64,000 nucleotides of DNA from Rhodospirillaceae bacterium (GCA_038127535.1 JAYPHU010000014.1:713-64712); one strand, 5' to 3'; positions 1 through 64,000 are shown, counted from the first letter of the stretch. A program made the numbers and translations. Notes: generated by a model not told the origin, from the letters alone.

Positions 1-528
1 AATATCTGGACGGCTCTTAGGTTTCCGGTCTTCCGGTAGATGAGTTGGTACGCCGCAGCCAATGATTGCTGTAGGTACATGGATCAAGATTTATCTCTGT
101 GACCCACTTTTCGACAAACTAGTATATTAGCGCGTGCAGATAGACTTGAGGCCTCTCCCTCGTCCAAGGAACAAGAATGGTGAGTTTAGTCCCTTCCTAC
201 TATTAAGGTACGGATCAACAGCCGTTCTGGAGTGTTCCGATATTTAAAACGTTACCGGTCGACCAGTCTTCTGCCGCCTAATAGTTGCTCGTCCTTTTAC
301 ATATCCATTGGGGGCTACGTCGTCGATCCGCAAGCTGACCAAATCACATCCGCGTAGTTTGCTATCAATGGCTAAGTTGAACATCGCCAGATCACGGACT
401 CGGCCATCTAGTTGTAGACGTGCCCTGATTGCCCAGACATGTTTTGGCTTCAAAGGTGGTCTTTGGCCAACAAGTTTCCCTTTGTTCCAAGGTGTAAGGG
501 TTTGATTTCTAGATTGAAACAGTAACAT
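1..528 (-). pseudogene. Tyrosine recombinase/phage-integrase family pseudogene, running off the window edge
   Basis: ORF 244-528 begins PWNKGKLVGQRPPL...DSKLRGCDL (catalytic Arg region). Reading past TAA 244-246 gives ISEHSRTAVDPYL...FLFLGR...TR, a second TAA, then frameshifted WVTEINLDP..YSNHWLRRT and LIYRKTGNLRAVQI, matching the HxLRRT and pre-LGH motifs. Confidence 0.85.
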
Positions 529-591
529 GGTCTTCCTCCATTTGAGTTAGAAAGACCTGTCAGATTACAGAGGGATCAATCCCAGATGGTA

Positions 592-662
592 GTCCGTACC
601 GAGGCTACCAGCGGACAAACCTGGAGGCTGGGAAAATCGTCCGCTCATGACCCATTGCAGAC
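592..662. repeat. Alternating GTCCG(C)/GCGGAC short inverted motifs upstream of the integrase
   Basis: GTCCG 592-596, GCGGAC 611-616, GTCCGC 639-644, TGACCC 648-653, GCAGAC 657-662. Confidence 0.4.
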
Positions 663-692
663 ACCGACACTGAGATTAATGAGGCATCAGCA

Positions 693-1583
693 TTAAATAT
701 CAATCCGCATGTTGTCGTGAGCGAGGCGAAGTTCGCCGGTATAGGTCTCCCGGATGTCGGCGGCGACCTCATCCAGGAGCGCCGGACCGATCATTTCCTT
801 CGGCATGTGCACGCCCATAATGTCCTTCACCACCGGATTGCAGGTGTCGTAGCTGCCGAAATGTGTGGCCACTAGGCGCTTGGCGTTAGCTTTCTCGGCG
901 ATTTCCCCCAACGCCTTCGGATAGGTGTGAGACCAGGTGCCGACCTGGACCTTCTTGCGGAACTCGATGGCGCTTTCCGGGAAGGTGCATTCGTGGATCA
1001 TCAGGTCCACGTCTTTGGAAAGCTCAATAAACCGGTCGCAGGGCGCCGTGTCGCCGCTGAAAGACACCGACTCCCCGTCAATGGTATCCATCCGCAAGCC
1101 GAAGCAAGGTGAAATCTCGGTCGGGATATGTTCCACATAGCACGCGGTGACCTTCACCAGATCATCCTCGAACACCAGACCGGGCTGGCATTCCCGCACG
1201 TCCGGCACCAGGATTTCCGTGTTTTGCCGGCGCGGGTATTGACGGCGGGCCTCGATATCCTTGGCGAAGGCCCCATCCTCAAATAGATGGTCGATGAAGT
1301 TCTGGGTGCCTTCCGGACCGACGACCACAGGTGGCTGTTCCCGGTCACAAATCCAGGACGTCAGCAGGAAATAGGGAAAATCAATGATGTGATCGTAATG
1401 CAGGTGCGACAGGAAGACATGATTCACTTCCGTGGGGTTGATGTTGGACTTGATCATCGAGCGCGTGGTGTTGGCTCCACAGTCGAATAAGTAATGCCGT
1501 CCGCGAACAGTAAGAAGAATACCCGATCCGCCACGGTCGGGGTCGGGGGCGGCGGCGCTGGTGCCGAGCATAGTTACGCGCAT
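693..1583 (-). CDS. MBL-fold metallo-hydrolase, RNase Z/ElaC/AtsA-like
   Basis: LGTS N-terminus, LFDCG, HLHYDH (HxHxDH), SGDT, HECT, SHT and THF motifs. Confidence 0.85.
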   Translation of the reverse strand: MRVTMLGTSAAAPDPDRGGSGILLTVRGRHYLFDCGANTTRSMIKSNINPTEVNHVFLSHLHYDHIIDFPYFLLTSWICDREQPPVVVGPEGTQNFIDHLFEDGAFAKDIEARRQYPRRQNTEILVPDVRECQPGLVFEDDLVKVTACYVEHIPTEISPCFGLRMDTIDGESVSFSGDTAPCDRFIELSKDVDLMIHECTFPESAIEFRKKVQVGTWSHTYPKALGEIAEKANAKRLVATHFGSYDTCNPVVKDIMGVHMPKEMIGPALLDEVAADIRETYTGELRLAHDNMRIDI

Positions 1584-1619
1584 GATGTGAACTCCTTTAC
1601 TCTTCCTGTTTCTCTATAC

Positions 1620-2063
1620 TTACTGATTAGCGGTTATCTGAAACTCAATCGTGATGCCGTCGGGATGGCGTAAATAAACATTACAATTGCCGTTGGGAAC
1701 CGTCAGCGGGGGGCTATACGGAACAAAGCCGCTGGGCGTGATGGCCGCCACGGCCGCCTCGATATCATCAACCTCCAACGCCAGATGAAACGCGCCGGGA
1801 TCGCAGTTGCGAAGATCGGAAATCTTTCGATCGTCTTTGGTGATGTACTCCAACAACTCCAGCCGATGACCCGGCATATCCACGAAACAAAGTTTCACTT
1901 CGGCGCCGGGAACGCCGGTCAAGTTCTCCACCATTTCTCCTTTGTGGTGGAAAATCTCTGTCGTCTCGCAGCTCAAGACATCCCTGAAGAACGAGGCTGT
2001 TGCTTCAATATCTCTGACAGTGATGCCAGTATGGTTGGTGCGTTTGATGGTAAATCCGCTCAT
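1620..2063 (-). CDS. VOC/glyoxalase family protein (methylmalonyl-CoA epimerase-like fold)
   Basis: NHTGITV, LELLEY, FHLALEVDDI, HPDGITIEF. The likely start is ATG 2063 with GAGGAAGG upstream (track ORF starts at 2111). Confidence 0.8.
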   Translation of the reverse strand: MSGFTIKRTNHTGITVRDIEATASFFRDVLSCETTEIFHHKGEMVENLTGVPGAEVKLCFVDMPGHRLELLEYITKDDRKISDLRNCDPGAFHLALEVDDIEAAVAAITPSGFVPYSPPLTVPNGNCNVYLRHPDGITIEFQITANQ

Positions 2064-2391
2064 CTTATCCTTCCTCAGTTCAGAAGCCCGTCCGCCATCA
2101 TGCACAAACACAGATTAGTAGGAGTCTCCGTCCGCCATAAACCAAGCGCCCCGTTCAGGGCTTTTTTAATGGGTGGCGAGTGCGGCAGTCTCGTAGCCTC
2201 TATTTAATAAAAAGCGGTTCGAGCCGACGCGCGCCGGTGACCACAGGCTACGGAGCGACGCGCCTCTTCTAGCTCCGCGAGGTAATCCCTCTCCCTCCGC
2301 CAGTCAGTCTGTCCCTGAAACTCGGCCCTCTCAACCTCCCTCACGAACCTCTCGGTTCGGCTGGATTGACCCTCGCAATCCTTGCGCGGCA

Positions 2392-4719
2392 TCAGGCCTG
2401 ACCGGCGTCGATCAAATTACAGAGATATTCCGGTGTGACAGGATACCGGTCGACGGTGACGTCAAAGTCCCGAAGCGCGCTTTCGATCGCCGCGATCACG
2501 GCGTTGGCGGCGGGAATCGTACCGCCCTCGCCCGCGCCCTTTAGCCCCAGCGGATTGAGCGGTGACGGCGTCTCATGGTGGACAATGTTGATGGGCGGCA
2601 TTTCCGTCGCCAACGGCAGGAGGTATTCGCCGTAGTTCACGTTCTGGGGTTGACCGCTATCGTCGTAGATCATCTCCTCGAACAGCGCGTTGCCGATCCC
2701 GTGGACAACGCCACCGATGATCTGCCCTTCCACAATCAACGGATTAAGCTTCTTACCGCAGTCGTGGGCCACACAGTAGTTCAGCAGCTTGACCTCGCCG
2801 GTACCGATGTCCACTTCGACTTCGCACACATTGGTGCCGCTGGCGTGGGGCGGTCCTTTCGACGCGTCAAACGAGGTCGCTTCCAGGCTGGCCATGTGAC
2901 CGGCGGGCACGGCTACCCCGGCCATGGGCGCCAATTTCAAGGCGATCTCCCCAAGGCTGATAGTGATGTTGCTACGGCCTTTGTCGCGGACGAGGCCGTC
3001 CTCGAACACCAGATTGTCGATGTCGGTTTCCAGGACTTCGGCCGCCAGCGCGAGCGCCTTCTCCCGGATTTCGGCGGCAGCGCCAAACGCCGCCGTGCCG
3101 ATATTGACGCCGACCCGGCTGCCAATGGTGCCCACGCCTTGGGGAAACTTGCCGGTATCCCCTATGTCCACATGGATATCATCCATGTCAACGCCCAGCT
3201 CATCGGCAATGATTTGTTTAAGAACCGTCTTATGCCCCTGGCCCTGGCTGGCGGCGCCGGAACTGACATAGATTTTTCCTTTGGGGTCTACCCGGATGGT
3301 GACGCCTTCGTAGGGCCCCATCCCGGTGTCCTCAACACACGACGAAACGCCGATGCCGAGATAGCGCCCTTCCTTACGGGCCGCCTCTTGGCGGGCGGCA
3401 AAACCGTCATAGTCAGCGAGGCTCAGCGCCTTTTCCAACAGGCTGTGATAGTCGCCGCTGTCATAGGTCATGGCCCGGCCGTTAAAGTGGATCAGGCCGG
3501 TCTGGTAAGGGAAGTCGGCCTTCTCGACGAAATTACGCCGCCGGACTTCCGCCGTGTCGATCCCCAGTTCCCGGGAGACGAGTTCGATCATCCGCTCAAT
3601 GGCATAAGCGGCATTTGGCCGGCCCGCGCCGCGTACCGGTGAATTCGACACGGTGTTGGTGAACACCACGTCCTGGGTCAGATCGAGAGCCAATATTTTA
3701 TAAGGCCCCGGAAACGGCGCCATCATGGTAAAGGGCAAAAGAATGCCATACGGCACATAAGCGCCATTGTCGTTCACCAGCCGTCCACGGATCGCCTCAA
3801 TACGCCCCTTTGCGGTCGCGGCGACTTCCAACTCCCACCAGGTATCGCGCTGGGTGTTTGTCGTGGTGAAATGCTCTTTCCGGTCTTCGATCCACTTGAT
3901 CGGCCGTCCAAGTTTGCGCGCAGCCCAAGGGGTGATGATCTCCTCGACATAAAAGCCGGCTTTCGGGCCAAATCCCCCACCGACGTCCGGCGCGATCACC
4001 TGAATGCGGCTTTCCGGCAAATCAAACTGATTGGCCAGGCAGCGGCGCACCAGATAGGGGCATTGGGTTGCCGACCAAATGGTGAATTCATCGCCGAAGG
4101 AGTCGTGTTGCGCCACCACGCCCCGGCCTTCCATGGCATGGCAGCCGCCGCGATGTTGCAGGAATTCCGCCTTGAACACGTGCTCGGCCTTCGCAAACGC
4201 CGGCTCGACGTCGCCGTAGATGATGTTCAGTTGGGCGATCAGGTTATCCGGAGAGTCTTTGTGCGCCTTGGGGGCATCATCATCCATGGCTTCCCTGAGC
4301 CGGACGATGGGAGGCAGTGTTTCGTACTCGACCTGGATGAGCGGCAAGGCGTCCTCGGCAATATGCCTTGTTTCAGCGACAACAAACGCCACGGCTTCGC
4401 CGACGAAGCAAACCTCGTCCTTCGCTAGAGGATACGGTGTGATATCCTGGGCGATAAGCGGGTTCGGATAGGGCTGCACCTGACGCCCATTCACCGGTTC
4501 TTCCAAATCCCGATAGGTGAAGACGGCGTGCACCCCCAGCAGCGCTTCTGCAGCGCTGGTGTCGATTGATTTGATCACGGCATGAGCATGAGGACTGCGC
4601 AAATAAGCGCCGTGCAGCATGCCGAGGAGTTTTAGATCGTCCACATATTGGCCCCGGCCCGTGAGGAGCGCCTGATCCTCGCCCCGTTGAACTTCAGCCC
4701 CTGTAAGTCTGACACCCAT
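2392..4719 (-). CDS. Xanthine dehydrogenase family molybdopterin-binding subunit (CoxL-like, not form I CODH)
   Basis: EDQALLTGRGQYVDD, RSPHAHA, VGGGFGPK, PVRGAGRP loop instead of AYRCSFR, QGQGH, KGAGEGG. The likely start is ATG 4719. Confidence 0.92.
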   Translation of the reverse strand: MGVRLTGAEVQRGEDQALLTGRGQYVDDLKLLGMLHGAYLRSPHAHAVIKSIDTSAAEALLGVHAVFTYRDLEEPVNGRQVQPYPNPLIAQDITPYPLAKDEVCFVGEAVAFVVAETRHIAEDALPLIQVEYETLPPIVRLREAMDDDAPKAHKDSPDNLIAQLNIIYGDVEPAFAKAEHVFKAEFLQHRGGCHAMEGRGVVAQHDSFGDEFTIWSATQCPYLVRRCLANQFDLPESRIQVIAPDVGGGFGPKAGFYVEEIITPWAARKLGRPIKWIEDRKEHFTTTNTQRDTWWELEVAATAKGRIEAIRGRLVNDNGAYVPYGILLPFTMMAPFPGPYKILALDLTQDVVFTNTVSNSPVRGAGRPNAAYAIERMIELVSRELGIDTAEVRRRNFVEKADFPYQTGLIHFNGRAMTYDSGDYHSLLEKALSLADYDGFAARQEAARKEGRYLGIGVSSCVEDTGMGPYEGVTIRVDPKGKIYVSSGAASQGQGHKTVLKQIIADELGVDMDDIHVDIGDTGKFPQGVGTIGSRVGVNIGTAAFGAAAEIREKALALAAEVLETDIDNLVFEDGLVRDKGRSNITISLGEIALKLAPMAGVAVPAGHMASLEATSFDASKGPPHASGTNVCEVEVDIGTGEVKLLNYCVAHDCGKKLNPLIVEGQIIGGVVHGIGNALFEEMIYDDSGQPQNVNYGEYLLPLATEMPPINIVHHETPSPLNPLGLKGAGEGGTIPAANAVIAAIESALRDFDVTVDRYPVTPEYLCNLIDAGQA

Positions 4720-4729
4720 GACCCTCTCC

Positions 4730-5209
4730 TCAGCGTCCCCGCATCTGTGACGCTGCATCAAGCGCGGCGGCCACAATGCCCTGATAGCCGGTGCACCGGC
4801 AGATATTCCCCGAGACAGCCTCCCGGATTTCCGCTTCCGTTGGATCAGGATTGTCCCGGAGATAGGCGGTCAGGGTCGTCAAAAAGCCGGGCGTGCAAAA
4901 GCCGCACTGCAAACCATGGTGTTTGCGAAACGCCGCTTGCAGGGGATTCAGCTGGTCCCCGTCAGCCAGACCTTCGATGGTGGTGATGTCTTTTCCATTC
5001 GCCTGAACGCCGAGCATCAGGCAGGATCTTACGGCCTCACCATCCACCAGGACCGTACAGGCGCCACAGGCCCCGTGTTCACACCCGACGTGGGTACCGG
5101 TGAGATTCAATTTCTCACGCAGGATGTCGGCCAGATTGTATCGGGTTTCCACCGTTTCCGTGTACGATCTGCCGTTGACCGTTAGCGTAATCTCTCTCGT
5201 ATCCGCCAT
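4730..5209 (-). CDS. (2Fe-2S)-binding small subunit (CoxS-like)
   Basis: [12 protein letters not shown]...RSC and QCGFCTPG...CRCTGY. The likely start is ATG 5209. Confidence 0.93.
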
Positions 5210-5213
5210 CGAA

Positions 5214-6080
5214 TTACTCTCCCCCGCCTGCGCGTTCGGCCGCGGAGGCCAGCGCTCGCTGGACCAGCGTGTCCGCCAGCCGCTGCCGGTAGGCCGCGCT
5301 GACATATGTATCCGACATGGCGTCGATCTCTCGGGCTTCGGCGCCGGCGGCTCTGAATGTTTCCTGATTGGCCGGTTGGCCGGCCAGGTTCCCTTCCACG
5401 TCCGTCAGACGCGTTGGTTTTACATCCGCACCCGCGACGGTAATGGCCGCCCTAGTTATCGTGTTATCGCTCAGCTCGATAAGAGCGCCGACGGCGGTGA
5501 TGGCGAAATCCCCATGACGCCGGGCGAATTCCGTAAAGGCGTACCCATGCCCCTCCGGCCAAACGGGGAGAGACAGCGAAACCAGCACCTCCTCCGGCGC
5601 GATGCTGGGCATCATGTAGGCAATGACCCATTCTTCCATGGGCACCTCCCGCTCGCCCTCTTTTCCGGCGACGGTCAGAGTTGCGCCATAAAGGCTGGCG
5701 ATCGCCGGCAACTCCGCTGACGGGTCCAAATGACAGAGGCTGCCGCCGATAGTGCCCCGGTTCCGGGTTTGAAGATGCCCGACATGGCCGAGAGCCTCTC
5801 TCATCACCGGGGCAGCGTCTTGAATCTCCGGTGCGACCAGCAAAGCCCTTTGACGGGTCATCGCCCCGATCCGAAGCGACCCATTTTCGCGCTCAACAAA
5901 ATCCAACTCGGTGACGCCGTTGATATCTACCACATCGTCCGGCGCGACAAAACGCATATTCATCATCGGCATCAAGGATTGGCCACCCGCCAAAATCTTG
6001 GCGTCTTCCAGCCCGGCCATCAGATCGACGAGCTCGGTCAAGGATTGGGGATCGTGATATTTAAACGGCGCCGGTTTCAT
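5214..6080 (-). CDS. FAD-binding medium subunit (CoxM-like)
   Basis: MKPAPFKY, LAGGQSLMP, RNRGTIGGS, RRHGDFA. The likely start is ATG 6080. Confidence 0.92.
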   Translation of the reverse strand: MKPAPFKYHDPQSLTELVDLMAGLEDAKILAGGQSLMPMMNMRFVAPDDVVDINGVTELDFVERENGSLRIGAMTRQRALLVAPEIQDAAPVMREALGHVGHLQTRNRGTIGGSLCHLDPSAELPAIASLYGATLTVAGKEGEREVPMEEWVIAYMMPSIAPEEVLVSLSLPVWPEGHGYAFTEFARRHGDFAITAVGALIELSDNTITRAAITVAGADVKPTRLTDVEGNLAGQPANQETFRAAGAEAREIDAMSDTYVSAAYRQRLADTLVQRALASAAERAGGGE

Positions 6081-6648
6081 TCTTGGCCTTGTCGCATCCG
6101 AATTTAAGTCGGCCAATTCCGGCCTTTACCAAGAGTTTCAATCCCGAAATTTCGCCCGCGTCAAATTCGGTGCCGTCCTCGGCGGTCAACACGGTCGCCA
6201 AATTATCGGCGAATTCCTTGGTGAGTTCCTGCGCCACGCCTTCAATTAACCCGCTGGCGCGGCCGTATTGAGCGATTGATCCATTGAGCGTCAGATCCGT
6301 TGTTACTACGACGCGGGTGGCCGAGGCTTCTTCGACGGCGGCGTCATTATCCAGGAGCTGAAACGTAACTATGGCTTCCGCGCCGCCTCGGCCTTTTTTG
6401 TCGGCGCCGCTCGCCCGGACGCTGGCGGTGTGTGCGGCAAGATTGATCTCTATGATTTCTGCCCGGCCGGAGAAGGTGAGTTTTACAGGGCCCAGCCGAA
6501 CCGCAGCCTCGCCCGCATATTTGGTATCGGCCTCCGCCTCGGTCACTGAAACGCCGGGAAGGCACGGCGCAATTAAAGGCACATCGGTCAGGACTTGCAT
6601 TGCCGCATCTTTTGGCAAGGCGACGATAAATTCATTTGTCAGGATCAT
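6061..6648 (-). CDS. coxG: CoxG / SRPBCC family protein
   Basis: APCLPG, VRLGPVKLTF, GSIAQYGR. It sits directly upstream of the M-S-L genes. Confidence 0.85.
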   Translation of the reverse strand: MILTNEFIVALPKDAAMQVLTDVPLIAPCLPGVSVTEAEADTKYAGEAAVRLGPVKLTFSGRAEIIEINLAAHTASVRASGADKKGRGGAEAIVTFQLLDNDAAVEEASATRVVVTTDLTLNGSIAQYGRASGLIEGVAQELTKEFADNLATVLTAEDGTEFDAGEISGLKLLVKAGIGRLKFGCDKAKNETGAV

Positions 6649-6731
6649 GCGTCAGTATCGGAGAGGCTGGACAATGGGAACTCAGTTGGAAGGTGATGGG
6701 CGCGCCGGTGAGCTGATCTCAGAATCAACTT

Positions 6732-6761
6732 AATAAATTTTATCCATCATATGATTGTCAA
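6732..6761 (-). promoter_or_regulatory. Putative sigma70 promoter for the coxG operon with a palindromic operator in its spacer
   Basis: Minus-strand TTGACA at 6761-6756, AT-rich -10 candidate TTTATT at 6737-6732, and perfect palindrome ATCATATGAT at 6746-6755. Confidence 0.45.
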
Positions 6762-6849
6762 ACCCGGTAAACAAGTTAGACTAACCAATCACCTCGACGA
6801 TAGGTGTGTTGAAATTTTCGTCTGATTAAAACTACGGGAGGCTGAATAA

Positions 6850-7965
6850 ATGCCTAGAACTATGGATAAAATTTTCGCTGCGGGACTTACTGCGGCTTTG
6901 GTGTCGCTGGGATCTGCTGGCGTCGCTTCCGCTCAAAGTCTTACACCGCAGGAAAAGAAACTTATCGCCGGCGCGAAATCCGAAGGCGCCGTGACCCTGA
7001 TCAACCCTCTGTTTAGCGACCGCACCGGCCAACGCATGGCGGCCGCCTTTAAGAAGCGCTATGGGCTGGGTGATGGGTTCCAGTTCAACAATCTGCGGAA
7101 GGGTACCGGTGCGACCGTGTCCCAGGTCCGTCAGGAAATCAAAGCCGGTAAGTTTACGATTGATGCCATCATGGTGAGCGCTCCCAGCTTTTTCGATGCT
7201 GGCGCAAAGCGTGGCGTGTTCCTTGAACTCGATAGCGGCTACTGGAAAGATTCTGAGCCGGTGGCCAAGGCCGCGGGGCAGTATTACAAGTATCCGTTCG
7301 TGGTCACGCCGTTGGGCTATACCTTCCAGCCGGTCTGGAATTCCGCCTGTCCCGGCATGGAGAACTTCAATGTGAGCTCCTACGCGGACACGACAATCGC
7401 GGCGGTCAAAGGTAAGACCATCGCCTCCGAGATCACCAAGAGCACGACCTACACGAACACAGCTATCGCGCTGTCTCAGGCCGGCGCCCTTGACCTCGAT
7501 AAGTTCTGGCCGGCCTTGAAGGCGACCGATCCGCTGATTGAATTCCGGACCGAACCCAAAATGCAGATGGTCATCTCCTGTCAGCGGCCGTTTGATATGT
7601 GGAACCTGGCTGGTCGCGTCTATCAGAACGTGATCAAGCAACCTGCCTTGAAGGGTAAAATTAAACTCGGATCCTACAAGGAAGGTCAGGTCATGCTCGG
7701 CAACCAGATTGCCGTCTTGAAGGGTTCCCCGCATCCAAATGCCGGTAAGTTGCTTGTTGAGTTCCTGCTTAGCAAGGAAGGATCGGATCTGTTCGTCGAG
7801 GGTGAGGCGGTCTACAGCCTGCGCAAGGGGTACACGCCTCCGGCCGCTGCGGCGCCTTATCTGATGGATCTGAGCAAGCAAAAATTGCTTGGCATGAAGG
7901 ACTGGGTCGGCTCCGCGAAGGAGATCAAACCTACCCGCGCGAAGTGGGAGAAAAACTTCCGCTAA
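6850..7965 (+). CDS. ABC transporter substrate-binding protein (iron/thiamine/phosphonate-type family)
   Basis: Signal peptide ending ASA-Q, AGAKSEGAVT, PHPNAGKLLVEFLLSKEG. GGGAGG RBS. Confidence 0.85.
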   Translation: MPRTMDKIFAAGLTAALVSLGSAGVASAQSLTPQEKKLIAGAKSEGAVTLINPLFSDRTGQRMAAAFKKRYGLGDGFQFNNLRKGTGATVSQVRQEIKAGKFTIDAIMVSAPSFFDAGAKRGVFLELDSGYWKDSEPVAKAAGQYYKYPFVVTPLGYTFQPVWNSACPGMENFNVSSYADTTIAAVKGKTIASEITKSTTYTNTAIALSQAGALDLDKFWPALKATDPLIEFRTEPKMQMVISCQRPFDMWNLAGRVYQNVIKQPALKGKIKLGSYKEGQVMLGNQIAVLKGSPHPNAGKLLVEFLLSKEGSDLFVEGEAVYSLRKGYTPPAAAAPYLMDLSKQKLLGMKDWVGSAKEIKPTRAKWEKNFR

Positions 7966-7989
7966 TCTTCCTGCTACGACATTAGAATT

Positions 7990-8014
7990 GGGTGGGCGTT
8001 TATAGCGCCCACCC
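7990..8014 (+). terminator. Stem-loop after the SBP gene (terminator or mRNA-stabilising hairpin)
   Basis: GGGTGGGCG-N7-CGCCCACCC, with no strong U-tract. Confidence 0.55.
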
Positions 8015-8069
8015 GGTTCAGCTTGTCTTTGAGTCCTTTTCAACAGCCTTTATTTGACGAGTCTTCCCC

Positions 8070-9830
8070 ATGCAAGATGCCGTCGCGCTCAGTCCTGCAG
8101 AACAACCGCGAAACAATAGGGTTCGAAACCGGTTAAGAGCCGCTTTCAACCAAGAAAATGTGGCGACTATGGCGGTCGCCCTGGTCATTGCCGTTGCTGT
8201 CATTTTGCCGCTGATCGCTCTGGTGGTCAGCAGCTTTCTGGTCCTGGATGATCAAGGGTGGGATACCACCTGGGGGTTTGACAACTATGTGACGCTGTTT
8301 ACGGATCGCGTCATTCCAAAGGCATTTTTAAACACGCTCCTCATTTCCTCGGGATCGACTGTGGTGGCCACTGTATTGGGGGTGGCGCTTGCGTGGATCA
8401 ACGCCCGCACAAACTGCCCGGGGCGGGATTATTTAGAGCCCTATAATCTTATTCCGTTTTTCCTTAGCCCGTTCGTTGGTGCCATCGCCTGGCACAATTT
8501 GGCCGCGCCGAAAACCGGGCTATTGAATATTTGGGCCCGAGACTATTTGGGAGTTGAGGGGCATTTGCTCAATGTTGATACCCTTTGGGGTGTGATTTGG
8601 GTGACCGGAATATTCTTCACCCCACTGGTTTACCTATTTGTCGTCGGTTCTTTGCGGCGCATGGATCCGTCGCTGGAGGACAGCGCCCGGACGACCGGTG
8701 CGGGTCTCTTAAGAACGACGATGACGGTCACCCTGCCGCTGGTGATGCCGGGCATTTTGTCCGGCGCCATTATCGTGTTTGTGACAAGCGCCGGCGAGTT
8801 TGGCGTTCCGTTCAAATTGAGTGCGCCGTACGGCTGGGAAACATTGACGACACAGATTTTCTCCAAGGCTGTGGGCGACGATGCGAACCATTATCTGGGC
8901 GCGACCATGAGTATGGCGCTGGGTGTGATCACGGTATTCTTGATCTGGATTCAGCAACGCTATATTGCGCCGCGATCCTTCACCACCGTGACCGGCAAGG
9001 GCTTCCGACCGAATGTCCTGGATCTGGGCGGATGGAAGTGGGTCGCCTTCGGGTTCAACATTTCCTACATCCTGATCGCTGTTGTTTTGCCGATCCTCTG
9101 CCTGATTGTCGTTAGTCTGCATCCCGTTTGGACGGCAAAGATCGAATTCTCGCAGATGAGCTTTATCAACTATGAGAAGACGCTCTTCTTCTGGCAGCCC
9201 AACAGCATCAAGGCCGCCACGAACGGCATCTTTAACAGCTTTATTCTTGCCTTCATCGGGGCATCCCTCGCTATGGTCCTGGCCATTGTGATCAGCTACA
9301 TGATCCATCGAACCAAGAATTTTGGCGCAAGGCTGCTGGATTTCTTATCCGTGGTGCCGATCGGTTTTCCGGGCATCGTCCTCGCCATGGGTGTCTTGGT
9401 GACCTACATCCAGACACCGATCTATGCCACGCTCTGGATACTTTTGCTGGGTTATGTCACCCGGTTCTTCCCCTACGGCCAGCGGAATGTCTCCTCCATC
9501 ATGTTGGCGATCTCCGAAGAGTTGGATCAAAGCTCCAGGATGGCCGGTGCCACGTGGTTCACCACTTTGCGGCGGATCACAATCCCGCTTCTCAAGCCCG
9601 GCATTTTCGCCGGCTGGGTCCTGATGTTCATCATCTTTATGCGGGAGCTGTCGATTTCCATCATTTTGTACACTACCGGCACCGAGACATTGTCCGTCGG
9701 CGTGTACTACCTATCCAATTTTGAGAACGAGCCACTGACCGCGGCCCTTTCCATGGCCCAGACCGTGGTTCTACTTGCCTGTGTCTATCTTTTCCGCAAA
9801 GTCGCCGGAAAAGAGGCCTTAACCGCATAG
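8070..9830 (+). CDS. ABC permease with two fused TM domains (FbpB-like)
   Basis: 586 aa hydrophobic protein with two EAA-like loops (LEDSARTTGAG, LDQSSRMAGAT). Confidence 0.92.
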   Translation: MQDAVALSPAEQPRNNRVRNRLRAAFNQENVATMAVALVIAVAVILPLIALVVSSFLVLDDQGWDTTWGFDNYVTLFTDRVIPKAFLNTLLISSGSTVVATVLGVALAWINARTNCPGRDYLEPYNLIPFFLSPFVGAIAWHNLAAPKTGLLNIWARDYLGVEGHLLNVDTLWGVIWVTGIFFTPLVYLFVVGSLRRMDPSLEDSARTTGAGLLRTTMTVTLPLVMPGILSGAIIVFVTSAGEFGVPFKLSAPYGWETLTTQIFSKAVGDDANHYLGATMSMALGVITVFLIWIQQRYIAPRSFTTVTGKGFRPNVLDLGGWKWVAFGFNISYILIAVVLPILCLIVVSLHPVWTAKIEFSQMSFINYEKTLFFWQPNSIKAATNGIFNSFILAFIGASLAMVLAIVISYMIHRTKNFGARLLDFLSVVPIGFPGIVLAMGVLVTYIQTPIYATLWILLLGYVTRFFPYGQRNVSSIMLAISEELDQSSRMAGATWFTTLRRITIPLLKPGIFAGWVLMFIIFMRELSISIILYTTGTETLSVGVYYLSNFENEPLTAALSMAQTVVLLACVYLFRKVAGKEALTA

Positions 9831-9840
9831 AGCGTCTCTC

Positions 9841-10956
9841 ATGGATAATCAAAACCAGAACTCCGACGAGAACTACCTCGAAGTCTCCAACCTGATTAAG
9901 TGGTTCGGTGATGACCGGGCTGTCGACAATGTCTCTTTTTCCATTCCCAAGGGCCATTTTCTGACCCTTTTGGGGCCGTCCGGCTGCGGTAAGACCACAA
10001 CACTGATGAGCATTGCCGGTCTCCACTCCATCGACAGCGGGACGATCCGGGTGGGTGACACGATCTATACCTCGCCAAACGAAGGGTTGTTTCTGGCGCC
10101 GGAAAAGCGGGATATCGGCATGGTTTTCCAGAGCTACGCCATTTGGCCGCATATGTCGGTGGCGCAGAACGTCGCCTATCCGCTGGAAATTCAGAAACTT
10201 CCCCAGGACGAGATCGATGACCGGGTCGCCGATGTTTTGGCGTTGGTCGGGCTCACCGACATGGCGGATAAGATGGCGACCCAATTGTCGGGCGGACAGC
10301 AGCAACGGGCATCCTTGGCCCGAGCGATCGTCGGTCAACCCAAGTTGCTGCTTTTCGATGAACCGCTCTCAAACCTCGACCTCAAATTGCGGGAACAGAT
10401 GAGGGTAGAGCTCAAACGCATCCAGAATGATGTGGGCATTACCTCGATTTACGTCACCCACGACCAGGCGGAAGCGCTGGTGATGAGCGATGACATCATC
10501 GTAATGAGTAAGGGCAAAATCGAACAAATGGGCGGCCCGCTTGAAATCTACAGCACCCCCGTGAACCGATATGTGTCCAACTTCATCGGCGTCGCCAATC
10601 TCCTCAACGGTAAGGTCGCGGAAACGGGATCAGACGGAGTGGGGCAGATCGAAGTCGATGTACCGGGCAATCCCATAAAAATCGGCTGCCGGTTTGCGGA
10701 CAATTTCTCTACCGGCGAGGAGGTTGTACTCTCCGTGCGGCCGGAGAATATCCATCCTCTACGCGAGAAGAATAGTGAGGACGTGCTTGAAGGTACCATT
10801 ACCTCGGCGACATTCCTCGGCAATTATGTGGATTGCCGGGTGGACTGGCGGGGATTTGAGTGGAAGGTCATTTCCCACCCCCGGATGGGGCTCAAAGAGG
10901 GCGAGCCCATTTACTTGAAATTCGACACCAACCAAATTCTAGCTGTGAAGCCATGA
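9841..10956 (+). CDS. ABC ATP-binding protein (FbpC/PotA-like), copy 1
   Basis: GPSGCGKTT, LSGGQQQR, LLLFDEP, C-terminal TOBE-like region. Confidence 0.95.
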   Translation: MDNQNQNSDENYLEVSNLIKWFGDDRAVDNVSFSIPKGHFLTLLGPSGCGKTTTLMSIAGLHSIDSGTIRVGDTIYTSPNEGLFLAPEKRDIGMVFQSYAIWPHMSVAQNVAYPLEIQKLPQDEIDDRVADVLALVGLTDMADKMATQLSGGQQQRASLARAIVGQPKLLLFDEPLSNLDLKLREQMRVELKRIQNDVGITSIYVTHDQAEALVMSDDIIVMSKGKIEQMGGPLEIYSTPVNRYVSNFIGVANLLNGKVAETGSDGVGQIEVDVPGNPIKIGCRFADNFSTGEEVVLSVRPENIHPLREKNSEDVLEGTITSATFLGNYVDCRVDWRGFEWKVISHPRMGLKEGEPIYLKFDTNQILAVKP

Positions 10957-12068
10957 CCCAGAATTCCGACTTCTCCATGGTCGATATCGACCATCTCGTA
11001 AAACGCTTTGGTCCGGAGACGGCGGTCGACGATTTCAACATCTCGATCAAGGAAGGGGAGTTCGTCACCCTATTGGGTCCTTCGGGGTGCGGCAAAACCA
11101 CGACACTAAGGTGCATCATTGGCTTGGAACGGCCGGATCAGGGTGAAATTCGTGTGGCCGGCACGCCGGTCGTGTCAGCGGAGAAAAATATCTATCTCTA
11201 TCCTGAGGATCGGGATCTCGGCATGGTGTTTCAAAGTTATGCCGTTTGGCCCCATATGACGGTTTTTGACAATGTCGCCTATGGTCTGAAAATTCGCAAA
11301 GTCTCCGGCGCAGAGTTGAAAAGCAAAACCATGCGGGCGCTTGAGCTCGTCGATTTGGCGCATCTGGCGGACCGGTATGCAACGAAGCTATCGGGCGGAC
11401 AGCGGCAGCGGGTCGCTTTGGCGCGGGCCATTGTCTACGAACCCAAGGTGATCCTGTTTGACGAGCCGCTCTCCAACCTGGACGCAAAGCTTCGGGAGCA
11501 AATGCGCGACGAGATCGTTCGCCTGCAGAAAGAGGTCGGCATTACCTCCGTCTATGTCACTCATGATCAGTCCGAAGCCTTGGTGATGAGCGACCGTATC
11601 GTGGTGATGGATAAAGCCGTCATTCAACAAATCGGCGATCCGGCGACGATTTATTCAAATCCCGCCAACTCGTTTGTTGCGAATTTCATCGGCGTAACCA
11701 GCCTGCTGGAAGGCTCGCTTCTTGGCCGGTCCGGTGATTTATGTGAGATGGAAATTTTCGGCGCCGAGTCAAAATTGGTGGTGAAGGCCGTCGGCGGCGA
11801 GGGTGCTTTGCCCGGCGATAAACTGTTTTTGAGCCTTCGGCCCGAGGATGTCACGTTGCATATTTCAAAACCCGCGGACCTGAACGGCCACAATGTCGTT
11901 GAAGGCCAGGTGATCGATACGATTTATCTCGGCAACTTCATGGAGGGCCGCATCAAGGTGGGGTCCAATGAAATCGGAATCCAGATCAATCACTATGAAA
12001 GCCTGGAGCCCGGCCAGTCGGTCTATCTTTCCTTCGCACCCGATCACGGGCTTTGCCTGACCAGTTAG
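10953..12068 (+). CDS. ABC ATP-binding protein (FbpC/PotA-like), copy 2
   Basis: GPSGCGKTT, LSGGQRQR, ILFDEP. ATG 10953 overlaps the stop of copy 1 (ATGA). Confidence 0.95.
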   Translation: MTQNSDFSMVDIDHLVKRFGPETAVDDFNISIKEGEFVTLLGPSGCGKTTTLRCIIGLERPDQGEIRVAGTPVVSAEKNIYLYPEDRDLGMVFQSYAVWPHMTVFDNVAYGLKIRKVSGAELKSKTMRALELVDLAHLADRYATKLSGGQRQRVALARAIVYEPKVILFDEPLSNLDAKLREQMRDEIVRLQKEVGITSVYVTHDQSEALVMSDRIVVMDKAVIQQIGDPATIYSNPANSFVANFIGVTSLLEGSLLGRSGDLCEMEIFGAESKLVVKAVGGEGALPGDKLFLSLRPEDVTLHISKPADLNGHNVVEGQVIDTIYLGNFMEGRIKVGSNEIGIQINHYESLEPGQSVYLSFAPDHGLCLTS

Positions 12069-12145
12069 GGTTTCGCGTGCCGGACTGGCCTTTGGCGGAT
12101 CGGACTACAGGAAACTTATAACAACAAACATACGGGGAGAGCAGC

Positions 12146-13183
12146 TTGATCAATCTAGCGGTTGTCGGACTCGGCGTCTGGGGACAGCGCCATGTCAGGT
12201 CGGCGAGAGCCTCGAGTAGGTTCGACATCAACGTGGCCGTGGATCCTTCCCCGGCGGCGGCTGAGGTCGCTGGAAACCTGGGTCTTGAGCTTCGGGCCTC
12301 CCTGAACCAGGCGCTAGAAGATCCGAAAATAGATGCCATCGCGCTTGCCACACCGCACTCCCAACACACTCAGCAGATCATCGAGGCGGCGGCAGCCGGA
12401 ACGCCTGTTTACACGGAGAAGCCGTTTGCTCTGAACGCGGCTGATGCACGCGCCGCCGTCGATGCGGCCAAGAAAGCGGGTATTCCGCTGGCGCTTGGCC
12501 ATGATCAGCGGAACTATCCTTCGATTCAACGCCTGTCAGAAATCATCAACGATGGTGCGCTGGGCACGATCTCCCATTTGGATACGACGTTGATCCATGA
12601 CTCGCTGCTTCGCCCCTATCAGGATTTGATGGCCGACGAGAACACGAACTATGCCCGCAGATGGCGTCTTGAACAGGACGAAGCGCCGGCCGGCCCGATC
12701 TCACAGTTCGGCATTCACAGAATTGATACGATGATCCAGTTGATGGGACCGATCGACTGGGTGATTGCCTCGCCGTCGTCAACCGCGATTGACCCCGACT
12801 TGATCGACACGGTGAGCATCACGGTCCAGTTCGCCGGCGGCCAATTGGGGCATTTGTCCAACTCAATCGCCTCTCCCCTCTATTCCCGGCTACAGATTTT
12901 CGGCACCAGTGGTTGGGCTGAATCCCGGGGCCCGGAGACGTTTGAAGATTACCGGGAATGCTCGCTTGTGGACCTGCACGTCCTTAAGGATGGAGAACGC
13001 ACTTTTGAGGCGTTTCCGATCATAGATTCGGTGGCGGCAAACTTTGCCAGCTTTGCCGACGCGATTGAGGGCAAAGCGGACTTCATCATTCCCATGGAAG
13101 ATATGATTCACGTGATCGAAGTCGTGGACGCTATCCGCGAGTCCATTGCCGGCGGCCAAAGGGTCTTGATAAAACGGGATTAG
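12146..13183 (+). CDS. Gfo/Idh/MocA family oxidoreductase
   Basis: VVGLGVWG, TPHSQH, TEKPFA, FGIHRID. Confidence 0.9.
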   Translation: MINLAVVGLGVWGQRHVRSARASSRFDINVAVDPSPAAAEVAGNLGLELRASLNQALEDPKIDAIALATPHSQHTQQIIEAAAAGTPVYTEKPFALNAADARAAVDAAKKAGIPLALGHDQRNYPSIQRLSEIINDGALGTISHLDTTLIHDSLLRPYQDLMADENTNYARRWRLEQDEAPAGPISQFGIHRIDTMIQLMGPIDWVIASPSSTAIDPDLIDTVSITVQFAGGQLGHLSNSIASPLYSRLQIFGTSGWAESRGPETFEDYRECSLVDLHVLKDGERTFEAFPIIDSVAANFASFADAIEGKADFIIPMEDMIHVIEVVDAIRESIAGGQRVLIKRD

Positions 13184-14166
13184 GCCTGCACAGGGTCAGC
13201 GGGAGTATCGGGTGTCTTATGCCATCCATCTAGACCGACGCCTTCCAAATGCCCGAACGCTTGTTTGAGACGCTGGACATCGGCGGCGGCAAGCGGCGGT
13301 TTTAGGATCGAATTGAGATTGGTTTGCAGGTGGTCCAAATCACCGGTGCCGAAGAGCACGACATCGGCGCCGGGTTCATGGCGAACATAGCGGTAGCAGG
13401 CATCGATTACGCTGCTGGCGCCTTCTTCATGCATTAGAAAGCCCAGAGGATCGCTTCTGTCTACAGTGGACGGGTCGAGCCTTCCCTGCGCGATCAAGGC
13501 ATCGATTTCCGTCTGCAGCCGTCCCGGGGCGCTGAACAAGGTCCGGACGGCGAACATGATCTGCGTGCCGATGCCCAGTTTTTGCGTCATCGGAAAAACA
13601 ACCTTCTCGGCATTCTGATTGAGGAGTGAATAGGCCACCATAACCACGTCCAAAAAGTCATCCTCAAAGGCCCGTTGCAGCGCTTCGTGCCGATGATGAA
13701 TTTGTGAGTATTCGCTGGCAGCGAAGAAACGGAACTTTCCCTTTGCCCGCTCTTTTTCAAGGGCTGGCAAGATTTCGTCCTGAACCCGGTCATAGCAGTG
13801 CAGGCTAAAGGCGTGAATGTGGTAAATGTCGATATAGTCCGTGCCGAGCTGCCTCAGAGAATTATCGAGCCCCTCCAGGATTTCCTTGGTCGAATATGTC
13901 CGTCCCTCCCACTCTGCATAATGCTTTGTGGAAAGAACGAGCTCGTCCCGGGGCATTCCCTTGATCGCCTGCCCCACGATGCCCTCGGTGCCATAGGCCG
14001 GAGCCGTGTCGATCAGATTGACGCCTAACTCCATCGCCCGATGGATGATGCCGATAGACTCCTCCTCGGATTTTCCAGCCGCCTGTCCCAGCTTCGAAAA
14101 CCCGCCGCAGCCTAGGCCGGCGACGCCAACCTTCAACCCGGTTCTGCCGAGCGTTTTGTATTCCAT
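13180..14166 (-). CDS. Aldo/keto reductase
   Basis: LGRTGLKV, GLGCGG, IDTAPAYG, LSTK, LGTDYIDIYHIH. Confidence 0.92.
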   Translation of the reverse strand: MEYKTLGRTGLKVGVAGLGCGGFSKLGQAAGKSEEESIGIIHRAMELGVNLIDTAPAYGTEGIVGQAIKGMPRDELVLSTKHYAEWEGRTYSTKEILEGLDNSLRQLGTDYIDIYHIHAFSLHCYDRVQDEILPALEKERAKGKFRFFAASEYSQIHHRHEALQRAFEDDFLDVVMVAYSLLNQNAEKVVFPMTQKLGIGTQIMFAVRTLFSAPGRLQTEIDALIAQGRLDPSTVDRSDPLGFLMHEEGASSVIDACYRYVRHEPGADVVLFGTGDLDHLQTNLNSILKPPLAAADVQRLKQAFGHLEGVGLDGWHKTPDTPADPVQA

Positions 14167-14189
14167 GAGCCTTTATATTCAGATGCGTT

Positions 14190-14582
14190 TTAACCGGCAG
14201 GCGTTCCCGCGATGCCGGCGCGCAAGTCCTTACAAGTGAAGAACTTACAATCCGCTTCCTCTGAAACGGTGACCGAATGGGTCACATTCGCCGGAAAATA
14301 AATCAGGCTCCCGGGGCCGGCGGTGGAGTGTAGGCCGTCGACCGTGACGTCAAGCTGGCCTTGCAGGATATAAACCCACTGTTCATTAGGGTGAAAATGC
14401 GGGGCCGATGTCTTCCCGGCGGGAAGCGTCATGAGACCGACTTGCGTTAGTTCCCCTTCAACGACCGGGCCAAATGTTTCCGCATAACCGGGGCCGGCGT
14501 CTACGCCCTGTAATTGTTCAAAATCAAAAATGTACTCGTTCGATCCGGCCTTGTACGCGCCGTCTGTCTTGGTTTCAGTCAT
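14190..14582 (-). CDS. Cupin domain protein
   Basis: PHFHPNEQWVYILQG...YFPANVTH cupin motifs. The likely start is ATG 14582. Confidence 0.85.
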   Translation of the reverse strand: MTETKTDGAYKAGSNEYIFDFEQLQGVDAGPGYAETFGPVVEGELTQVGLMTLPAGKTSAPHFHPNEQWVYILQGQLDVTVDGLHSTAGPGSLIYFPANVTHSVTVSEEADCKFFTCKDLRAGIAGTPAG

Positions 14583-14790
14583 TGAATATCGTCCATCTCT
14601 CGATTGGTGGAATGCTATCTGAAGATTAGAGTTTATCAAATAAATCGCCCTCCGGCCATCTGCGGCATTTATGGCAAGCTATGGTGATCAGCCCCCCTCC
14701 CGACATTCCTCCAGGATTCGGCCTTGCCTTCCCTGACCTGAACCCGCCTAATTGGTCCACGCAACATCGTTAAAAGGGAGGCGCTATCTC

Positions 14791-15573
14791 ATGCAATTGC
14801 CGTCAAAAATCGTCGATATTTCCATGCCGCTGGACAACGACACCGTGGTCGATCCGGATATCATGCGGCCGCAAATCCGCTATGTGAAACACGAAGAAAA
14901 TGCCGAAGCCATGGCCGGCTTCTTTGAGGGCATGAAACCGGAGGACCTGCCTGACGGCCAGGGCTGGGCCTGGGAGATAATCACGCTGACCACCCACAAC
15001 GGCACCCATATGGATGCGCCGTGGCACTATCATTCCCACGACAAAGACGGCAACCCGATGCAGACCATCGACGAGATGCCGCTGGATTGGTTCTTTCGCC
15101 CCGGCGTGAAGCTGGATTTTCGCAACAAGCCGGACGGGTATGTGATCGAGCCGGAGGATATCGAAGAAGAGCTGAAGCGCATCGATTATGAGCTGAAACC
15201 TCTGGATATCGTGCTGTTCAACACCAAGGCCAGCGAATACTATGGCAAGGACGGCTACCTCACCCACGGTGTCGGCATCGGCAAGGAAGCCACCCTCTAT
15301 ATGACCGCGGATCACGGCATCCGGGTCACCGGCATTGACGCCTGGGGCTGGGACGCGCCGTTCCTGCTGGCCAAGGACCAATACGCCAAGGACCATGATG
15401 CGATGAAGGTCTGGCAGGGTCACTGGGCGGGGATCGAGCAGCCCTATTGCCACATGGAGAAGCTGTTGAACCTGGAGCAACTGCCGCCCCATGGTTTCAT
15501 GGTGAACTGTTTCCCGTGGAAGATTAAGGGTGCGTCCGGCGGCTATGTCCGCGCGGTGGCGATGTTCGATTAG
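14791..15573 (+). CDS. Cyclase family metal-dependent hydrolase (kynurenine formamidase/isatin hydrolase-like)
   Basis: HNGTHMDAPWH (HxGTHxDxPxH), MEKLLNL, KIKGASGG. GGGAGG RBS before ATG 14791. Confidence 0.9.
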   Translation: MQLPSKIVDISMPLDNDTVVDPDIMRPQIRYVKHEENAEAMAGFFEGMKPEDLPDGQGWAWEIITLTTHNGTHMDAPWHYHSHDKDGNPMQTIDEMPLDWFFRPGVKLDFRNKPDGYVIEPEDIEEELKRIDYELKPLDIVLFNTKASEYYGKDGYLTHGVGIGKEATLYMTADHGIRVTGIDAWGWDAPFLLAKDQYAKDHDAMKVWQGHWAGIEQPYCHMEKLLNLEQLPPHGFMVNCFPWKIKGASGGYVRAVAMFD

Positions 15574-15593
15574 CCGGAGAGGCTAGCCGCCAG

Positions 15594-16850
15594 TTAGACC
15601 TTGCTGATACCCAGGACGTTCCACTGGGTCTTCTTGTCGGTCGCGCCCACCAGCACCCGGCCACAATCCTCCAGGATTTGATCGGCCAGGAAAATATGCT
15701 GGGTGCCTGAGTGGATGTCCCGGTAGCAGCGCTGCAGGATCGAATCTCGAAGCGAGATGCCGCGAGATGCCTTATGGACGAAGGTGGCGATTTCCGACAC
15801 CACGTCATGGATGTGCCGCATGGCGAGGCGGATGACCGTGATCTGACGGATGCTGGCGCGCTTGTTGCGCGCGTAGGTATCGGAAACATCCTCCCAGGCC
15901 TCGTAGATCCAGGCGCGGGCGGCAAGGTAATTGGCTTGGGCCTCGGCGAATTCCTTCAGAAATCCGGCGCCGTCTTGCATCTTGCCGAACGCGTCTGCCC
16001 GGCTGCTGGCAATCATCGTGATTTCATCCAGGACCCGACGGCCGACGCCCAGGGCCCAGGCCGTGTGCCCCCAGGTGGTGTTCACCGGCAGCCCGTCCGC
16101 ATACATGATCCCGCCCCGGTACTGGGTCGGGTGATCGAACGGATAGCAGTATTCCTCACCGACGAAGAGTTCCTTTGTCTTGGTCGTATAGTCAAAACTG
16201 CCGGTGCCGCGGAGACCTAAGGTCTTCCAGTTCCCAGTCAGCTTGATCGTGTCTCTGGCATGATGAGCGAGGATGACTTGCGGCCGGCCTTTCTCATCCA
16301 AACGCATGGACTTGCCGTCATCGGAAATAAAGCAGCCGGTGTGAATCCATTCGGCATGGTGAATGGTGCTGCCGTAGCCCCACTTACCTTTGATCATATA
16401 GCCGCCCTTCACCGGCCGGGCGAAGCCCCGCGGCACCCCGTGCCCGGCGACGAGGGTATCCCGCCCCTTGGGGTAGACTTTGCGAACGCCTTTTTCCGGC
16501 ATGAAGGGGCCGGCTGAGGAGCCTTGCACCCCGTGCACCATCAGGCACCAGCCGGCGGAGGCATCAGCGTGGCTGACCATCTCGGCGATTTCCAGGCCTT
16601 CGATGTAAGAGATTTCAGAGCCGCCCAGCGCTCTCGGCACCATCATGGCGGAGAGGCCGGTGCGGCGCAGCTCCGCCATCAGCTTATCCGTCATGTGATG
16701 ACGTTTTTCAGACTCGTCTGCCTACGCCTCCACCAGGGGCAGAAGGTCCTTGGCCGACTTCAGAAGCTGGCGATAGGTGGGCGGGCGGCGTGTTGGTTTC
16801 GGCTTCGACTTTGTTCTGGCTTTAGCCTTGGTGGCCGCGCGCTTGGCCAT
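15594..16850 (-). pseudogene. Acyl-CoA-dehydrogenase-fold flavin monooxygenase (HsaA/IacA-like) interrupted by an in-frame TAG
   Basis: PRALGGSE, HADASAGW, KWGYGSTIHHAEW, GLRGTGSFD, RCYRDIHSGTQH. The frame is continuous from ATG 16850 (RBS GGGGA) except for TAG at 16724-16722. Confidence 0.75.
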
Positions 16851-16859
16851 GGGAGTCCC

Positions 16860-18185
16860 CTACTCCGCCGCCAGCAAATGGGGCAAGATCAGGGTGATTG
16901 ACGGGAAACCAATAATGAAGGCGACCCGGATCGCATCCGACATGAAGAAGGGAATGACGCCCTTGAAGGTCTCGATCATCGGTACGTCCTTGGCCAACGA
17001 ACTGATGACGAACACATTGAGCCCCACCGGCGGCGTGATCAGACCAACCTCCACCACAATCAGGGAGATGATGCCGAACCAAAGCTTCACATCGTCGACC
17101 GGCATGCCGAAATCCAACCCGGCAATGATCGGCCAGAAGATCGGCACGGTCAGCAGGATCATGGACAGCGAGTCCATGACAAAGCCAAGCAGGATGTAAA
17201 GCACAACCATCATCAACACGACGACAATCGGCGCCCAGCCGGATTCCGCGAAGTAGTTGGCCATTTGGATGGGCAGTTCGGTGAAGCCCAGGAAGGCGTT
17301 GAAAATCCCCGCACCCAGAATGATCAGGAAGATCAAGCCGGTGGTCTCCGCCGTGCCGAGGAGGGATTCCTTGATGCCTTGCCAGCGCATGCCGCCGCGG
17401 GTGATGGCGATCAGGAACGTGCCGACGCAACCGATGCCGGCGCCTTCGGTCGGCGTAAAGATGCCGGTATAGATACCGCCCATGACCAGCAGGAAAATCA
17501 GCAGCACCGCCCAGATATCAAACAGAGCCTTCCACTTTTCCTTGGTGGAGGCCCGGGGCGCGGCGGGGCCCGATTCCGGATTAATCCGCACCACGATGGC
17601 GATCGTGGCGACATAGCCGAGCGCGGCCAGAATGCCGGGGATAAAAGCCGCCTGGAACAATGTGGCGATATTGGCTTCCACCATAATCGCGTAGATGATC
17701 AGAATGAGGGACGGCGGGATCAGAATGCCCAGCGTGCCGCCGGCCGCCAATGCGCCGGTGGCCAGAGAGCCCGAATAGTTGAACCGTTTCAATTCCGGCA
17801 GCGCCGCCTGACCCATGATGGCTGCGGTCGCCAGGGATGAGCCGCTGATGGCGCCAAAGCCCGCGCAACCTCCGACGGCGGCCATGGCGACCCCGCCCCG
17901 ATAGTGGCCGAGCCACGTATGCGCGGCCGTAAACAGGGCCTGACTGAGACCGGCCTTGGCGGCGAACTGGCCCATCAGGATAAATAGTGGCGCCACTGAC
18001 AGGTCAAACGTGGTGAACTTCCAGTAGACCTCTGTCTTGAGGTGGCTCAACAGGGCCGCAGAGCCGGCGATCTGAATATAGCCGACCATACCGACGGCCA
18101 GCATGGCCACGCCGATGGGAACCCTGATGGCCAGCAAGAACAACAGGACGGCGAATCCGATGATTCCGAGTTCTAAACCGCTCAT
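16860..18185 (-). CDS. dctM: TRAP transporter large permease
   Basis: PLFILMG, GAISGSS, GGTLGILIPPS, TPTEGAG, ITPPVGLN. Confidence 0.95.
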   Translation of the reverse strand: MSGLELGIIGFAVLLFLLAIRVPIGVAMLAVGMVGYIQIAGSAALLSHLKTEVYWKFTTFDLSVAPLFILMGQFAAKAGLSQALFTAAHTWLGHYRGGVAMAAVGGCAGFGAISGSSLATAAIMGQAALPELKRFNYSGSLATGALAAGGTLGILIPPSLILIIYAIMVEANIATLFQAAFIPGILAALGYVATIAIVVRINPESGPAAPRASTKEKWKALFDIWAVLLIFLLVMGGIYTGIFTPTEGAGIGCVGTFLIAITRGGMRWQGIKESLLGTAETTGLIFLIILGAGIFNAFLGFTELPIQMANYFAESGWAPIVVVLMMVVLYILLGFVMDSLSMILLTVPIFWPIIAGLDFGMPVDDVKLWFGIISLIVVEVGLITPPVGLNVFVISSLAKDVPMIETFKGVIPFFMSDAIRVAFIIGFPSITLILPHLLAAE

Positions 18186-18769
18186 CAGTCGACTATCCCC
18201 CGGACATTTACTTCTTCATTGTCGTCATTGAGAGACGGATCAAAGAACCGGCCCTGTTTGGTCTCTTCGATGGACCGCCACACGGTATAGGCGGTGACCG
18301 CGATCAACAGAAACATACAGAGCGCGGCATAGGGAAAGGAATACCAGCGGGGCAATTCGGTGGTGGCGAACATTTCATTATATTTATACATGTCGTGTCC
18401 GCCGAGGATCAGCCGCCAGGTGAGCAGGCACCCCAGGAAGAGATACATGGCGTTTCCCAGGAGATCACAGGCGGTCTTCGCCCGGGTCGGGGTTTTGGAC
18501 ATGATGAAGTCGACGATGACATTGGCCCGGATCATCTGGCAGTAGGGCAGGAACGCGAACACCGCCGTACAGGTGCCCAGTTCGATCATGTCGATGATTC
18601 CGGAAATCGACGAAATATTGGTTGCCCGGCCGGTGACGTTGACGGTGATGGTGATCGCCATGATGGCGACCACGAAACCGCCCAACAGGGCAAGAAGTTC
18701 CGATAACCAATAAAGAACACGGCCCACCTTGTCGGTGGGCCGGGCGTCTTGTGCTAGTCCGTCGCTCAC
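18185..18769 (-). CDS. dctQ: TRAP transporter small permease
   Basis: Four TM segments between dctP and dctM. The likely start is GTG 18769 after GGAGG. Confidence 0.88.
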   Translation of the reverse strand: MSDGLAQDARPTDKVGRVLYWLSELLALLGGFVVAIMAITITVNVTGRATNISSISGIIDMIELGTCTAVFAFLPYCQMIRANVIVDFIMSKTPTRAKTACDLLGNAMYLFLGCLLTWRLILGGHDMYKYNEMFATTELPRWYSFPYAALCMFLLIAVTAYTVWRSIEETKQGRFFDPSLNDDNEEVNVRGIVD

Positions 18770-18804
18770 GAAGTTACCTCCCAAACAATGGGTAATTTAA
18801 CCCA

Positions 18805-19848
18805 CTATTTGGCGTACTTGGCAATCATCGCGTTCGCGTCGTCGATCATCTGCTGACCATTGTGGCCCAGCTTATTCATTTCATTGACGAACCGGGTGAA
18901 GACGACCTTGGTCGCTTCGCGGATTTTGTTGGTTTCTTCAAGGTTCAGCTTGGAGAACTTATTCTTCGTCTTGGACTTCATGACCTTGAGGCCCGGCGCT
19001 TCGATGGCGCGCCAGTTTTCACCGACAGAGCGGGCAATATTACGGCCCGAGTTGGCGTCGATGACCTTTTTCAGATCAGCCGGTAGACCGTCATATTTGG
19101 CCTTGTTCATCAGAAAGGTGAACACCGCCGTACCCAAACGGGGCTGCGGTCCGGACAGTTCCGTGAAGTAGCTGACCAGCTCGTGCATTTTCACGGCCGG
19201 AGCAATTTCATACGGCAGCATCACGCCGGTAATCGTACCCTTGGCCAGCATTGGCGGGATCCGGCCGAGCGGGGACTGAATCGCGTCCGCGCCCAAAGCC
19301 TGTAGCAGCCAGACACCCGTCCGGGTGGCGGCCCGCAGCTTACGGCCCTTGATGTCTTCCATCTTGGTGATCGGCTTACGGGTCATCAGAAGCTCGCCGT
19401 CGTGGGCGTGAACCATCAGAGGCTTATAATCCTTCAGTTCGTCGCCCAGATGCTTGTCCTGGAAATCCTGAAGCGCCAGAGTGGATGACAGCGCGTCCTT
19501 GTGAACGAAAGGCAATTCGAAGGTTTCCACCTTCGGCATGCGGCCGGCAGTAAAACCCGGCAGAACCCAGGTAACGTCGGCGACACCTTCACGAATCTGA
19601 TCCAGAAGCTGGGTCGGCTTGCCGCCCAATTGCATGGCCCAGAACGTTTTAACTTCGATACGGCCACCCGAATCCTTGCCGATTTTTTCGGCCCAAGGTT
19701 TCAAGAAGGTCTTAACCGGGTTGGCTACCGGCGGAACAAATGTATGCAGACGCAGTGTCACGTCGGCGGCATTCGCAACCGAAGAGACGGAAAGAGCACC
19801 GGCAGCGACAACAGCGGCCGCAGCGGCGATCGAAATCCCATTTTTCAT
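18805..19848 (-). CDS. dctP: TRAP transporter substrate-binding protein
   Basis: Signal peptide, SGGRIEV, QLGG, EDIKGRKLR. Confidence 0.93.
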   Translation of the reverse strand: MKNGISIAAAAAVVAAGALSVSSVANAADVTLRLHTFVPPVANPVKTFLKPWAEKIGKDSGGRIEVKTFWAMQLGGKPTQLLDQIREGVADVTWVLPGFTAGRMPKVETFELPFVHKDALSSTLALQDFQDKHLGDELKDYKPLMVHAHDGELLMTRKPITKMEDIKGRKLRAATRTGVWLLQALGADAIQSPLGRIPPMLAKGTITGVMLPYEIAPAVKMHELVSYFTELSGPQPRLGTAVFTFLMNKAKYDGLPADLKKVIDANSGRNIARSVGENWRAIEAPGLKVMKSKTKNKFSKLNLEETNKIREATKVVFTRFVNEMNKLGHNGQQMIDDANAMIAKYAK

Positions 19849-19902
19849 GAGAGGCTCCCTGTAAAGAAAATATAATTGAAGGCAGAAGCTATCTGATCAG
19901 CC

Positions 19903-19946
19903 TTATCGACTCAACGACAAATTATCGATAATTTATCGCTTTATCG
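19903..19946. promoter_or_regulatory. Putative GntR operator: 16-bp perfect palindrome plus three TTATCG half-sites
   Basis: AAATTATCGATAATTT at 19919-19934 and TTATCG at 19903, 19933 and 19941, in the dctP/gntR divergent promoter. Confidence 0.7.
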
Positions 19947-19968
19947 TTACTTTAAATCTCCGATTGAG

Positions 19969-20700
19969 GTGGCTAAGGTCATCAAAATAAAAATTGGCGT
20001 CAGGGAATTGGGTCAACTCCTAGCAAAATCGGAATCGTTGACGGAGCGCGCCTACCGTTCGCTTCGCCACGATATTATGTCGGGCATTCTCGAGCCGGAC
20101 ACGCCTTTGCGGGTTGAACATCTCAAGAAACAACTGGGCGTGGGATCGAGCCCGATCCGCGAAGCCCTCTCCCGCCTGGCCGCCGAAGGGCTGGTGGTCA
20201 GCGAGTTGAACCGGGGATTCCGGGTGCCGGTTGTGACCTATGACGATCTCCGCGACATCGTCGCCCAGCGCAAGCTGATCGAATGCAATACGCTTAGAGA
20301 AGCCATCTTGAACAGCGACGAACAATGGGAAGCGGAGGTCATCGCCGCCTATCACCGCATGACCAAGGTCGAGGAACGGGGATTGGCCGAAGGCCTCAAC
20401 CCCTGGGAAGAATGGGAAGAACGCCACCGAGAGTTTCATGAAGCCCTGATGAGCGGCGCCGGTTCCACCTGGGCCAGCAAGATGCTGCGCCAGCTTTATG
20501 ATCAAGGAGACCGCTACCGGCGGATTTACCGCTCGGACGCGTTCATCGTGCCGTGCATCCAAAACGATCATAAGCTGATCCTGGATGCCGTGCTGGCCCG
20601 CGACGTGGACGCCGCCCTGGCGGCCATGGGCAATCATGTGGAACGGTTGAACGAGGGCGCGGACAAGAGCACCGGCCCGCATCTGAAACCGGACAACTAA
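19969..20700 (+). CDS. GntR family transcriptional regulator (FCD domain)
   Basis: LGVGSSPIREALSRLAAEGLV HTH, HREFHEAL, NDHKLILDAV. Start is uncertain (GTG 19969 or TTG 20008). Confidence 0.92.
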   Translation: MAKVIKIKIGVRELGQLLAKSESLTERAYRSLRHDIMSGILEPDTPLRVEHLKKQLGVGSSPIREALSRLAAEGLVVSELNRGFRVPVVTYDDLRDIVAQRKLIECNTLREAILNSDEQWEAEVIAAYHRMTKVEERGLAEGLNPWEEWEERHREFHEALMSGAGSTWASKMLRQLYDQGDRYRRIYRSDAFIVPCIQNDHKLILDAVLARDVDAALAAMGNHVERLNEGADKSTGPHLKPDN

Positions 20701-20724
20701 TCATTTAAATTGAGGGAGAACGTC

Positions 20725-21489
20725 ATGGGCTGCATGGACGGAAAAGTGTGCGTGGTGACCGGCGGAGCCGGCAGTATCGGTCTGGCGAGCGCCAAATTAT
20801 TTCTGGAGGAAGGCGGCAAGGTTCTGCTGGTCGACCTCAGCGAGGATCAGCTGGCCACAGCCGCCGGCACGCTCTCAGCCTTCGGCGATGACGTCAAAAC
20901 CTGCGCCGCGGACGTCTCCGACACGGCGCAAACCAAAGCTTACCTGAAAGCCAGCCATGACGCCTGGGGCAACATCGATGTGATTTTCTCCAACGCCGGC
21001 GCGAGCGGCGAGATCAAACCCATTGTCGACTATGACGACGACGTGTTCGACCGGGTGATGGCGGTGAACGTCCGCGCCTCTTACCTGGTGTGCAAATACG
21101 GCTTGCCCCTGATGAACGACGGCGGCAGCATCATCATCACGTCTTCCATCATGGGGGTACGCACCAATCCCCTCATCGTCGCCTACACTACGTCCAAGCA
21201 TGCGGTGGTCGGCCTGGCCCGCACCGTGGCCAAGGAAGTGGCCGGGCGCAACATTCGGGTGAACGTGCTGGCGCCGGGGCCGGTGGACAATGAATTTCAG
21301 ACGGATATCGAGGACCGGATCGGCGCCGCCGTCGGCACTGACGCCACCGCGATGATCAACGAGGGCATCCCGCTTAAGCGCCACGCCAGCGCGGCGGAAA
21401 TCGCCGAGACCACGTTGTTCCTGGCCTCCGACCGCTCCAGCTTCTCCACCGGCGGCGTGTTCATGGCCGATGGGGGGTTGAACTCTTAA
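20725..21489 (+). CDS. SDR family oxidoreductase
   Basis: TGGAGSIG, NAG, YTTSK, PGPVD. ATG 20725 follows GGGAG. Confidence 0.93.
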   Translation: MGCMDGKVCVVTGGAGSIGLASAKLFLEEGGKVLLVDLSEDQLATAAGTLSAFGDDVKTCAADVSDTAQTKAYLKASHDAWGNIDVIFSNAGASGEIKPIVDYDDDVFDRVMAVNVRASYLVCKYGLPLMNDGGSIIITSSIMGVRTNPLIVAYTTSKHAVVGLARTVAKEVAGRNIRVNVLAPGPVDNEFQTDIEDRIGAAVGTDATAMINEGIPLKRHASAAEIAETTLFLASDRSSFSTGGVFMADGGLNS

Positions 21490-21496
21490 AGAGCCC

Positions 21497-22468
21497 TCAC
21501 ACCCGCAACGCCACAGCGCCGGTGGTTTTGCGCGCGGCGATGTCGATATGGGCCTGAACCGCGTCGGCGAGCGGGTACACGTGGCTGACGTCCGGCGTTA
21601 AGACCCCCTGACCGACCAGATCAAAGAATTCCTGCGCCCGGGCGCGCCGTTCCTCCGGCGTCCGCATATAGTGGGGCAGCGAGGATTTGTTGAAGAACAT
21701 CGACTTCGCGTTGATCGCCATAGCATCGACCGGCGGCAGCGGGCCTGACGACAGTCCGTAGTTCACGAAATAGCCGCGCACCGCCAGCGCTTCCAGATTG
21801 CCGTCATACGTTTCTTGGCCGACCGCGTCATAGACGACGGTGGCGCCCTTCTCGTTCGTGAAGGCCAGAACCTCCTTGGCGAAATCCTGATCCGAATAGT
21901 TGATCACCAGATCACAGCCCAGGCCCTTGACCAGATCGGCCTTGGCGTCGGTGCTGACCGTGCCGATGACCGTGGCCCCCAGATGCTTGGCCCATTGCAC
22001 CAGAATGGTGCCGACCCCGCCGGCGGCGGAATGCACCAATACCACGTCATCGCCGGTCACCGCATAGGTGGATTTCACAAGGTATTGCGCGGTTATCCCC
22101 CGCAACAGGCTGGAGCCGGCGACCTCGTCGCTGACACCGTCCGGTACCGGGATGACAAAGTCGGCAGGCACGCACTTCTTCTCGGCGTAGGCGCCCAAGG
22201 ACATGACATAACCGACCCGCTGGCCGACGGAGATGCCGTCAACGCCCTCGCCTACAGCGGCAACCGTGCCGGCGCCTTCAAAGCCGGGAATAGCCGGTGT
22301 CTCGGGCTTAATGAAATACCGGCCCTCCCGCATCATGACGTCGGCAAAGTTGACGCCGATCATGGTCTGGTCGACCAACACCTCGCCGGCGGCCGGCGTC
22401 GGGTCGGGCGCATCTCCATAGGACAGGACGTCCGTCCCGCCATAGTCCGTCATCGTGATGGCTTTCAT
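21497..22468 (-). CDS. Quinone oxidoreductase (Qor/zeta-crystallin, MDR family)
   Basis: GVNFAD, IPGFEGAG, HSAAGGVG, YDAVG, TTGAVAL. The likely start is MKAITM at 22468. Confidence 0.9.
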   Translation of the reverse strand: MKAITMTDYGGTDVLSYGDAPDPTPAAGEVLVDQTMIGVNFADVMMREGRYFIKPETPAIPGFEGAGTVAAVGEGVDGISVGQRVGYVMSLGAYAEKKCVPADFVIPVPDGVSDEVAGSSLLRGITAQYLVKSTYAVTGDDVVLVHSAAGGVGTILVQWAKHLGATVIGTVSTDAKADLVKGLGCDLVINYSDQDFAKEVLAFTNEKGATVVYDAVGQETYDGNLEALAVRGYFVNYGLSSGPLPPVDAMAINAKSMFFNKSSLPHYMRTPEERRARAQEFFDLVGQGVLTPDVSHVYPLADAVQAHIDIAARKTTGAVALRV

Positions 22469-22518
22469 ACCTACTGTTCCTTTGTCTGATAATTTTAGGA
22501 GAGGAGCCTCGCCGCCCC

Positions 22519-23376
22519 TTAAAAGCTCTTGGTCTGTTGCGGCCGCCAGCGGGAGAACCGGGCCTCGATGGAGCGCACGATCCCGGTCAGGATCAGCGAC
22601 ATGGCCATGAACAGGATCAGCCCGGCGAACACCACATCCACTTGGAAGGAGCCGGACGCCCGGACCATGATCACCCCGACGCCGTTGGACGAGCCGCCGA
22701 AGAACTCCGCCACCACCACGCCCAACACGGCGCGGCCGATGGCGAGCCGCAGCCCGGCGATGATGAACGGCAGGGAATTGGGTATGACCACCAGCTTGTT
22801 GATCTCCCACTCGTTCGCGCCGTAGGATTTCACCACATTGATAAGCAACCGGTCGGCGTTCTTCACCCCTTCGTATGTGTTGATCAGCAGCGGGAACAAT
22901 GCGCCGATAAACACCACGACAATGACCGACCACATGCCGATGCCGAACCAGATCAGAATGAGCGGCAGGAACACCAGCCGGGGCGTCGCATTGATCGCCG
23001 TGATAAACGGATCGAACATGTCGCTAAGTACTTGGGAGCGGCCCATGACAACGCCCAACGGCAAGGCGACAATGATGGAGAGGCCCAGGCCCAGGCCAAA
23101 GGCGCTGGCGCTGAACTGCAGCGCCGGCCACAATTTGCCGCTGGCGATCAGGTCGCCGAACGCGCCGACGATCATAGTCGGCGTGGCGAAAAACAACTTC
23201 ATGCCCTTCGACAGCGTGAACACCGACGGCACCAACTGCCAGATGATGATCATCAGGGCGATGAAACCGAAGCCTAGGAACAGGGACTCGTTCTTCTCCC
23301 AAAAGCCGGGATTGTTGATGTCGTCCACGGGCTCCACGGGGGCAAGACCGGTATCGGGCATATCCATTTTGCTCAT
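22519..23376 (-). CDS. ABC permease, NitT/TauT family
   Basis: PRLVFLPL, VKSYGA, LPFIIAGLRLAIG, VVAEFF. Confidence 0.92.
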   Translation of the reverse strand: MSKMDMPDTGLAPVEPVDDINNPGFWEKNESLFLGFGFIALMIIIWQLVPSVFTLSKGMKLFFATPTMIVGAFGDLIASGKLWPALQFSASAFGLGLGLSIIVALPLGVVMGRSQVLSDMFDPFITAINATPRLVFLPLILIWFGIGMWSVIVVVFIGALFPLLINTYEGVKNADRLLINVVKSYGANEWEINKLVVIPNSLPFIIAGLRLAIGRAVLGVVVAEFFGGSSNGVGVIMVRASGSFQVDVVFAGLILFMAMSLILTGIVRSIEARFSRWRPQQTKSF

Positions 23377-23388
23377 CGCCGCCGCCCC

Positions 23389-24198
23389 CTACATGCCCAC
23401 GCGCCACGGGAAGGCCGTGCGCTCCGCCCAGCGAATGCCTTCGGTGAACAGGATGGCGACCACCATCATCACCAGGATGTAACCGAACATCCGGTCCAGC
23501 ACATACATGTCGCCATACCAGGCGATACGGTAGCCGACCCCTTCGGAGGCGGCGAAGAACTCGCCCACCAGGACGCCGATCAGGCCGCGGCCGATGGCGT
23601 AGCGCGCGCCGGCGATGACGAATGGCAGCACCGTCGGCACGATGACGATGCGATAAAGATCCATCTCCTTGCCACCGAAGGAAAGTACCGTGTTGATCAG
23701 CAGCGGATCAACGGATCGCACCCCGGCCAGGGAGTTAAAGACAAACGGAAAGACGCAGAGAACGAATATCAGGATCGCCTTGCCAGCAACGCCGACGCCG
23801 AAAAAGATGATCACCAGCGGCGCGACGGCCACCAGCGGGCTCGCGTACAGTGCCGTCAACAACGGGTCCAACGAATAGCCCACCTTTTCCCGCCAACCCA
23901 TCACCACGCCAACCGGAATGCCGATCACCACCGCCGCGCCGAAGCCGAACAGCAACGGCCGGCCGCTGACCAACAAATCCCGCCATAGAATGCCGCTTTC
24001 CATGTCGCGCGTAATGCCGAGGAAAATCAGACTCGGCTTGGAAATAACGAACTTATTGAGGGGGATAAACCAAGTGAGCAGCGCCTCCCACACCAGGAAG
24101 AACAAAATCACGGCGATGCCGCCGATGATCAGCCGCCGCCAGGTCTGCCAAAACGTCAGTTTGCCGACTTCTTCCTCTTCCATGACGTGGTCCGTCAT
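23389..24198 (-). CDS. ABC permease, NitT/TauT family
   Basis: SPLVAVAPL, LPFVIAGARYAIG, VGEFFA. Confidence 0.92.
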   Translation of the reverse strand: MTDHVMEEEEVGKLTFWQTWRRLIIGGIAVILFFLVWEALLTWFIPLNKFVISKPSLIFLGITRDMESGILWRDLLVSGRPLLFGFGAAVVIGIPVGVVMGWREKVGYSLDPLLTALYASPLVAVAPLVIIFFGVGVAGKAILIFVLCVFPFVFNSLAGVRSVDPLLINTVLSFGGKEMDLYRIVIVPTVLPFVIAGARYAIGRGLIGVLVGEFFAASEGVGYRIAWYGDMYVLDRMFGYILVMMVVAILFTEGIRWAERTAFPWRVGM

Positions 24199-24201
24199 CC
24201 C

Positions 24202-24993
24202 TTAATCCACCACCGGGCCGCCCTGGGAGTCAATCTCGTCCTTGAGCTCGTTCCAAATTTGCAGCTTTAAGTCATTAAACTCCGGCGTCACCCGCATTTC
24301 ATAATCCCGGGGCCGAGCCAGCGGAATATCGATCAGCTTCTTGGTCCGGCCGGGCCGTTTGGTCATCACGATCACCCGGTCGGAGAGATACACCGCCTCC
24401 TCGATCTGGTGGGTCACAAACAGAACCGTCTTCTTCGCTTCCTGCCAGATGCGCAGTAGTTCCGCCTGCATAATATCACGTGTCTGGGCGTCTAGCGCCG
24501 CAAACGGTTCATCCATCAACAGCACGTCCGGGTCCGAGACCAGGGCGCGGGCGATGCCCACCCGTTGCTTCATGCCGCCCGAGAGCTCGTGTGGATAATG
24601 ATTTTCAAAACCGGCAAGCCCGACCATCTCGATAAACTTCTGGCTGGCGTCCCGGCGCTCGGCCTTGGAGACGCCGCGCAGTTCCTGACCCAGCCCTACA
24701 TTGTCCATCACCGTCCGCCAGGGCAGCAGGCCGAATTCCTGGAACACCATGGCCCGGTCCTGGCCCGGCCCGGAGACCGTTTTACCGTTGATCGACATCA
24801 CCCCCGAGTTCGGCGGGATGAGACCTAGCAATACGTTTAGAAAGGTGCTCTTGCCGCAGCCCGACGGGCCGACGATCGAGACAAACTCACCCTCGTCCAC
24901 GTTTAGATTGAAATCCTGAAGCGCCATCACCGGACGCCGGTTTGGCGGTGTGAAGGTCAGATTGATGTTCTCGGCCTTGATATAGTCGGCCAT
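24202..24993 (-). CDS. ABC ATP-binding protein, TauB/SsuB-like
   Basis: GPSGCGKST, LSGGMKQR, LLMDEPFAALDAQTR. Confidence 0.95.
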   Translation of the reverse strand: MADYIKAENINLTFTPPNRRPVMALQDFNLNVDEGEFVSIVGPSGCGKSTFLNVLLGLIPPNSGVMSINGKTVSGPGQDRAMVFQEFGLLPWRTVMDNVGLGQELRGVSKAERRDASQKFIEMVGLAGFENHYPHELSGGMKQRVGIARALVSDPDVLLMDEPFAALDAQTRDIMQAELLRIWQEAKKTVLFVTHQIEEAVYLSDRVIVMTKRPGRTKKLIDIPLARPRDYEMRVTPEFNDLKLQIWNELKDEIDSQGGPVVD

Positions 24994-25246
24994 TTCGTAC
25001 CCCTTTGGGTTCCGGCGGCATTGCGTTTTAATCGTCGGAACAGTCCCTGTTCATGCGGACGCCCTGTAGGCATCCAGTTGCCTAAAGGTAGGCATGTTTG
25101 CCGGGGCGGGTCCAGAGTTATCTCGCGCCTCAGTTCGTCCAAAATTTTCGGCTTTCAATAGCGGGCGTACGGGAGATAGTATGGCTCGCCGATACGAACG
25201 AAAAATCTAAACAGGCTCTCAAACCAAACACAGGAAGGTGCATGTC

Positions 25247-26263
25247 ATGTTGAAATCCAAGTTTCTCATTGCCGCGATGGCCCTGGCCGCTGTCGCCTTC
25301 GCCGGCGCCGCCGAGGCCCAGACCAAGATTAAGGTCGGCCGCACGCTAAGCGGCTCCGGGTTCCACATCCCCGTCTATATCGCCTACTCCAAAGGCCTCT
25401 TCAAAAAAGAAGGGTTGGACGCGGAAATGGTCTCTATGACCGGTAAGGCGCTGGTCACCGCCGGCGTTTCCGGCAATATCGATTTCCTGCCCGTGCCGGG
25501 CGGCGGATCGCAGGCCTCTTTGCAAGGCGCGAAACTCAAGTACATTGTAGGCGAGTCCCTGATTTCCCAATGGGCCCTGGTCGCCGATCCGAAGATCAAG
25601 TCGGTGAAAGACCTCAAAGGCAAGACCGTCGGCTACGGCCGGGCGGGCGCCGCCGACTATGATGAAGGCGAAATCGTGCTTAGCCGCTTCTTCGACATGC
25701 GGGTGGGCCGGGACTACAAGGTGATCAGTTTCCAAGCTGAATCCGACCGGGTTGCGGGCCTCATCAACGGTGATATCGTCGCCGGTCTGATGTCTTTCCC
25801 GACAGCAGCCCGTGCGCAGGTCGCCGGCTTTAAGATGCTGGTGAAAACCGGTCAGTATCTGCCCCGCGTCGGCGGCAGCATCTGGACTCGCGCCGAGTAT
25901 GTGGAGAAGAACCGGGGCACGGTGAAGAAGTTCATCCGCGCCATCGCCAACTCCATCGAGTACCTCCGGACCAACAAGGAAGGTTCCGTCGAAGTCATCA
26001 TGGCGGAATTCGGCCTCAAGGACAAAAAGCAGGCGGGCATCGTCTGGGATGAAATTCATGATCAATATTCCCCGGACTTGCCGGCCGATCTATTCAAGAA
26101 ACTGTTCGAAGGCCGTCAAAAACGTATGGTGAAACGCGGCCTGTGGCCGAAAGACAAGCCGATGCCGGACGTCAATAAGTTCATCGCGCGCGAACTGCTG
26201 GACGAAACCCTTCGGGAAATGGGCTACTTCCTGCAGCCCCGGCCGAAGCCCGACGCCGGTTAA
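25247..26263 (+). CDS. ABC substrate-binding protein, NMT1/SsuA-like
   Basis: Signal peptide ending AEA-Q, YIAYSKGLFKKEGLD, KDLKGKTVG. Divergent from the cognate permease/ATPase genes. Confidence 0.88.
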   Translation: MLKSKFLIAAMALAAVAFAGAAEAQTKIKVGRTLSGSGFHIPVYIAYSKGLFKKEGLDAEMVSMTGKALVTAGVSGNIDFLPVPGGGSQASLQGAKLKYIVGESLISQWALVADPKIKSVKDLKGKTVGYGRAGAADYDEGEIVLSRFFDMRVGRDYKVISFQAESDRVAGLINGDIVAGLMSFPTAARAQVAGFKMLVKTGQYLPRVGGSIWTRAEYVEKNRGTVKKFIRAIANSIEYLRTNKEGSVEVIMAEFGLKDKKQAGIVWDEIHDQYSPDLPADLFKKLFEGRQKRMVKRGLWPKDKPMPDVNKFIARELLDETLREMGYFLQPRPKPDAG

Positions 26264-26285
26264 GTAATGTCGGCATGATCGAGAG

Positions 26286-26319
26286 GAAGCGGCCCGGGTC
26301 TGTCCGGGCCGTTTCTTTT
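26286..26319 (+). terminator. Rho-independent terminator or hairpin after the SBP gene
   Basis: GAAGCGGCCCGG-N6-CCGGGCCGTTTC followed by TTTT. Confidence 0.7.
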
Positions 26320-26324
26320 GAAAA

Positions 26325-27923
26325 ATGGCTGAAGAACAAAACTTTGATTATGTGATTGTCGGCGGCGGTTCCGCCGGCTGCGTGCTCGCCAACCGGCTAA
26401 GCGAGGACACCAAGGTCTCCGTCTGCCTGCTGGAAGCCGGCGGGCCGGACAAGCACTGGCAAATTCATGTGCCGCTGGGCCTGATCTTCGGGATGGTCAA
26501 CGACAAGATCACCTGGAAGTTTCAAACCACACCGCAGGCCAAGGCGAATGACCGGCAAATATACATTCCGCGCGGCGGCGTGCTGGGCGGGTCCAGTTCC
26601 ATCAACGGGATGATGTATATCCGCGGCAATCCGAAAGACTATGACGATTGGGCGGCCGCGGGAAATGCGGGCTGGTCCTGGGACGAGGTCAAACCGTATT
26701 TCCTGAAATCCGAAAACAATGAACAGTATGCGGGCGACGGACATCACGCCGCCGGCGGGCCGCTGAATGTCACCTTCATTCGCGATCCAAACCCGACCAT
26801 CGACAGTTTCGTCGAGGCGGCAGAAAGCCTCCAGTATCGCGCCAATCATGACTTCAACGGCGACACCCAGGAAGGCTTCGGTCTCAGCCAGGTCACCCAG
26901 AAGAACGGCCGTCGCTGGTCCACCGCCAAGGCGTTCCTGGAGCCCGCTAAGAGCCGAAAGAACCTGACCGTAATCACCCATGCGCCGGTGGAGAAAGTGC
27001 TGATCGAAAACGGCCGGGCAATTGGCGTCAGCACTATCGGCGGCGTCATGACGGTCAGGGCGAACAAGGAAGTGGTGTTGTCCGCCGGCGCCATCATCTC
27101 GCCGAAAATCCTGCTGCAGTCGGGCATCGGCGACGGCGGCGAATTAAAAGAACTGGGCGTGGAGAGTGCCCACCACCTGCCCGGCGTCGGCAAGAACCTG
27201 CAGGACCACGCCGCCATATTGGTATCGACCAAGACCAAACACCGGACGCCGGCTGGGTTTTCTATTCCGGCGCTGCCCAAACATGCGATCTCCGTCCTGG
27301 ACTACCTGATCCACCGCCGCGGGCTCTGGTCCTCCAACATGGTAGAAGGCACCGGCTTCATCCGCACCCGGCCAGAACTTGACCGGCCGGATATCCAGTA
27401 CATCTGGACGCCCGGCTACCGCAGCCCGCCGCCGAAGATGATTGGCTATGGCCACGGCTATGCGCTGTCGACGGTGCTGCTGCATCCGAAAAGCAGGGGC
27501 TCGGTTGGCATCTCCAGCGCAAACGGCGCCGAAAAGCCGCTGATCAACCCGCAGTTCTTCTCGGAACAAGAAGACCTGGAGATTCTTCTCAAAGGAATGA
27601 AGGAATCCATCCGCATTCTGAAGGCCGACGCTTTTAAAAAGTACAAGCTGATCTCCAGCCGGCCCGACCTTGACGCAGACGATGACACCCTCCGGGACTT
27701 CGTCCTGGCCAACGCCGCCACCATCTTCCATCCCGTCGGCACCTGCAAAATGGGCAACGACGATACAGCCGTAGTGGATGAGAGATTGAAAGTGAGGGGG
27801 CTGGAGGGGTTGCGGGTCGCCGATGCCTCAATCATGCCCACCATCGTCAGCGGCAACACCAACGCGCCGACCATAATGATCGCGGAAAAATCCGCCGATA
27901 TGATCAAGCAGGACGCGGCCTAA
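26325..27923 (+). CDS. GMC family oxidoreductase (choline dehydrogenase-like)
   Basis: [56 protein letters not shown]. Confidence 0.93.
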
Positions 27924-27933
27924 GAAGAACGCC

Positions 27934-28695
27934 TCAGCCTGCGTCCGGCGGCGTCAGTTCCTTCCGCTTCCACCACAACAAATTGCCCTGTAGGAATGAC
28001 TGCGCGAGCTCGCTTTCCGGTTTATCGAAAAAGCTTTGCGCTGGCGATCGTTCGATCAGCCGACCCCGATACATAAACAGTACATCATCGGCCAGACGCC
28101 TGGCCTGGGCCATATCGTGGCTGGACATGATGACGGTCGTCCCCGACGCGCGGATCGCCTGGATAAACTCTTCAATCGCATGGGTGGCGGACGGGTCCAA
28201 CGCCGCCGTCGGCTCATCCAGGAATAGAACCTCGGGCTGGAGGGTCCAGGCCCGCGCCACGGAGAGACGCTGTTGCTCCCCGCCTGACAACCGACGTGCC
28301 GAAACCTTCGCCAGCCGCCGCAGCCCGGTGCGTTCCAGCATTTCTTCGATGCGGCTCACTCTCTCCGCCTTGTCGACGTTGCGCTGGCAGAGGGCGTGAT
28401 CCAGGTTGGCGTAGACCGAGCGGCGCAGCATCACCGGACGCTGGAACACCATGGCCTGATGGGGCTGGGGGTCTTCCGCCGCCGGCCCCTGCCAGGTCAC
28501 ACTGCCGGCCGTGGGCTCAATCAATCCATGACAAAGGCGCAATAGTAGGCTTTTCCCGGCCCCGTTCGGCCCGAGAACAAAACTCAACGAGCCCGCTTTA
28601 AACTCGGTACTCACATCTTTGATCAAACGGATGCCGTCGGCCTCGAACTCCACGCCCGAGAGCGAAAGGGGTAAAATGTTGGAGAGGCTAGCCAT
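27934..28695 (-). CDS. tupC: Tungstate ABC transporter ATP-binding protein
   Basis: GPNGAGKS, MVFQRPVMLRRSV, LSGGEQQR, LDEPTAALDP. It follows tupB. Confidence 0.8.
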   Translation of the reverse strand: MASLSNILPLSLSGVEFEADGIRLIKDVSTEFKAGSLSFVLGPNGAGKSLLLRLCHGLIEPTAGSVTWQGPAAEDPQPHQAMVFQRPVMLRRSVYANLDHALCQRNVDKAERVSRIEEMLERTGLRRLAKVSARRLSGGEQQRLSVARAWTLQPEVLFLDEPTAALDPSATHAIEEFIQAIRASGTTVIMSSHDMAQARRLADDVLFMYRGRLIERSPAQSFFDKPESELAQSFLQGNLLWWKRKELTPPDAG

Positions 28696-29392
28696 ATCGC
28701 TTGCTCGCCGATTCATTAATCAGGTAGGCGGCCGCGTTGACGCCCAGCGCCAGCACCAACAGCACGATGCCGAGGCCCAAAGCCAATGCCAGATCGCCCT
28801 TGCTGGTCTCAAGTGCGATAGCCGTAGTCATGACGCGAGTGACGTGATCGATATTGCCGCCGACGATCATCACCGCACCGACCTCCGCACTGGCCCGGCC
28901 GAAGCCCGCCAGCACCGTGGTGATCAGGCTGAACCGGTTGTCCCACAACAGGGTCGCAATAATCTGATCCGGTCCGGCGCCGAGGGAGCGCAAATGCTCC
29001 TCGTACTCCCGCCACAAATCTTCTGTGGTTTGGCGGGTCAGCGCCGCTACGATGGGGGTGATCAGGCAGACCTGGGCGATGATCATGGCGGTGGGTGTGA
29101 ATAGCAGGCCCAGCGTGCCCAAGGGTCCGGCGCGGGACAACAGTAGGTAAACAATAAGCCCGACCACCACCGGCGGCATGCCCATCATAGCGTTCAGCAA
29201 CACAACGATCACCGTCCGGCCGGGGAACTTAAAGACCGCCAAGGCCGCGCCCAAGGGTAGGCCGATCACGCAGGCGATCAGCACAGCGGTCAGGCTGACT
29301 TGCAGCGACAGTAGTACGATCTCGGCCAGACCGCTTTCCAAGGTGATGATCAGGCCCCAGGCGGCGGCAAATGCGTTCCCGATATCGGTCAT
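28688..29392 (-). CDS. tupB: Tungstate ABC transporter permease
   Basis: MGMPPVVVGLIVYLLLSRAGPLG, AEVGAVMIVGGNI, TRVMTTAIALETSKG. Confidence 0.88.
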   Translation of the reverse strand: MTDIGNAFAAAWGLIITLESGLAEIVLLSLQVSLTAVLIACVIGLPLGAALAVFKFPGRTVIVVLLNAMMGMPPVVVGLIVYLLLSRAGPLGTLGLLFTPTAMIIAQVCLITPIVAALTRQTTEDLWREYEEHLRSLGAGPDQIIATLLWDNRFSLITTVLAGFGRASAEVGAVMIVGGNIDHVTRVMTTAIALETSKGDLALALGLGIVLLVLALGVNAAAYLINESASKRYG

Positions 29393-29410
29393 AACAGTCC
29401 GTTCGTTGAC

Positions 29411-30169
29411 CTAGAATGCCTGGCTAAAGAAGAACACAGCGCCCGCCAGAATAACACCCTCTATCAGCAGGGTGTGCATTCGGACCGATGTGCGGCGCAA
29501 CAGCCAGCGCCCGACCACCGCGCCCGGCATGGTACAGAGCCCCAACATCAGCCCGATGACGATTAGCGGGAAGTTCAACAGGGGTGAGGCCCCGAAGACC
29601 ACGGTCTTGGTGGCGTTCAACACCACGCCCAACGCCGCCGTCATCGCCGCCAATTGCGCGCCTCTCAGTCCCGCACCCAAGAAAAACGGGGCCAGCATCA
29701 ACCCGGCGCCCATGGTCACCCCGCTGACAACGCCATAGGCCGGCCCGACGGCAACAAATCCCCAGGTGCCCATCTTGACGTCTTTCTTCTCCAAATACCG
29801 GCGACCCGGCACGGACACGGCCATGAACAGGCCCAACAGCAGGGCGATCGTGTCCGCCGGCAGATAGACGAAGATAAACGCGCCGGCGATCATGCCAGGA
29901 AAACTGGAAATCATCAGCGGCACATAGATGCCCCAGTGGATTTCCCGCCAGAACACATAAAGCCGGGTGATATTGCTGACCACGATCGCGACGGAGACCA
30001 CCGGCACCGCCACCTTGATCCCCAAAATCGGCGCGATGCAGATCAGCAACAGCAACGCGCCGGCAAAGCCTGAAAAACTGTGGAACACGGCGGTGGCGAA
30101 CGCCGCCACGGCCATCAGTAACAGCAGAGGGAAGGTAATGCCGATCTCGGCGAGGATGGAACTTAGCAT
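29411..30169 (-). CDS. Sulfite exporter TauE/SafE family protein
   Basis: About 8 TM segments with two repeated halves (SFSGFAGALLL, SGVTMGAGLMLAP). Confidence 0.8.
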   Translation of the reverse strand: MLSSILAEIGITFPLLLLMAVAAFATAVFHSFSGFAGALLLLICIAPILGIKVAVPVVSVAIVVSNITRLYVFWREIHWGIYVPLMISSFPGMIAGAFIFVYLPADTIALLLGLFMAVSVPGRRYLEKKDVKMGTWGFVAVGPAYGVVSGVTMGAGLMLAPFFLGAGLRGAQLAAMTAALGVVLNATKTVVFGASPLLNFPLIVIGLMLGLCTMPGAVVGRWLLRRTSVRMHTLLIEGVILAGAVFFFSQAF

Positions 30170-30365
30170 GATGGTGTTGGCATGATTTGAGGCCGGACCT
30201 TACAGGGAAAAACCGGCTCTGGTAAGCAATTTGGAACGGCTAAGGGGGGGGGTGTTGACGGGCCGGGGTCTGGCCATTAAACCTCCGAGTCATTACAATC
30301 TTCGCCAGTGAAATTAGGAGTCCGGTATGCACTTTGGCCGGGGCGAAATCTAGGAGAGAACCTGA

Positions 30366-31232
30366 ATGTCTGACACGAATATCGTACGCATCGCGCCGAA
30401 CAACCCAGTTTTCGATCTGCCGGTTTTGGTCGGTATTGAGGAAGGCCTGTTTGAAAAAGCCGGCTTGGATGTCGCCTTCGCCGCGTCCTATGACGACCGC
30501 GAAGCTGACAATGAAAAGATGGAATATCTCTCCCGCCTGAAGGAAAGCATGTTCGAAAAGGGCGACGCGGACAACTACAACGTCTGCGAATGGGCCACCA
30601 TCGACCGGATCGAACGCGGTTCCGGTGGCGGTCACATTGCCGCGCTGCGCGCAGCTGTCGGCGCCCAGGCCATTCTGACCTTTGACGACGCTCTGCAGAC
30701 CCCGCGGGACATGAAGGACGTGCCGGTCGCCGTTCAGGAATACACCGGTTCCCACTTCACCTGCATTCAGATGCTGGAAAGCGCCATCGGTTACGAGCAC
30801 ATCAACATCGTGCAGGGCCGTCTGCCGCAAAAGCGGTATGACGGACTCAAAAGCGGTGAATACCGCGCTGTCACCGTGATGGAGCCGTTCATCAGCTTAG
30901 GGTTAAAGGAAGGCGCTCACATCATCGCCTCGTCCTTCTATCGCGGCGGCGAAGTGATCGGTCCGAACCTCACGACCGAGCAGCGGGAAACCTTCTACGA
31001 AGCCGAGAATGCCGCCGTCGATATGATCAATGCGGACTTCTACAAGTATGCGCACTATCTGACCGACCGCACCAAGGGTGCATTGGAGCCGAACGAACTG
31101 CTCCGCGCCTTTGTCCACTACAAGCACGTGGATTACTACGCGGAAGACCTATTCAACCGCGCCTACGACTGGATGAAGGAACGCGACTTCACCGAAGGCC
31201 GAAGCGACCACAACAACATCGTGTTTGCGTAG
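30366..31232 (+). CDS. Periplasmic-binding-protein type II fold protein (NMT1/SsuA-like) lacking a signal peptide
   Basis: LPVLVGIEEGLFEKAGLDV, VAVQEYTGSHF, VTVMEPFIS. The N-terminus is polar, with a GGAGAG RBS. Confidence 0.7.
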   Translation: MSDTNIVRIAPNNPVFDLPVLVGIEEGLFEKAGLDVAFAASYDDREADNEKMEYLSRLKESMFEKGDADNYNVCEWATIDRIERGSGGGHIAALRAAVGAQAILTFDDALQTPRDMKDVPVAVQEYTGSHFTCIQMLESAIGYEHINIVQGRLPQKRYDGLKSGEYRAVTVMEPFISLGLKEGAHIIASSFYRGGEVIGPNLTTEQRETFYEAENAAVDMINADFYKYAHYLTDRTKGALEPNELLRAFVHYKHVDYYAEDLFNRAYDWMKERDFTEGRSDHNNIVFA

Positions 31233-31253
31233 AACGTCGTTTTAAGTTTGGAG

Positions 31254-31291
31254 AACGCGGGGGCGGCTCAGGCCGGCCCGCGTTTTTCTTT
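31254..31291 (+). terminator. Rho-independent terminator
   Basis: AACGCGGG...CCCGCGTT followed by TTTCTTT. Confidence 0.7.
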
Positions 31292-31441
31292 GACCCCGCC
31301 ACTTCTTCGTGCGTCGCCCCCGAGTTGCGCAGTAATTCTCGGGGGGTCATTAATCCTCGAGCAATAGGTACCCGAGACTTGGTTCCAACTAGCGTCGGCC
31401 CCAACTCGGGCATGGCGCATTAAAAGGCCGGATAGGGGGGA

Positions 31442-32422
31442 TCACCCCACCTTAAATATCCCGGCGGCCGTGTCGCCCAGGATCATGGCCTTTTCTCCGT
31501 CGGTCAGGTCAGCGTCCTCCACCACCTTGAGCGGGTTCGGATCGCCGATGGGGAACGGATAGTCGGAGCCCAGCATCAGCTTCTCCGCACCGACGACCGT
31601 CTTCAGGAAATTGAGCGCGTTGGGATCGAACAGCACTGTATCGAAATAGAGCCGCTTCAGCCCGTCCACCGGGTTCGCATAGTCGTGGCCCGGGATTTCG
31701 ATATTCCGGTTCAGCCGGCCCAGCATGTAAGGCAGTGCGCCGCCGCCGTGGGACAGGATGAACTTCATCCCCGGATACTTGATAAAGTGCCCGGAATACA
31801 AAAGCCGGGAAATGGCGATGGTGGTGTCCACGCCGCGCCCGACCGCGTTCATCATGCCGAAATCCAACAGGCGCGGATCACCGCAGCCGAACATGGGATG
31901 CAGATACAGGACGGCGCTCAAGGACGAGGCCGCTTCCCAGAACGGATCCAGATCCGGATCGTCCAGATTGCCGGAATCCCCGTGGGGCTGGGTGCCGATC
32001 ATGGCACCGGCAAATCCGGCGTTTAAAGCTTCTTCCAGCACCTCCGCCGCCAGCTTGCCGCTTTGCAGGGGCACCGTGGCGAGCGGCACCAAGGGATCAA
32101 TCCCGTCGGTGCCGGACATGAGATATTCGTTCAGAAACCGGCTCCAGGCCACGCCCTCTTCCGGCGGCAATTCATAGCCGAAACTGTCCATCCAGCCGCC
32201 GTTGATCTGATGGGTGATGCATTGATGATCCATCCATTCCAGCCGCTGATCCGTATCCCGCAGTTTCGGCGAAATGGGCCGGGTCGCCCGCCCACCGGTA
32301 AAGGCGAGCTGGTACTTGTCCCCGTCCGCCAGCAGTTCCACGTTGGGGAAGCGGCTGATTTCCTTTTGCAGGGCGTCGAGCATCGCCTGAGGGGTGAAAT
32401 GGGCGTGGGTATCAATGATCAT
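31442..32422 (-). CDS. Amidohydrolase-2 family protein (ACMSD-like decarboxylase/hydratase)
   Basis: IDTHAH, LYLHP, SHGGG, LGSDYPF. Confidence 0.9.
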   Translation of the reverse strand: MIIDTHAHFTPQAMLDALQKEISRFPNVELLADGDKYQLAFTGGRATRPISPKLRDTDQRLEWMDHQCITHQINGGWMDSFGYELPPEEGVAWSRFLNEYLMSGTDGIDPLVPLATVPLQSGKLAAEVLEEALNAGFAGAMIGTQPHGDSGNLDDPDLDPFWEAASSLSAVLYLHPMFGCGDPRLLDFGMMNAVGRGVDTTIAISRLLYSGHFIKYPGMKFILSHGGGALPYMLGRLNRNIEIPGHDYANPVDGLKRLYFDTVLFDPNALNFLKTVVGAEKLMLGSDYPFPIGDPNPLKVVEDADLTDGEKAMILGDTAAGIFKVG

Positions 32423-34821
32423 TTGTCGCGTCCTTCGTGTAACAGGGCTTCGATATCGGTCATGCGCATAGGCAGTTCTTCCAGGCTGAGACCCAGCGGA
32501 TAAAGCGCGTCATTGACGGCGCTGGCCATGGCGGCCGGCGCACCGAGATAGCCGCCTTCGCCCGACCCTTTCTGGCCGTGAGAGGTCAGCGGCGACGGTG
32601 TGCAGTGTTCCACATCCTTAACGTACGGCACCTCGAATGTCGACGGCATGACGTAGTCGACGAAAGTGCCACTCAGGAACTGGCCATCCTCGCCGTAGGC
32701 GAATTTCTCATAGAGCGCCGCGCCGATCCCGTGGGCCACACCGCCGATGATCATGCCCCGCACGATATCCGGGTTGATTACCGTGCCGCAGTCATGGCCG
32801 ATGAAATACTCATGGACGGTCACCTTGCCGGTGCCGGGATCGATCTCGACGAAGGGAATATGCGCCTGAAAGGAAAAACAGGGATAGAGCTGCACCCGGT
32901 TGTTTTCGTCCGGATATTCGCCGCCCAAGGGCACCTGCATCACATGCAGCGCCTGCAGGCCCGGCTCCATCCCGTCGGGCAACAGGTCATAGCGCCGGTG
33001 GGCGATGTTTACCAATTCGGCCCAGGTGAGTTTGCGGGACGGATCATTTCGGTCGGAAATATCGCCGTTGTTGTATTCAAGCTGCTCAATCGGCACCTGC
33101 AGGTTATGCGCCGCGATTTCGTGCAACTGTTTCTTCAGCTTATGCGCCGCACCGTCCGCCGCACCGCCCAGCATCACCGCCATCCGGCTTGCGACGGGGC
33201 TGCGAGTCGGCAGGCCGGCCAGGGTATCGGCGTGGATCACGCGGATGTCTTCCGGGTCCTTCTGAAATTCCTCACCCAGGATCGTGGCGACCAGGGTCTC
33301 ATGGCCTTGACCGGACGTGGTCGTGCCCATGGTGCCGATGATATTGCCGGTGCTATCGATCCGGACCTGACAGCCCTCCATGAAGGTGCTGATCTCCAGC
33401 TTCGGGTTCAGCAAGTATTCGAACATGTTGTTGCCGCCCGACGGCTCCAAACACGCGCCGATGCCGATCCCCGCCAGATTGCCGGCGGCGCGGATGTCAT
33501 CCCGGCGCTTCACCAGATTTTCGAAATCGGCCAGCTCCATGGTTTTTTCCAGCACCGTGTGATAGTCGCCGGAGTCATACTTGGTGCCCGTGGGATTGAG
33601 ATAGGGAAACTCGTCATGGCGGATAAAGTTCCTCTGACGCACCTCAAGCCGGTGCATTTTCAAATGCCGGGCCACCTTGTCTACGGCCAGCTCGATCATG
33701 AAGTTGGTCGGACCTTGGCCCATGCCGCGCACCGGCACCTGTCCTGTCTTGTTGGTACTGACCGAGATCGGGTGATAGTGGACGCTGTTGATCCGGTAGG
33801 GCCCGACCAGCGCGGCGATGGGCTTGCCGAGCTGGAACGGCCCCCGGCCCGGATAAGCCCCGCAATCATCGATGGCCTTGATCTTCATGGACTTGATGAC
33901 GCCGTCATTGGTGAAGGCCACATCGGTATAGAAAATTCGGTCGGGGCCGTGAGCGTCGCCACCGGACATGTTGGTCAGCCGGTCCTCGATAAAGCGCACC
34001 GGCACGCCGCCCAGTTTCTTCGACAGATAGGCCACCAGCACCGTGTGCTTGATGCCCCGTTTCACGCCGTAGCTACCGCCCACATCCACATCCTGGTGCA
34101 CGCGGACGCTGTTCAGCGGCAGACGCATGGCGTTGGCGATCTGCTCCTGATAGTTCGGCATTTGGATTGACGCCCAGACCTGCAGGCTTTCCGTTCCCCC
34201 GTCCCATTGGGCCATGGCGCCGAAGGTCTCAATCGGCACCGTGGACGACCGGCCCCAGCGCGCCCGGAACGACAGCACGTGGTCGGCGGCGGCGAAGTCC
34301 TCTTCGACCGGTCCCCAGACGAAATCCTTCTCCAGCACCAGGTTGGTGCCTTGATCCGGATGGACCAGCGGCGCATCGGGCTTCAGCGCTTCTTCCGGAT
34401 CGACCACGGGCTCCAGCGGCTCGTAGTATACCTCGATCAGCTCCACCGCATCTTCCGCCGTGTAGCGATCCTCGGCGACAACGGCGGCCACCCATTCCCC
34501 GGCGTAGCGGGTCAACTCATGGGCCAGCGGATACCAGCGCAGATTGGGCACGTCCGGGCCGTGGTAGAGCGGCGACGTATGCTCCGCCAGCTCATCCCCG
34601 GTCAAAACCGTCAGAACGCCGGGCACCGCCAGTGCGGCCTCCGCATTGATGGAGAGGATTTTGGCGCGCGGGTGGGGGCTCGCCAGGATCGCTACGTGTT
34701 TGGTGTCCTGCACCGCCACGTCCTGGATGTACTTGCCCTTGCCGGTGACGAAGCGTTTGTCTTCCTTCACCCGGCGCTTGCGGGCGACGTAATGATAATT
34801 GCTGCCTGCAGGTGCGCTCAT
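32419..34821 (-). CDS. Xanthine dehydrogenase family molybdopterin-binding subunit (second system)
   Basis: EDKRFVTGKG, VGGSYGVK, PVRGMG, SGQGH, KGSGEGG. Confidence 0.92.
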   Translation of the reverse strand: MSAPAGSNYHYVARKRRVKEDKRFVTGKGKYIQDVAVQDTKHVAILASPHPRAKILSINAEAALAVPGVLTVLTGDELAEHTSPLYHGPDVPNLRWYPLAHELTRYAGEWVAAVVAEDRYTAEDAVELIEVYYEPLEPVVDPEEALKPDAPLVHPDQGTNLVLEKDFVWGPVEEDFAAADHVLSFRARWGRSSTVPIETFGAMAQWDGGTESLQVWASIQMPNYQEQIANAMRLPLNSVRVHQDVDVGGSYGVKRGIKHTVLVAYLSKKLGGVPVRFIEDRLTNMSGGDAHGPDRIFYTDVAFTNDGVIKSMKIKAIDDCGAYPGRGPFQLGKPIAALVGPYRINSVHYHPISVSTNKTGQVPVRGMGQGPTNFMIELAVDKVARHLKMHRLEVRQRNFIRHDEFPYLNPTGTKYDSGDYHTVLEKTMELADFENLVKRRDDIRAAGNLAGIGIGACLEPSGGNNMFEYLLNPKLEISTFMEGCQVRIDSTGNIIGTMGTTTSGQGHETLVATILGEEFQKDPEDIRVIHADTLAGLPTRSPVASRMAVMLGGAADGAAHKLKKQLHEIAAHNLQVPIEQLEYNNGDISDRNDPSRKLTWAELVNIAHRRYDLLPDGMEPGLQALHVMQVPLGGEYPDENNRVQLYPCFSFQAHIPFVEIDPGTGKVTVHEYFIGHDCGTVINPDIVRGMIIGGVAHGIGAALYEKFAYGEDGQFLSGTFVDYVMPSTFEVPYVKDVEHCTPSPLTSHGQKGSGEGGYLGAPAAMASAVNDALYPLGLSLEELPMRMTDIEALLHEGRDK

Positions 34822-35303
34822 GTTCCCTGCTCCTTCATCCGCTCGGCGGCGAGCCGGATCGCGTCAATGATCTGGGTATAGCCGGTGCAGCGGCAGATGT
34901 TCCCGCCGATGGCTTCTCGGATATCCTCGTCGGTCGGCGACAAGGTTTCCTCCAGCAGCGCATGGGCCGACATCAACATGCCCGGCGTGCAATAGCCGCA
35001 CTGCATGCCATGGGCGTCCCGGAACGCATCCTGCAGAAGACCGGGCTCGCCATCTTCCTGGCAGAGGCCTTCCACGGTCTGGACCGTGTCGCCGTCTGCC
35101 TGCACCGCCAGCATCAGACACGACCGAATCGGCTCTCCGTTTACAATGACCGTGCAGGCGCCGCAGACGCCGTGTTCGCAGCCCATATGGGTGCCGGAAA
35201 GATGCAGCTCGTCCCGCAGGAAATCCAGCAGCGTCATGCGGGGTTCGGCGGGCGCAGTGGCGTCCTTGCCGTTGACGGTGAGAGAAATATCGCGCCGGCT
35301 CAT
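34818..35303 (-). CDS. (2Fe-2S)-binding small subunit
   Basis: GCEHGVCGAC...RSC, QCGYCTPG, CRCTGY. Confidence 0.94.
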   Translation of the reverse strand: MSRRDISLTVNGKDATAPAEPRMTLLDFLRDELHLSGTHMGCEHGVCGACTVIVNGEPIRSCLMLAVQADGDTVQTVEGLCQEDGEPGLLQDAFRDAHGMQCGYCTPGMLMSAHALLEETLSPTDEDIREAIGGNICRCTGYTQIIDAIRLAAERMKEQGT

Positions 35304-36184
35304 GACAGGCTACCTCCGGCATCAGCAACCGCATCCGCCAGCGCCCGGCCGATCAGCACCCGGGCCACCCGGCGGCGGTAATCCGCGCTGCCATGCAGGT
35401 CATCCGCCGGATCCATCTGGTCGCCGATCTCCGCGAGCGCCTCGTCAATCAGGCTTTCGCTCAGCGCATTGCCGGTGAGATTTTCTTCCGCGTCCCGCAG
35501 CCGCACCGGTGTGCCTGCCACTCCGCCAACCGCGATCGCTGCCTTTTGGCACACGCCGGTATCGTCCAAGAGGACCTGCGCACCGGCTGAAACCACAGCG
35601 AAATCACCATGCCGCTCGGCCACCTCGTGGAAGCCCGCGCCCGTGCGTCCTGCCTCCCGCCACACGGGAAAATTGATTTCGACCAGGATTTCATCTTCGT
35701 TCCGGTCGCTCATCATCGGGCCTTGGTAAAACGCATCCGCCGCGACGGGACGCGTACCGGTCACCGACTGTAGATTAATCTCCACCCCCAGCGCCACGGC
35801 CACCAGGGGAATCTCCGCCGCCGGGTCGCCATGGGCAATACTGCCGCCGACCGTTCCCCGGTTCCGGGTCTGGTGATGGCCGACCCAGGGCAACGCCTTG
35901 GCCAGCAAGGGCAGGTTCTCGGTGATGACGGCCGATTTCAACGCCGCCGTTTGCCGGGTCGCCGTCTTGATCCGCACCGCATCACCGGTCCCATCAACCC
36001 CGGCCCAATCTTCAATGCCGTTGATATCAATTAGCACAGACGGCCGCGCCAAACGCATGGCCAGCATGGGCACCAGGGTCTGGCCGCCGGCCAGGATCAT
36101 GCCGTCATCGCCGGCCTCGCTCAGCAACTGCAGTGCATGCTCCGCCGAGGTGGCGGCAATATGATCAAAGGGAGCGGCTTTCAT
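35300..36184 (-). CDS. FAD-binding medium subunit
   Basis: MKAAPFD, LAGGQTLVP, RNRGTVGGS, ERHGDFA. Confidence 0.93.
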   Translation of the reverse strand: MKAAPFDHIAATSAEHALQLLSEAGDDGMILAGGQTLVPMLAMRLARPSVLIDINGIEDWAGVDGTGDAVRIKTATRQTAALKSAVITENLPLLAKALPWVGHHQTRNRGTVGGSIAHGDPAAEIPLVAVALGVEINLQSVTGTRPVAADAFYQGPMMSDRNEDEILVEINFPVWREAGRTGAGFHEVAERHGDFAVVSAGAQVLLDDTGVCQKAAIAVGGVAGTPVRLRDAEENLTGNALSESLIDEALAEIGDQMDPADDLHGSADYRRRVARVLIGRALADAVADAGGSLS

Positions 36185-36208
36185 TCGACTGACACCAAGA
36201 CCGGACGC

Positions 36209-37858
36209 TTAGTCCTTGTCCCAGCCATCCTCGACCTGACGGACAGAGGTCTCTGGCGGGAAGTCTTTATCCTTCTGCTGGCGGGTCAGGGAAACTTCGC
36301 CGTTCTTCAGATAGTCGCCCTTGGCGGCGTTCTGCGCAGCGGTTTCCCAAATCTGATGCCAGTCACCGAGAGAATACCCGTGCCACGGGGATTCGGGCCG
36401 AAGCGCCGGCAGATCAAGTTTCTCCCACAGCGCCTTGCCTTTCTCCATGAACTCCTTTGTCGGCAGCGCCAGGGGCGGCATGTCGGACTTCATGGTCGCA
36501 TCTATCAAGAGCGTGCTGTCTTCCTCGCCGGTGTGCTCCCGCTTGGGTCCGTGTCCCTGGCCGCGGTGGGGAATGGTTTGCACATCTTCGATCGGGTTCA
36601 AGCGATAGGCCATGGCCCAGAGGATCGCGTCCGCGCTGTCCGGATCGATATCCTCGGTCACGGCGATGGTGATCTTGCCCATATCGCCCTTGTAGAAGGC
36701 CGCGCCGTTGAGCGCGCGCCAGACCTCTGTCTTGGGCACGCCTTTCTCCATCACAATGATGGTCACCCGCAGAAGCCCGGTCAGCGGTTCGTGCAGCGCC
36801 ACTTTTTTAACGCCGCGCACGTTCAGTTCCTTGGTCAGGTGATTGAGGAACAGGGGCTCGTAAGCCACCCGCTTGATCACACTGGATTCGGACGGAGTCA
36901 CCTGACTGATGTAGGACGGGATCACCGCGTCCTTGCGCATGGTGATCGCAGTGACCTCCATGGGCATGTTGAATTCTTCCAGAGCAACGTGGCCATGGGA
37001 TTCACCAAACGGCCCTTCCGGTTCCAGCACGGTTGGGTCAATGAGGCCTTCGATCACCACTTCGGATTCCGCCGGCACCATCAGATCGACAGACTTGGCG
37101 CGCACCATGTTGATGGGCTCGCCCGCCAGGCCGCCGGCCACGTCGACTTCATCCATGCCGATGGGCAGTTTCTGCGGGCCCATGAAGGCCACATAGGGCG
37201 GACAGCCAAGCACTATGGCGCAAGGCATTTTCTCGCCCTTGGCCTTATATTTCTGCCAGTGGAGATACCCGCCGGCGCCGCCGACGCGGGTCGCCATACG
37301 CACTACCAGCCGGTCCGGAGCCTTCAGCCCGCACCGGTACGTCCCCATATTGTGGACGCCGGTTTCCGGATCGGCGGTGACGATATTGGTGGCCGAAAGC
37401 GTCGGTGCGCTGTCGAAACCGGGCGTCGAGACGGGAATCGGCAGAGCGTCCAACCCTTTGCCTTCGCCTTGCAGATCGTCGCCTTCCCAAATTACGTCGT
37501 GGCAAGGTGCCGTGTTGACGATCCGGGGCGGGATCGGATTGGCGATGGCCTTTTGCCATTTCTCCGAAATCTCGTCGACCGAAGCATCCATGCCCACGCA
37601 ATAGACGCCGCGATTGCCCGCCATAGCGCCGACGGCCACCGGAATATCGTATTTCCGGCCCTTGGCGTTGACGATGTTGGTGAACAGGAAGGCCTTGCGG
37701 TCGTCTTCGGCGATACCGCCCCGGTACTGCCAGCGCACCAAGGAATGCATCTCGGAGTCCTTATCCACCGGCGTATCGATCTCATAAAGCAAATCGGCTT
37801 TTCTAAGCGCATCCAGATGCTGGTGCATGTCGCGATATTTATGACTGGTCGTACTCAA
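36209..37858 (-). CDS. UbiD family (prFMN-dependent) decarboxylase
   Basis: KAFLFTN, NMGTYR, AIVLGCPP, VPAESEVVIEG, EGPFGE, EDIDP, IDAT. Confidence 0.9.
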   Translation of the reverse strand: MSTTSHKYRDMHQHLDALRKADLLYEIDTPVDKDSEMHSLVRWQYRGGIAEDDRKAFLFTNIVNAKGRKYDIPVAVGAMAGNRGVYCVGMDASVDEISEKWQKAIANPIPPRIVNTAPCHDVIWEGDDLQGEGKGLDALPIPVSTPGFDSAPTLSATNIVTADPETGVHNMGTYRCGLKAPDRLVVRMATRVGGAGGYLHWQKYKAKGEKMPCAIVLGCPPYVAFMGPQKLPIGMDEVDVAGGLAGEPINMVRAKSVDLMVPAESEVVIEGLIDPTVLEPEGPFGESHGHVALEEFNMPMEVTAITMRKDAVIPSYISQVTPSESSVIKRVAYEPLFLNHLTKELNVRGVKKVALHEPLTGLLRVTIIVMEKGVPKTEVWRALNGAAFYKGDMGKITIAVTEDIDPDSADAILWAMAYRLNPIEDVQTIPHRGQGHGPKREHTGEEDSTLLIDATMKSDMPPLALPTKEFMEKGKALWEKLDLPALRPESPWHGYSLGDWHQIWETAAQNAAKGDYLKNGEVSLTRQQKDKDFPPETSVRQVEDGWDKD

Positions 37859-37957
37859 GACCTCTGCCCTCCCCAGGCTTAATTGCGGCTGTTTCGCCTA
37901 ATATGCCCGAGCATATCCGCTAGTTCCAGGCGTGAATTCCGCCAAATTCCGTCGGGG

Positions 37958-39013
37958 CTATACCTTGTCGAACCCGTAGAGCGCGCGGGCGTTGTCATCA
38001 AGAATCTTGTCGATCGCGGAAACGGCAATTTCCCCGTTTTCTCTCAATTTGCGCAACGCCTCAATCTCCGTCGAGGTATCATGGTGACCATAATCCGTGC
38101 CGACCACCAGATTATCCTCACCGGCCGACGCAATCACATAGGGTAGATCGTCGGTCACCTGGCAGGCCACGTAGACATTGTTGTCGGCCAAGATCGAGGG
38201 GCCGAATTCCTTGCCCGTTTTCTTGAAACGTAATTTCAGATCGTTGAGCACATAGGGAATCCACTGTGCGCTCACCTCGATAAATCCCCAACGGACTTTG
38301 GGAAATTTTTCTGACAGGCCTTCCAGAATGAGCGAATGCACGGTGCCGATCACCGGCAACTTAAATTTCGAGAAGCCGGCTTCATCCAGGAACATATCGT
38401 GGACGTCGTAGGAGCCGTTGCCAGCGTGATGACAAATGGCCAGATCAAATTCCTCCGCCAGCTCAAACAGCGGATAGAAATACGGATCGACCAACCGCCG
38501 GCCGTTCTCTAGGCCCCGCATGAATATCCCGCAGGCGCCGTTTTCCGTGGCGAATTGGATTTCTTCGCGCAGGCCTTCCATGCTCATCAGCGGCAGGACC
38601 GCGACCCAGCGCAGCCGGCCGTTACCGTGTTTCCAAATTTCGGCGAGCCAGCGGTTATAGGATCGGGTCATGGCCCGTTCCACCGCCGCCTTCTTGGTCA
38701 GCGGGCGCAGGAATAAGGTCGGATAGAGGACCTGCACATCGATCCCCAGCTCGTCCATATGATTGAGCCGTTCCTCGATATCGGCCATTTCCCGCGCGGT
38801 TTGGGTGGTGTTGTAGCCCAGGTTCTGATCCCGGGAATGCACCCGGTTGTCGATCAGCCAGTATTCCTTCATCTCCTTGCCGTGGAGACCCACATCCGTA
38901 TACCCCGAGGTTTGATTCACCATGCGCGGTCTCAGCGCCTCCTCGCCTGCTTCCATAAATTCCCAGGTGCGGGGGGATTCGATCACGTGTGCGTCTGAAT
39001 CGATTGAGCCCAT
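37958..39013 (-). CDS. Amidohydrolase-2 family protein
   Basis: IDSDAHV, GIDVQVLYPT, ICHH, FIEVSAQW, GTDYGH. Confidence 0.88.
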   Translation of the reverse strand: MGSIDSDAHVIESPRTWEFMEAGEEALRPRMVNQTSGYTDVGLHGKEMKEYWLIDNRVHSRDQNLGYNTTQTAREMADIEERLNHMDELGIDVQVLYPTLFLRPLTKKAAVERAMTRSYNRWLAEIWKHGNGRLRWVAVLPLMSMEGLREEIQFATENGACGIFMRGLENGRRLVDPYFYPLFELAEEFDLAICHHAGNGSYDVHDMFLDEAGFSKFKLPVIGTVHSLILEGLSEKFPKVRWGFIEVSAQWIPYVLNDLKLRFKKTGKEFGPSILADNNVYVACQVTDDLPYVIASAGEDNLVVGTDYGHHDTSTEIEALRKLRENGEIAVSAIDKILDDNARALYGFDKV

Positions 39014-39054
39014 TTGGCTGTCTCCCTGTTGGTCTGCGCCAATAATTTATGACG

Positions 39055-39082
39055 CGTTGATTTCAGAAAACTGTAATCAACG
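39055..39082. promoter_or_regulatory. Candidate operator inverted repeat in a divergent promoter
   Basis: CGTTGATTTCAG-AAAA-CTGTAATCAACG, with 11 of 12 positions paired. Confidence 0.45.
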
Positions 39083-39192
39083 GCTGGCGCGCCGTAAAGC
39101 ATACCGCGCCGGTCTTCGTGCCAGCCCCGTGCCTTGTCTTGTCCCTGGCATTCTTCTCCGGCTAAATGGATCGGTAATTAGGGGAGTTGCCC

Positions 39193-40179
39193 GTGCTGGG
39201 AATCGTCTATGCATTGCTGGCGGCCGCCAGCTTCGGCTTCAACAACGCCAGCGCCCGGCGCGGTGTTTTGACCGGCACCGCGCTGCAGGGTTTGGTGGTC
39301 AGCCTGCCCTTGGGAATGCTCATATTTGTTATCGGCGCGACCCTGACGGACGAATGGCCGGCCCTGGCCGAGATCAGTTTTACCGGCTACGGGCTGCTGG
39401 CCCTGGCAGGGTTCATGCATTTCGCCTTGGGACGCTATTTCAACATTCGGTCGCTGGCCGCCATCGGCTCCAACCTAGCCTCGCCCATCCAGCAGTTTCA
39501 GCTCCTCTTATCACTGACCCTGGCTATCGTCTTTCTGGGCGAGACTCTGACGCCCTTAAAAGTGCTGGGCATCCTCTTGATCGTCGCCGCCCCCATCTAT
39601 GTACTGCGCATGCGGCGCAAAGACAAAGAGACAACATCTGTCCAAAAAGTAGAAACCAAAGACGGCTTTAATCCGCGGATGGCGGAGGGATATTTCTGCG
39701 CCTCCATGGCGGCGCTGGGGTTCGGCAGCAGCACGGTGCTGATCAAAGCCGGCCTGGGCGAAACCAATCTGAGCTTCATCGGCGGCTTTGTGGCCTATTC
39801 CGCCGCCATGATCACCATCGCGCTGGTCCTGGCGATCCCCGCCCGCCTGTCGGAAGTGCGCACGACGAACAAAGAGTCCCTCAAGTGGTTTGTCTATTCC
39901 GGCATCGGCGTCGGCGTGTCCCAGATGTTCCGCTTCCTCGCCCTGGGCATTGCGCCGGTGACCATTGTCCAGCCGCTGAACAGCCTGTCGGTGATCTTCC
40001 GGATGATCTTCGGCTATTTCCTCAACCGGGAGCACGAGCGCTTCGACCGTTATGTGATCATTGGGATTTTTCTGTCGTTCTTCGGCGCGCTGTCCTTGGC
40101 GCTCTCCAGCGATGTCATCCTGGCGAATGTGGATCTGCCGCCCTGGCTGGCGGAGATCGTTGGCTGGACCTGGCCTTAA
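39193..40179 (+). CDS. DMT/EamA family transporter
   Basis: Two repeated ~5-TM halves, GETLTPLKVLGILLI. The likely start is GTG 39193 after GGGGAG. Confidence 0.85.
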   Translation: MLGIVYALLAAASFGFNNASARRGVLTGTALQGLVVSLPLGMLIFVIGATLTDEWPALAEISFTGYGLLALAGFMHFALGRYFNIRSLAAIGSNLASPIQQFQLLLSLTLAIVFLGETLTPLKVLGILLIVAAPIYVLRMRRKDKETTSVQKVETKDGFNPRMAEGYFCASMAALGFGSSTVLIKAGLGETNLSFIGGFVAYSAAMITIALVLAIPARLSEVRTTNKESLKWFVYSGIGVGVSQMFRFLALGIAPVTIVQPLNSLSVIFRMIFGYFLNREHERFDRYVIIGIFLSFFGALSLALSSDVILANVDLPPWLAEIVGWTWP

Positions 40180-40182
40180 GTA

Positions 40183-42312
40183 TTAGAACAGATTAAGCCA
40201 GATGATGGATTTCAGCTCCGGAAACCAAACACCCATCAGAGATTGAGGCCACGGAACGATCAACAGGACGTGGAACAAGAGGTAAGACACAATCCACATG
40301 GGTACGGCAATCGACAGGGTCATTTTCCAACTTTCGCCGCTGCCGAACCGCATATAGCCCACCAGGAAGACAAACATGGACGGCAGCAGGCCGATCACCC
40401 CGGCGACGGCGAAGAAGAACAGCAGCCAGCCGAAATACACGGCCGCCCGGCGGAGTATTTCCTGAACAGAGAGATCTCCGTAGTCAGCCTTAATGTCGAA
40501 GTGCACATCCTCGCCCTCGACCGCAAAGGCATCCACTTTGTTTTTCTCGCCTACGCCAGTGGCTGCAACCGCAGAAGCTTCGATCGGCTTCGGCACAACG
40601 AAGAACCGCAAGAACACAATCCCGCCGGCAAAAAGAATCCCCGCGATGCTCATCACCTGGGGCACCAAGCGCGCCGCCAGCTCCCAATCTGCGGAGACAT
40701 AAAAAATGACGGCAAACAGGGCGATCACCCCAAAGGTGAAGTATGTGTCCGGGTTCATCGCCTCCGGCCGGAAGCCCAGAGTCAGGCCTCTGGAGATGCC
40801 CTGTTTACGCCGCGCGATATAGCTGCGAATGATGGGGCTCAGCACGCCGTACAAGGTGATCGCGAAAACAATCATGACCCAGGGATGGAACTCACCTTCG
40901 CGGACAACCCAAAGCCACTCCCAGCCATAGCGCTCCACCGAGATGAACATGTAACGTTCGATCAGCCCACCAAGCACAAAGCCCAAGATCAGTGGCGGCC
41001 GCGGCCAATGCATCCGTTTCATGAGCCAGCCTACAAGACCAAACGCCAGCAGGGTAACAATATCACCCCAGGACTTGGCGCCTTGGAAGGCGCCGATATA
41101 GGTGATCGCCAAAACCACCGGCGCCAGGATACCGATCCGCACCAGGGCAATCTTGGCAAGCTGTCCGGCAAACAGGAAGCACGTGCCTGCCCCCAAAATA
41201 TTGGCGATCGCCACCGACCAGACCAGGGTGTAGGTGATATCGAGGCGTTTGTTGAGCATTTCCGGTCCCGGCACCAGCCCGTGGATGAGGAACGCGCCCA
41301 GGATCAGCGCCATGGAGGCAGAGCCCGGCACACCAAAGGCGATGGTCGGCAACAGCGCGCCGCCTTCCTTGGCGTTGTTGGAACTCTCAGACGCGATCAC
41401 GCCCCGTACATCGCCCTTGCCGAAAGTTTTACCTGAATCCTTGATCGTGCGGACGGCGTGACCATAGGCGATCCAGTCAATGACGGATGCACCGATCCCG
41501 GGCACGGCTCCCAGGCCCGCGCCGAGGGTGGAACAACGGAACATCAAGAATTTATTCCTGAATACGTCCTTTACGCCCTCCCACTGCGCCCAGCGGGAAC
41601 CCACATCGGAATTTCCGGCAATGGATTTTCGCGAAATGACCATGTCAGCGATTTCCGGCACGGCAAACAAACCAAGCGCGATCGGCACCACCGGAATGCC
41701 ATCCCAGAGATAGAGCGTATCGAAAGTCCAGCGGAAGGTGCCGGTCTGGGAATCCTCGCCGGTCATGGCCACCAACACGCCGATGCAGGCGGCAGCCAAG
41801 CCCTTTAGCGGCGTGCCGCCGCTGAGCACCGCCACCAGGGACAGACCGAAGATGCAGATGGCGAACAATTCGGGCGATGCAATATTCAGGATAATCGGCC
41901 GGATCACCGGCACGGCGAGGGCCAGCAGAAACGCACCATAGAGCCCGCCCAGTACGGAAGCCGTAAACGCTGCGCCGAAGGCCCGGCCGGCTTCGCCCTT
42001 TCGCGCCATGGGATATCCATCGAGGATCGTCGCGGCTGAGCCCACCGTCCCCGGCACGCCGAACAACACCGCCGGGATCGTATCGGAGGTCACAACCACC
42101 GCCTGTAGCCCCATGAGAAAGGCCAATGCGGTATAGGGGTCCATATTAAAGGTGAACGGCAACAGAAGTGACAGGCCGACAAGGCCGCCCAGGCCGGGGA
42201 TCACGCCCAGGATCAGCCCGAAGAACACTCCCAGCGCCAAAAAGGAGAGACGCAACGGATCGGCCAGATTTGCAGCCGCCGTGATGGCCATATCCAGCAT
42301 ACTTACTTCCAT
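40183..42312 (-). CDS. tctA: Tripartite tricarboxylate transporter TctA with a C-terminal TctB-like fusion
   Basis: IPGLGG, LFGVPGT, DGYPMARKG, ESSNNAKEGG, GVPGS, HGLVPGP, followed by about 200 aa of 4-TM TctB-like tail. Start is uncertain (42300-42339). Confidence 0.9.
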   Translation of the reverse strand: MEVSMLDMAITAAANLADPLRLSFLALGVFFGLILGVIPGLGGLVGLSLLLPFTFNMDPYTALAFLMGLQAVVVTSDTIPAVLFGVPGTVGSAATILDGYPMARKGEAGRAFGAAFTASVLGGLYGAFLLALAVPVIRPIILNIASPELFAICIFGLSLVAVLSGGTPLKGLAAACIGVLVAMTGEDSQTGTFRWTFDTLYLWDGIPVVPIALGLFAVPEIADMVISRKSIAGNSDVGSRWAQWEGVKDVFRNKFLMFRCSTLGAGLGAVPGIGASVIDWIAYGHAVRTIKDSGKTFGKGDVRGVIASESSNNAKEGGALLPTIAFGVPGSASMALILGAFLIHGLVPGPEMLNKRLDITYTLVWSVAIANILGAGTCFLFAGQLAKIALVRIGILAPVVLAITYIGAFQGAKSWGDIVTLLAFGLVGWLMKRMHWPRPPLILGFVLGGLIERYMFISVERYGWEWLWVVREGEFHPWVMIVFAITLYGVLSPIIRSYIARRKQGISRGLTLGFRPEAMNPDTYFTFGVIALFAVIFYVSADWELAARLVPQVMSIAGILFAGGIVFLRFFVVPKPIEASAVAATGVGEKNKVDAFAVEGEDVHFDIKADYGDLSVQEILRRAAVYFGWLLFFFAVAGVIGLLPSMFVFLVGYMRFGSGESWKMTLSIAVPMWIVSYLLFHVLLIVPWPQSLMGVWFPELKSIIWLNLF

Positions 42313-42609
42313 GCCCGGAAATTCTCCCTGTGTGGGCAATTCTCCTCGAAGAATTGCTGATGCCTACTTATTTATGAGCCAATGTGTAGCAGATTAATCT
42401 GCCCCAGTTCCATGAAAACTCTTCAATTTTTCGGGAAAATTGCTTAGAACACTTAGGAGTTTTGCCGCAGTCCTGATAGGATACCGGCGTTTTTAGCAAT
42501 ATGGCGGTATGCCGGAATGCAGGTTGTCGCCACAATTGCGGCACAATTTATCGGTTCAAATTTGTCGGAATGATCTCAATTTTCCCGGCAATGATCCAAA
42601 GGAGGTAAT

Positions 42610-43644
42610 ATGTACAAGTTTCTGAAATACTCTGCTGTGGCCGCAGTTGGCGCAGCTCTTCTGGCCGGCGCGCCTGCCAAGGCGCAAAGCGCCGCTGACT
42701 TCTTCAAGGGTAAGACCCTGACCATCGTATACGGCTTTGGTTCGGGCGGCACCTACGGCAGATTCTCTCTGCTGTTTGCGGAATATATGTCGAAGCACAT
42801 TCCGGGCAATCCGCAGGTGATCGCCCAATCCATGCCGGGTGCCGGTGGCCTGAAGGCCGCAAACTATGCCTACAACGTCATGCCCAAGGACGGCACTGGC
42901 CTCTACGTGCCGGTCGATACGCTGATCGTCTCTGAATTGCTTCGTCCGAAAGCGGTGAAATTCAAGTCCGATAAGTTCACCTGGCTCGGCAACGCGGTTC
43001 AGGCGAACGCCGTCATCGTGGTTCGGACGGATGCCGGCATCAACAAACTTGAAGACCTCAAAAGCAAGCAGGTCATCATCGCGTCCACCGGTAAAGGATC
43101 GCAGACCTTCCTGATGCCGGCTCTGATGAACGCCGTCTACGGCGCCAAGTTCAAGATCGTTTCCGGCTACAAGGGGTCCCGCAATCTGCAGCTGGCCATG
43201 GAACAGGGTGAGGCCCAAGGTTCTTCCCTGACCTGGCTGGCCTGGTCCACCGCCAAACCCCAGTGGTTCAAGCCGGGCGGATTTGCGAAAGCCCTCGTCC
43301 AAATCGGTTATGCCAAGGACAAAGCCCTGCCGAACGTGCCGCTGGCATCCGAGGTCGTTACTGATCCGGGTGACAAGCAGATCGTCAACTTCATGGCGTC
43401 CATGGGCCCGATTGGCCGTGGCCTCGCGGTCCCGCCGGGCGTCCCGGCCGACCGCGTTGCGGTGTTGCGGAAAGCCTTCTCCGACATGATTGCGGACCCG
43501 ACGTTTGGACCGGCAGCCAAAAAACGGAAGTTGGCGGTCAACGCCCTTTCCGGCGAAGAAGTCCAAAAAATTGTCAATGAATCGATGAAAGTCGATGAAG
43601 CTTTGTTGAAGCGGGCCCGCGCGGGCATCATGGGTGGCAAATAA
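42610..43644 (+). CDS. tctC: TTT substrate-binding protein (Bug/TctC family)
   Basis: Signal peptide, HIPGNP, MPGAGG, PKDG, GYKG, LPNVP, PPGVPADRV. Confidence 0.9.
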   Translation: MYKFLKYSAVAAVGAALLAGAPAKAQSAADFFKGKTLTIVYGFGSGGTYGRFSLLFAEYMSKHIPGNPQVIAQSMPGAGGLKAANYAYNVMPKDGTGLYVPVDTLIVSELLRPKAVKFKSDKFTWLGNAVQANAVIVVRTDAGINKLEDLKSKQVIIASTGKGSQTFLMPALMNAVYGAKFKIVSGYKGSRNLQLAMEQGEAQGSSLTWLAWSTAKPQWFKPGGFAKALVQIGYAKDKALPNVPLASEVVTDPGDKQIVNFMASMGPIGRGLAVPPGVPADRVAVLRKAFSDMIADPTFGPAAKKRKLAVNALSGEEVQKIVNESMKVDEALLKRARAGIMGGK

Positions 43645-43677
43645 GCCTGTACCGCTGACACAAGACTGAGTTAGAGA

Positions 43678-43713
43678 GCGGACGGGCGGCCATCGCCCGT
43701 CCGTTTCTCGTTT
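43678..43713 (+). terminator. Hairpin or terminator after tctC
   Basis: GCGGACGGGCG-N5-CGCCCGTCCGT followed by TTCTCGTTT. Confidence 0.65.
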
Positions 43714-43731
43714 CAGATCAGGGGAAGAACC

Positions 43732-44433
43732 ATGGCTGATAAAAGTGTGTTCGAGGATCACTGCTGGAAGGACGTTATCTCGGAAGAGGATTACGCGACC
43801 TATGCACCCTATCGGCGGGAGACCTATATCGGCGAACGGCCCGCGGTGTTGGCCATCGACCTCTACAATTTAGTATTCAAGGGCGGGCCCAAACCGCCAT
43901 CCGAAATTACCGTCAAATTTCCCAGCACCTGTGGCCAATACGCTTACGAGGCGGTTGAGCCGATCCAAAAATTATTGGCTGGCTGCCGGGCGGCAAACCT
44001 GCCGATCTTTTATATTACCGGCCGGTTTTCGGAGAACCGGGTGCGCTCCACTCGGCGCAACGTGGCGCCGCTCACAAAGGAAGATTATGAAATCCATGAG
44101 GCGTTCACCCCCGAACCTGATGACGTCGTCTTCCGCAAGGAGCGCGCCAGCGCTTTTTTCGGCACTCCTTTGATCGCCCATCTTACTCAGGGCGGCTTCG
44201 ACAGTCTGATCGTCTGCGGCGAAAGCACATCCGGCTGCGTACGCACCAGCGTTCTCGACGCCTATTCTTATGGTTTCCATATCTCTATCGTCGAGGAATG
44301 CGTGTTCGACCGGAGCGAACTGATCCATAAGGTCAACCTGTTCGACATGCACCACAAATATGCAGACGTGATGAAGCTGAACGAAGTGCTGGCTCATTTG
44401 GCCGGCCCGACCGAAACCAAAGGGGTCGCTTAG
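43732..44433 (+). CDS. Isochorismatase family cysteine hydrolase (NicF/RutB/N-carbamoylsarcosine amidase-like)
   Basis: AIDL (Asp), RKERASAFFGT (Lys), GESTSGCVRTSVLDA (Cys). Confidence 0.9.
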   Translation: MADKSVFEDHCWKDVISEEDYATYAPYRRETYIGERPAVLAIDLYNLVFKGGPKPPSEITVKFPSTCGQYAYEAVEPIQKLLAGCRAANLPIFYITGRFSENRVRSTRRNVAPLTKEDYEIHEAFTPEPDDVVFRKERASAFFGTPLIAHLTQGGFDSLIVCGESTSGCVRTSVLDAYSYGFHISIVEECVFDRSELIHKVNLFDMHHKYADVMKLNEVLAHLAGPTETKGVA

Positions 44434-45863
44434 AGCCTTCTCAGCTGATCACAAAGATCGCCGGCCATCCGATAGACCTGAAAACCGATTGCGGGCACGC
44501 CGTTGACCTCCCCAAACCGGGCGCGGGTCATCGGCCCGATTACCCGTAGGAGAGGATCGTTTCGCCCCGATGCGTTGAGCGCGGCACAGCTTCCATCCAC
44601 CTCGACTCCCATGGCGAAGGGGCTTTCCACCAGAATGCCCAGCGCCACAAGATCAACCAGGAAAGGGCTGCCCGACTTGGCTGGGCTGCGTGTCGGCCCC
44701 GTACAGTTGACCACCGCGTCGAAAGTCTGAACCGCGATATCTTTGCTTCCCCGTGGGCGAATACCGACCGCCAGTCCGTCGCCGTCAGCCTCGGCAGAGA
44801 CCAGACTGCCCGCGAGAAGCCGCACCTGACCGTTCTCCATGGCCTGACCCACTCGCGCCTCGATTTGCGGCGGCAGGCGGAACCGATGGCTCTCATACCA
44901 GGGCGCGAGATGGCGGAAGAATCGGTTCTTTTCCTCATCGGGCAGGTTCGGCCACAGCACATGCGCCGCGTCCCGCAGAAAGTCGAATGCCACCTGCCAT
45001 TCGATCCCGTCAGGCTCCAGCTGACGGATATCACTTCTGAGCGCCCGCAAAATTTTAACCACGGTCTCCGGCGTGCCGTGACGGGTGACAAAGTCCGGCG
45101 GGTCCAGGTTCATTTCCTCCCACAGGGTGCGGGGCGGCGGGGCCACCCGCTGTGGCTTCGGATAGAGCCCGCGGCGGGACACAGCGGTGATCCGGCTGTC
45201 CGGCGAGCGACGCATCACCGTCATCGCCACATCCGCCATGGTCAGACCGGTGCCGATGATCAGTACCTCTCCGCCGGGCTTGATGCCGCAGAGCCGGTCC
45301 AGGTCCCAGGGGTTGGGCACGAAGGCTGGGTGATCCTCCAGACGTTCATTGAACGGAGGGGGAATGGCCGGGCGGGAATTGTTGGTGCACAAAACCACAG
45401 CGTCCGCCGTCAGAGCCTCGCCCGTGTCCAGGGTTAGCTGGTAACCGGCATCCTCGGCAGTCATAGATTGGGCGGATGCCTGCACGTGCCGCAAGTTTGA
45501 ACCGGAGGGGTTGTCTCGGCTGTTTTTGGCGAACTCCAGTCCCAGGTAGCGGCCCAGCTCGCTGCGGCGGACAAACACCCGGCCATCCGGCATCTGCGCG
45601 TCCGGATCATCGTCGGCGATCTCCTCTTCGACCACCCAGCGTGCAAAATGGTTGGTGTCCTCTGCATAAATATAGTGAACCACCGCCGGGCCATTCAGCC
45701 GGTGATCAGGGTCGGTACTGCCATAAGCCACGCCACGCCCCACCTCAGACTCGGGTCCGACCACGGTGATCTCCAGAGGAATGGCGGATTGCTGCGCGAG
45801 TTGGACCGCCACGCAAACGCCGCTATAGCCGCCCCCGATGATGACGACTCGGGGCTCAGGCAT
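44430..45863 (-). CDS. FAD/NAD(P)-binding flavoprotein (HpyO/CreE-like family)
   Basis: IIGGGYSG, GRGVAY, IIGTGLTMADV, SRRG, HRFRLPP, VNCTGP, IGPMTRA. Confidence 0.8.
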   Translation of the reverse strand: MPEPRVVIIGGGYSGVCVAVQLAQQSAIPLEITVVGPESEVGRGVAYGSTDPDHRLNGPAVVHYIYAEDTNHFARWVVEEEIADDDPDAQMPDGRVFVRRSELGRYLGLEFAKNSRDNPSGSNLRHVQASAQSMTAEDAGYQLTLDTGEALTADAVVLCTNNSRPAIPPPFNERLEDHPAFVPNPWDLDRLCGIKPGGEVLIIGTGLTMADVAMTVMRRSPDSRITAVSRRGLYPKPQRVAPPPRTLWEEMNLDPPDFVTRHGTPETVVKILRALRSDIRQLEPDGIEWQVAFDFLRDAAHVLWPNLPDEEKNRFFRHLAPWYESHRFRLPPQIEARVGQAMENGQVRLLAGSLVSAEADGDGLAVGIRPRGSKDIAVQTFDAVVNCTGPTRSPAKSGSPFLVDLVALGILVESPFAMGVEVDGSCAALNASGRNDPLLRVIGPMTRARFGEVNGVPAIGFQVYRMAGDLCDQLRRL

Positions 45864-46857
45864 CCGGCAATAGTTCCGACAATCTTACGGACCGGCCTTC
45901 GGCGGACGACTTCCCGGCGGCGAGTACGATGGCCAGGGGTTGAAGCGCCTCCCGCCCGCCGATCTCTGGCGCCCGCCCCTCGGCAATGGCGTCGGCAAAG
46001 TCCTCCAGTTCCGCGGTCAGATGATCAATGGGCGGATAGTCCACAGACACCCGCTCGAGCTCGCCGGTCTTCTGCACCCGCAACCCGTCCGTATTCAACT
46101 CAAAGAAAGCGTTGCCCTTGGTGCCATGCGTAACCAGATCAAACCGCAAAGGCGAACAATAGTTGGAGCCGACAAAACCAATAGCGCCGGACTCGAACCG
46201 CAGTAAAACGGCGGTCACATCCTCAATCTCGGGTTCGGTCTCAAGCCGGTTGAAATAAGCGGAGACCTCGCTGACCGGCCCCATGAGATAGAGCATGTTG
46301 TCGATCTGATGAATGCCCAGCTGCATCAAACAGCCGCCTGGAATTTCCGCCGGATTGGTGCGCCACACGCCGGGTTTCATTTTCAGTCCGTTGTCGTTGC
46401 CGAAAAAGGCCTCAGCCATGCTGACCCGTCCCAGCTCGCCCGTGTCGATCAAGTGGCGCATGTGCCGAAGCGCGCCGTTGCGCCGATAACAATGCCCCAC
46501 CGCCAAGGTGACACCCGCCGCGTCGCAGACCTCAATCATGGCGCGCCCGTCTTCCAGCGTGTTGGAGATGGGTTTTTCCACGAACACATGCTTGCCCGCT
46601 TCCGCCGCCCGCTCCGTGCCTTCCCGGTGGGCTGAGTTCGGTGTGGTCAGGATCACCGCGTCCACATCATCCCTGGCCAGCAAGGCCTCATAGCTTTCCA
46701 CCGCGTCGCAGCCGAACTTCTCGGAAAACTCGGCGCACTTTTTAGGGCTCCGCGTATAGCCCGCGCGCAAATCAAGCTTGTCGCTGGCCTGCATGGTCTC
46801 GGCCAGAACGTTTGACCACCAGCCGATGCCTACAATACCGACGCGAAGAAGTATCAT
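45856..46857 (-). CDS. Gfo/Idh/MocA family oxidoreductase
   Basis: IVGIGWW, TPNSAH, VEKPIS, LGIHQID. Confidence 0.92.
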   Translation of the reverse strand: MILLRVGIVGIGWWSNVLAETMQASDKLDLRAGYTRSPKKCAEFSEKFGCDAVESYEALLARDDVDAVILTTPNSAHREGTERAAEAGKHVFVEKPISNTLEDGRAMIEVCDAAGVTLAVGHCYRRNGALRHMRHLIDTGELGRVSMAEAFFGNDNGLKMKPGVWRTNPAEIPGGCLMQLGIHQIDNMLYLMGPVSEVSAYFNRLETEPEIEDVTAVLLRFESGAIGFVGSNYCSPLRFDLVTHGTKGNAFFELNTDGLRVQKTGELERVSVDYPPIDHLTAELEDFADAIAEGRAPEIGGREALQPLAIVLAAGKSSAEGRSVRLSELLPDA

Positions 46858-46867
46858 GGTCTGCTCC

Positions 46868-47674
46868 CTAAATCTTATCTTCCCATTCCGCCAGGAACGG
46901 TTCCACCAGCGCGTTCCATTCGTCGGAATGGCGTCGGAAGGAATAGTGCCCGCCCTCCTCCACGAGGATCAGTTTGGAGCCTTCGATGGCAGCGTGTAGA
47001 TCTTCGGAGAAATAATAAGGCACCGTCGCATCATCCCGCGTCCCAATGATCAAGGACGGATTTTTAATCTTGGTGAGCTCATCCAGCCGGTCATGGCTCA
47101 TGGTCATGTCGAGACGCGCCGCCAGAATTTCCGGCTTAGCAATGGTATCCAGGGACCGTTTCTCCACTTCCATCACGCGATCCAGATTATAGCGAAACTG
47201 GTTGGCCCCATTGGTGAACAGCGAGCTGATCTTCACATAGGCTTCCTGTCCTTCGGCCAGCGCGATCTGCTTGCGCGCCGTCTGCACCCGCATTATGTAT
47301 TCATCTGCCTTGGTCCAGGTGTTGGAGAAAATGCAGCAGCGCAACCGGTCCGGATGATCGATGGCTAGATTCTGCAGGATGGCCCCGCCGGTCGACGTGC
47401 CGGCCACATGCGCCTTTTCGATCCCCAACGTGTCCATCAGGGCGATCACATCCTCGGCGATGTGCTTAGTGGAATATTCGCTTAGGGGTGGCCGGTCGCT
47501 TTCTCCGGCGCCCCGGTGATCCAGGGAAATACAGCGATAGCTCTTGGAAAACTCGGCGATCTGATAGCCCCAGGCAGTCAGCAGCCCGACGAGGCCGGGG
47601 ATGAAGATAAACGGCGGGCCATCTCCCTTCTCTTCCACGTTAAGGGTGATCCGTCCGACATCGATTCTCGCCAT
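46868..47674 (-). CDS. Alpha/beta hydrolase (RutD/enol-lactonase-like)
   Basis: FIPGLVG, DHRGAGES, GTSTGG nucleophile, DDATVP, GGHY. The likely start is ATG 47674. Confidence 0.88.
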   Translation of the reverse strand: MARIDVGRITLNVEEKGDGPPFIFIPGLVGLLTAWGYQIAEFSKSYRCISLDHRGAGESDRPPLSEYSTKHIAEDVIALMDTLGIEKAHVAGTSTGGAILQNLAIDHPDRLRCCIFSNTWTKADEYIMRVQTARKQIALAEGQEAYVKISSLFTNGANQFRYNLDRVMEVEKRSLDTIAKPEILAARLDMTMSHDRLDELTKIKNPSLIIGTRDDATVPYYFSEDLHAAIEGSKLILVEEGGHYSFRRHSDEWNALVEPFLAEWEDKI

Positions 47675-47774
47675 GATTTCCCCAATATTCTGCTCCGTTT
47701 GGTCGAGACCGCACTCTAGGCAACCCCGGCCAATGGGACAAACGGATTTCCCGCAGCATACCCTCGGATGTGCG

Positions 47775-47803
47775 TTGACACTCCCGGTTTTGAACAGCAC
47801 TTT
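47775..47803 (+). promoter_or_regulatory. Putative sigma70 promoter for the acyl-CoA operon
   Basis: TTGACA at 47775-47780, a 17-nt spacer, then CACTTT. Confidence 0.4.
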
Positions 47804-47826
47804 AGGCAAAATTCGAGGAGAGCAAG

Positions 47827-48969
47827 GTGGATTTCAGTTTTACGGAAGAGCAGGAAGTTTTGCGCGGCCAAGTCCGCAAACTGGTGCAAGATGTATGCCC
47901 GCCGGAGTATGTGGAGGAATGTGATTCCACTCCGCGTCCGCCGGTGGAAGCTTACAAGGCTATGGCGGAACAAGGATGGCTCAGCGTCCTGCTGCCGGAA
48001 GAACATGGCGGCGTCGGCGGCTCGCCGACGGACGTGGCCATCGTCCTGGAAGAAGTTGGCCGGCAGTATGAAGAACTGGCCATGTGGATGTTCCGCTCCA
48101 GCGTTTGGGGCGGCTATGCGGTCGCCACCCACGGGACGGATGAGATGAAGGCGGAGGTTCTGCCCCGGGTCGCTAGTGGCGATATCAGCATCTGCTTTGG
48201 CCTCACCGAACCAGACTCTGGCTCAGACGCGGCGGCGCTCAAAACTTTTGCCAAGCCGGACGGCGACGACTACATCATCAACGGCCAGAAGGTCTTCACC
48301 TCCGGCATGGACATCAGCGACTATTGTCTGCTGGTCACCCGCACAAGCCGCGGCGAGAAGCAGCAGGAAGGCATCACCCTGTTCCTGGTCGATACCAAAT
48401 TGCCGGGCATCGACATCAAGAAAATCGACACGCTCGGCCATCGGGGCATCGGCACCACCCAGGTGTTTTACGAAGATGTACGCGTCCCTAAGACGGCGAT
48501 CATGGGCGAGCTTAATCAGGGCTGGCGCTGCGCCGATCAGTATCTATGGTACGAGCGCCTGTGTCTCTCGGCGGCGCGGTATGGCGCCGCATCGGCCGCA
48601 TTCGAGTACGCGCTCAACTACGCCAAGGAGCGGGAACAATTCGGCCGGCCCATCGGCAAGTTCCAGGCAATCTCTCACAAGCTGGCAGATATGCGGGTGA
48701 TGCTCGAAGTGTCGCACTTGCTGGTCTACCAATTCGCCTGGAAGATGGAACGGGGCGAGGCCAGCCGCCACGACGCGGCAATCATCAAGCTCTATTCCGG
48801 CGAAGCCTATAAGTCGATCTCCGATTTGGGCTTGCAGATCTTTGGCGGCTACGGCTTCTGCATGGAATATCCAATGCAGCGGTTCTTCCGAGACTCCCGC
48901 CTGGCCGTGATCGGCGGCGGCACGTCAGAAATTCAGCGCAACATCATCGCGAAAAGTCTTGGCCTCTGA
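47827..48969 (+). CDS. Acyl-CoA dehydrogenase (CaiA-like or IVD/LCAD-type catalytic Glu position)
   Basis: GLTEPDSGSD, NGQKVFTSG, YERL, REQFGRPIGKFQ, GGYG, IGGGTSEIQRNII. Confidence 0.93.
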   Translation: MDFSFTEEQEVLRGQVRKLVQDVCPPEYVEECDSTPRPPVEAYKAMAEQGWLSVLLPEEHGGVGGSPTDVAIVLEEVGRQYEELAMWMFRSSVWGGYAVATHGTDEMKAEVLPRVASGDISICFGLTEPDSGSDAAALKTFAKPDGDDYIINGQKVFTSGMDISDYCLLVTRTSRGEKQQEGITLFLVDTKLPGIDIKKIDTLGHRGIGTTQVFYEDVRVPKTAIMGELNQGWRCADQYLWYERLCLSAARYGAASAAFEYALNYAKEREQFGRPIGKFQAISHKLADMRVMLEVSHLLVYQFAWKMERGEASRHDAAIIKLYSGEAYKSISDLGLQIFGGYGFCMEYPMQRFFRDSRLAVIGGGTSEIQRNIIAKSLGL

Positions 48970-50167
48970 TCAAAAAATTCACCGGCCCCTAGATGGCGTG
49001 CGGGTGTTGGAGCTCGGTCAGATCATCGCCGGCACCTACGGCGGGCAACTTCTCTCCGATCTTGGCGCTGAAGTCATTAAGATCGAAGCTCCGGTCGGCG
49101 ACCTGGGCCGGCTTCCGTCTGTCGCGCCCTATAAGCATCTGAGCGGTCTATTCCTCACCTATAACCGAAACAAGAAAAGCGTGGTGATCGATCTCAAGAC
49201 GGACCAGGGCCGAGAGGTGTTCTACGATTTCGTCAAAACGGCCGACGTGGTGGTGGACAACTTCCGCCCCGGCGTGTTGGAAAAGCTGAAAGTTGACTAT
49301 CCGACGCTGAAATCCATCAACCCGCGGATCATTCAGTGTTCGGTCACCGGCTTCGGCCTGGAAGGCGAGTATAAGGATCTGCCGGCCCTCGACATTATTA
49401 TTCAGTCCATCAGCGGCATGCTGGCGGTCACCGGCGAGAAAGACGGCCCGCCGGCCCGCGTCGGCATTCCGATCTCTGACTTGGGGGGCGGCTTGTTCTC
49501 CAGCCAAGGGATCCTGGCTTCACTCTATGAGCGGGAACGCACCGGCACCGGCCGGCGGCTCGAGGTCTCCATGTTCGATGCCATGCTCAGCCTCTTGAGC
49601 TATATGGGCACCCTCTGGCTGACCAATGGCGAACTGCCGGAGCCCATGGGTACGTCTCATGAGTATACGGTGCCCTGGCAGGCCTTCGAGACGAGAGAGG
49701 GCTATCTGGTGGTGGCCACCCGCCAGGACAAATTCTGGCAGATGTTCTGTGAAGCCGTTGAACGGCCCGATCTGGGCGCGGACGAGCGCTTCAGCACCAA
49801 TGACAGCCGGGTCGTGCACCGCGACGTCCTGGTCCCCATTCTGGAAGAACACTTGCGCACCCGCACCGCCCAGGAGTGGCTAAAGGTCATGCGGGAATTT
49901 GGTGTACCGGCAGCACCCGTGAACAATCTGGACGGGGTCTTCGCCGAACCGCCGGTGGCGGAGCGGGAGATGATCGTCGAATACGATCACCCCGAAGTGG
50001 GTAAGGTCCGCATGCCGGGCAACCCGATGAAGATGGAGGGTGTAACAGAAACCTTGTCGGAGCCCGCGCCCATGCTGGGCCAGCACACGGATGAGCTTTT
50101 GGAAGAATTGTTGAACAAAACGCCGGACGAGATCGCTGCCTTACGGGATGCCGGCGCGGTTAAATAA
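48959..50167 (+). CDS. CaiB/BaiF family III CoA-transferase
   Basis: DLGAEVIKIE, RNKKS, DNFRPG, TGFG, ALD (catalytic Asp), APMLGQHT. Confidence 0.93.
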   Translation: MASDQKIHRPLDGVRVLELGQIIAGTYGGQLLSDLGAEVIKIEAPVGDLGRLPSVAPYKHLSGLFLTYNRNKKSVVIDLKTDQGREVFYDFVKTADVVVDNFRPGVLEKLKVDYPTLKSINPRIIQCSVTGFGLEGEYKDLPALDIIIQSISGMLAVTGEKDGPPARVGIPISDLGGGLFSSQGILASLYERERTGTGRRLEVSMFDAMLSLLSYMGTLWLTNGELPEPMGTSHEYTVPWQAFETREGYLVVATRQDKFWQMFCEAVERPDLGADERFSTNDSRVVHRDVLVPILEEHLRTRTAQEWLKVMREFGVPAAPVNNLDGVFAEPPVAEREMIVEYDHPEVGKVRMPGNPMKMEGVTETLSEPAPMLGQHTDELLEELLNKTPDEIAALRDAGAVK

Positions 50168-50177
50168 GGGATAGATT

Positions 50178-50627
50178 ATGGTTGGATTGTATTGGGAAGA
50201 ATGGGAAATCGATCAGGAATTCGAATCACCGGCGCGAACCGTGACCGAAGCCGATGTGGTTCACTTCGCCGGTATTTCCGGCGACTATAATCCCCTCCAC
50301 GTGAACGAGGAATTCTGCAAGGAGACCATCTTCGGCACGCGCATCGCGCACGGGCCACTGATCTATTCCATCGCTGCCGGGTTGCTTTTCCAGCTTCATC
50401 TCTACGACGACACGCTGATCGCGTTTCTGGGCTTCGACAGTCTGAAGTTCACCAAGCCGGTGAAGATCGGCGACACCATCCACGCCCGAATCAAGGTGAC
50501 CGAAAAGCGGGAGACCTCGAAGCCGGACCGGGGCGTCATGAAACGGACCCTGGAAGTCGTCAACCATCACGGCGAGGTCGTACAGGAAGGCGTGCAGGCG
50601 TTTCTGTTGAAACGTAAACCGGCGTAG
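50178..50627 (+). CDS. MaoC family (R)-enoyl-CoA hydratase/dehydratase
   Basis: RTVTEADV, GDYNPLH hydratase motif, IAHG, PVKIGDTI. Confidence 0.92.
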   Translation: MVGLYWEEWEIDQEFESPARTVTEADVVHFAGISGDYNPLHVNEEFCKETIFGTRIAHGPLIYSIAAGLLFQLHLYDDTLIAFLGFDSLKFTKPVKIGDTIHARIKVTEKRETSKPDRGVMKRTLEVVNHHGEVVQEGVQAFLLKRKPA

Positions 50628-50638
50628 GGAGACGGACC

Positions 50639-51499
50639 ATGAGCTATCCCCTGATCACGCTTTACACGCCGGGCACCCGTCCTGAGCTGGCTCAGAAGGC
50701 TGAAAAGTACGACATCGATTCCATCATCATTGATCTCGAAGACACCGTACCGCCGGATATGAAGGCGGAGACACGGGGCATCATCGCCGAGTTGATCCCG
50801 ACCCTACCCAATAAGCCCCTGGTCCGAGTGAACAATGACCCGGACTTGCTGGAGGACGATCTTCGCGCAGTGATCACGCCAAACACGCTGGGCATCCTGT
50901 TCCCCAAGGCGGAAACGGTGGAGGACCTGAAAAGCGTCGACAAAGTCATGGAAGAAGCTGAAGCCGCCACCGGACTTGAGACCGGCTCGGTGCGGCTGTT
51001 GTTACAGATTGAATCCGCGCTCGGTGTGCTCAGATGCTTTGATCTCTGCATGGCGGCAGACCGGATCGACAGCGTCTCCTTCGGCAGCGCCGAGGATGGG
51101 GATCTGCAGCGGGATTTGGGCTGCGAGTTTTCTCTCGAAGGCACTGAGCTGATGTATGCGCGATCAAAGGTTTTGCTGGAAGCGCGTGCCGCGAAAATGC
51201 CCTACGTCCTGGACGGCGCCTTCAGCGATGTGAGCAATGTGGAGGCCTTCCGCACCGACAGTATCCTCTCCCGCCGGCTGGGCTATGACGGACGCACCTG
51301 TGTGCATCCGGCGCAGGTTGATGCGGCGCGGGAGATTTACTCTCTGTCGGAAGAACAGACCGCCTATTACCGGAAAGTGGTCGAGGAATTCGAAGCCGCG
51401 CTGAAGGCCGGCGCGGCCTCCATCAAGGTCGACGGCAAGATGGTGGACAATGCCATGTATGTGCAGGCAAAGTCCGTCCTGGACCGGTTCGGCGGTTAG
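50639..51499 (+). CDS. CitE/malyl-CoA lyase family acyl-CoA lyase
   Basis: IIDLEDTV, VRVN, PKAE, IESALG, GSAED, GRTCVHPAQV, DGKMVD. Confidence 0.92.
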   Translation: MSYPLITLYTPGTRPELAQKAEKYDIDSIIIDLEDTVPPDMKAETRGIIAELIPTLPNKPLVRVNNDPDLLEDDLRAVITPNTLGILFPKAETVEDLKSVDKVMEEAEAATGLETGSVRLLLQIESALGVLRCFDLCMAADRIDSVSFGSAEDGDLQRDLGCEFSLEGTELMYARSKVLLEARAAKMPYVLDGAFSDVSNVEAFRTDSILSRRLGYDGRTCVHPAQVDAAREIYSLSEEQTAYYRKVVEEFEAALKAGAASIKVDGKMVDNAMYVQAKSVLDRFGG

Positions 51500-52677
51500 G
51501 GAGAAATCTCCAGCCGCTTGTCGTGGCCGTCCGGCAGGCCCTTTTCCAGAACGTCTGAAATCCAATCGGCAATCCCCGGATAAATGTCTCCGGCCACTTC
51601 GCCCATGGGATGGAAGACATCCTGGTACATCCAGAGCTCTCTCGGACAGTTCAGCCGATCAAGCCAGGCATGGACGTCTTCCGGCGGCGTCAATTCGTCC
51701 ATTTCACCCGCGACCAGGAGGTACGGACATTCCAATTTTTCCCCGGATGCAAAAAAGTTTGCATCCATTTCATCGGCATACTTATCGAACGTATCCTCGT
51801 CGTAGATATTCGTCATATACATGTAGATGCGTTTGAAGTTGGGCTGGGCCTGATTAAAGATGACATCGGTCGGCCCCACATTGGCCATCTGCCCCACGGC
51901 GGCCTTTACCCGGGGGTCTGCCGCAGCGATCTCCACACTATAGCGGCTGCCCATGGAGGTGCCGAAGACGGCAATTTTATCCGCATCGACGTCGTCTCTC
52001 TCCACCAGCATGTCGAGAACGGCCGACCCCGCGCGGGCATAATTGCCGACAACCTGCCACACCTGATTGATGTTGCACTCCCCTTGCCCCGGTCCGTCCA
52101 TGACGCAGATATTCATGCCCCGGCGGGTAAACTCGTTGTTATACGGATTTGGGAAATCCTCTTTGATCGCGTCCATGCCCGGCTGATACAGGACCGTCGG
52201 TTTGGGCCCATCGCCCGGCGCTTTATGAAACAGGCAATAGATATTTTTACCGTCTTCAAAAGGCACAACGTGGCGGCTCACTTCTCCGTCCAGCAACTCG
52301 ATCAGCCGGTCATAATTCTCGACCACACTGGCATGATAGGACATCTTCTTGGCGTTGCCGTCCACGGGTATGAGGTGCTGAGCGCGGCCGTAATAGATAG
52401 CGGCCCGGTGAAAATGCTGTGCGGCGGTGACACGGTGCCCGGCCGCCAGGGCTTCTTCGGCCATTTCCTCCTGCCGGGCGGCGCCCGCCGCCCAAGCTCG
52501 CGGAAAGGCGCGCCGGCCGGTGACGTTGCGGAAAATCCGCTCCATATCACCGAATTTGAATCCCCGCTCCAACCGGATACCCATAATACCCGGATGCAGG
52601 ATGTCCTCGTTGTCTGTTAGCTGGATGAAATTATCAAAAATCCAGTTTTGACTCGCACGCGGTGCTTGCCGTCGCAT
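51496..52677 (-). CDS. Alpha/beta hydrolase, 2,6-dihydroxypseudooxynicotine hydrolase/FrsA-like
   Basis: PGMDAIKE, DGPGQGE, GTSMG, GEMDELTP, VFH. Confidence 0.78.
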   Translation of the reverse strand: MRRQAPRASQNWIFDNFIQLTDNEDILHPGIMGIRLERGFKFGDMERIFRNVTGRRAFPRAWAAGAARQEEMAEEALAAGHRVTAAQHFHRAAIYYGRAQHLIPVDGNAKKMSYHASVVENYDRLIELLDGEVSRHVVPFEDGKNIYCLFHKAPGDGPKPTVLYQPGMDAIKEDFPNPYNNEFTRRGMNICVMDGPGQGECNINQVWQVVGNYARAGSAVLDMLVERDDVDADKIAVFGTSMGSRYSVEIAAADPRVKAAVGQMANVGPTDVIFNQAQPNFKRIYMYMTNIYDEDTFDKYADEMDANFFASGEKLECPYLLVAGEMDELTPPEDVHAWLDRLNCPRELWMYQDVFHPMGEVAGDIYPGIADWISDVLEKGLPDGHDKRLEISP

Positions 52678-52701
52678 CGTCCCCTCCCTGCGTTGGTTGT
52701 T

Positions 52702-55191
52702 TTACGCCGTCGCTTCGTCCTTGCCGCTCATCTGATAGATCAGCGTCGCCCCCATCACGATCGCACCCACAATGTAAGTGTAGTAGTGAAGGTTAGCTTC
52801 GGTGCCGACGACCCAGGCGATGAACTCGCCGGTGGGCATCAACAGACACAGCGCACAGAACAGCCAGATAAACCGCTCATACGGCACATGCCGGCCGATG
52901 CCCCAACCGTCAAGGAATTTCGCCCAGCAGAACACACCGGCCGAAATGGCGATCACCGAAATAACGATGTCGAAGATCGGGCCTTCCAGCAATAGCGGCG
53001 TATAAACGAACAGGAACGGCGTGATCAGGATCATCGAGGCCTGTTTGAGCGCCTGGTTACCTGTTTTTACCGGATCGGACTGCGCGATGGAACTCGCCGC
53101 ATAAGCCGCCAGGGCCACCGGCGGGGTCACCGCGCTGACCACGGCCACCCAGTAGCTGATCATGTGGGCGGCGATCGGCGGTACACCCAGTTCAGACAGC
53201 GCGCCGACCGCGAAGATCGCCAAAATCACATAGCTGGCGACGATAGGCAGGCCCATACCGACGATGTAACCGGCGACGATTACCCAGAATATGGTCAACG
53301 GCAGCAGCCCAAAACTGGCGTCCACCAACAATTGAGACACCCGGCCCGGGAGATCGGACTGGGTCGCGGCGGAGAGCAGAATACCCAGCACGCCGGCGAT
53401 GCAACTAACCACCAGCGTGTTTCGCGCGCCCGCTTCGAGAGAGACCCAGATCGTGCGGACCAGCTCCTTGAACACGTCGCCCAAGGATTTGATCTCCAAA
53501 CCGGCATCATCATAACCGACGCCGGCGTTGGCGACTTCGCGGATTGCATGTTCGGGAGCATCGCTCCGGCCGAGATAGGCAATCTCGCCCACTTTCAGGA
53601 CGATGAAGGTGAACAACACCCAATAGCCAGCGTCGCCGATGCCGATTCCCACATCAGCGTAGACGAACCACATAAAGGGCGCACCGATTTTCTCACCGAA
53701 GATATAAACGAACGCTCCAACCAGAACACTAATCGTCAAATAAGATTTCCATGAGGTGCGCGACACACGTGTGGGGATCACGACCAACAAATCAGTCAGC
53801 TTCAGCATGATGATCAGAATGATGGTCTTGGCCGCCGCTAGGAACGCGGAGTCGCCGATTACCAGAAAGAAGATCATCGCCGGAATCGGCAGCAACAGGT
53901 GCAGCCGAGGCACAATACCGTCCCACGACGGCAGTTCAGAGGCCGGCACCCCATGCAGCTTGTCTCGCCGGGCCCGGAAATACACGATCAGGCCTACCGA
54001 CAGGTAATAAAGAAGCGCCGGAATGGCAGCGATCTTGACGATATCGAAGTAGCTGGTTTCAGTTAGTTCCGCTAGCAGGAACGCGCCGGCGCCCATGATC
54101 GGCGGCATATAGGCGCCGCCGGTCGACGCCGCAGCTTCAACGCCGCCTGCGAACTCGGGCCGGTAGCCGACTCGCTTCATCAGCGGAATGGTAAACGTGC
54201 CCGTGGTCATAACGTTGGCGACGCCGCTACCGGAGATCATCCCGAAGAAGCCGCTGGAGATCACCGCTGCTAGACCGGGGCCGCCAGTCTTTTGGCCGGT
54301 CAGCCGGTAGGTCGTGTTGATGATCAGCGCACCCAAACCGGTTTTTTCCAGGAAGGCGCCCAGGATCACGAAGATCACGATGAAGGTTGCGAACACTTCG
54401 ACGATCAGGCCCAGCATGCCCTCGGTGGACAGCATGAGGAATTCCAGCACCCGTGCGGTGCGGTTGCCCGGGTGCTCCAGAATGCCCGGCAGATTCTGGG
54501 CGATCGGTTCAAACGAATAGATAAAGAACAGGAAGCCCAGCAGCGGGATCAGCGGTCCGACGATACGCCGGGCGATCTCGAAGCTCACGGCCGCCATCAT
54601 GGTGCCGAAAATTACCAGCTCGGCCGGCACCCGGCCGCCCATGTTGGTCTGCAGTTCGACCAGGTTGATGCCCCACCAAGTGACCGACGCTATGGCCGCC
54701 GACAGATAGAGGACGTCCGAAATGACCAGTCCGTCGCCCCGGCTACCGCGCCGGGCCTCGAAATAATAGAGGGCCGCACCGACAACGCCGCCGGCGATAC
54801 CTATGGTCCAAATGGTGTCGGTGATGTAGCGCCGCCAGAAATATTCCTGGCCACTCGCGGCCCAATGGATCAAGACCGCAATGGAGCCGACCAGCATGAC
54901 CATGGAGATTAGGGAGAAAAACTCATCCAGCCAGACAAACCCTTCCTTTAGGGATTTCTGCCGGCTTTTGAAGAGCAGGAGCGACATGACGCTCACGCCC
55001 ATGAAGAACGTGCCCTTGAAAATCTCGGAAACGGGTGGGCCGAAAACGGCGATATGAAGGAAGAAATACGAATAAGCCACCGCCACCACGGAAAATAATA
55101 TTTTCGCAAGGCCTGAAAGCTGTCTGGGTTGCGTCATCTCCTCACTAATGAGGCCGATTTTCATCAAGACGCCGACGGTTCCGGTAGCCAT
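52702..55191 (-). CDS. TAXI-TRAP fused 4TM/12TM permease (unusually long)
   Basis: GPGLAAVISSGFFGMISGSGVANV, EAAASTGGAYMPPIMGAGAF, GMGLPIVASY, VTPPVALAAYAA. Confidence 0.92.
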   Translation of the reverse strand: MATGTVGVLMKIGLISEEMTQPRQLSGLAKILFSVVAVAYSYFFLHIAVFGPPVSEIFKGTFFMGVSVMSLLLFKSRQKSLKEGFVWLDEFFSLISMVMLVGSIAVLIHWAASGQEYFWRRYITDTIWTIGIAGGVVGAALYYFEARRGSRGDGLVISDVLYLSAAIASVTWWGINLVELQTNMGGRVPAELVIFGTMMAAVSFEIARRIVGPLIPLLGFLFFIYSFEPIAQNLPGILEHPGNRTARVLEFLMLSTEGMLGLIVEVFATFIVIFVILGAFLEKTGLGALIINTTYRLTGQKTGGPGLAAVISSGFFGMISGSGVANVMTTGTFTIPLMKRVGYRPEFAGGVEAAASTGGAYMPPIMGAGAFLLAELTETSYFDIVKIAAIPALLYYLSVGLIVYFRARRDKLHGVPASELPSWDGIVPRLHLLLPIPAMIFFLVIGDSAFLAAAKTIILIIMLKLTDLLVVIPTRVSRTSWKSYLTISVLVGAFVYIFGEKIGAPFMWFVYADVGIGIGDAGYWVLFTFIVLKVGEIAYLGRSDAPEHAIREVANAGVGYDDAGLEIKSLGDVFKELVRTIWVSLEAGARNTLVVSCIAGVLGILLSAATQSDLPGRVSQLLVDASFGLLPLTIFWVIVAGYIVGMGLPIVASYVILAIFAVGALSELGVPPIAAHMISYWVAVVSAVTPPVALAAYAASSIAQSDPVKTGNQALKQASMILITPFLFVYTPLLLEGPIFDIVISVIAISAGVFCWAKFLDGWGIGRHVPYERFIWLFCALCLLMPTGEFIAWVVGTEANLHYYTYIVGAIVMGATLIYQMSGKDEATA

Positions 55192-55247
55192 GGCAGTGTC
55201 CCCGTTTACTATATGAGCAAAATAATTGTTGGATTTTGTCAGCGAGA

Positions 55248-55278
55248 GAGCGCGAGGAGATTAACTCTCCCCGCGTTC
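55248..55278 (-). terminator. Hairpin between the TAXI SBP and permease genes
   Basis: GAGCGCGAGGAGA-TTAAC-TCTCCCCGCGTTC imperfect stem. Confidence 0.45.
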
Positions 55279-55321
55279 AAACCAATTCTCGTGCTAGGCA
55301 TTCAGAAGAATGCCGGGTCGG

Positions 55322-56311
55322 TTAGTACCCTTGAACTAGACTAGCCGGCATTTTGTAGCCGCGGCCCGACCAGTACTTGGCCGCTGCCGGGTGAATCGGA
55401 ATCTTCACCGTCGTCAGGTTGGAGAAGTCGCCGTTCAGCGTCTTCCAATAACCTGCCGTGGCAGATAGTTTCTTCAGATTTTCCGGCTTGGCGGCAACCG
55501 ACAGCATAGCTTCGATCGCAGCAGCGGAAACTGATTTGTGAGCCAGCCAGTACACGTCATAACCGATGGACTTGGCCGGTTCGGTCATGCCGCGCACGTC
55601 CTTCTGCACCGGAATGGTCAGCGGAGAATAGAACGGGTTGGCTTTGACGATGGCTGCTTGTTCGGCATCGGTCAGGCTGACGTAGCGCACCGGCTTGGTG
55701 ATCGACAGCTGAGTCACGGCCGGGATCAGGAACGGCGCGCCGGCGGAGCAATACACGTCGATCTGACGGTCGCCCAAGGCGCGTCCGGAGGCCGCGAAGC
55801 CAAGGTTACGGGCATCAATCTTGTCGAGGAGCCCAACGCCCTTGAAGATATTGACGCAGTTCACGTTGGAACCGGAACCCTTGTTCAGCAGGTTAACAAC
55901 CTTACCCTTCATGTCGGAGAAGGTTTTGATCGGGCTGTCAGCCAACACGACGATGAGCTGAGCCTGCTTACGCACGTTACCGATGATCCGGAAATCCTTG
56001 CTGGCGCCATCGCGCTTGAACAGACCAATGCCGTTCCAGGACTGATAGGCCTGGCCGACGTGGCCCCAAGCGGTGTGGAAATCGCCGAGTGAAACGCGGC
56101 GCACGTTATCCACTGAACCGTTGGACGGGGAATAGTTGAACTTGAATTTGCCGCTAAGTTCGCTGTTGAGTAATTGCGCACCAGCACTAACGGCAGGGTG
56201 CCAGCCGCCGCCAGCGGGGCCGCCACCAATTTTGTAAGATTCCATCGCCTGAGCAGACGTGGCCACAGCCAACGCAGCACTGGCAACCATCAAACCTTTG
56301 AAGATTTTCAT
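55322..56311 (-). CDS. TAXI family TRAP solute-binding subunit
   Basis: Signal peptide, GGGPAGGGW, SNGSVDNV, KGKVV, GSGS, IPIHPAAAKYW. Confidence 0.92.
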   Translation of the reverse strand: MKIFKGLMVASAALAVATSAQAMESYKIGGGPAGGGWHPAVSAGAQLLNSELSGKFKFNYSPSNGSVDNVRRVSLGDFHTAWGHVGQAYQSWNGIGLFKRDGASKDFRIIGNVRKQAQLIVVLADSPIKTFSDMKGKVVNLLNKGSGSNVNCVNIFKGVGLLDKIDARNLGFAASGRALGDRQIDVYCSAGAPFLIPAVTQLSITKPVRYVSLTDAEQAAIVKANPFYSPLTIPVQKDVRGMTEPAKSIGYDVYWLAHKSVSAAAIEAMLSVAAKPENLKKLSATAGYWKTLNGDFSNLTTVKIPIHPAAAKYWSGRGYKMPASLVQGY

Positions 56312-56340
56312 AGATACCTCCCGGGGTTACAAAGTTATAC

Positions 56341-56360
56341 AATTTTCCTTTCGGAAAATT
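56341..56360. promoter_or_regulatory. Candidate operator AATTTTCC-N4-GGAAAATT
   Basis: Perfect 8-bp inverted repeat in an AT-rich divergent promoter, with an extra GGAAAATT at 56432-56439. Confidence 0.45.
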
Positions 56361-56445
56361 ATCGGTATTATTATTGGGAATCTTGGGAAAGAGCAACTAA
56401 ATATCTTGTGAGTTATGACGTAAAGTATACCGGAAAATTGGGGAA

Positions 56446-57477
56446 ATGACCGAAATTATCAGAGACGAGATCACCACGGCGGACGCCTGGATGGGCGCGG
56501 AAATCCAGCATCAGATGGACTGGACCTGGCATCTGACCGGCGGGGAGATCGAGGAAATCGACGCGGCGCTGCACACCGCCAAGGCCGCCGGCGCGGAGAT
56601 TCCCTTCTCCAAGGACTTGTTTCCTCTACCCACAGTGCAGAAGCGGCTGGAGAAGGTCGTCCGAGAGGTTTCTGACGGCCGGGGTTGCGTGATGGTGCGC
56701 GGCCTGTCCCGCGATCATTTTACCGATGAAGATTGCGCGCTTATCTATTGGGGCATCGGCGTTCACCTCGGCACGCCCGTTTCCCAAAACAAACGCGGCC
56801 ACTTGCTGGGCCATGTCACCGACGAGGGCAAGGATCTGAGCGACCCGGACGCCCGTGCCTATCAGACCCGAAATAAGCTGGACTTCCACTGTGACCAGTT
56901 ACCGGTGGATATCCTTGGCCTGATGTGTCTGCGCGGGGCCAAGATCGGTGGGGCCAGCTATCTGGTCAGCGCCCCCATGGTGCACAATGTTTTCCTCCGG
57001 GAACGACCCGACCTTTTGGAGTATCTCTATCAACCCCTGCACATTGATTGGCGGGGCGACCAGCCGCCGGGCGAACAGCCCTGGTACGACGTGCCCATGT
57101 TCTCGGCCAAGGACGGCCGTATCTCGGCGCGGGTCACCAGCCGGGCGTTTATCGAGTCCGTGGTCCGCTACGGCGACGAGCTGACGATCAGCGAGAAACA
57201 ACGCGAAGCCGTGGACGTAGTGCAAGATATCGCCAACCGGCCGGAGCTCCGGCTCTCCATGGAGTTTCAGGAAGGCGACTTCCAGTTCATCAGCAATCAC
57301 TCCATCATGCACGCCCGCGAAGCCTATGAGGACTATGACGACCCGGCTTTGAAACGGCATCTTTTGCGCATGTGGATCGGCCTGCCGGACGAGCTGCGCC
57401 GCCCTCTCTCACCGCTGCTGGATCATCGCTATGATTATGTAAAGATCGGCGGCATCCCCAAACACGCAAACGCCTGA
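56446..57477 (+). CDS. TauD/TfdA family Fe(II)/2-oxoglutarate dioxygenase
   Basis: GRGCVMVRGL, LGHV, FHCD (HxD), GGASYLVS, NHSIMHAR, RHLLRMW. Confidence 0.9.
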   Translation: MTEIIRDEITTADAWMGAEIQHQMDWTWHLTGGEIEEIDAALHTAKAAGAEIPFSKDLFPLPTVQKRLEKVVREVSDGRGCVMVRGLSRDHFTDEDCALIYWGIGVHLGTPVSQNKRGHLLGHVTDEGKDLSDPDARAYQTRNKLDFHCDQLPVDILGLMCLRGAKIGGASYLVSAPMVHNVFLRERPDLLEYLYQPLHIDWRGDQPPGEQPWYDVPMFSAKDGRISARVTSRAFIESVVRYGDELTISEKQREAVDVVQDIANRPELRLSMEFQEGDFQFISNHSIMHAREAYEDYDDPALKRHLLRMWIGLPDELRRPLSPLLDHRYDYVKIGGIPKHANA

Positions 57478-57484
57478 GGCTCCC

Positions 57485-58591
57485 ATGTTCAAAATACAAA
57501 AGATCGATTCCTATGCTGTCAGTATGCCGCTGAAGTCACCGATCAAGATGGCGGGTATCGTTGTAGAGACGGCAGATAATCTGCTGGTACGCGCAACGGA
57601 CAGCGATGGCAATGTCGGCTGGGGCGAGGCATCGTCCGCACCCACAATGACCGGTGAAACCCCGGAAAGCATGTTGGCCGCAGCGCACTTTATCGCCCCC
57701 CGGATAGAAGGGCTGGAAATCGAAGCCTTGTCCCATATTCACCATCAGGTGGATGCGCCCATGTATGGAAATCACGGGGCCAAAGCGGCGATCGAAATCG
57801 CCCTGCTGGACATCGCTGGCAAGCGGTCAGGTAAGCCGATCTATGAATTACTGGGCGGCGCTCAGCGTGACGAGGCAAGAATATTGGCCATGATCGCCGG
57901 CGGTGACTTGGAGACCGAGAAAGCCAACGCTCGGAAACTGGCTGATGCCGGCTTTGACGCGTTCAAGGTGAAGATCGGCATTCTGGGTGCTGATCTGGAC
58001 CTAGAAAGATCGGCGGCGACAAGAGCTGTTCTTGGTGAAGACGTGCAGATATCCGCCGACGCCAATCAGGGCTATACCCGCGATGACGCTCTGGATTTTG
58101 CCAGAGGCGCTCGGCAGGCGGGGTTAAACTTTATGGAACAGTTGCTGCCGGGTTCGGATATCGAGGGGATGGCTGCCTGTGCCGAGGAAACCGACGTGCC
58201 GCTCGGCGCTGACGAGGGCATTCACAGCCTGAACGATCTGCGCGCCCACAAAGATGCGGGCGCCGCCAAAGGCGCAAGTCTGAAAGCCATTAAACTGGGC
58301 GGGCTGTTCCCGGTGATAGAGGCGGCCAACTGGATGAACGGCAATGGGATGCATATCAATCTGGCCGGAAAGGTCGCCGAATCGACCATCGCCAGCGCCG
58401 CCGTCGCGCATGTTGCTTTGGCTTTGCCGCAGCTGGACTGGGATACGTCTATTACCAATCAGTATCTGGCGGAAGACCTGGCCGATGATTCCTTGAAGAT
58501 CGAAGACGGTGTGGTTCGTCTGGATGATCGGCCCGGACTGGGATGGGAGCCGTCCGAAGAACGGCTCCAGCGATTCCAAATCCTGCAGTAG
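57485..58591 (+). CDS. Enolase superfamily, muconate-lactonizing/dipeptide-epimerase subgroup
   Basis: GWGE, FKVKIG (KxK), DANQ, EQ, DEG metal ligands, KAIKLGG. Confidence 0.9.
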   Translation: MFKIQKIDSYAVSMPLKSPIKMAGIVVETADNLLVRATDSDGNVGWGEASSAPTMTGETPESMLAAAHFIAPRIEGLEIEALSHIHHQVDAPMYGNHGAKAAIEIALLDIAGKRSGKPIYELLGGAQRDEARILAMIAGGDLETEKANARKLADAGFDAFKVKIGILGADLDLERSAATRAVLGEDVQISADANQGYTRDDALDFARGARQAGLNFMEQLLPGSDIEGMAACAEETDVPLGADEGIHSLNDLRAHKDAGAAKGASLKAIKLGGLFPVIEAANWMNGNGMHINLAGKVAESTIASAAVAHVALALPQLDWDTSITNQYLAEDLADDSLKIEDGVVRLDDRPGLGWEPSEERLQRFQILQ

Positions 58592-58594
58592 ATC

Positions 58595-59689
58595 TTAGTC
58601 TATTTTGAACAGCCGCTTGGCGGTGCCGCTGAGGATGCTCTCGATATCCTCGTCGCTGAGACCTTCCGCGCTCAACAAATGCGCCACCGGATTGCGGTTG
58701 GTCATGCCGAAGTCATGGTCCGTGCCGAGCATCAACTGTGACACGCCGACTTCCGTGATCAGATGCTCCAGGTTCTCCGTGCCGTAGACCAGCGTGTCGA
58801 AATAGAGCTGGCGGATATATTCGCTGGGCTTCTTTTTCTCGAGCCCCCGGCCGCCCCGGTCCGCGCTATTATGGCCATGATCAAACCGGCCGATATAAGA
58901 CGGCAGGAACCCACCGCCGTGGGCCGCGGCGATCTTGAGACCCGGGAACCGGTCCAACGTGCCTTCATAAATTAAGTGCGCCAACGCCGTCGCCGTTTCC
59001 AACGGATTGCCTATCATATTGGTCAGGAAGCCTCTGCCGTGTAGGCGCGGCTGCAACTCAGGCTCGATCCGGGGATGGATAAACACCACCACGTCCAGCT
59101 CTTCCGCCTTTTGCCAAAACGGATGGAACTTGGTGTTGGACAGCTCCTCACCCAGGATACTGCCCATGATCATGCAGCCCCGGTGGCCAAGCTCCTTCAC
59201 CGAATGCTCCAACTGCTTGGCTGCCAAATACGGATGCTGCAGAGACACCACGCCTATAGGAACAAACTTGTCCGGGTGGGTGGCGCAGACCTCGCTCAAC
59301 AGTTCGTTCTGCTTGATCGCGATTTCCTCCGCCAGTTCATATTCAGCCCAGGGGAAATGATTCTCGGTGGCGATGCTCAAAACTTCGATGTCCGTCCCCA
59401 TGGCGTCCATCTGCTGCAGCCGGACATCGATGTTCTCGACTTTCTTGAGCTGACCTTCGTAAGGGTTCTGACCGCCCAGCTCCTCCCGGCCCTCAACCAT
59501 GGGCCAAATCTGGGAGAACTGGCAGTGGGCATGCATGTCGATCACCAGAGAACGTTTGCCGTTGATCGAGATCGGCCGGGGCGTCTGCGGTTCAATTGTA
59601 GACGGGTTCCGGTCAAAGGCCGGCTTTTCAGGATGATAGTGAAGTTGGCAGCCGACGAATTCCACACCGGTCGAGTCTTCATCAGACAT
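58595..59689 (-). CDS. Amidohydrolase-2 family protein (ACMSD-like)
   Basis: IDMHAH, FIHP, IGNPLET, HGGGFLP, LGTD. The likely start is ATG 59689. Confidence 0.9.
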   Translation of the reverse strand: MSDEDSTGVEFVGCQLHYHPEKPAFDRNPSTIEPQTPRPISINGKRSLVIDMHAHCQFSQIWPMVEGREELGGQNPYEGQLKKVENIDVRLQQMDAMGTDIEVLSIATENHFPWAEYELAEEIAIKQNELLSEVCATHPDKFVPIGVVSLQHPYLAAKQLEHSVKELGHRGCMIMGSILGEELSNTKFHPFWQKAEELDVVVFIHPRIEPELQPRLHGRGFLTNMIGNPLETATALAHLIYEGTLDRFPGLKIAAAHGGGFLPSYIGRFDHGHNSADRGGRGLEKKKPSEYIRQLYFDTLVYGTENLEHLITEVGVSQLMLGTDHDFGMTNRNPVAHLLSAEGLSDEDIESILSGTAKRLFKID

Positions 59690-59802
59690 TGAGTTCCCCT
59701 GGGTTACGCACATTGAGATTTGCCCAACTGTACTGAATTGGGTTTGCCCGGAAAAGACCGAGGGGATAAATAGGCAGACAAGAAAACAGGGAAGAGAATT
59801 AG

Positions 59803-60004
59803 GTGCCTGACGGAGCTTCAGGAGGACGGCAATCGGTCGGCGTCGATATCGGCGGCACGTTCACCGATCTTGTCGCCATCCGGGACGGCGGGATCGTTGT
59901 CAGCAAATCCTCCACCATCGTGGACGACCCGACCACCGGATGACGCCGACTGTGTGGAGATCGCCGGCATTTCCACTGCCGAGACTAACGAGTTCCTTCA
60001 CTAA
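59803..60004 (+). pseudogene. Hydantoinase/oxoprolinase A-subunit N-terminal remnant
   Basis: GTG 59803 gives VGVDIGGTFTDLVAIRDG...DDPTTG then TGA 59941. A shifted frame continues ADCVEIAGISTAETNEFLH and stops at TAA 60002-60004, where HGTT is expected. Confidence 0.8.
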
Positions 60005-60019
60005 AGACCCTACCTTCAC

Positions 60020-60054
60020 AGAAAAGGCCGGCTCGTTCCCGGCCGGCCCTCTTC
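60020..60054 (-). terminator. Rho-independent terminator of the second TAXI operon
   Basis: Minus strand GGCCGGC-N9-GCCGGCC followed by TTTTCT. Confidence 0.65.
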
Positions 60055-60079
60055 TAACTTTTGTCACTCGATGATCAGA

Positions 60080-61093
60080 CTACATGACCATCTTCGTGGC
60101 TTTGTCGTTTGCCTTCATGGCGTCATCGGTCCACAGGCCCTGGGCCTTGTAGAACTCAACAGCGGCCGGGTGATACGGCACCATCGGGAACAGAGTCACC
60201 GCGGCCTTCTTTTGGAAGCCTTGGAAAACCGGGCTGGATTTGGTGAAGGCGTCGGTGCCTTTCCACAGCGCCTCGGTGATCTTCTTGGCCGTGGCGTTAT
60301 CCATATCCTTACTAGCCTGTAGATAGGTGTCATAGGTGATCAGGTTGGTCGGACCCATGATCCCCAACGGCGGGATCGGCTTCGGGAAGTGGGCCAACTG
60401 CAGACCCGGGAACATCATTTCCCGCATCTTGGCCAGCTTGGCCGGAGAATTGTCGAAGCTCAGGAACCGGACCTTATTCTTGGCATGAATTTCCCGAATG
60501 ATCGGCATGCCGACCGCGCCCCAGCTTGAATCCACCCGGCCCGCGCCGAAGGTCTTGATGCCGTCCACCACGCCGGTGACCGGAACTTTAACCACGTCGT
60601 CCCAAGTGATTCCGCCATTATCGAGGCCCGTCGCAATGGAGTGCGGCAGGGTCGAGTGGCCGCCGAAATCGGAGGTCAGCTTTTTACCCTTGAGATCGCC
60701 GACCTGCTTGATCGGAGAGTCGTTGCGCACGATAAGGCCCAGACGCAGCACGTTCGGCCCGGCGCGAAGGATGCGGTAGTTGGTGCGCTTTTTCTTGGCC
60801 TTGTTGCCGCCGGTGACTTCCAGATAAATGGAGCTGGCGGTGATAACCGCAAGTTTGATTTCACCATTGTTGTGCGCGTCGAGATAGGCGTCAGGGCCGG
60901 CAAACGGCCGCACCACAAAGCGCATGTCGGAATTGTCGGTCAGGGTCTTGGCCATGGCGGTGCCGACCCGGTTCATCAGGCTGCCCTGACGGTCGGTCGC
61001 GATCACCATGGTTTGCGCCTGCGCCACGCCCGCCGCAAAGGTCATCAAACCGGCGCTAATCGCCAGTGCAGTAAATTTCTTGGATACGTACAT
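60080..61093 (-). CDS. TAXI family TRAP solute-binding subunit
   Basis: Signal peptide, IATDRQGS, DLKGKKL, VPYHPAAVEFYK. Confidence 0.9.
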   Translation of the reverse strand: MYVSKKFTALAISAGLMTFAAGVAQAQTMVIATDRQGSLMNRVGTAMAKTLTDNSDMRFVVRPFAGPDAYLDAHNNGEIKLAVITASSIYLEVTGGNKAKKKRTNYRILRAGPNVLRLGLIVRNDSPIKQVGDLKGKKLTSDFGGHSTLPHSIATGLDNGGITWDDVVKVPVTGVVDGIKTFGAGRVDSSWGAVGMPIIREIHAKNKVRFLSFDNSPAKLAKMREMMFPGLQLAHFPKPIPPLGIMGPTNLITYDTYLQASKDMDNATAKKITEALWKGTDAFTKSSPVFQGFQKKAAVTLFPMVPYHPAAVEFYKAQGLWTDDAMKANDKATKMVM

Positions 61094-61211
61094 AAATTAC
61101 CTCCCAAAGGTTGAATACCGTACATACGGCTTGGTGCGAATTGGTGGCGTATTATCAGCCACACTTATAATCATATCAATAGAACAAATAAGGCGGATAG
61201 ATGATCTCGTC

Positions 61212-63188
61212 CTACCCCGCTTCGCCCGCCGGCTGGGACCGCGCCTTCAACTGCATGACTGCAAGACCGGCGGTGATAATCGCCGCGCCGCCAATCATCG
61301 GCCAGGAGAGACCCATCCCCAAAGGAATAACCATGATAATGATGCCGCAAAGCCCGATCAAAACCTGTTCCACCATCGACATGCTCCTGAACATGTAGCC
61401 GGCCATCCCGACCGCCAATAACGCCACGCCGATAGAGGTCTTGATCGTGGCGATAGCGATATCCCCGGCGGACCCCTCAAAGATCAGGCCCGGCTGGAAC
61501 ACAAACACGAACGGCACCACATAGGCCGCGATCCCCATGCGCACCCCAGCTAGGCCGGTCTTCCAGAAATCCGTATTGGCGACGGCACAGGCTGCAAATG
61601 TGGCAATACAGATGGGCGGCGTGATCATCGACAACATGCCGAAGTAGAAGATGAACAGGTGCGCCGCCATTTTCGGAATCCCTGCCTGCTCCAGCGCCGG
61701 CGCTATCAACAGGGCAAGCATGAGATAAATCACGCCCGAGGGCATCCCCATACCGAGGACAATGCAAACAATAGCCGTCATAAGTAGCAGACTCAGAGCA
61801 CTGTCGCCCGCCATTTCGGTCAGCAGCAGAGAGAAGTTGAAGCCCAACGTGGAGATTTGTATGGAGCCGATGATCATACCAGCCAGTGCGGTAATGATCA
61901 CCAGCTCCAGCACGGTCTGCCCTGTTTCCCGCACCGCCAGCCACAATTTGTTCACCGAAGGCCGGGTCGCCGGGTTGAAAAAGGCGACCGCGACGGTCAC
62001 ACCGACCGCCAGCATGGCCGACTCGCCGGGCTCCCACGCCTCTACCAAAAGGGTCCAGATCAACAGGAAAATCGGGATGATGAAGATCCAGCCCCGGGCA
62101 AGGATATTACCCACCGAGGGCGCGTCGGTCGTGTCCACGGGTTTAAGATTTCGCTTCGCCGCTTCCAGGTCCACCTGCATGAACAACGCCAGATAGTACA
62201 TCAGCGCCGGCAACGCGGCAGCGATGATAACCTCGCCGTAGGTTACCCCCATCACATCGACCATCAGGAACGCGACGATGCCCATGACCGGCGGCATGAT
62301 CTGACCGCCCGTGGACGCCACGGCCTCAATGGCGGCAGCTACATGGCCGCGATAGCCGGACTTCCGCATCATCGGGATGGTAATCGGCCCGTCCATAACC
62401 ACGTTAGAGACCGCACTGCCGGAAATGGTGCCGAACAGGCTGGACGCCACCACGGCGACCTTGGCCGGCCCGCCCCGGTACTTACCCATGGTGGTCAGCG
62501 CGAAGTCGTTCAGGAACTTGTCGCCATTGGCCGCGAACAACACCCGGCCAAACAAGATGAACGCGACGATGATGCCGGTTGTCACGTCCAAGGGCGTGCC
62601 CAACAACGCGTTATTGTCGAGATAGAGATACGTGGCGATCCGGTTCAACGGCGTGCTCGGCACATTCAACAAGCCCGGCGCAAGATGAGACAAGGCGGAG
62701 TAGCCAACAAACACTGCCCCCATGATCACCAGCGCCCAGCCTGTCGCCCGGCGGGTAGCCTCGAACACCAGGATCACCGCGGCATACCCGAGGACGATGC
62801 GTTCCGGACGCAACTCCCCGATGGTCTCGACGATATCGCGGTAGGTGGCGACCACGAACAGGCCGCAGATCAAGCAGCCGAGCGCAAACAGCCAGTCGTA
62901 CCAGGGCACCTCGTTGCTGGGGTTTTCCCGGTCCGACTTCAACCCGATGAAGATCGCCGCCATGGCGAGGGCGAAGATCAGCGCCAGGAACTGTTCCTTG
63001 AAAACGGCGAAGCCGATAATGTGATGCAAGTTAATAGACCAGCCGGCACAGAGGATAGTAATCGCCGCCACCAGAAAGTTCTGGATATAGAGCGGGCCGC
63101 CGCTGAGCTGCCGCCACTTGCGGGTGCCCATCAGATCTTCGACCTGCTCTAGGTTTTCTGCGGCCGCAGCCGAATTTTCAGTACTCAT
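61212..63188 (-). CDS. TAXI-TRAP fused 4TM/12TM permease
   Basis: GGPAKVAVVASSLFGTISGSAVSNV, EAVASTGGQIMPPVMG, GMGMPS, ITPPICIA. The likely start is MSTENS at 63188. Confidence 0.92.
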   Translation of the reverse strand: MSTENSAAAAENLEQVEDLMGTRKWRQLSGGPLYIQNFLVAAITILCAGWSINLHHIIGFAVFKEQFLALIFALAMAAIFIGLKSDRENPSNEVPWYDWLFALGCLICGLFVVATYRDIVETIGELRPERIVLGYAAVILVFEATRRATGWALVIMGAVFVGYSALSHLAPGLLNVPSTPLNRIATYLYLDNNALLGTPLDVTTGIIVAFILFGRVLFAANGDKFLNDFALTTMGKYRGGPAKVAVVASSLFGTISGSAVSNVVMDGPITIPMMRKSGYRGHVAAAIEAVASTGGQIMPPVMGIVAFLMVDVMGVTYGEVIIAAALPALMYYLALFMQVDLEAAKRNLKPVDTTDAPSVGNILARGWIFIIPIFLLIWTLLVEAWEPGESAMLAVGVTVAVAFFNPATRPSVNKLWLAVRETGQTVLELVIITALAGMIIGSIQISTLGFNFSLLLTEMAGDSALSLLLMTAIVCIVLGMGMPSGVIYLMLALLIAPALEQAGIPKMAAHLFIFYFGMLSMITPPICIATFAACAVANTDFWKTGLAGVRMGIAAYVVPFVFVFQPGLIFEGSAGDIAIATIKTSIGVALLAVGMAGYMFRSMSMVEQVLIGLCGIIIMVIPLGMGLSWPMIGGAAIITAGLAVMQLKARSQPAGEAG

Positions 63189-63336
63189 GCGCCTACCTGT
63201 GAGAATCGCCGCCTTTTTGAACTGGCTCAAAATTGGTGAGGTCAGCCTAGTATGAATCTCAATTCGAGAAAAGCGTGTCCTAATAGGGGAATGTCGAAAT
63301 ACTTGGAAAGCGCTCGGGAACACAATAAGCTCTCGG

Positions 63337-63351
63337 GAGATTAATAATCTC
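63337..63351. promoter_or_regulatory. Candidate operator palindrome GAGATTA-A-TAATCTC
   Basis: Perfect 7-bp inverted repeat in the TAXI/VOC divergent region. Confidence 0.4.
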
Positions 63352-63368
63352 ATCGACGGGGGCGGCAA

Positions 63369-63890
63369 ATGGATCAAACGACACCCAAATCGGACGTGCG
63401 CAAGAAACCCTTGCTTGATCTGGATTTTCTCTCCCATGGCACGGTGGAATGCTATGACCTGGACGCCACTCGGCGCTTCTATGAAGAGGTTTTGGGCATG
63501 GAGGTGGTGCAGACCAGCGCCCGTTCCATCATGATCCGGCTCAACAGCACGACAACCATCGCCGCCGTCGCCAGCAAAGGCGGCACCAGCGCAGGGCTCT
63601 ACAATCATTTCGGCTTCGACGTGGAGACCAAGGAACAGGTGGATGAGGCTTACCAGAAAGTCATGAAGGTCAAGGACGAGTACGGGATCAAAAAAATCAC
63701 AAAGCCCGTCGGCCAGCACGGCACCTATTCCTTCTATATCGTCGATCTGGATGAGAATTGGTGGGAAATCCTGGAGAACCCCAAAGGCGGCTACACCTAT
63801 GTCTTTGACGTAGATGAGAATGCCGTCGCCTGGCGGGATCAGGATCACGGCCAGGGTCGCCGCGAAAAGTGGGAAGAAAAGAAATCATGA
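63369..63890 (+). CDS. VOC/glyoxalase family protein
   Basis: LSHGTVEC, FYEEVLGMEV, NHFGFDV, SFYIVDLDENWWEI. Confidence 0.88.
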   Translation: MDQTTPKSDVRKKPLLDLDFLSHGTVECYDLDATRRFYEEVLGMEVVQTSARSIMIRLNSTTTIAAVASKGGTSAGLYNHFGFDVETKEQVDEAYQKVMKVKDEYGIKKITKPVGQHGTYSFYIVDLDENWWEILENPKGGYTYVFDVDENAVAWRDQDHGQGRREKWEEKKS

Positions 63891-64000
63891 CCGGCACCGC
63901 AACCCTTTCCGCCGAGGTCAAACCTTTTGACAACGGCGCCGGCGCGGAGATCGCCGGGATTGATCTCTCCCAGCCCCTGCGGGAGGAGGATTTCATTGTC
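63887..64000 (+). CDS. TauD/TfdA family dioxygenase, N-terminal fragment truncated by the window edge
   Basis: ATG overlaps the VOC stop (ATGA). GAEIAGIDLSQPL is the typical TauD N-terminus. Confidence 0.7.
   Translation, partial: MTGTATLSAEVKPFDNGAGAEIAGIDLSQPLREEDFIV

Follow-up and report, generated by a model that had tools for sequence, protein, structure and literature searches.

Organization of the operon

The four genes at positions 47827 to 51499, on the plus strand of the window (the whole 64,000-nt stretch of DNA from a marine Rhodospirillaceae bacterium analyzed here), constitute a real, widely conserved and unstudied operon. We consider it reasonably probable that the encoded enzymes carry out a thiolase-free, CoA-dependent breakdown of an imported dicarboxylic acid, most likely a chiral 2-substituted succinate. 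In order, the genes encode an acyl-CoA dehydrogenase (ACAD; 47827-48969, 380 aa), a family III CoA-transferase (48959-50167, 402 aa), a single-domain MaoC hydratase (50178-50627, 149 aa) and a stand-alone CitE-like lyase (50639-51499, 286 aa). The original prediction of four tightly packed genes with intact catalytic motifs was confirmed by the open reading frames, the Pfam domains and the residue conservation. The first two genes overlap by 11 nt, and the following junctions are gaps of 10 and 11 nt. The catalytic residues of all four enzymes were intact and invariant across 12 to 15 orthologues. No sigma-70-like promoter was found on either strand within 47300-51900, and the sole terminator-like site in this region lay on the minus strand within the ACAD gene, while shuffled sequence yielded more such sites. 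The absence of promoter or meaningful terminator signals here fits a single transcription unit. None of the four enzymes reached an NCBIfam equivalog cut-off in the profile search.

Features of the four enzymes

The ACAD gene starts with GTG, preceded by the ribosome-binding site GAGGAGAG. Pfam, NCBIfam and residue mapping were used for its assignment. All three domains were complete (Acyl-CoA_dh_N, E 6e-24; Acyl-CoA_dh_M, 4e-24; Acyl-CoA_dh_1, 5e-46), and the catalytic base, Glu243 on helix G in the motif WYERL, was invariant in 15 orthologues, which points to a functional dehydrogenase of the superfamily. In an alignment with MCAD, Glu243 fell at Thr255, where IVD and LCAD carry their catalytic base, and Gly364 fell at Glu376. 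The glutamate in the YERL position was thus present as predicted, but it is not the distinguishing feature it was held to be, since PA0879 of Pseudomonas aeruginosa has it too. The family-invariant Arg90 aligned with Glu99 of MCAD, on the presumed pocket floor. An arginine at this location suggests an acyl group bearing a carboxylate; a longer dicarboxylyl chain might fit there as well, which counts against the explanation we prefer.

The best NCBIfam scores of the ACAD were 288 bits for AcrC, 261 for PRK12341, 237 for the non-decarboxylating glutaryl-CoA dehydrogenase, 229 for 3-sulfinopropanoyl-CoA desulfinase and 223 for CaiA, all five far under the cut-offs. The enzyme had been described as CaiA-like; this was not borne out, as it was no closer to CaiA (model PRK03354, cut-off 540 bits) than to several other families. 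Its PDB matches were generic ACADs only (E about 1e-66), and more than 120 metagenomic clusters contained relatives with at least 68% identity.

The second protein matched CoA_transf_3 over its full length (profile positions 1-366, E 1e-126), and its catalytic Asp174 was invariant and aligned with the corresponding Asp of PA0882. These features, together with the NCBIfam and PDB matches, identify it as a predicted family III (CaiB/BaiF) CoA-transferase. Some gene callers place its start at another GTG, which lies 13 codons further downstream. The nearest NCBIfam models were succinate-glutarate (304 bits), YfdE oxalate (302 bits) and succinyl-CoA:mesaconate (301 bits) CoA-transferases, each scoring under its cut-off; their substrates are all C2-C5 dicarboxylates. 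The PDB relatives were SUGCT and YfdE, at about 1e-80. An assignment as CaiB was rejected (PRK03525, 130 bits against a cut-off of 413).

The hydratase is the most conserved protein of the module, with 78-85% identity between phyla. A MaoC_dehydratas match (E 1e-31) and the motif SGDYNPLH, whose Asp36 and His41 were invariant in 12 orthologues, identify it as a putative single hot-dog, (R)-specific MaoC enoyl-CoA hydratase. Its single short domain, noted in the original prediction, was verified: the protein has 149 aa, compared with 275 aa for PA0878 Ich. It is not an Ich orthologue (NF038241 RipB_Ich, 55 bits where 340 are required), and BLASTP at E 1e-3 found no match between it and PA0878.

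The lyase has a full-length HpcH_HpaI domain (E 9e-42). Its metal- and substrate-binding residues (the DLED motif, Arg63, Glu125 and the DGD motif) were conserved and aligned with those of PA0883 and 1sgj. The domain, the acidic metal ligands and the arginine are those expected of a CitE-like acyl-CoA lyase of the HpcH/HpaI fold. No CitF was found in the 98.7%-complete genome, so the protein is not a citrate lyase subunit; it scored 172 bits on the citrate lyase beta subunit model TIGR01588 citE, with a cut-off of 443. Identification as a Ccl/RipC orthologue was also rejected (NF038242 RipC_Ccl, 117 against 375 bits), and the malyl-CoA lyase model gave 60 against 500 bits. The PDB entries 1u5h, 1z6k and 6aq4, which bear the titles 'citE' or 'citrate lyase beta subunit' and presumably represent the M. 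tuberculosis CitE protein, matched at E about 1e-15 only.

Conservation of the module

Fifteen independent loci carried the orthologues as a cluster. They come from marine Rhodospirillaceae, Burkholderiales, Hyphomicrobiales and Acidobacteriota and span three phyla and two gene orders. This co-location far exceeds chance. The marine clade has the order ACAD-CoA-transferase-MaoC-CitE, and the soil/groundwater clade has CitE-ACAD-CoA-transferase-MaoC. All four genes were adjacent in 12 of the 15 loci. The ACAD and CoA-transferase genes were adjacent in every one, with the lyase gene present in 14 and the hydratase gene in 12; the ACAD-CoA-transferase pair, rather than the hydratase-lyase pair, is therefore the invariant core. 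L021/L022 hold only a racemase-like gene, the ACAD and the CoA-transferase, and L020 and L024 lack MaoC. Between the two clades the lyases shared about 48% identity, and the other three proteins 66-85%. The loci in which MaoC (three) or the lyase (one) is not beside the module count against the explanation we prefer.

Neighboring genes and partners

Immediately downstream, and convergent with the lyase gene, whose end it overlaps by 4 nt, lies a gene for an alpha/beta hydrolase of the FrsA/DUF1100 type (51496-52677, minus strand), recognized by its Pfam FrsA-like domain and PDB matches. The best of these was the C-C hydrolase 2,6-dihydroxypseudooxynicotine hydrolase (2jbw, E 2e-21), and Ayg1 came next. 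The gene also adjoins the operon in L002, L003 and L028, with 84-95% identity, and a paralogue (40%) adjoins the genome's other CoA-transferase/CitE pair. The hydrolase is probably an accessory enzyme that acts upstream of the module. On contig C4 of the genome, a separate CoA-transferase, 45% identical to Ict, adjoins another CitE-like gene.

Next on the minus strand are the genes of a TAXI-type TRAP transporter (52702-56311), assigned by TIGR02123, TIGR02122 and Pfam. The fused permease (52702-55191, 829 aa; TIGR02123, 496 bits) and the solute receptor (55322-56311, 329 aa; TIGR02122, 157 bits) both scored above the cut-offs. This transporter, which adjoins the operon in L002, L003 and L028 as well, probably imports the anionic substrate or a precursor. 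Carboxylate importers, either TAXI-TRAP, TctC/TctABC or MFS, were found near the module in every locus.

Divergent from the transporter are plus-strand genes for a TauD-family dioxygenase (56446-57477; Pfam, NCBIfam) and an MLE-subgroup member of the enolase superfamily (57485-58591; Pfam, NCBIfam, PDB), which are kept in L003 and L028 with 61-66% identity. The best PDB match of the enolase-family protein was 2p88 (E 5e-49), with muconate cycloisomerases next; the deposition title reads only 'mandelate racemase/muconate lactonizing enzyme family protein', and we take the entry to be the N-succinyl amino acid racemase from Bacillus cereus. Both proteins are possible accessory enzymes, the enolase-family one perhaps serving as racemase or cycloisomerase for the acid. 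An MLE-subgroup gene was beside the module in four of six marine loci. In seven of nine soil-clade loci, this place was taken by a two-cysteine hydantoin-racemase-like gene, with 77-85% identity to the L020 copy. Two observations count against the explanation we prefer: the racemase-like gene was not found in the window's own genome, and the enolase-family gene could encode a cycloisomerase.

In marine relatives, the operon is accompanied solely by the genes for the downstream hydrolase, the TAXI-TRAP transporter, the TauD-family dioxygenase and the enolase-family protein. The link once suggested to neighboring ring-cleavage modules, like one to the Mo-hydroxylase modules, was not conserved and gained no support.

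Proposed pathway and alternatives

The sequence of CoA activation, dehydrogenation, hydration and CitE-type cleavage of a saturated di- or tricarboxylate without a thiolase, as first predicted, agrees with the enzyme families, with their intact active sites and with the joint conservation of the four genes. In the first step, the family III transferase would activate the acid at one of its carboxyl groups, taking CoA from a donor that is probably succinyl-CoA or acetyl-CoA. The ACAD, with Glu243 as base, would then introduce a 2,3-double bond and pass electrons to the ETF, whose alpha and beta subunits are encoded in the genome; the invariant Arg90 probably holds the free carboxylate. The single-domain hydratase would add water to give a 3-hydroxyacyl-CoA, which the Mg-dependent CitE-like lyase would cleave into acetyl-CoA and an oxo-acid. 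Four points of this scheme are our inference: the reaction order, the source of the CoA, what Arg90 does and which acid is used.

The invariance of the ACAD-CoA-transferase pair implies that a saturated acid, and not itaconate, is the main substrate. The recurrent proton-abstracting partner, whether racemase-like or of the enolase family, favors a chiral 2-substituted succinate. The prime candidate from this most likely class would be methylsuccinate, which would be converted via mesaconyl-C4-CoA and citramalyl-CoA to pyruvate and acetyl-CoA.

Some features could instead point to a glutarate-type route, which we consider unlikely. Here, a C5 or 3-substituted C5 diacid (glutarate, 3-methylglutarate) would be activated with CoA and oxidized without decarboxylation, and would pass through glutaconyl-CoA or 3-methylglutaconyl-CoA and 3-hydroxyglutaryl-CoA or HMG-CoA to acetyl-CoA plus malonate semialdehyde or acetoacetate. 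The ACAD base lies on helix G, as is typical of enzymes taking 3-branched acyl groups, such as isovaleryl-CoA dehydrogenase. The succinate-glutarate model scored highest for the CoA-transferase, SUGCT is among the PDB relatives of this enzyme, and the model for the non-decarboxylating glutaryl-CoA dehydrogenase gave the ACAD 237 bits. However, these scores are far under the cut-offs, and unrelated ACAD families score just as well. In one soil locus, MaoC is immediately followed by a beta-hydroxyacid dehydrogenase gene, and HMG-CoA cleavage is known for an M. tuberculosis CitE-family lyase (PMC6689899). Yet no natural 3-hydroxyglutaryl-CoA lyase route emerged from the literature search, where the sole paper to mention it dealt with synthetic pathway design. 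Since the substrates are achiral, the recurrent racemase-like partner would also lack a role.

There is a still smaller chance that the operon degrades tricarballylate. Activation at a terminal carboxyl would lead through aconityl-CoA and citryl-CoA to acetyl-CoA and oxaloacetate, a CoA-dependent alternative to the TcuAB route. The 3-branched, carboxylate-rich tricarballylyl-CoA would suit the helix-G base and the pocket arginine. Among the curated models, the lyase did score best on that of the citryl lyase, citE (172 bits, compared with 117 on RipC_Ccl), but this model scores best for CitE-like lyases generally. Tripartite tricarboxylate transporter genes were in or beside the module at many loci, with a full TctBAC set in L030; TctC-type receptors are multi-copy in the soil-clade loci examined, so a TctC neighbor is a weak clue to the substrate. 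No CoA-dependent pathway of this kind was found in the literature search, and the achirality of tricarballylate would leave the racemase-like partner without explanation.

We give an equally slim chance to the absence of any single linear pathway, with the ACAD-CoA-transferase unit supplying an enoyl-CoA to enzymes encoded elsewhere, and MaoC and CitE working on a second substrate, for instance a hydroxy acid or an unsaturated one. The reduced gene sets of L021/L022, L020 and L024 and the lower identity of the lyase between clades are consistent with such a division. Against it stand the adjacency of all four genes in 12 loci with two orders, the translationally tight spacing in the window (-11, +10 and +11 nt) and the lack of promoter or terminator signals inside the operon.

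Comparison with known systems

Among the known systems nearest to the operon is the itaconate/methylsuccinate degradation cluster of P. aeruginosa, with PA0878 (Ich), PA0879, PA0882 (Ict) and PA0883 (Ccl), and of Cupriavidus necator (Gonner et al. 2025, PMC12290011). The precedent invoked in the original prediction holds, as this cluster contains the same four families and PA0879 was experimentally shown to be an (RS)-methylsuccinyl-C4-CoA dehydrogenase that forms mesaconyl-C4-CoA (PMC12290011). The inferred reaction order is alike, a TRAP transporter is the nearby carboxylate importer, and in PA0879, too, the catalytic Glu sits on helix G and not where MCAD has Glu376. Despite this common enzyme-family architecture, the operon is non-orthologous. 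Identities were 29% for the ACAD and PA0879, 34% for the CoA-transferase and PA0882 and 29% for the lyase and PA0883, and the two-domain Ich is unrelated in sequence to the hydratase. Position 90 of the ACAD is an invariant Arg in the operon family and His in PA0879. The ACAD was rejected as a PA0879 orthologue, as their identity is below that to many generic ACADs and the helix-G Glu is a subfamily trait. The MmgE/PrpD isomerase and VOC genes of the P. aeruginosa cluster are absent from the operon; MmgE/PrpD had no match among the scanned genes at 39187-63848 in the window or among scanned or listed neighbors in related loci. The candidate isomerases, hydantoin-racemase-like or enolase, belong to different superfamilies. 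With such low identities and an unrelated hydratase, the shared chemistry leaves the substrate unfixed. It is very improbable that the operon is the known itaconate pathway (Ict/Ich/Ccl) with an accessory dehydrogenase, orthologous to PA0878-PA0883: the four families and the TRAP transporter are shared, but these identities, the low RipC_Ccl and RipB_Ich scores, the missing MmgE/PrpD and VOC genes, the ACAD-CoA-transferase core and the separate Ict-like CoA-transferase beside a CitE-like gene on C4 all argue against it.

The RipA-RipB-RipC system of Yersinia and Salmonella also combines a single-domain MaoC-type hydratase with a CitE-like lyase acting on C5-dicarboxylyl-CoA, although the operon proteins fell well short of its models (RipB_Ich, 55/340 bits; RipC_Ccl, 117/375 bits). 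RipA is a family I-type transferase, and we know of no ACAD in this system.

Dehydrogenation, hydration and CitE-type cleavage are likewise combined in Mcd-Mch-Mcl1 of the ethylmalonyl-CoA pathway and Mct-Meh-Mcl of Chloroflexus, through methylsuccinyl-, mesaconyl- and methylmalyl- or citramalyl-CoA. Mct of the Chloroflexus 3-hydroxypropionate bi-cycle is a family III transferase, as in the operon. Those segments belong to assimilatory cycles, whereas the operon is probably catabolic and linked to import. Mch, at about 350 aa, is a double MaoC protein. The entry 6es9, which we take to be Mcd and the sole solved Mcd-type match (its title reads only 'acyl-CoA dehydrogenase'), has 551 aa, of which about 170 form an N-terminal extension. 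The operon ACAD aligned to its residues 168-549 (E 2e-48), behind about 40 generic ACADs. At 380 aa and without this extension, the ACAD is not an Mcd (about 550 aa).

The M. tuberculosis pathway of Rv2498c (CitE) begins with leucine via a carboxylase, and to our knowledge it has no family III transferase step. Rv2498c is reported to be a bifunctional citramalyl-CoA/HMG-CoA lyase with MaoC and FadE genes nearby, a precedent for a CitE-fold lyase, a MaoC hydratase and an ACAD substituting for thiolytic cleavage (PMC6689899). If methylsuccinate is the substrate, the operon would correspond to the methylsuccinate route of Pseudomonas and Cupriavidus without being orthologous to it.

Operon layout and conservation

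All four open reading frames were recovered on the forward strand where the original prediction had placed them. They encode a three-domain acyl-CoA dehydrogenase (47827-48969, 380 aa; Pfam), a family III CoA-transferase (48959-50167, 402 aa; Pfam, E 1e-126), a MaoC dehydratase, here called the hydratase (50178-50627, 149 aa; Pfam, E 1e-31), and an HpcH/HpaI-CitE lyase (50639-51499, 286 aa; Pfam, E 9e-42). The dehydrogenase starts with GTG, preceded by a GAGGAGAG ribosome-binding site. With tight junctions (an 11-nt overlap, a 10-nt gap and an 11-nt gap), no promoter-like site in a consensus scan of 47300-51900, and a single terminator-like site there, on the opposite strand and of a kind commoner in shuffled sequence, the stretch 47827-51499 appears to be laid out as one operon. 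Some gene callers placed the CoA-transferase start 13 codons downstream. The long form was called in three related loci, and its first residues aligned in those three and in two more marine relatives.

A scan of species-representative genomes assigned the window to a marine Rhodospirillaceae metagenome-assembled genome (MAG), and the joint presence of the four genes extended to further Rhodospirillaceae, one Hyphomicrobiales MAG and one Korobacteraceae (Acidobacteriota) MAG. Metagenomic clusters at 68% or higher identity to the dehydrogenase numbered more than 120, all generically named and many from Burkholderiales MAGs; contexts were read for nine of these, and all loci were then searched again jointly. 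Clade A, which is marine, comprises the window and the loci L002, L003, L024, L028 and L029 from other genomes, with the order dehydrogenase-transferase-hydratase-lyase. Clade B, a soil/groundwater clade, comprises L005, L006, L007, L018, L019, L020, L021 (the same as L022), L023 and L030, and its order is lyase-dehydrogenase-transferase-hydratase. Identity between the window and clade B was 66-71% for the dehydrogenase, 66-70% for the transferase, 80-85% for the hydratase and 45-50% for the lyase. The transferase adjoined the dehydrogenase in all 15 independent loci, and 14 of these contain the lyase and 12 the hydratase; the dehydrogenase-transferase pair is the invariant core of the operon. 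That the same four genes were retained in three phyla despite a change in their order argues strongly for a functional unit.

A dehydrogenase orthologue at E 1e-120 or better occurred in only 1 of 401 evenly sampled Pseudomonadota genomes, the window's own. A tblastn search of the annotated plasmids with the hydratase, the dehydrogenase and a racemase-like protein described below returned only paralogues, at no more than 53% identity and in unrelated contexts, and brought up no cultured carrier or informative annotation. Two loci carried damaged genes. The L001 dehydrogenase (2596-3890) has a duplicated or inserted stretch of about 100 nt near its 3' end, and the L018 transferase (10164-11346) is broken into four frame-shifted pieces. 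The modules are otherwise intact, and these defects look like assembly errors, not real pseudogenes.

It had also been proposed that the module may consume ring-cleavage products from its neighbours. Conservation gave no support to this link, because the genes upstream of the operon (an alpha/beta hydrolase, a Gfo/Idh/MocA oxidoreductase, a PF13454 flavoprotein and an isochorismatase-family hydrolase) were retained in just L001 and L002, the nearest relatives, and the Mo-hydroxylase/UbiD operon (31442-39013) was absent from the 8-10 kb flanks of the more distant marine loci. Elsewhere in the window, a 401-aa reading frame on the reverse strand (42556-43761) matched no Pfam or NCBIfam model. 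The true coding strand here is uncertain, since the frame overlaps an antiparallel one of 344 aa, and its identity in L002 is just 69%, against 87-96% for the neighbouring genes.

Active sites and family assignment

The window proteins were aligned with orthologues from 11-14 other loci. Glu243 of the dehydrogenase, within 'LWYERLCLSAAR', was invariant, as were Asp174 of the transferase, the hydratase motif 'SGDYNPLH' (Asp36, His41), and 'DLED', Arg63, Glu125 and 'DGD' of the lyase. The dehydrogenase was further aligned with human medium-chain acyl-CoA dehydrogenase (MCAD), using an MCAD sequence whose landmarks Glu99, Thr255 and Glu376 fell at the expected numbers. In this alignment, Glu243 matched Thr255, presumably the position of the catalytic base in isovaleryl-CoA and long-chain acyl-CoA dehydrogenases, while Gly364 matched Glu376. 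The family-invariant Arg90 fell on Glu99, at the floor of the acyl pocket, where it may anchor the free carboxylate of the acyl group. A desulfinase-type dehydrogenase was ruled out by the presence of the catalytic Glu.

None of the four proteins reached an equivalog cut-off in the NCBIfam search. The dehydrogenase scored 288 bits against acryloyl-CoA reductase, 261 against PRK12341, 237 against non-decarboxylating glutaryl-CoA dehydrogenase, 229 against 3-sulfinopropanoyl-CoA desulfinase and 223 against CaiA (cut-offs 470-640). The transferase scored almost equally against the succinate-glutarate (304), YfdE oxalate (302) and succinyl-CoA:mesaconate (301) models, with cut-offs of 522-750. The hydratase reached 92 bits against the PaaZ C-terminal domain and 55 against RipB/Ich (cut-off 340), and the lyase 172 against citE (cut-off 443), 117 against RipC/Ccl (375) and 60 against malyl-CoA lyase (500). 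The PDB relatives of all four were likewise generic. Since CitF is absent from the window's genome, the lyase was ruled out as a member of a canonical citrate lyase complex. Genes for ETF alpha and beta, to which the dehydrogenase is expected to pass its electrons, are present in the genome.

Importers and the downstream hydrolase

A carboxylate importer stood beside the module in every case: a fused TRAP permease with a TAXI receptor in the marine loci, TctC or a complete TctBAC set in the soil loci, and MFS transporters in the acidobacterial locus. The TAXI receptor of the window (55322-56311) had no close relative with a defined ligand (best E 6e-19). At 60080-63848 the reverse strand carries another TAXI receptor (337 aa) with another fused TRAP permease (878 aa), only some 4 kb away from the first pair and adjoining an Amidohydro_2 gene (58595-59713). 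We also noted a 718-aa reading frame on the reverse strand (40183-42339) with a TctA domain (E 2e-125) and a C-terminal TctB-like domain. These domains point to the membrane part of a tripartite tricarboxylate transporter, encoded unusually as a single polypeptide.

Directly downstream of the operon, a reverse-strand alpha/beta hydrolase gene (51496-52677) overlaps the convergent lyase stop by 4 nt with its own. Pfam calls the product FrsA-like, and its top solved relatives are 2,6-dihydroxypseudooxynicotine hydrolase (2jbw, E 2e-21) and fungal Ayg1, both of which we take to be C-C hydrolases with a carboxylic acid among their products. With such nearest structural relatives, a simple-esterase reading was set aside as less likely. 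The window's genome holds three such hydrolases. One of them, 40% identical to the downstream protein, lies on contig C4 of this genome beside its other family III CoA-transferase/CitE-like pair, in which the transferase is 45% identical to P. aeruginosa Ict and the lyase scores 218 bits on RipC_Ccl, under the 375-bit cut-off. The recurrence of the hydrolase/transferase/CitE pairing suggests that the downstream hydrolase may supply the acid to the module. The C4 cluster (G000, 40086-44676, outside the window and partly covered by locus L025) consists of the hydrolase, the transferase, the CitE-like lyase and a further alpha/beta hydrolase. It contains neither a dehydrogenase nor a MaoC gene, and may act directly on a diacid that is already hydroxylated or unsaturated.

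Racemase-like and enolase-family partners

A 265-aa protein of the Asp/Glu/hydantoin racemase superfamily adjoins the module in seven of the nine clade B loci (L020, 7191-7988; also L006, L007, L018, L021, L023 and L030). It has two cysteines at racemase-typical positions ('GCF' and 'AAC'), and the copies in the other loci share 77-85% identity with that of L020. No NCBIfam model matched it, hydantoin and allantoin racemases were only remote relatives in the PDB (E 3e-11), and the plasmid collection yielded no close homologue and the window's own genome none. OpaE, a fungal peptide epimerase remotely related to it in the PDB, was dropped as an uninformative guide. The protein occurs almost only beside the CitE-first module, and is a candidate diacid racemase family that lacks annotation.

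A conserved block follows the operon in four of the six clade A loci and consists of the alpha/beta hydrolase, TAXI-TRAP, a TauD-family dioxygenase and an MLE-subgroup enzyme of the enolase superfamily. The closest PDB relative of this last enzyme (57485-58591 in the window) is 2p88, whose PDB entry calls it simply an MR/MLE family protein, followed by muconate cycloisomerases; we take 2p88 to be the N-succinyl amino acid racemase of Bacillus cereus. Both the racemase-like protein and the enolase-family enzyme belong to superfamilies that abstract a proton alpha to a carboxylate, which favors a chiral acid as the substrate.

Candidate substrates

A CoA pathway is the probable general mechanism of the operon. 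The acid-cleavage outline of the original prediction is supported as chemistry, in view of the families and active sites. The nearest relatives of the transferase in NCBIfam and the PDB all act on small dicarboxylates. Because a chiral acid is favored among those that fit the chemistry, a 2-substituted succinate is our tentative choice, with methylsuccinate as the simplest candidate; a larger 2-substituted succinate, freed by the adjacent C-C hydrolase, may also serve. Two other acids may be processed by the same steps, namely glutarate, through 3-hydroxyglutaryl-CoA to malonate semialdehyde, and tricarballylate, through aconityl-CoA and citryl-CoA. However, glutarate, 3-methylglutarate and tricarballylate rank lower because they are achiral, and the literature searched contained neither a natural 3-hydroxyglutaryl-CoA lyase nor a natural CoA-dependent tricarballylate route.

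In marine locus L024 (4404-8955), a dehydrogenase-transferase-CitE set without MaoC directly follows hydantoinase A and B genes and an SDR gene. Hydantoinase A/B is an ATP-dependent ring-opening amidase family. A cyclic amide or imide is hinted at as a possible upstream acid source in some lineages.

Small branched and polycarboxylic acids occur widely, both as intermediates and as carbon sources in the environment. Assigning the substrate would annotate hundreds of genes now named only 'acyl-CoA dehydrogenase' or 'CoA transferase' and give the racemase-like family a testable function. A thiolase-free cleavage route could also join the carbon-turnover map of marine and soil bacteria.

Comparison with the itaconate/methylsuccinate pathway

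PA0879 of P. aeruginosa and a Cupriavidus homologue are (RS)-methylsuccinyl-C4-CoA dehydrogenases, which extend the Ict/Ich/Ccl itaconate pathway to methylsuccinate, and an MmgE/PrpD protein acts there as methylsuccinate isomerase (Gonner et al. 2025, PMC12290011). This pseudomonadal route, described in 2025, is the sole characterized dehydrogenase-extended pathway of such a type; a literature search for an ACAD/CaiB/MaoC/CitE cluster found nothing relevant.

For comparison, the Ccl sequence was taken from a PDB alignment, and the whole PA0878-PA0886 cluster was located in the plasmid collection, on a replicon from P. aeruginosa. Pairwise identity was 29% between the dehydrogenase and PA0879, 34% between the transferase and Ict, and 29% between the lyase and Ccl, while the 149-aa hydratase did not match the 275-aa Ich. 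The architecture is therefore alike, but the proteins are not orthologous. A Glu in the YERL position had been proposed to set the dehydrogenase apart. The residue is indeed present, but it is not distinctive, as PA0879 shares the helix-G catalytic Glu (Glu244). At the position of MCAD Glu376, PA0879 has Pro where the window dehydrogenase has Gly364, and His in PA0879 replaces the Arg90 of the window's family.

Three unrelated proton-abstracting enzymes may have been recruited so that both enantiomers of a chiral diacid can enter like pathways: MmgE/PrpD in pseudomonads, the hydantoin-racemase-like protein in soil bacteria, and the enolase-superfamily enzyme in marine Rhodospirillaceae. We regard as doubtful the joint reading that pairs this threefold recruitment with an acid not known to be degraded in this way through CoA esters. 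The pathway logic is already known, and the family is abundant in metagenomes and unannotated. The operon is best seen as a non-orthologous variant of the itaconate/methylsuccinate-type CoA pathway with accessory enzymes of its own, and as such would define a second family that follows the logic of the methylsuccinate route.
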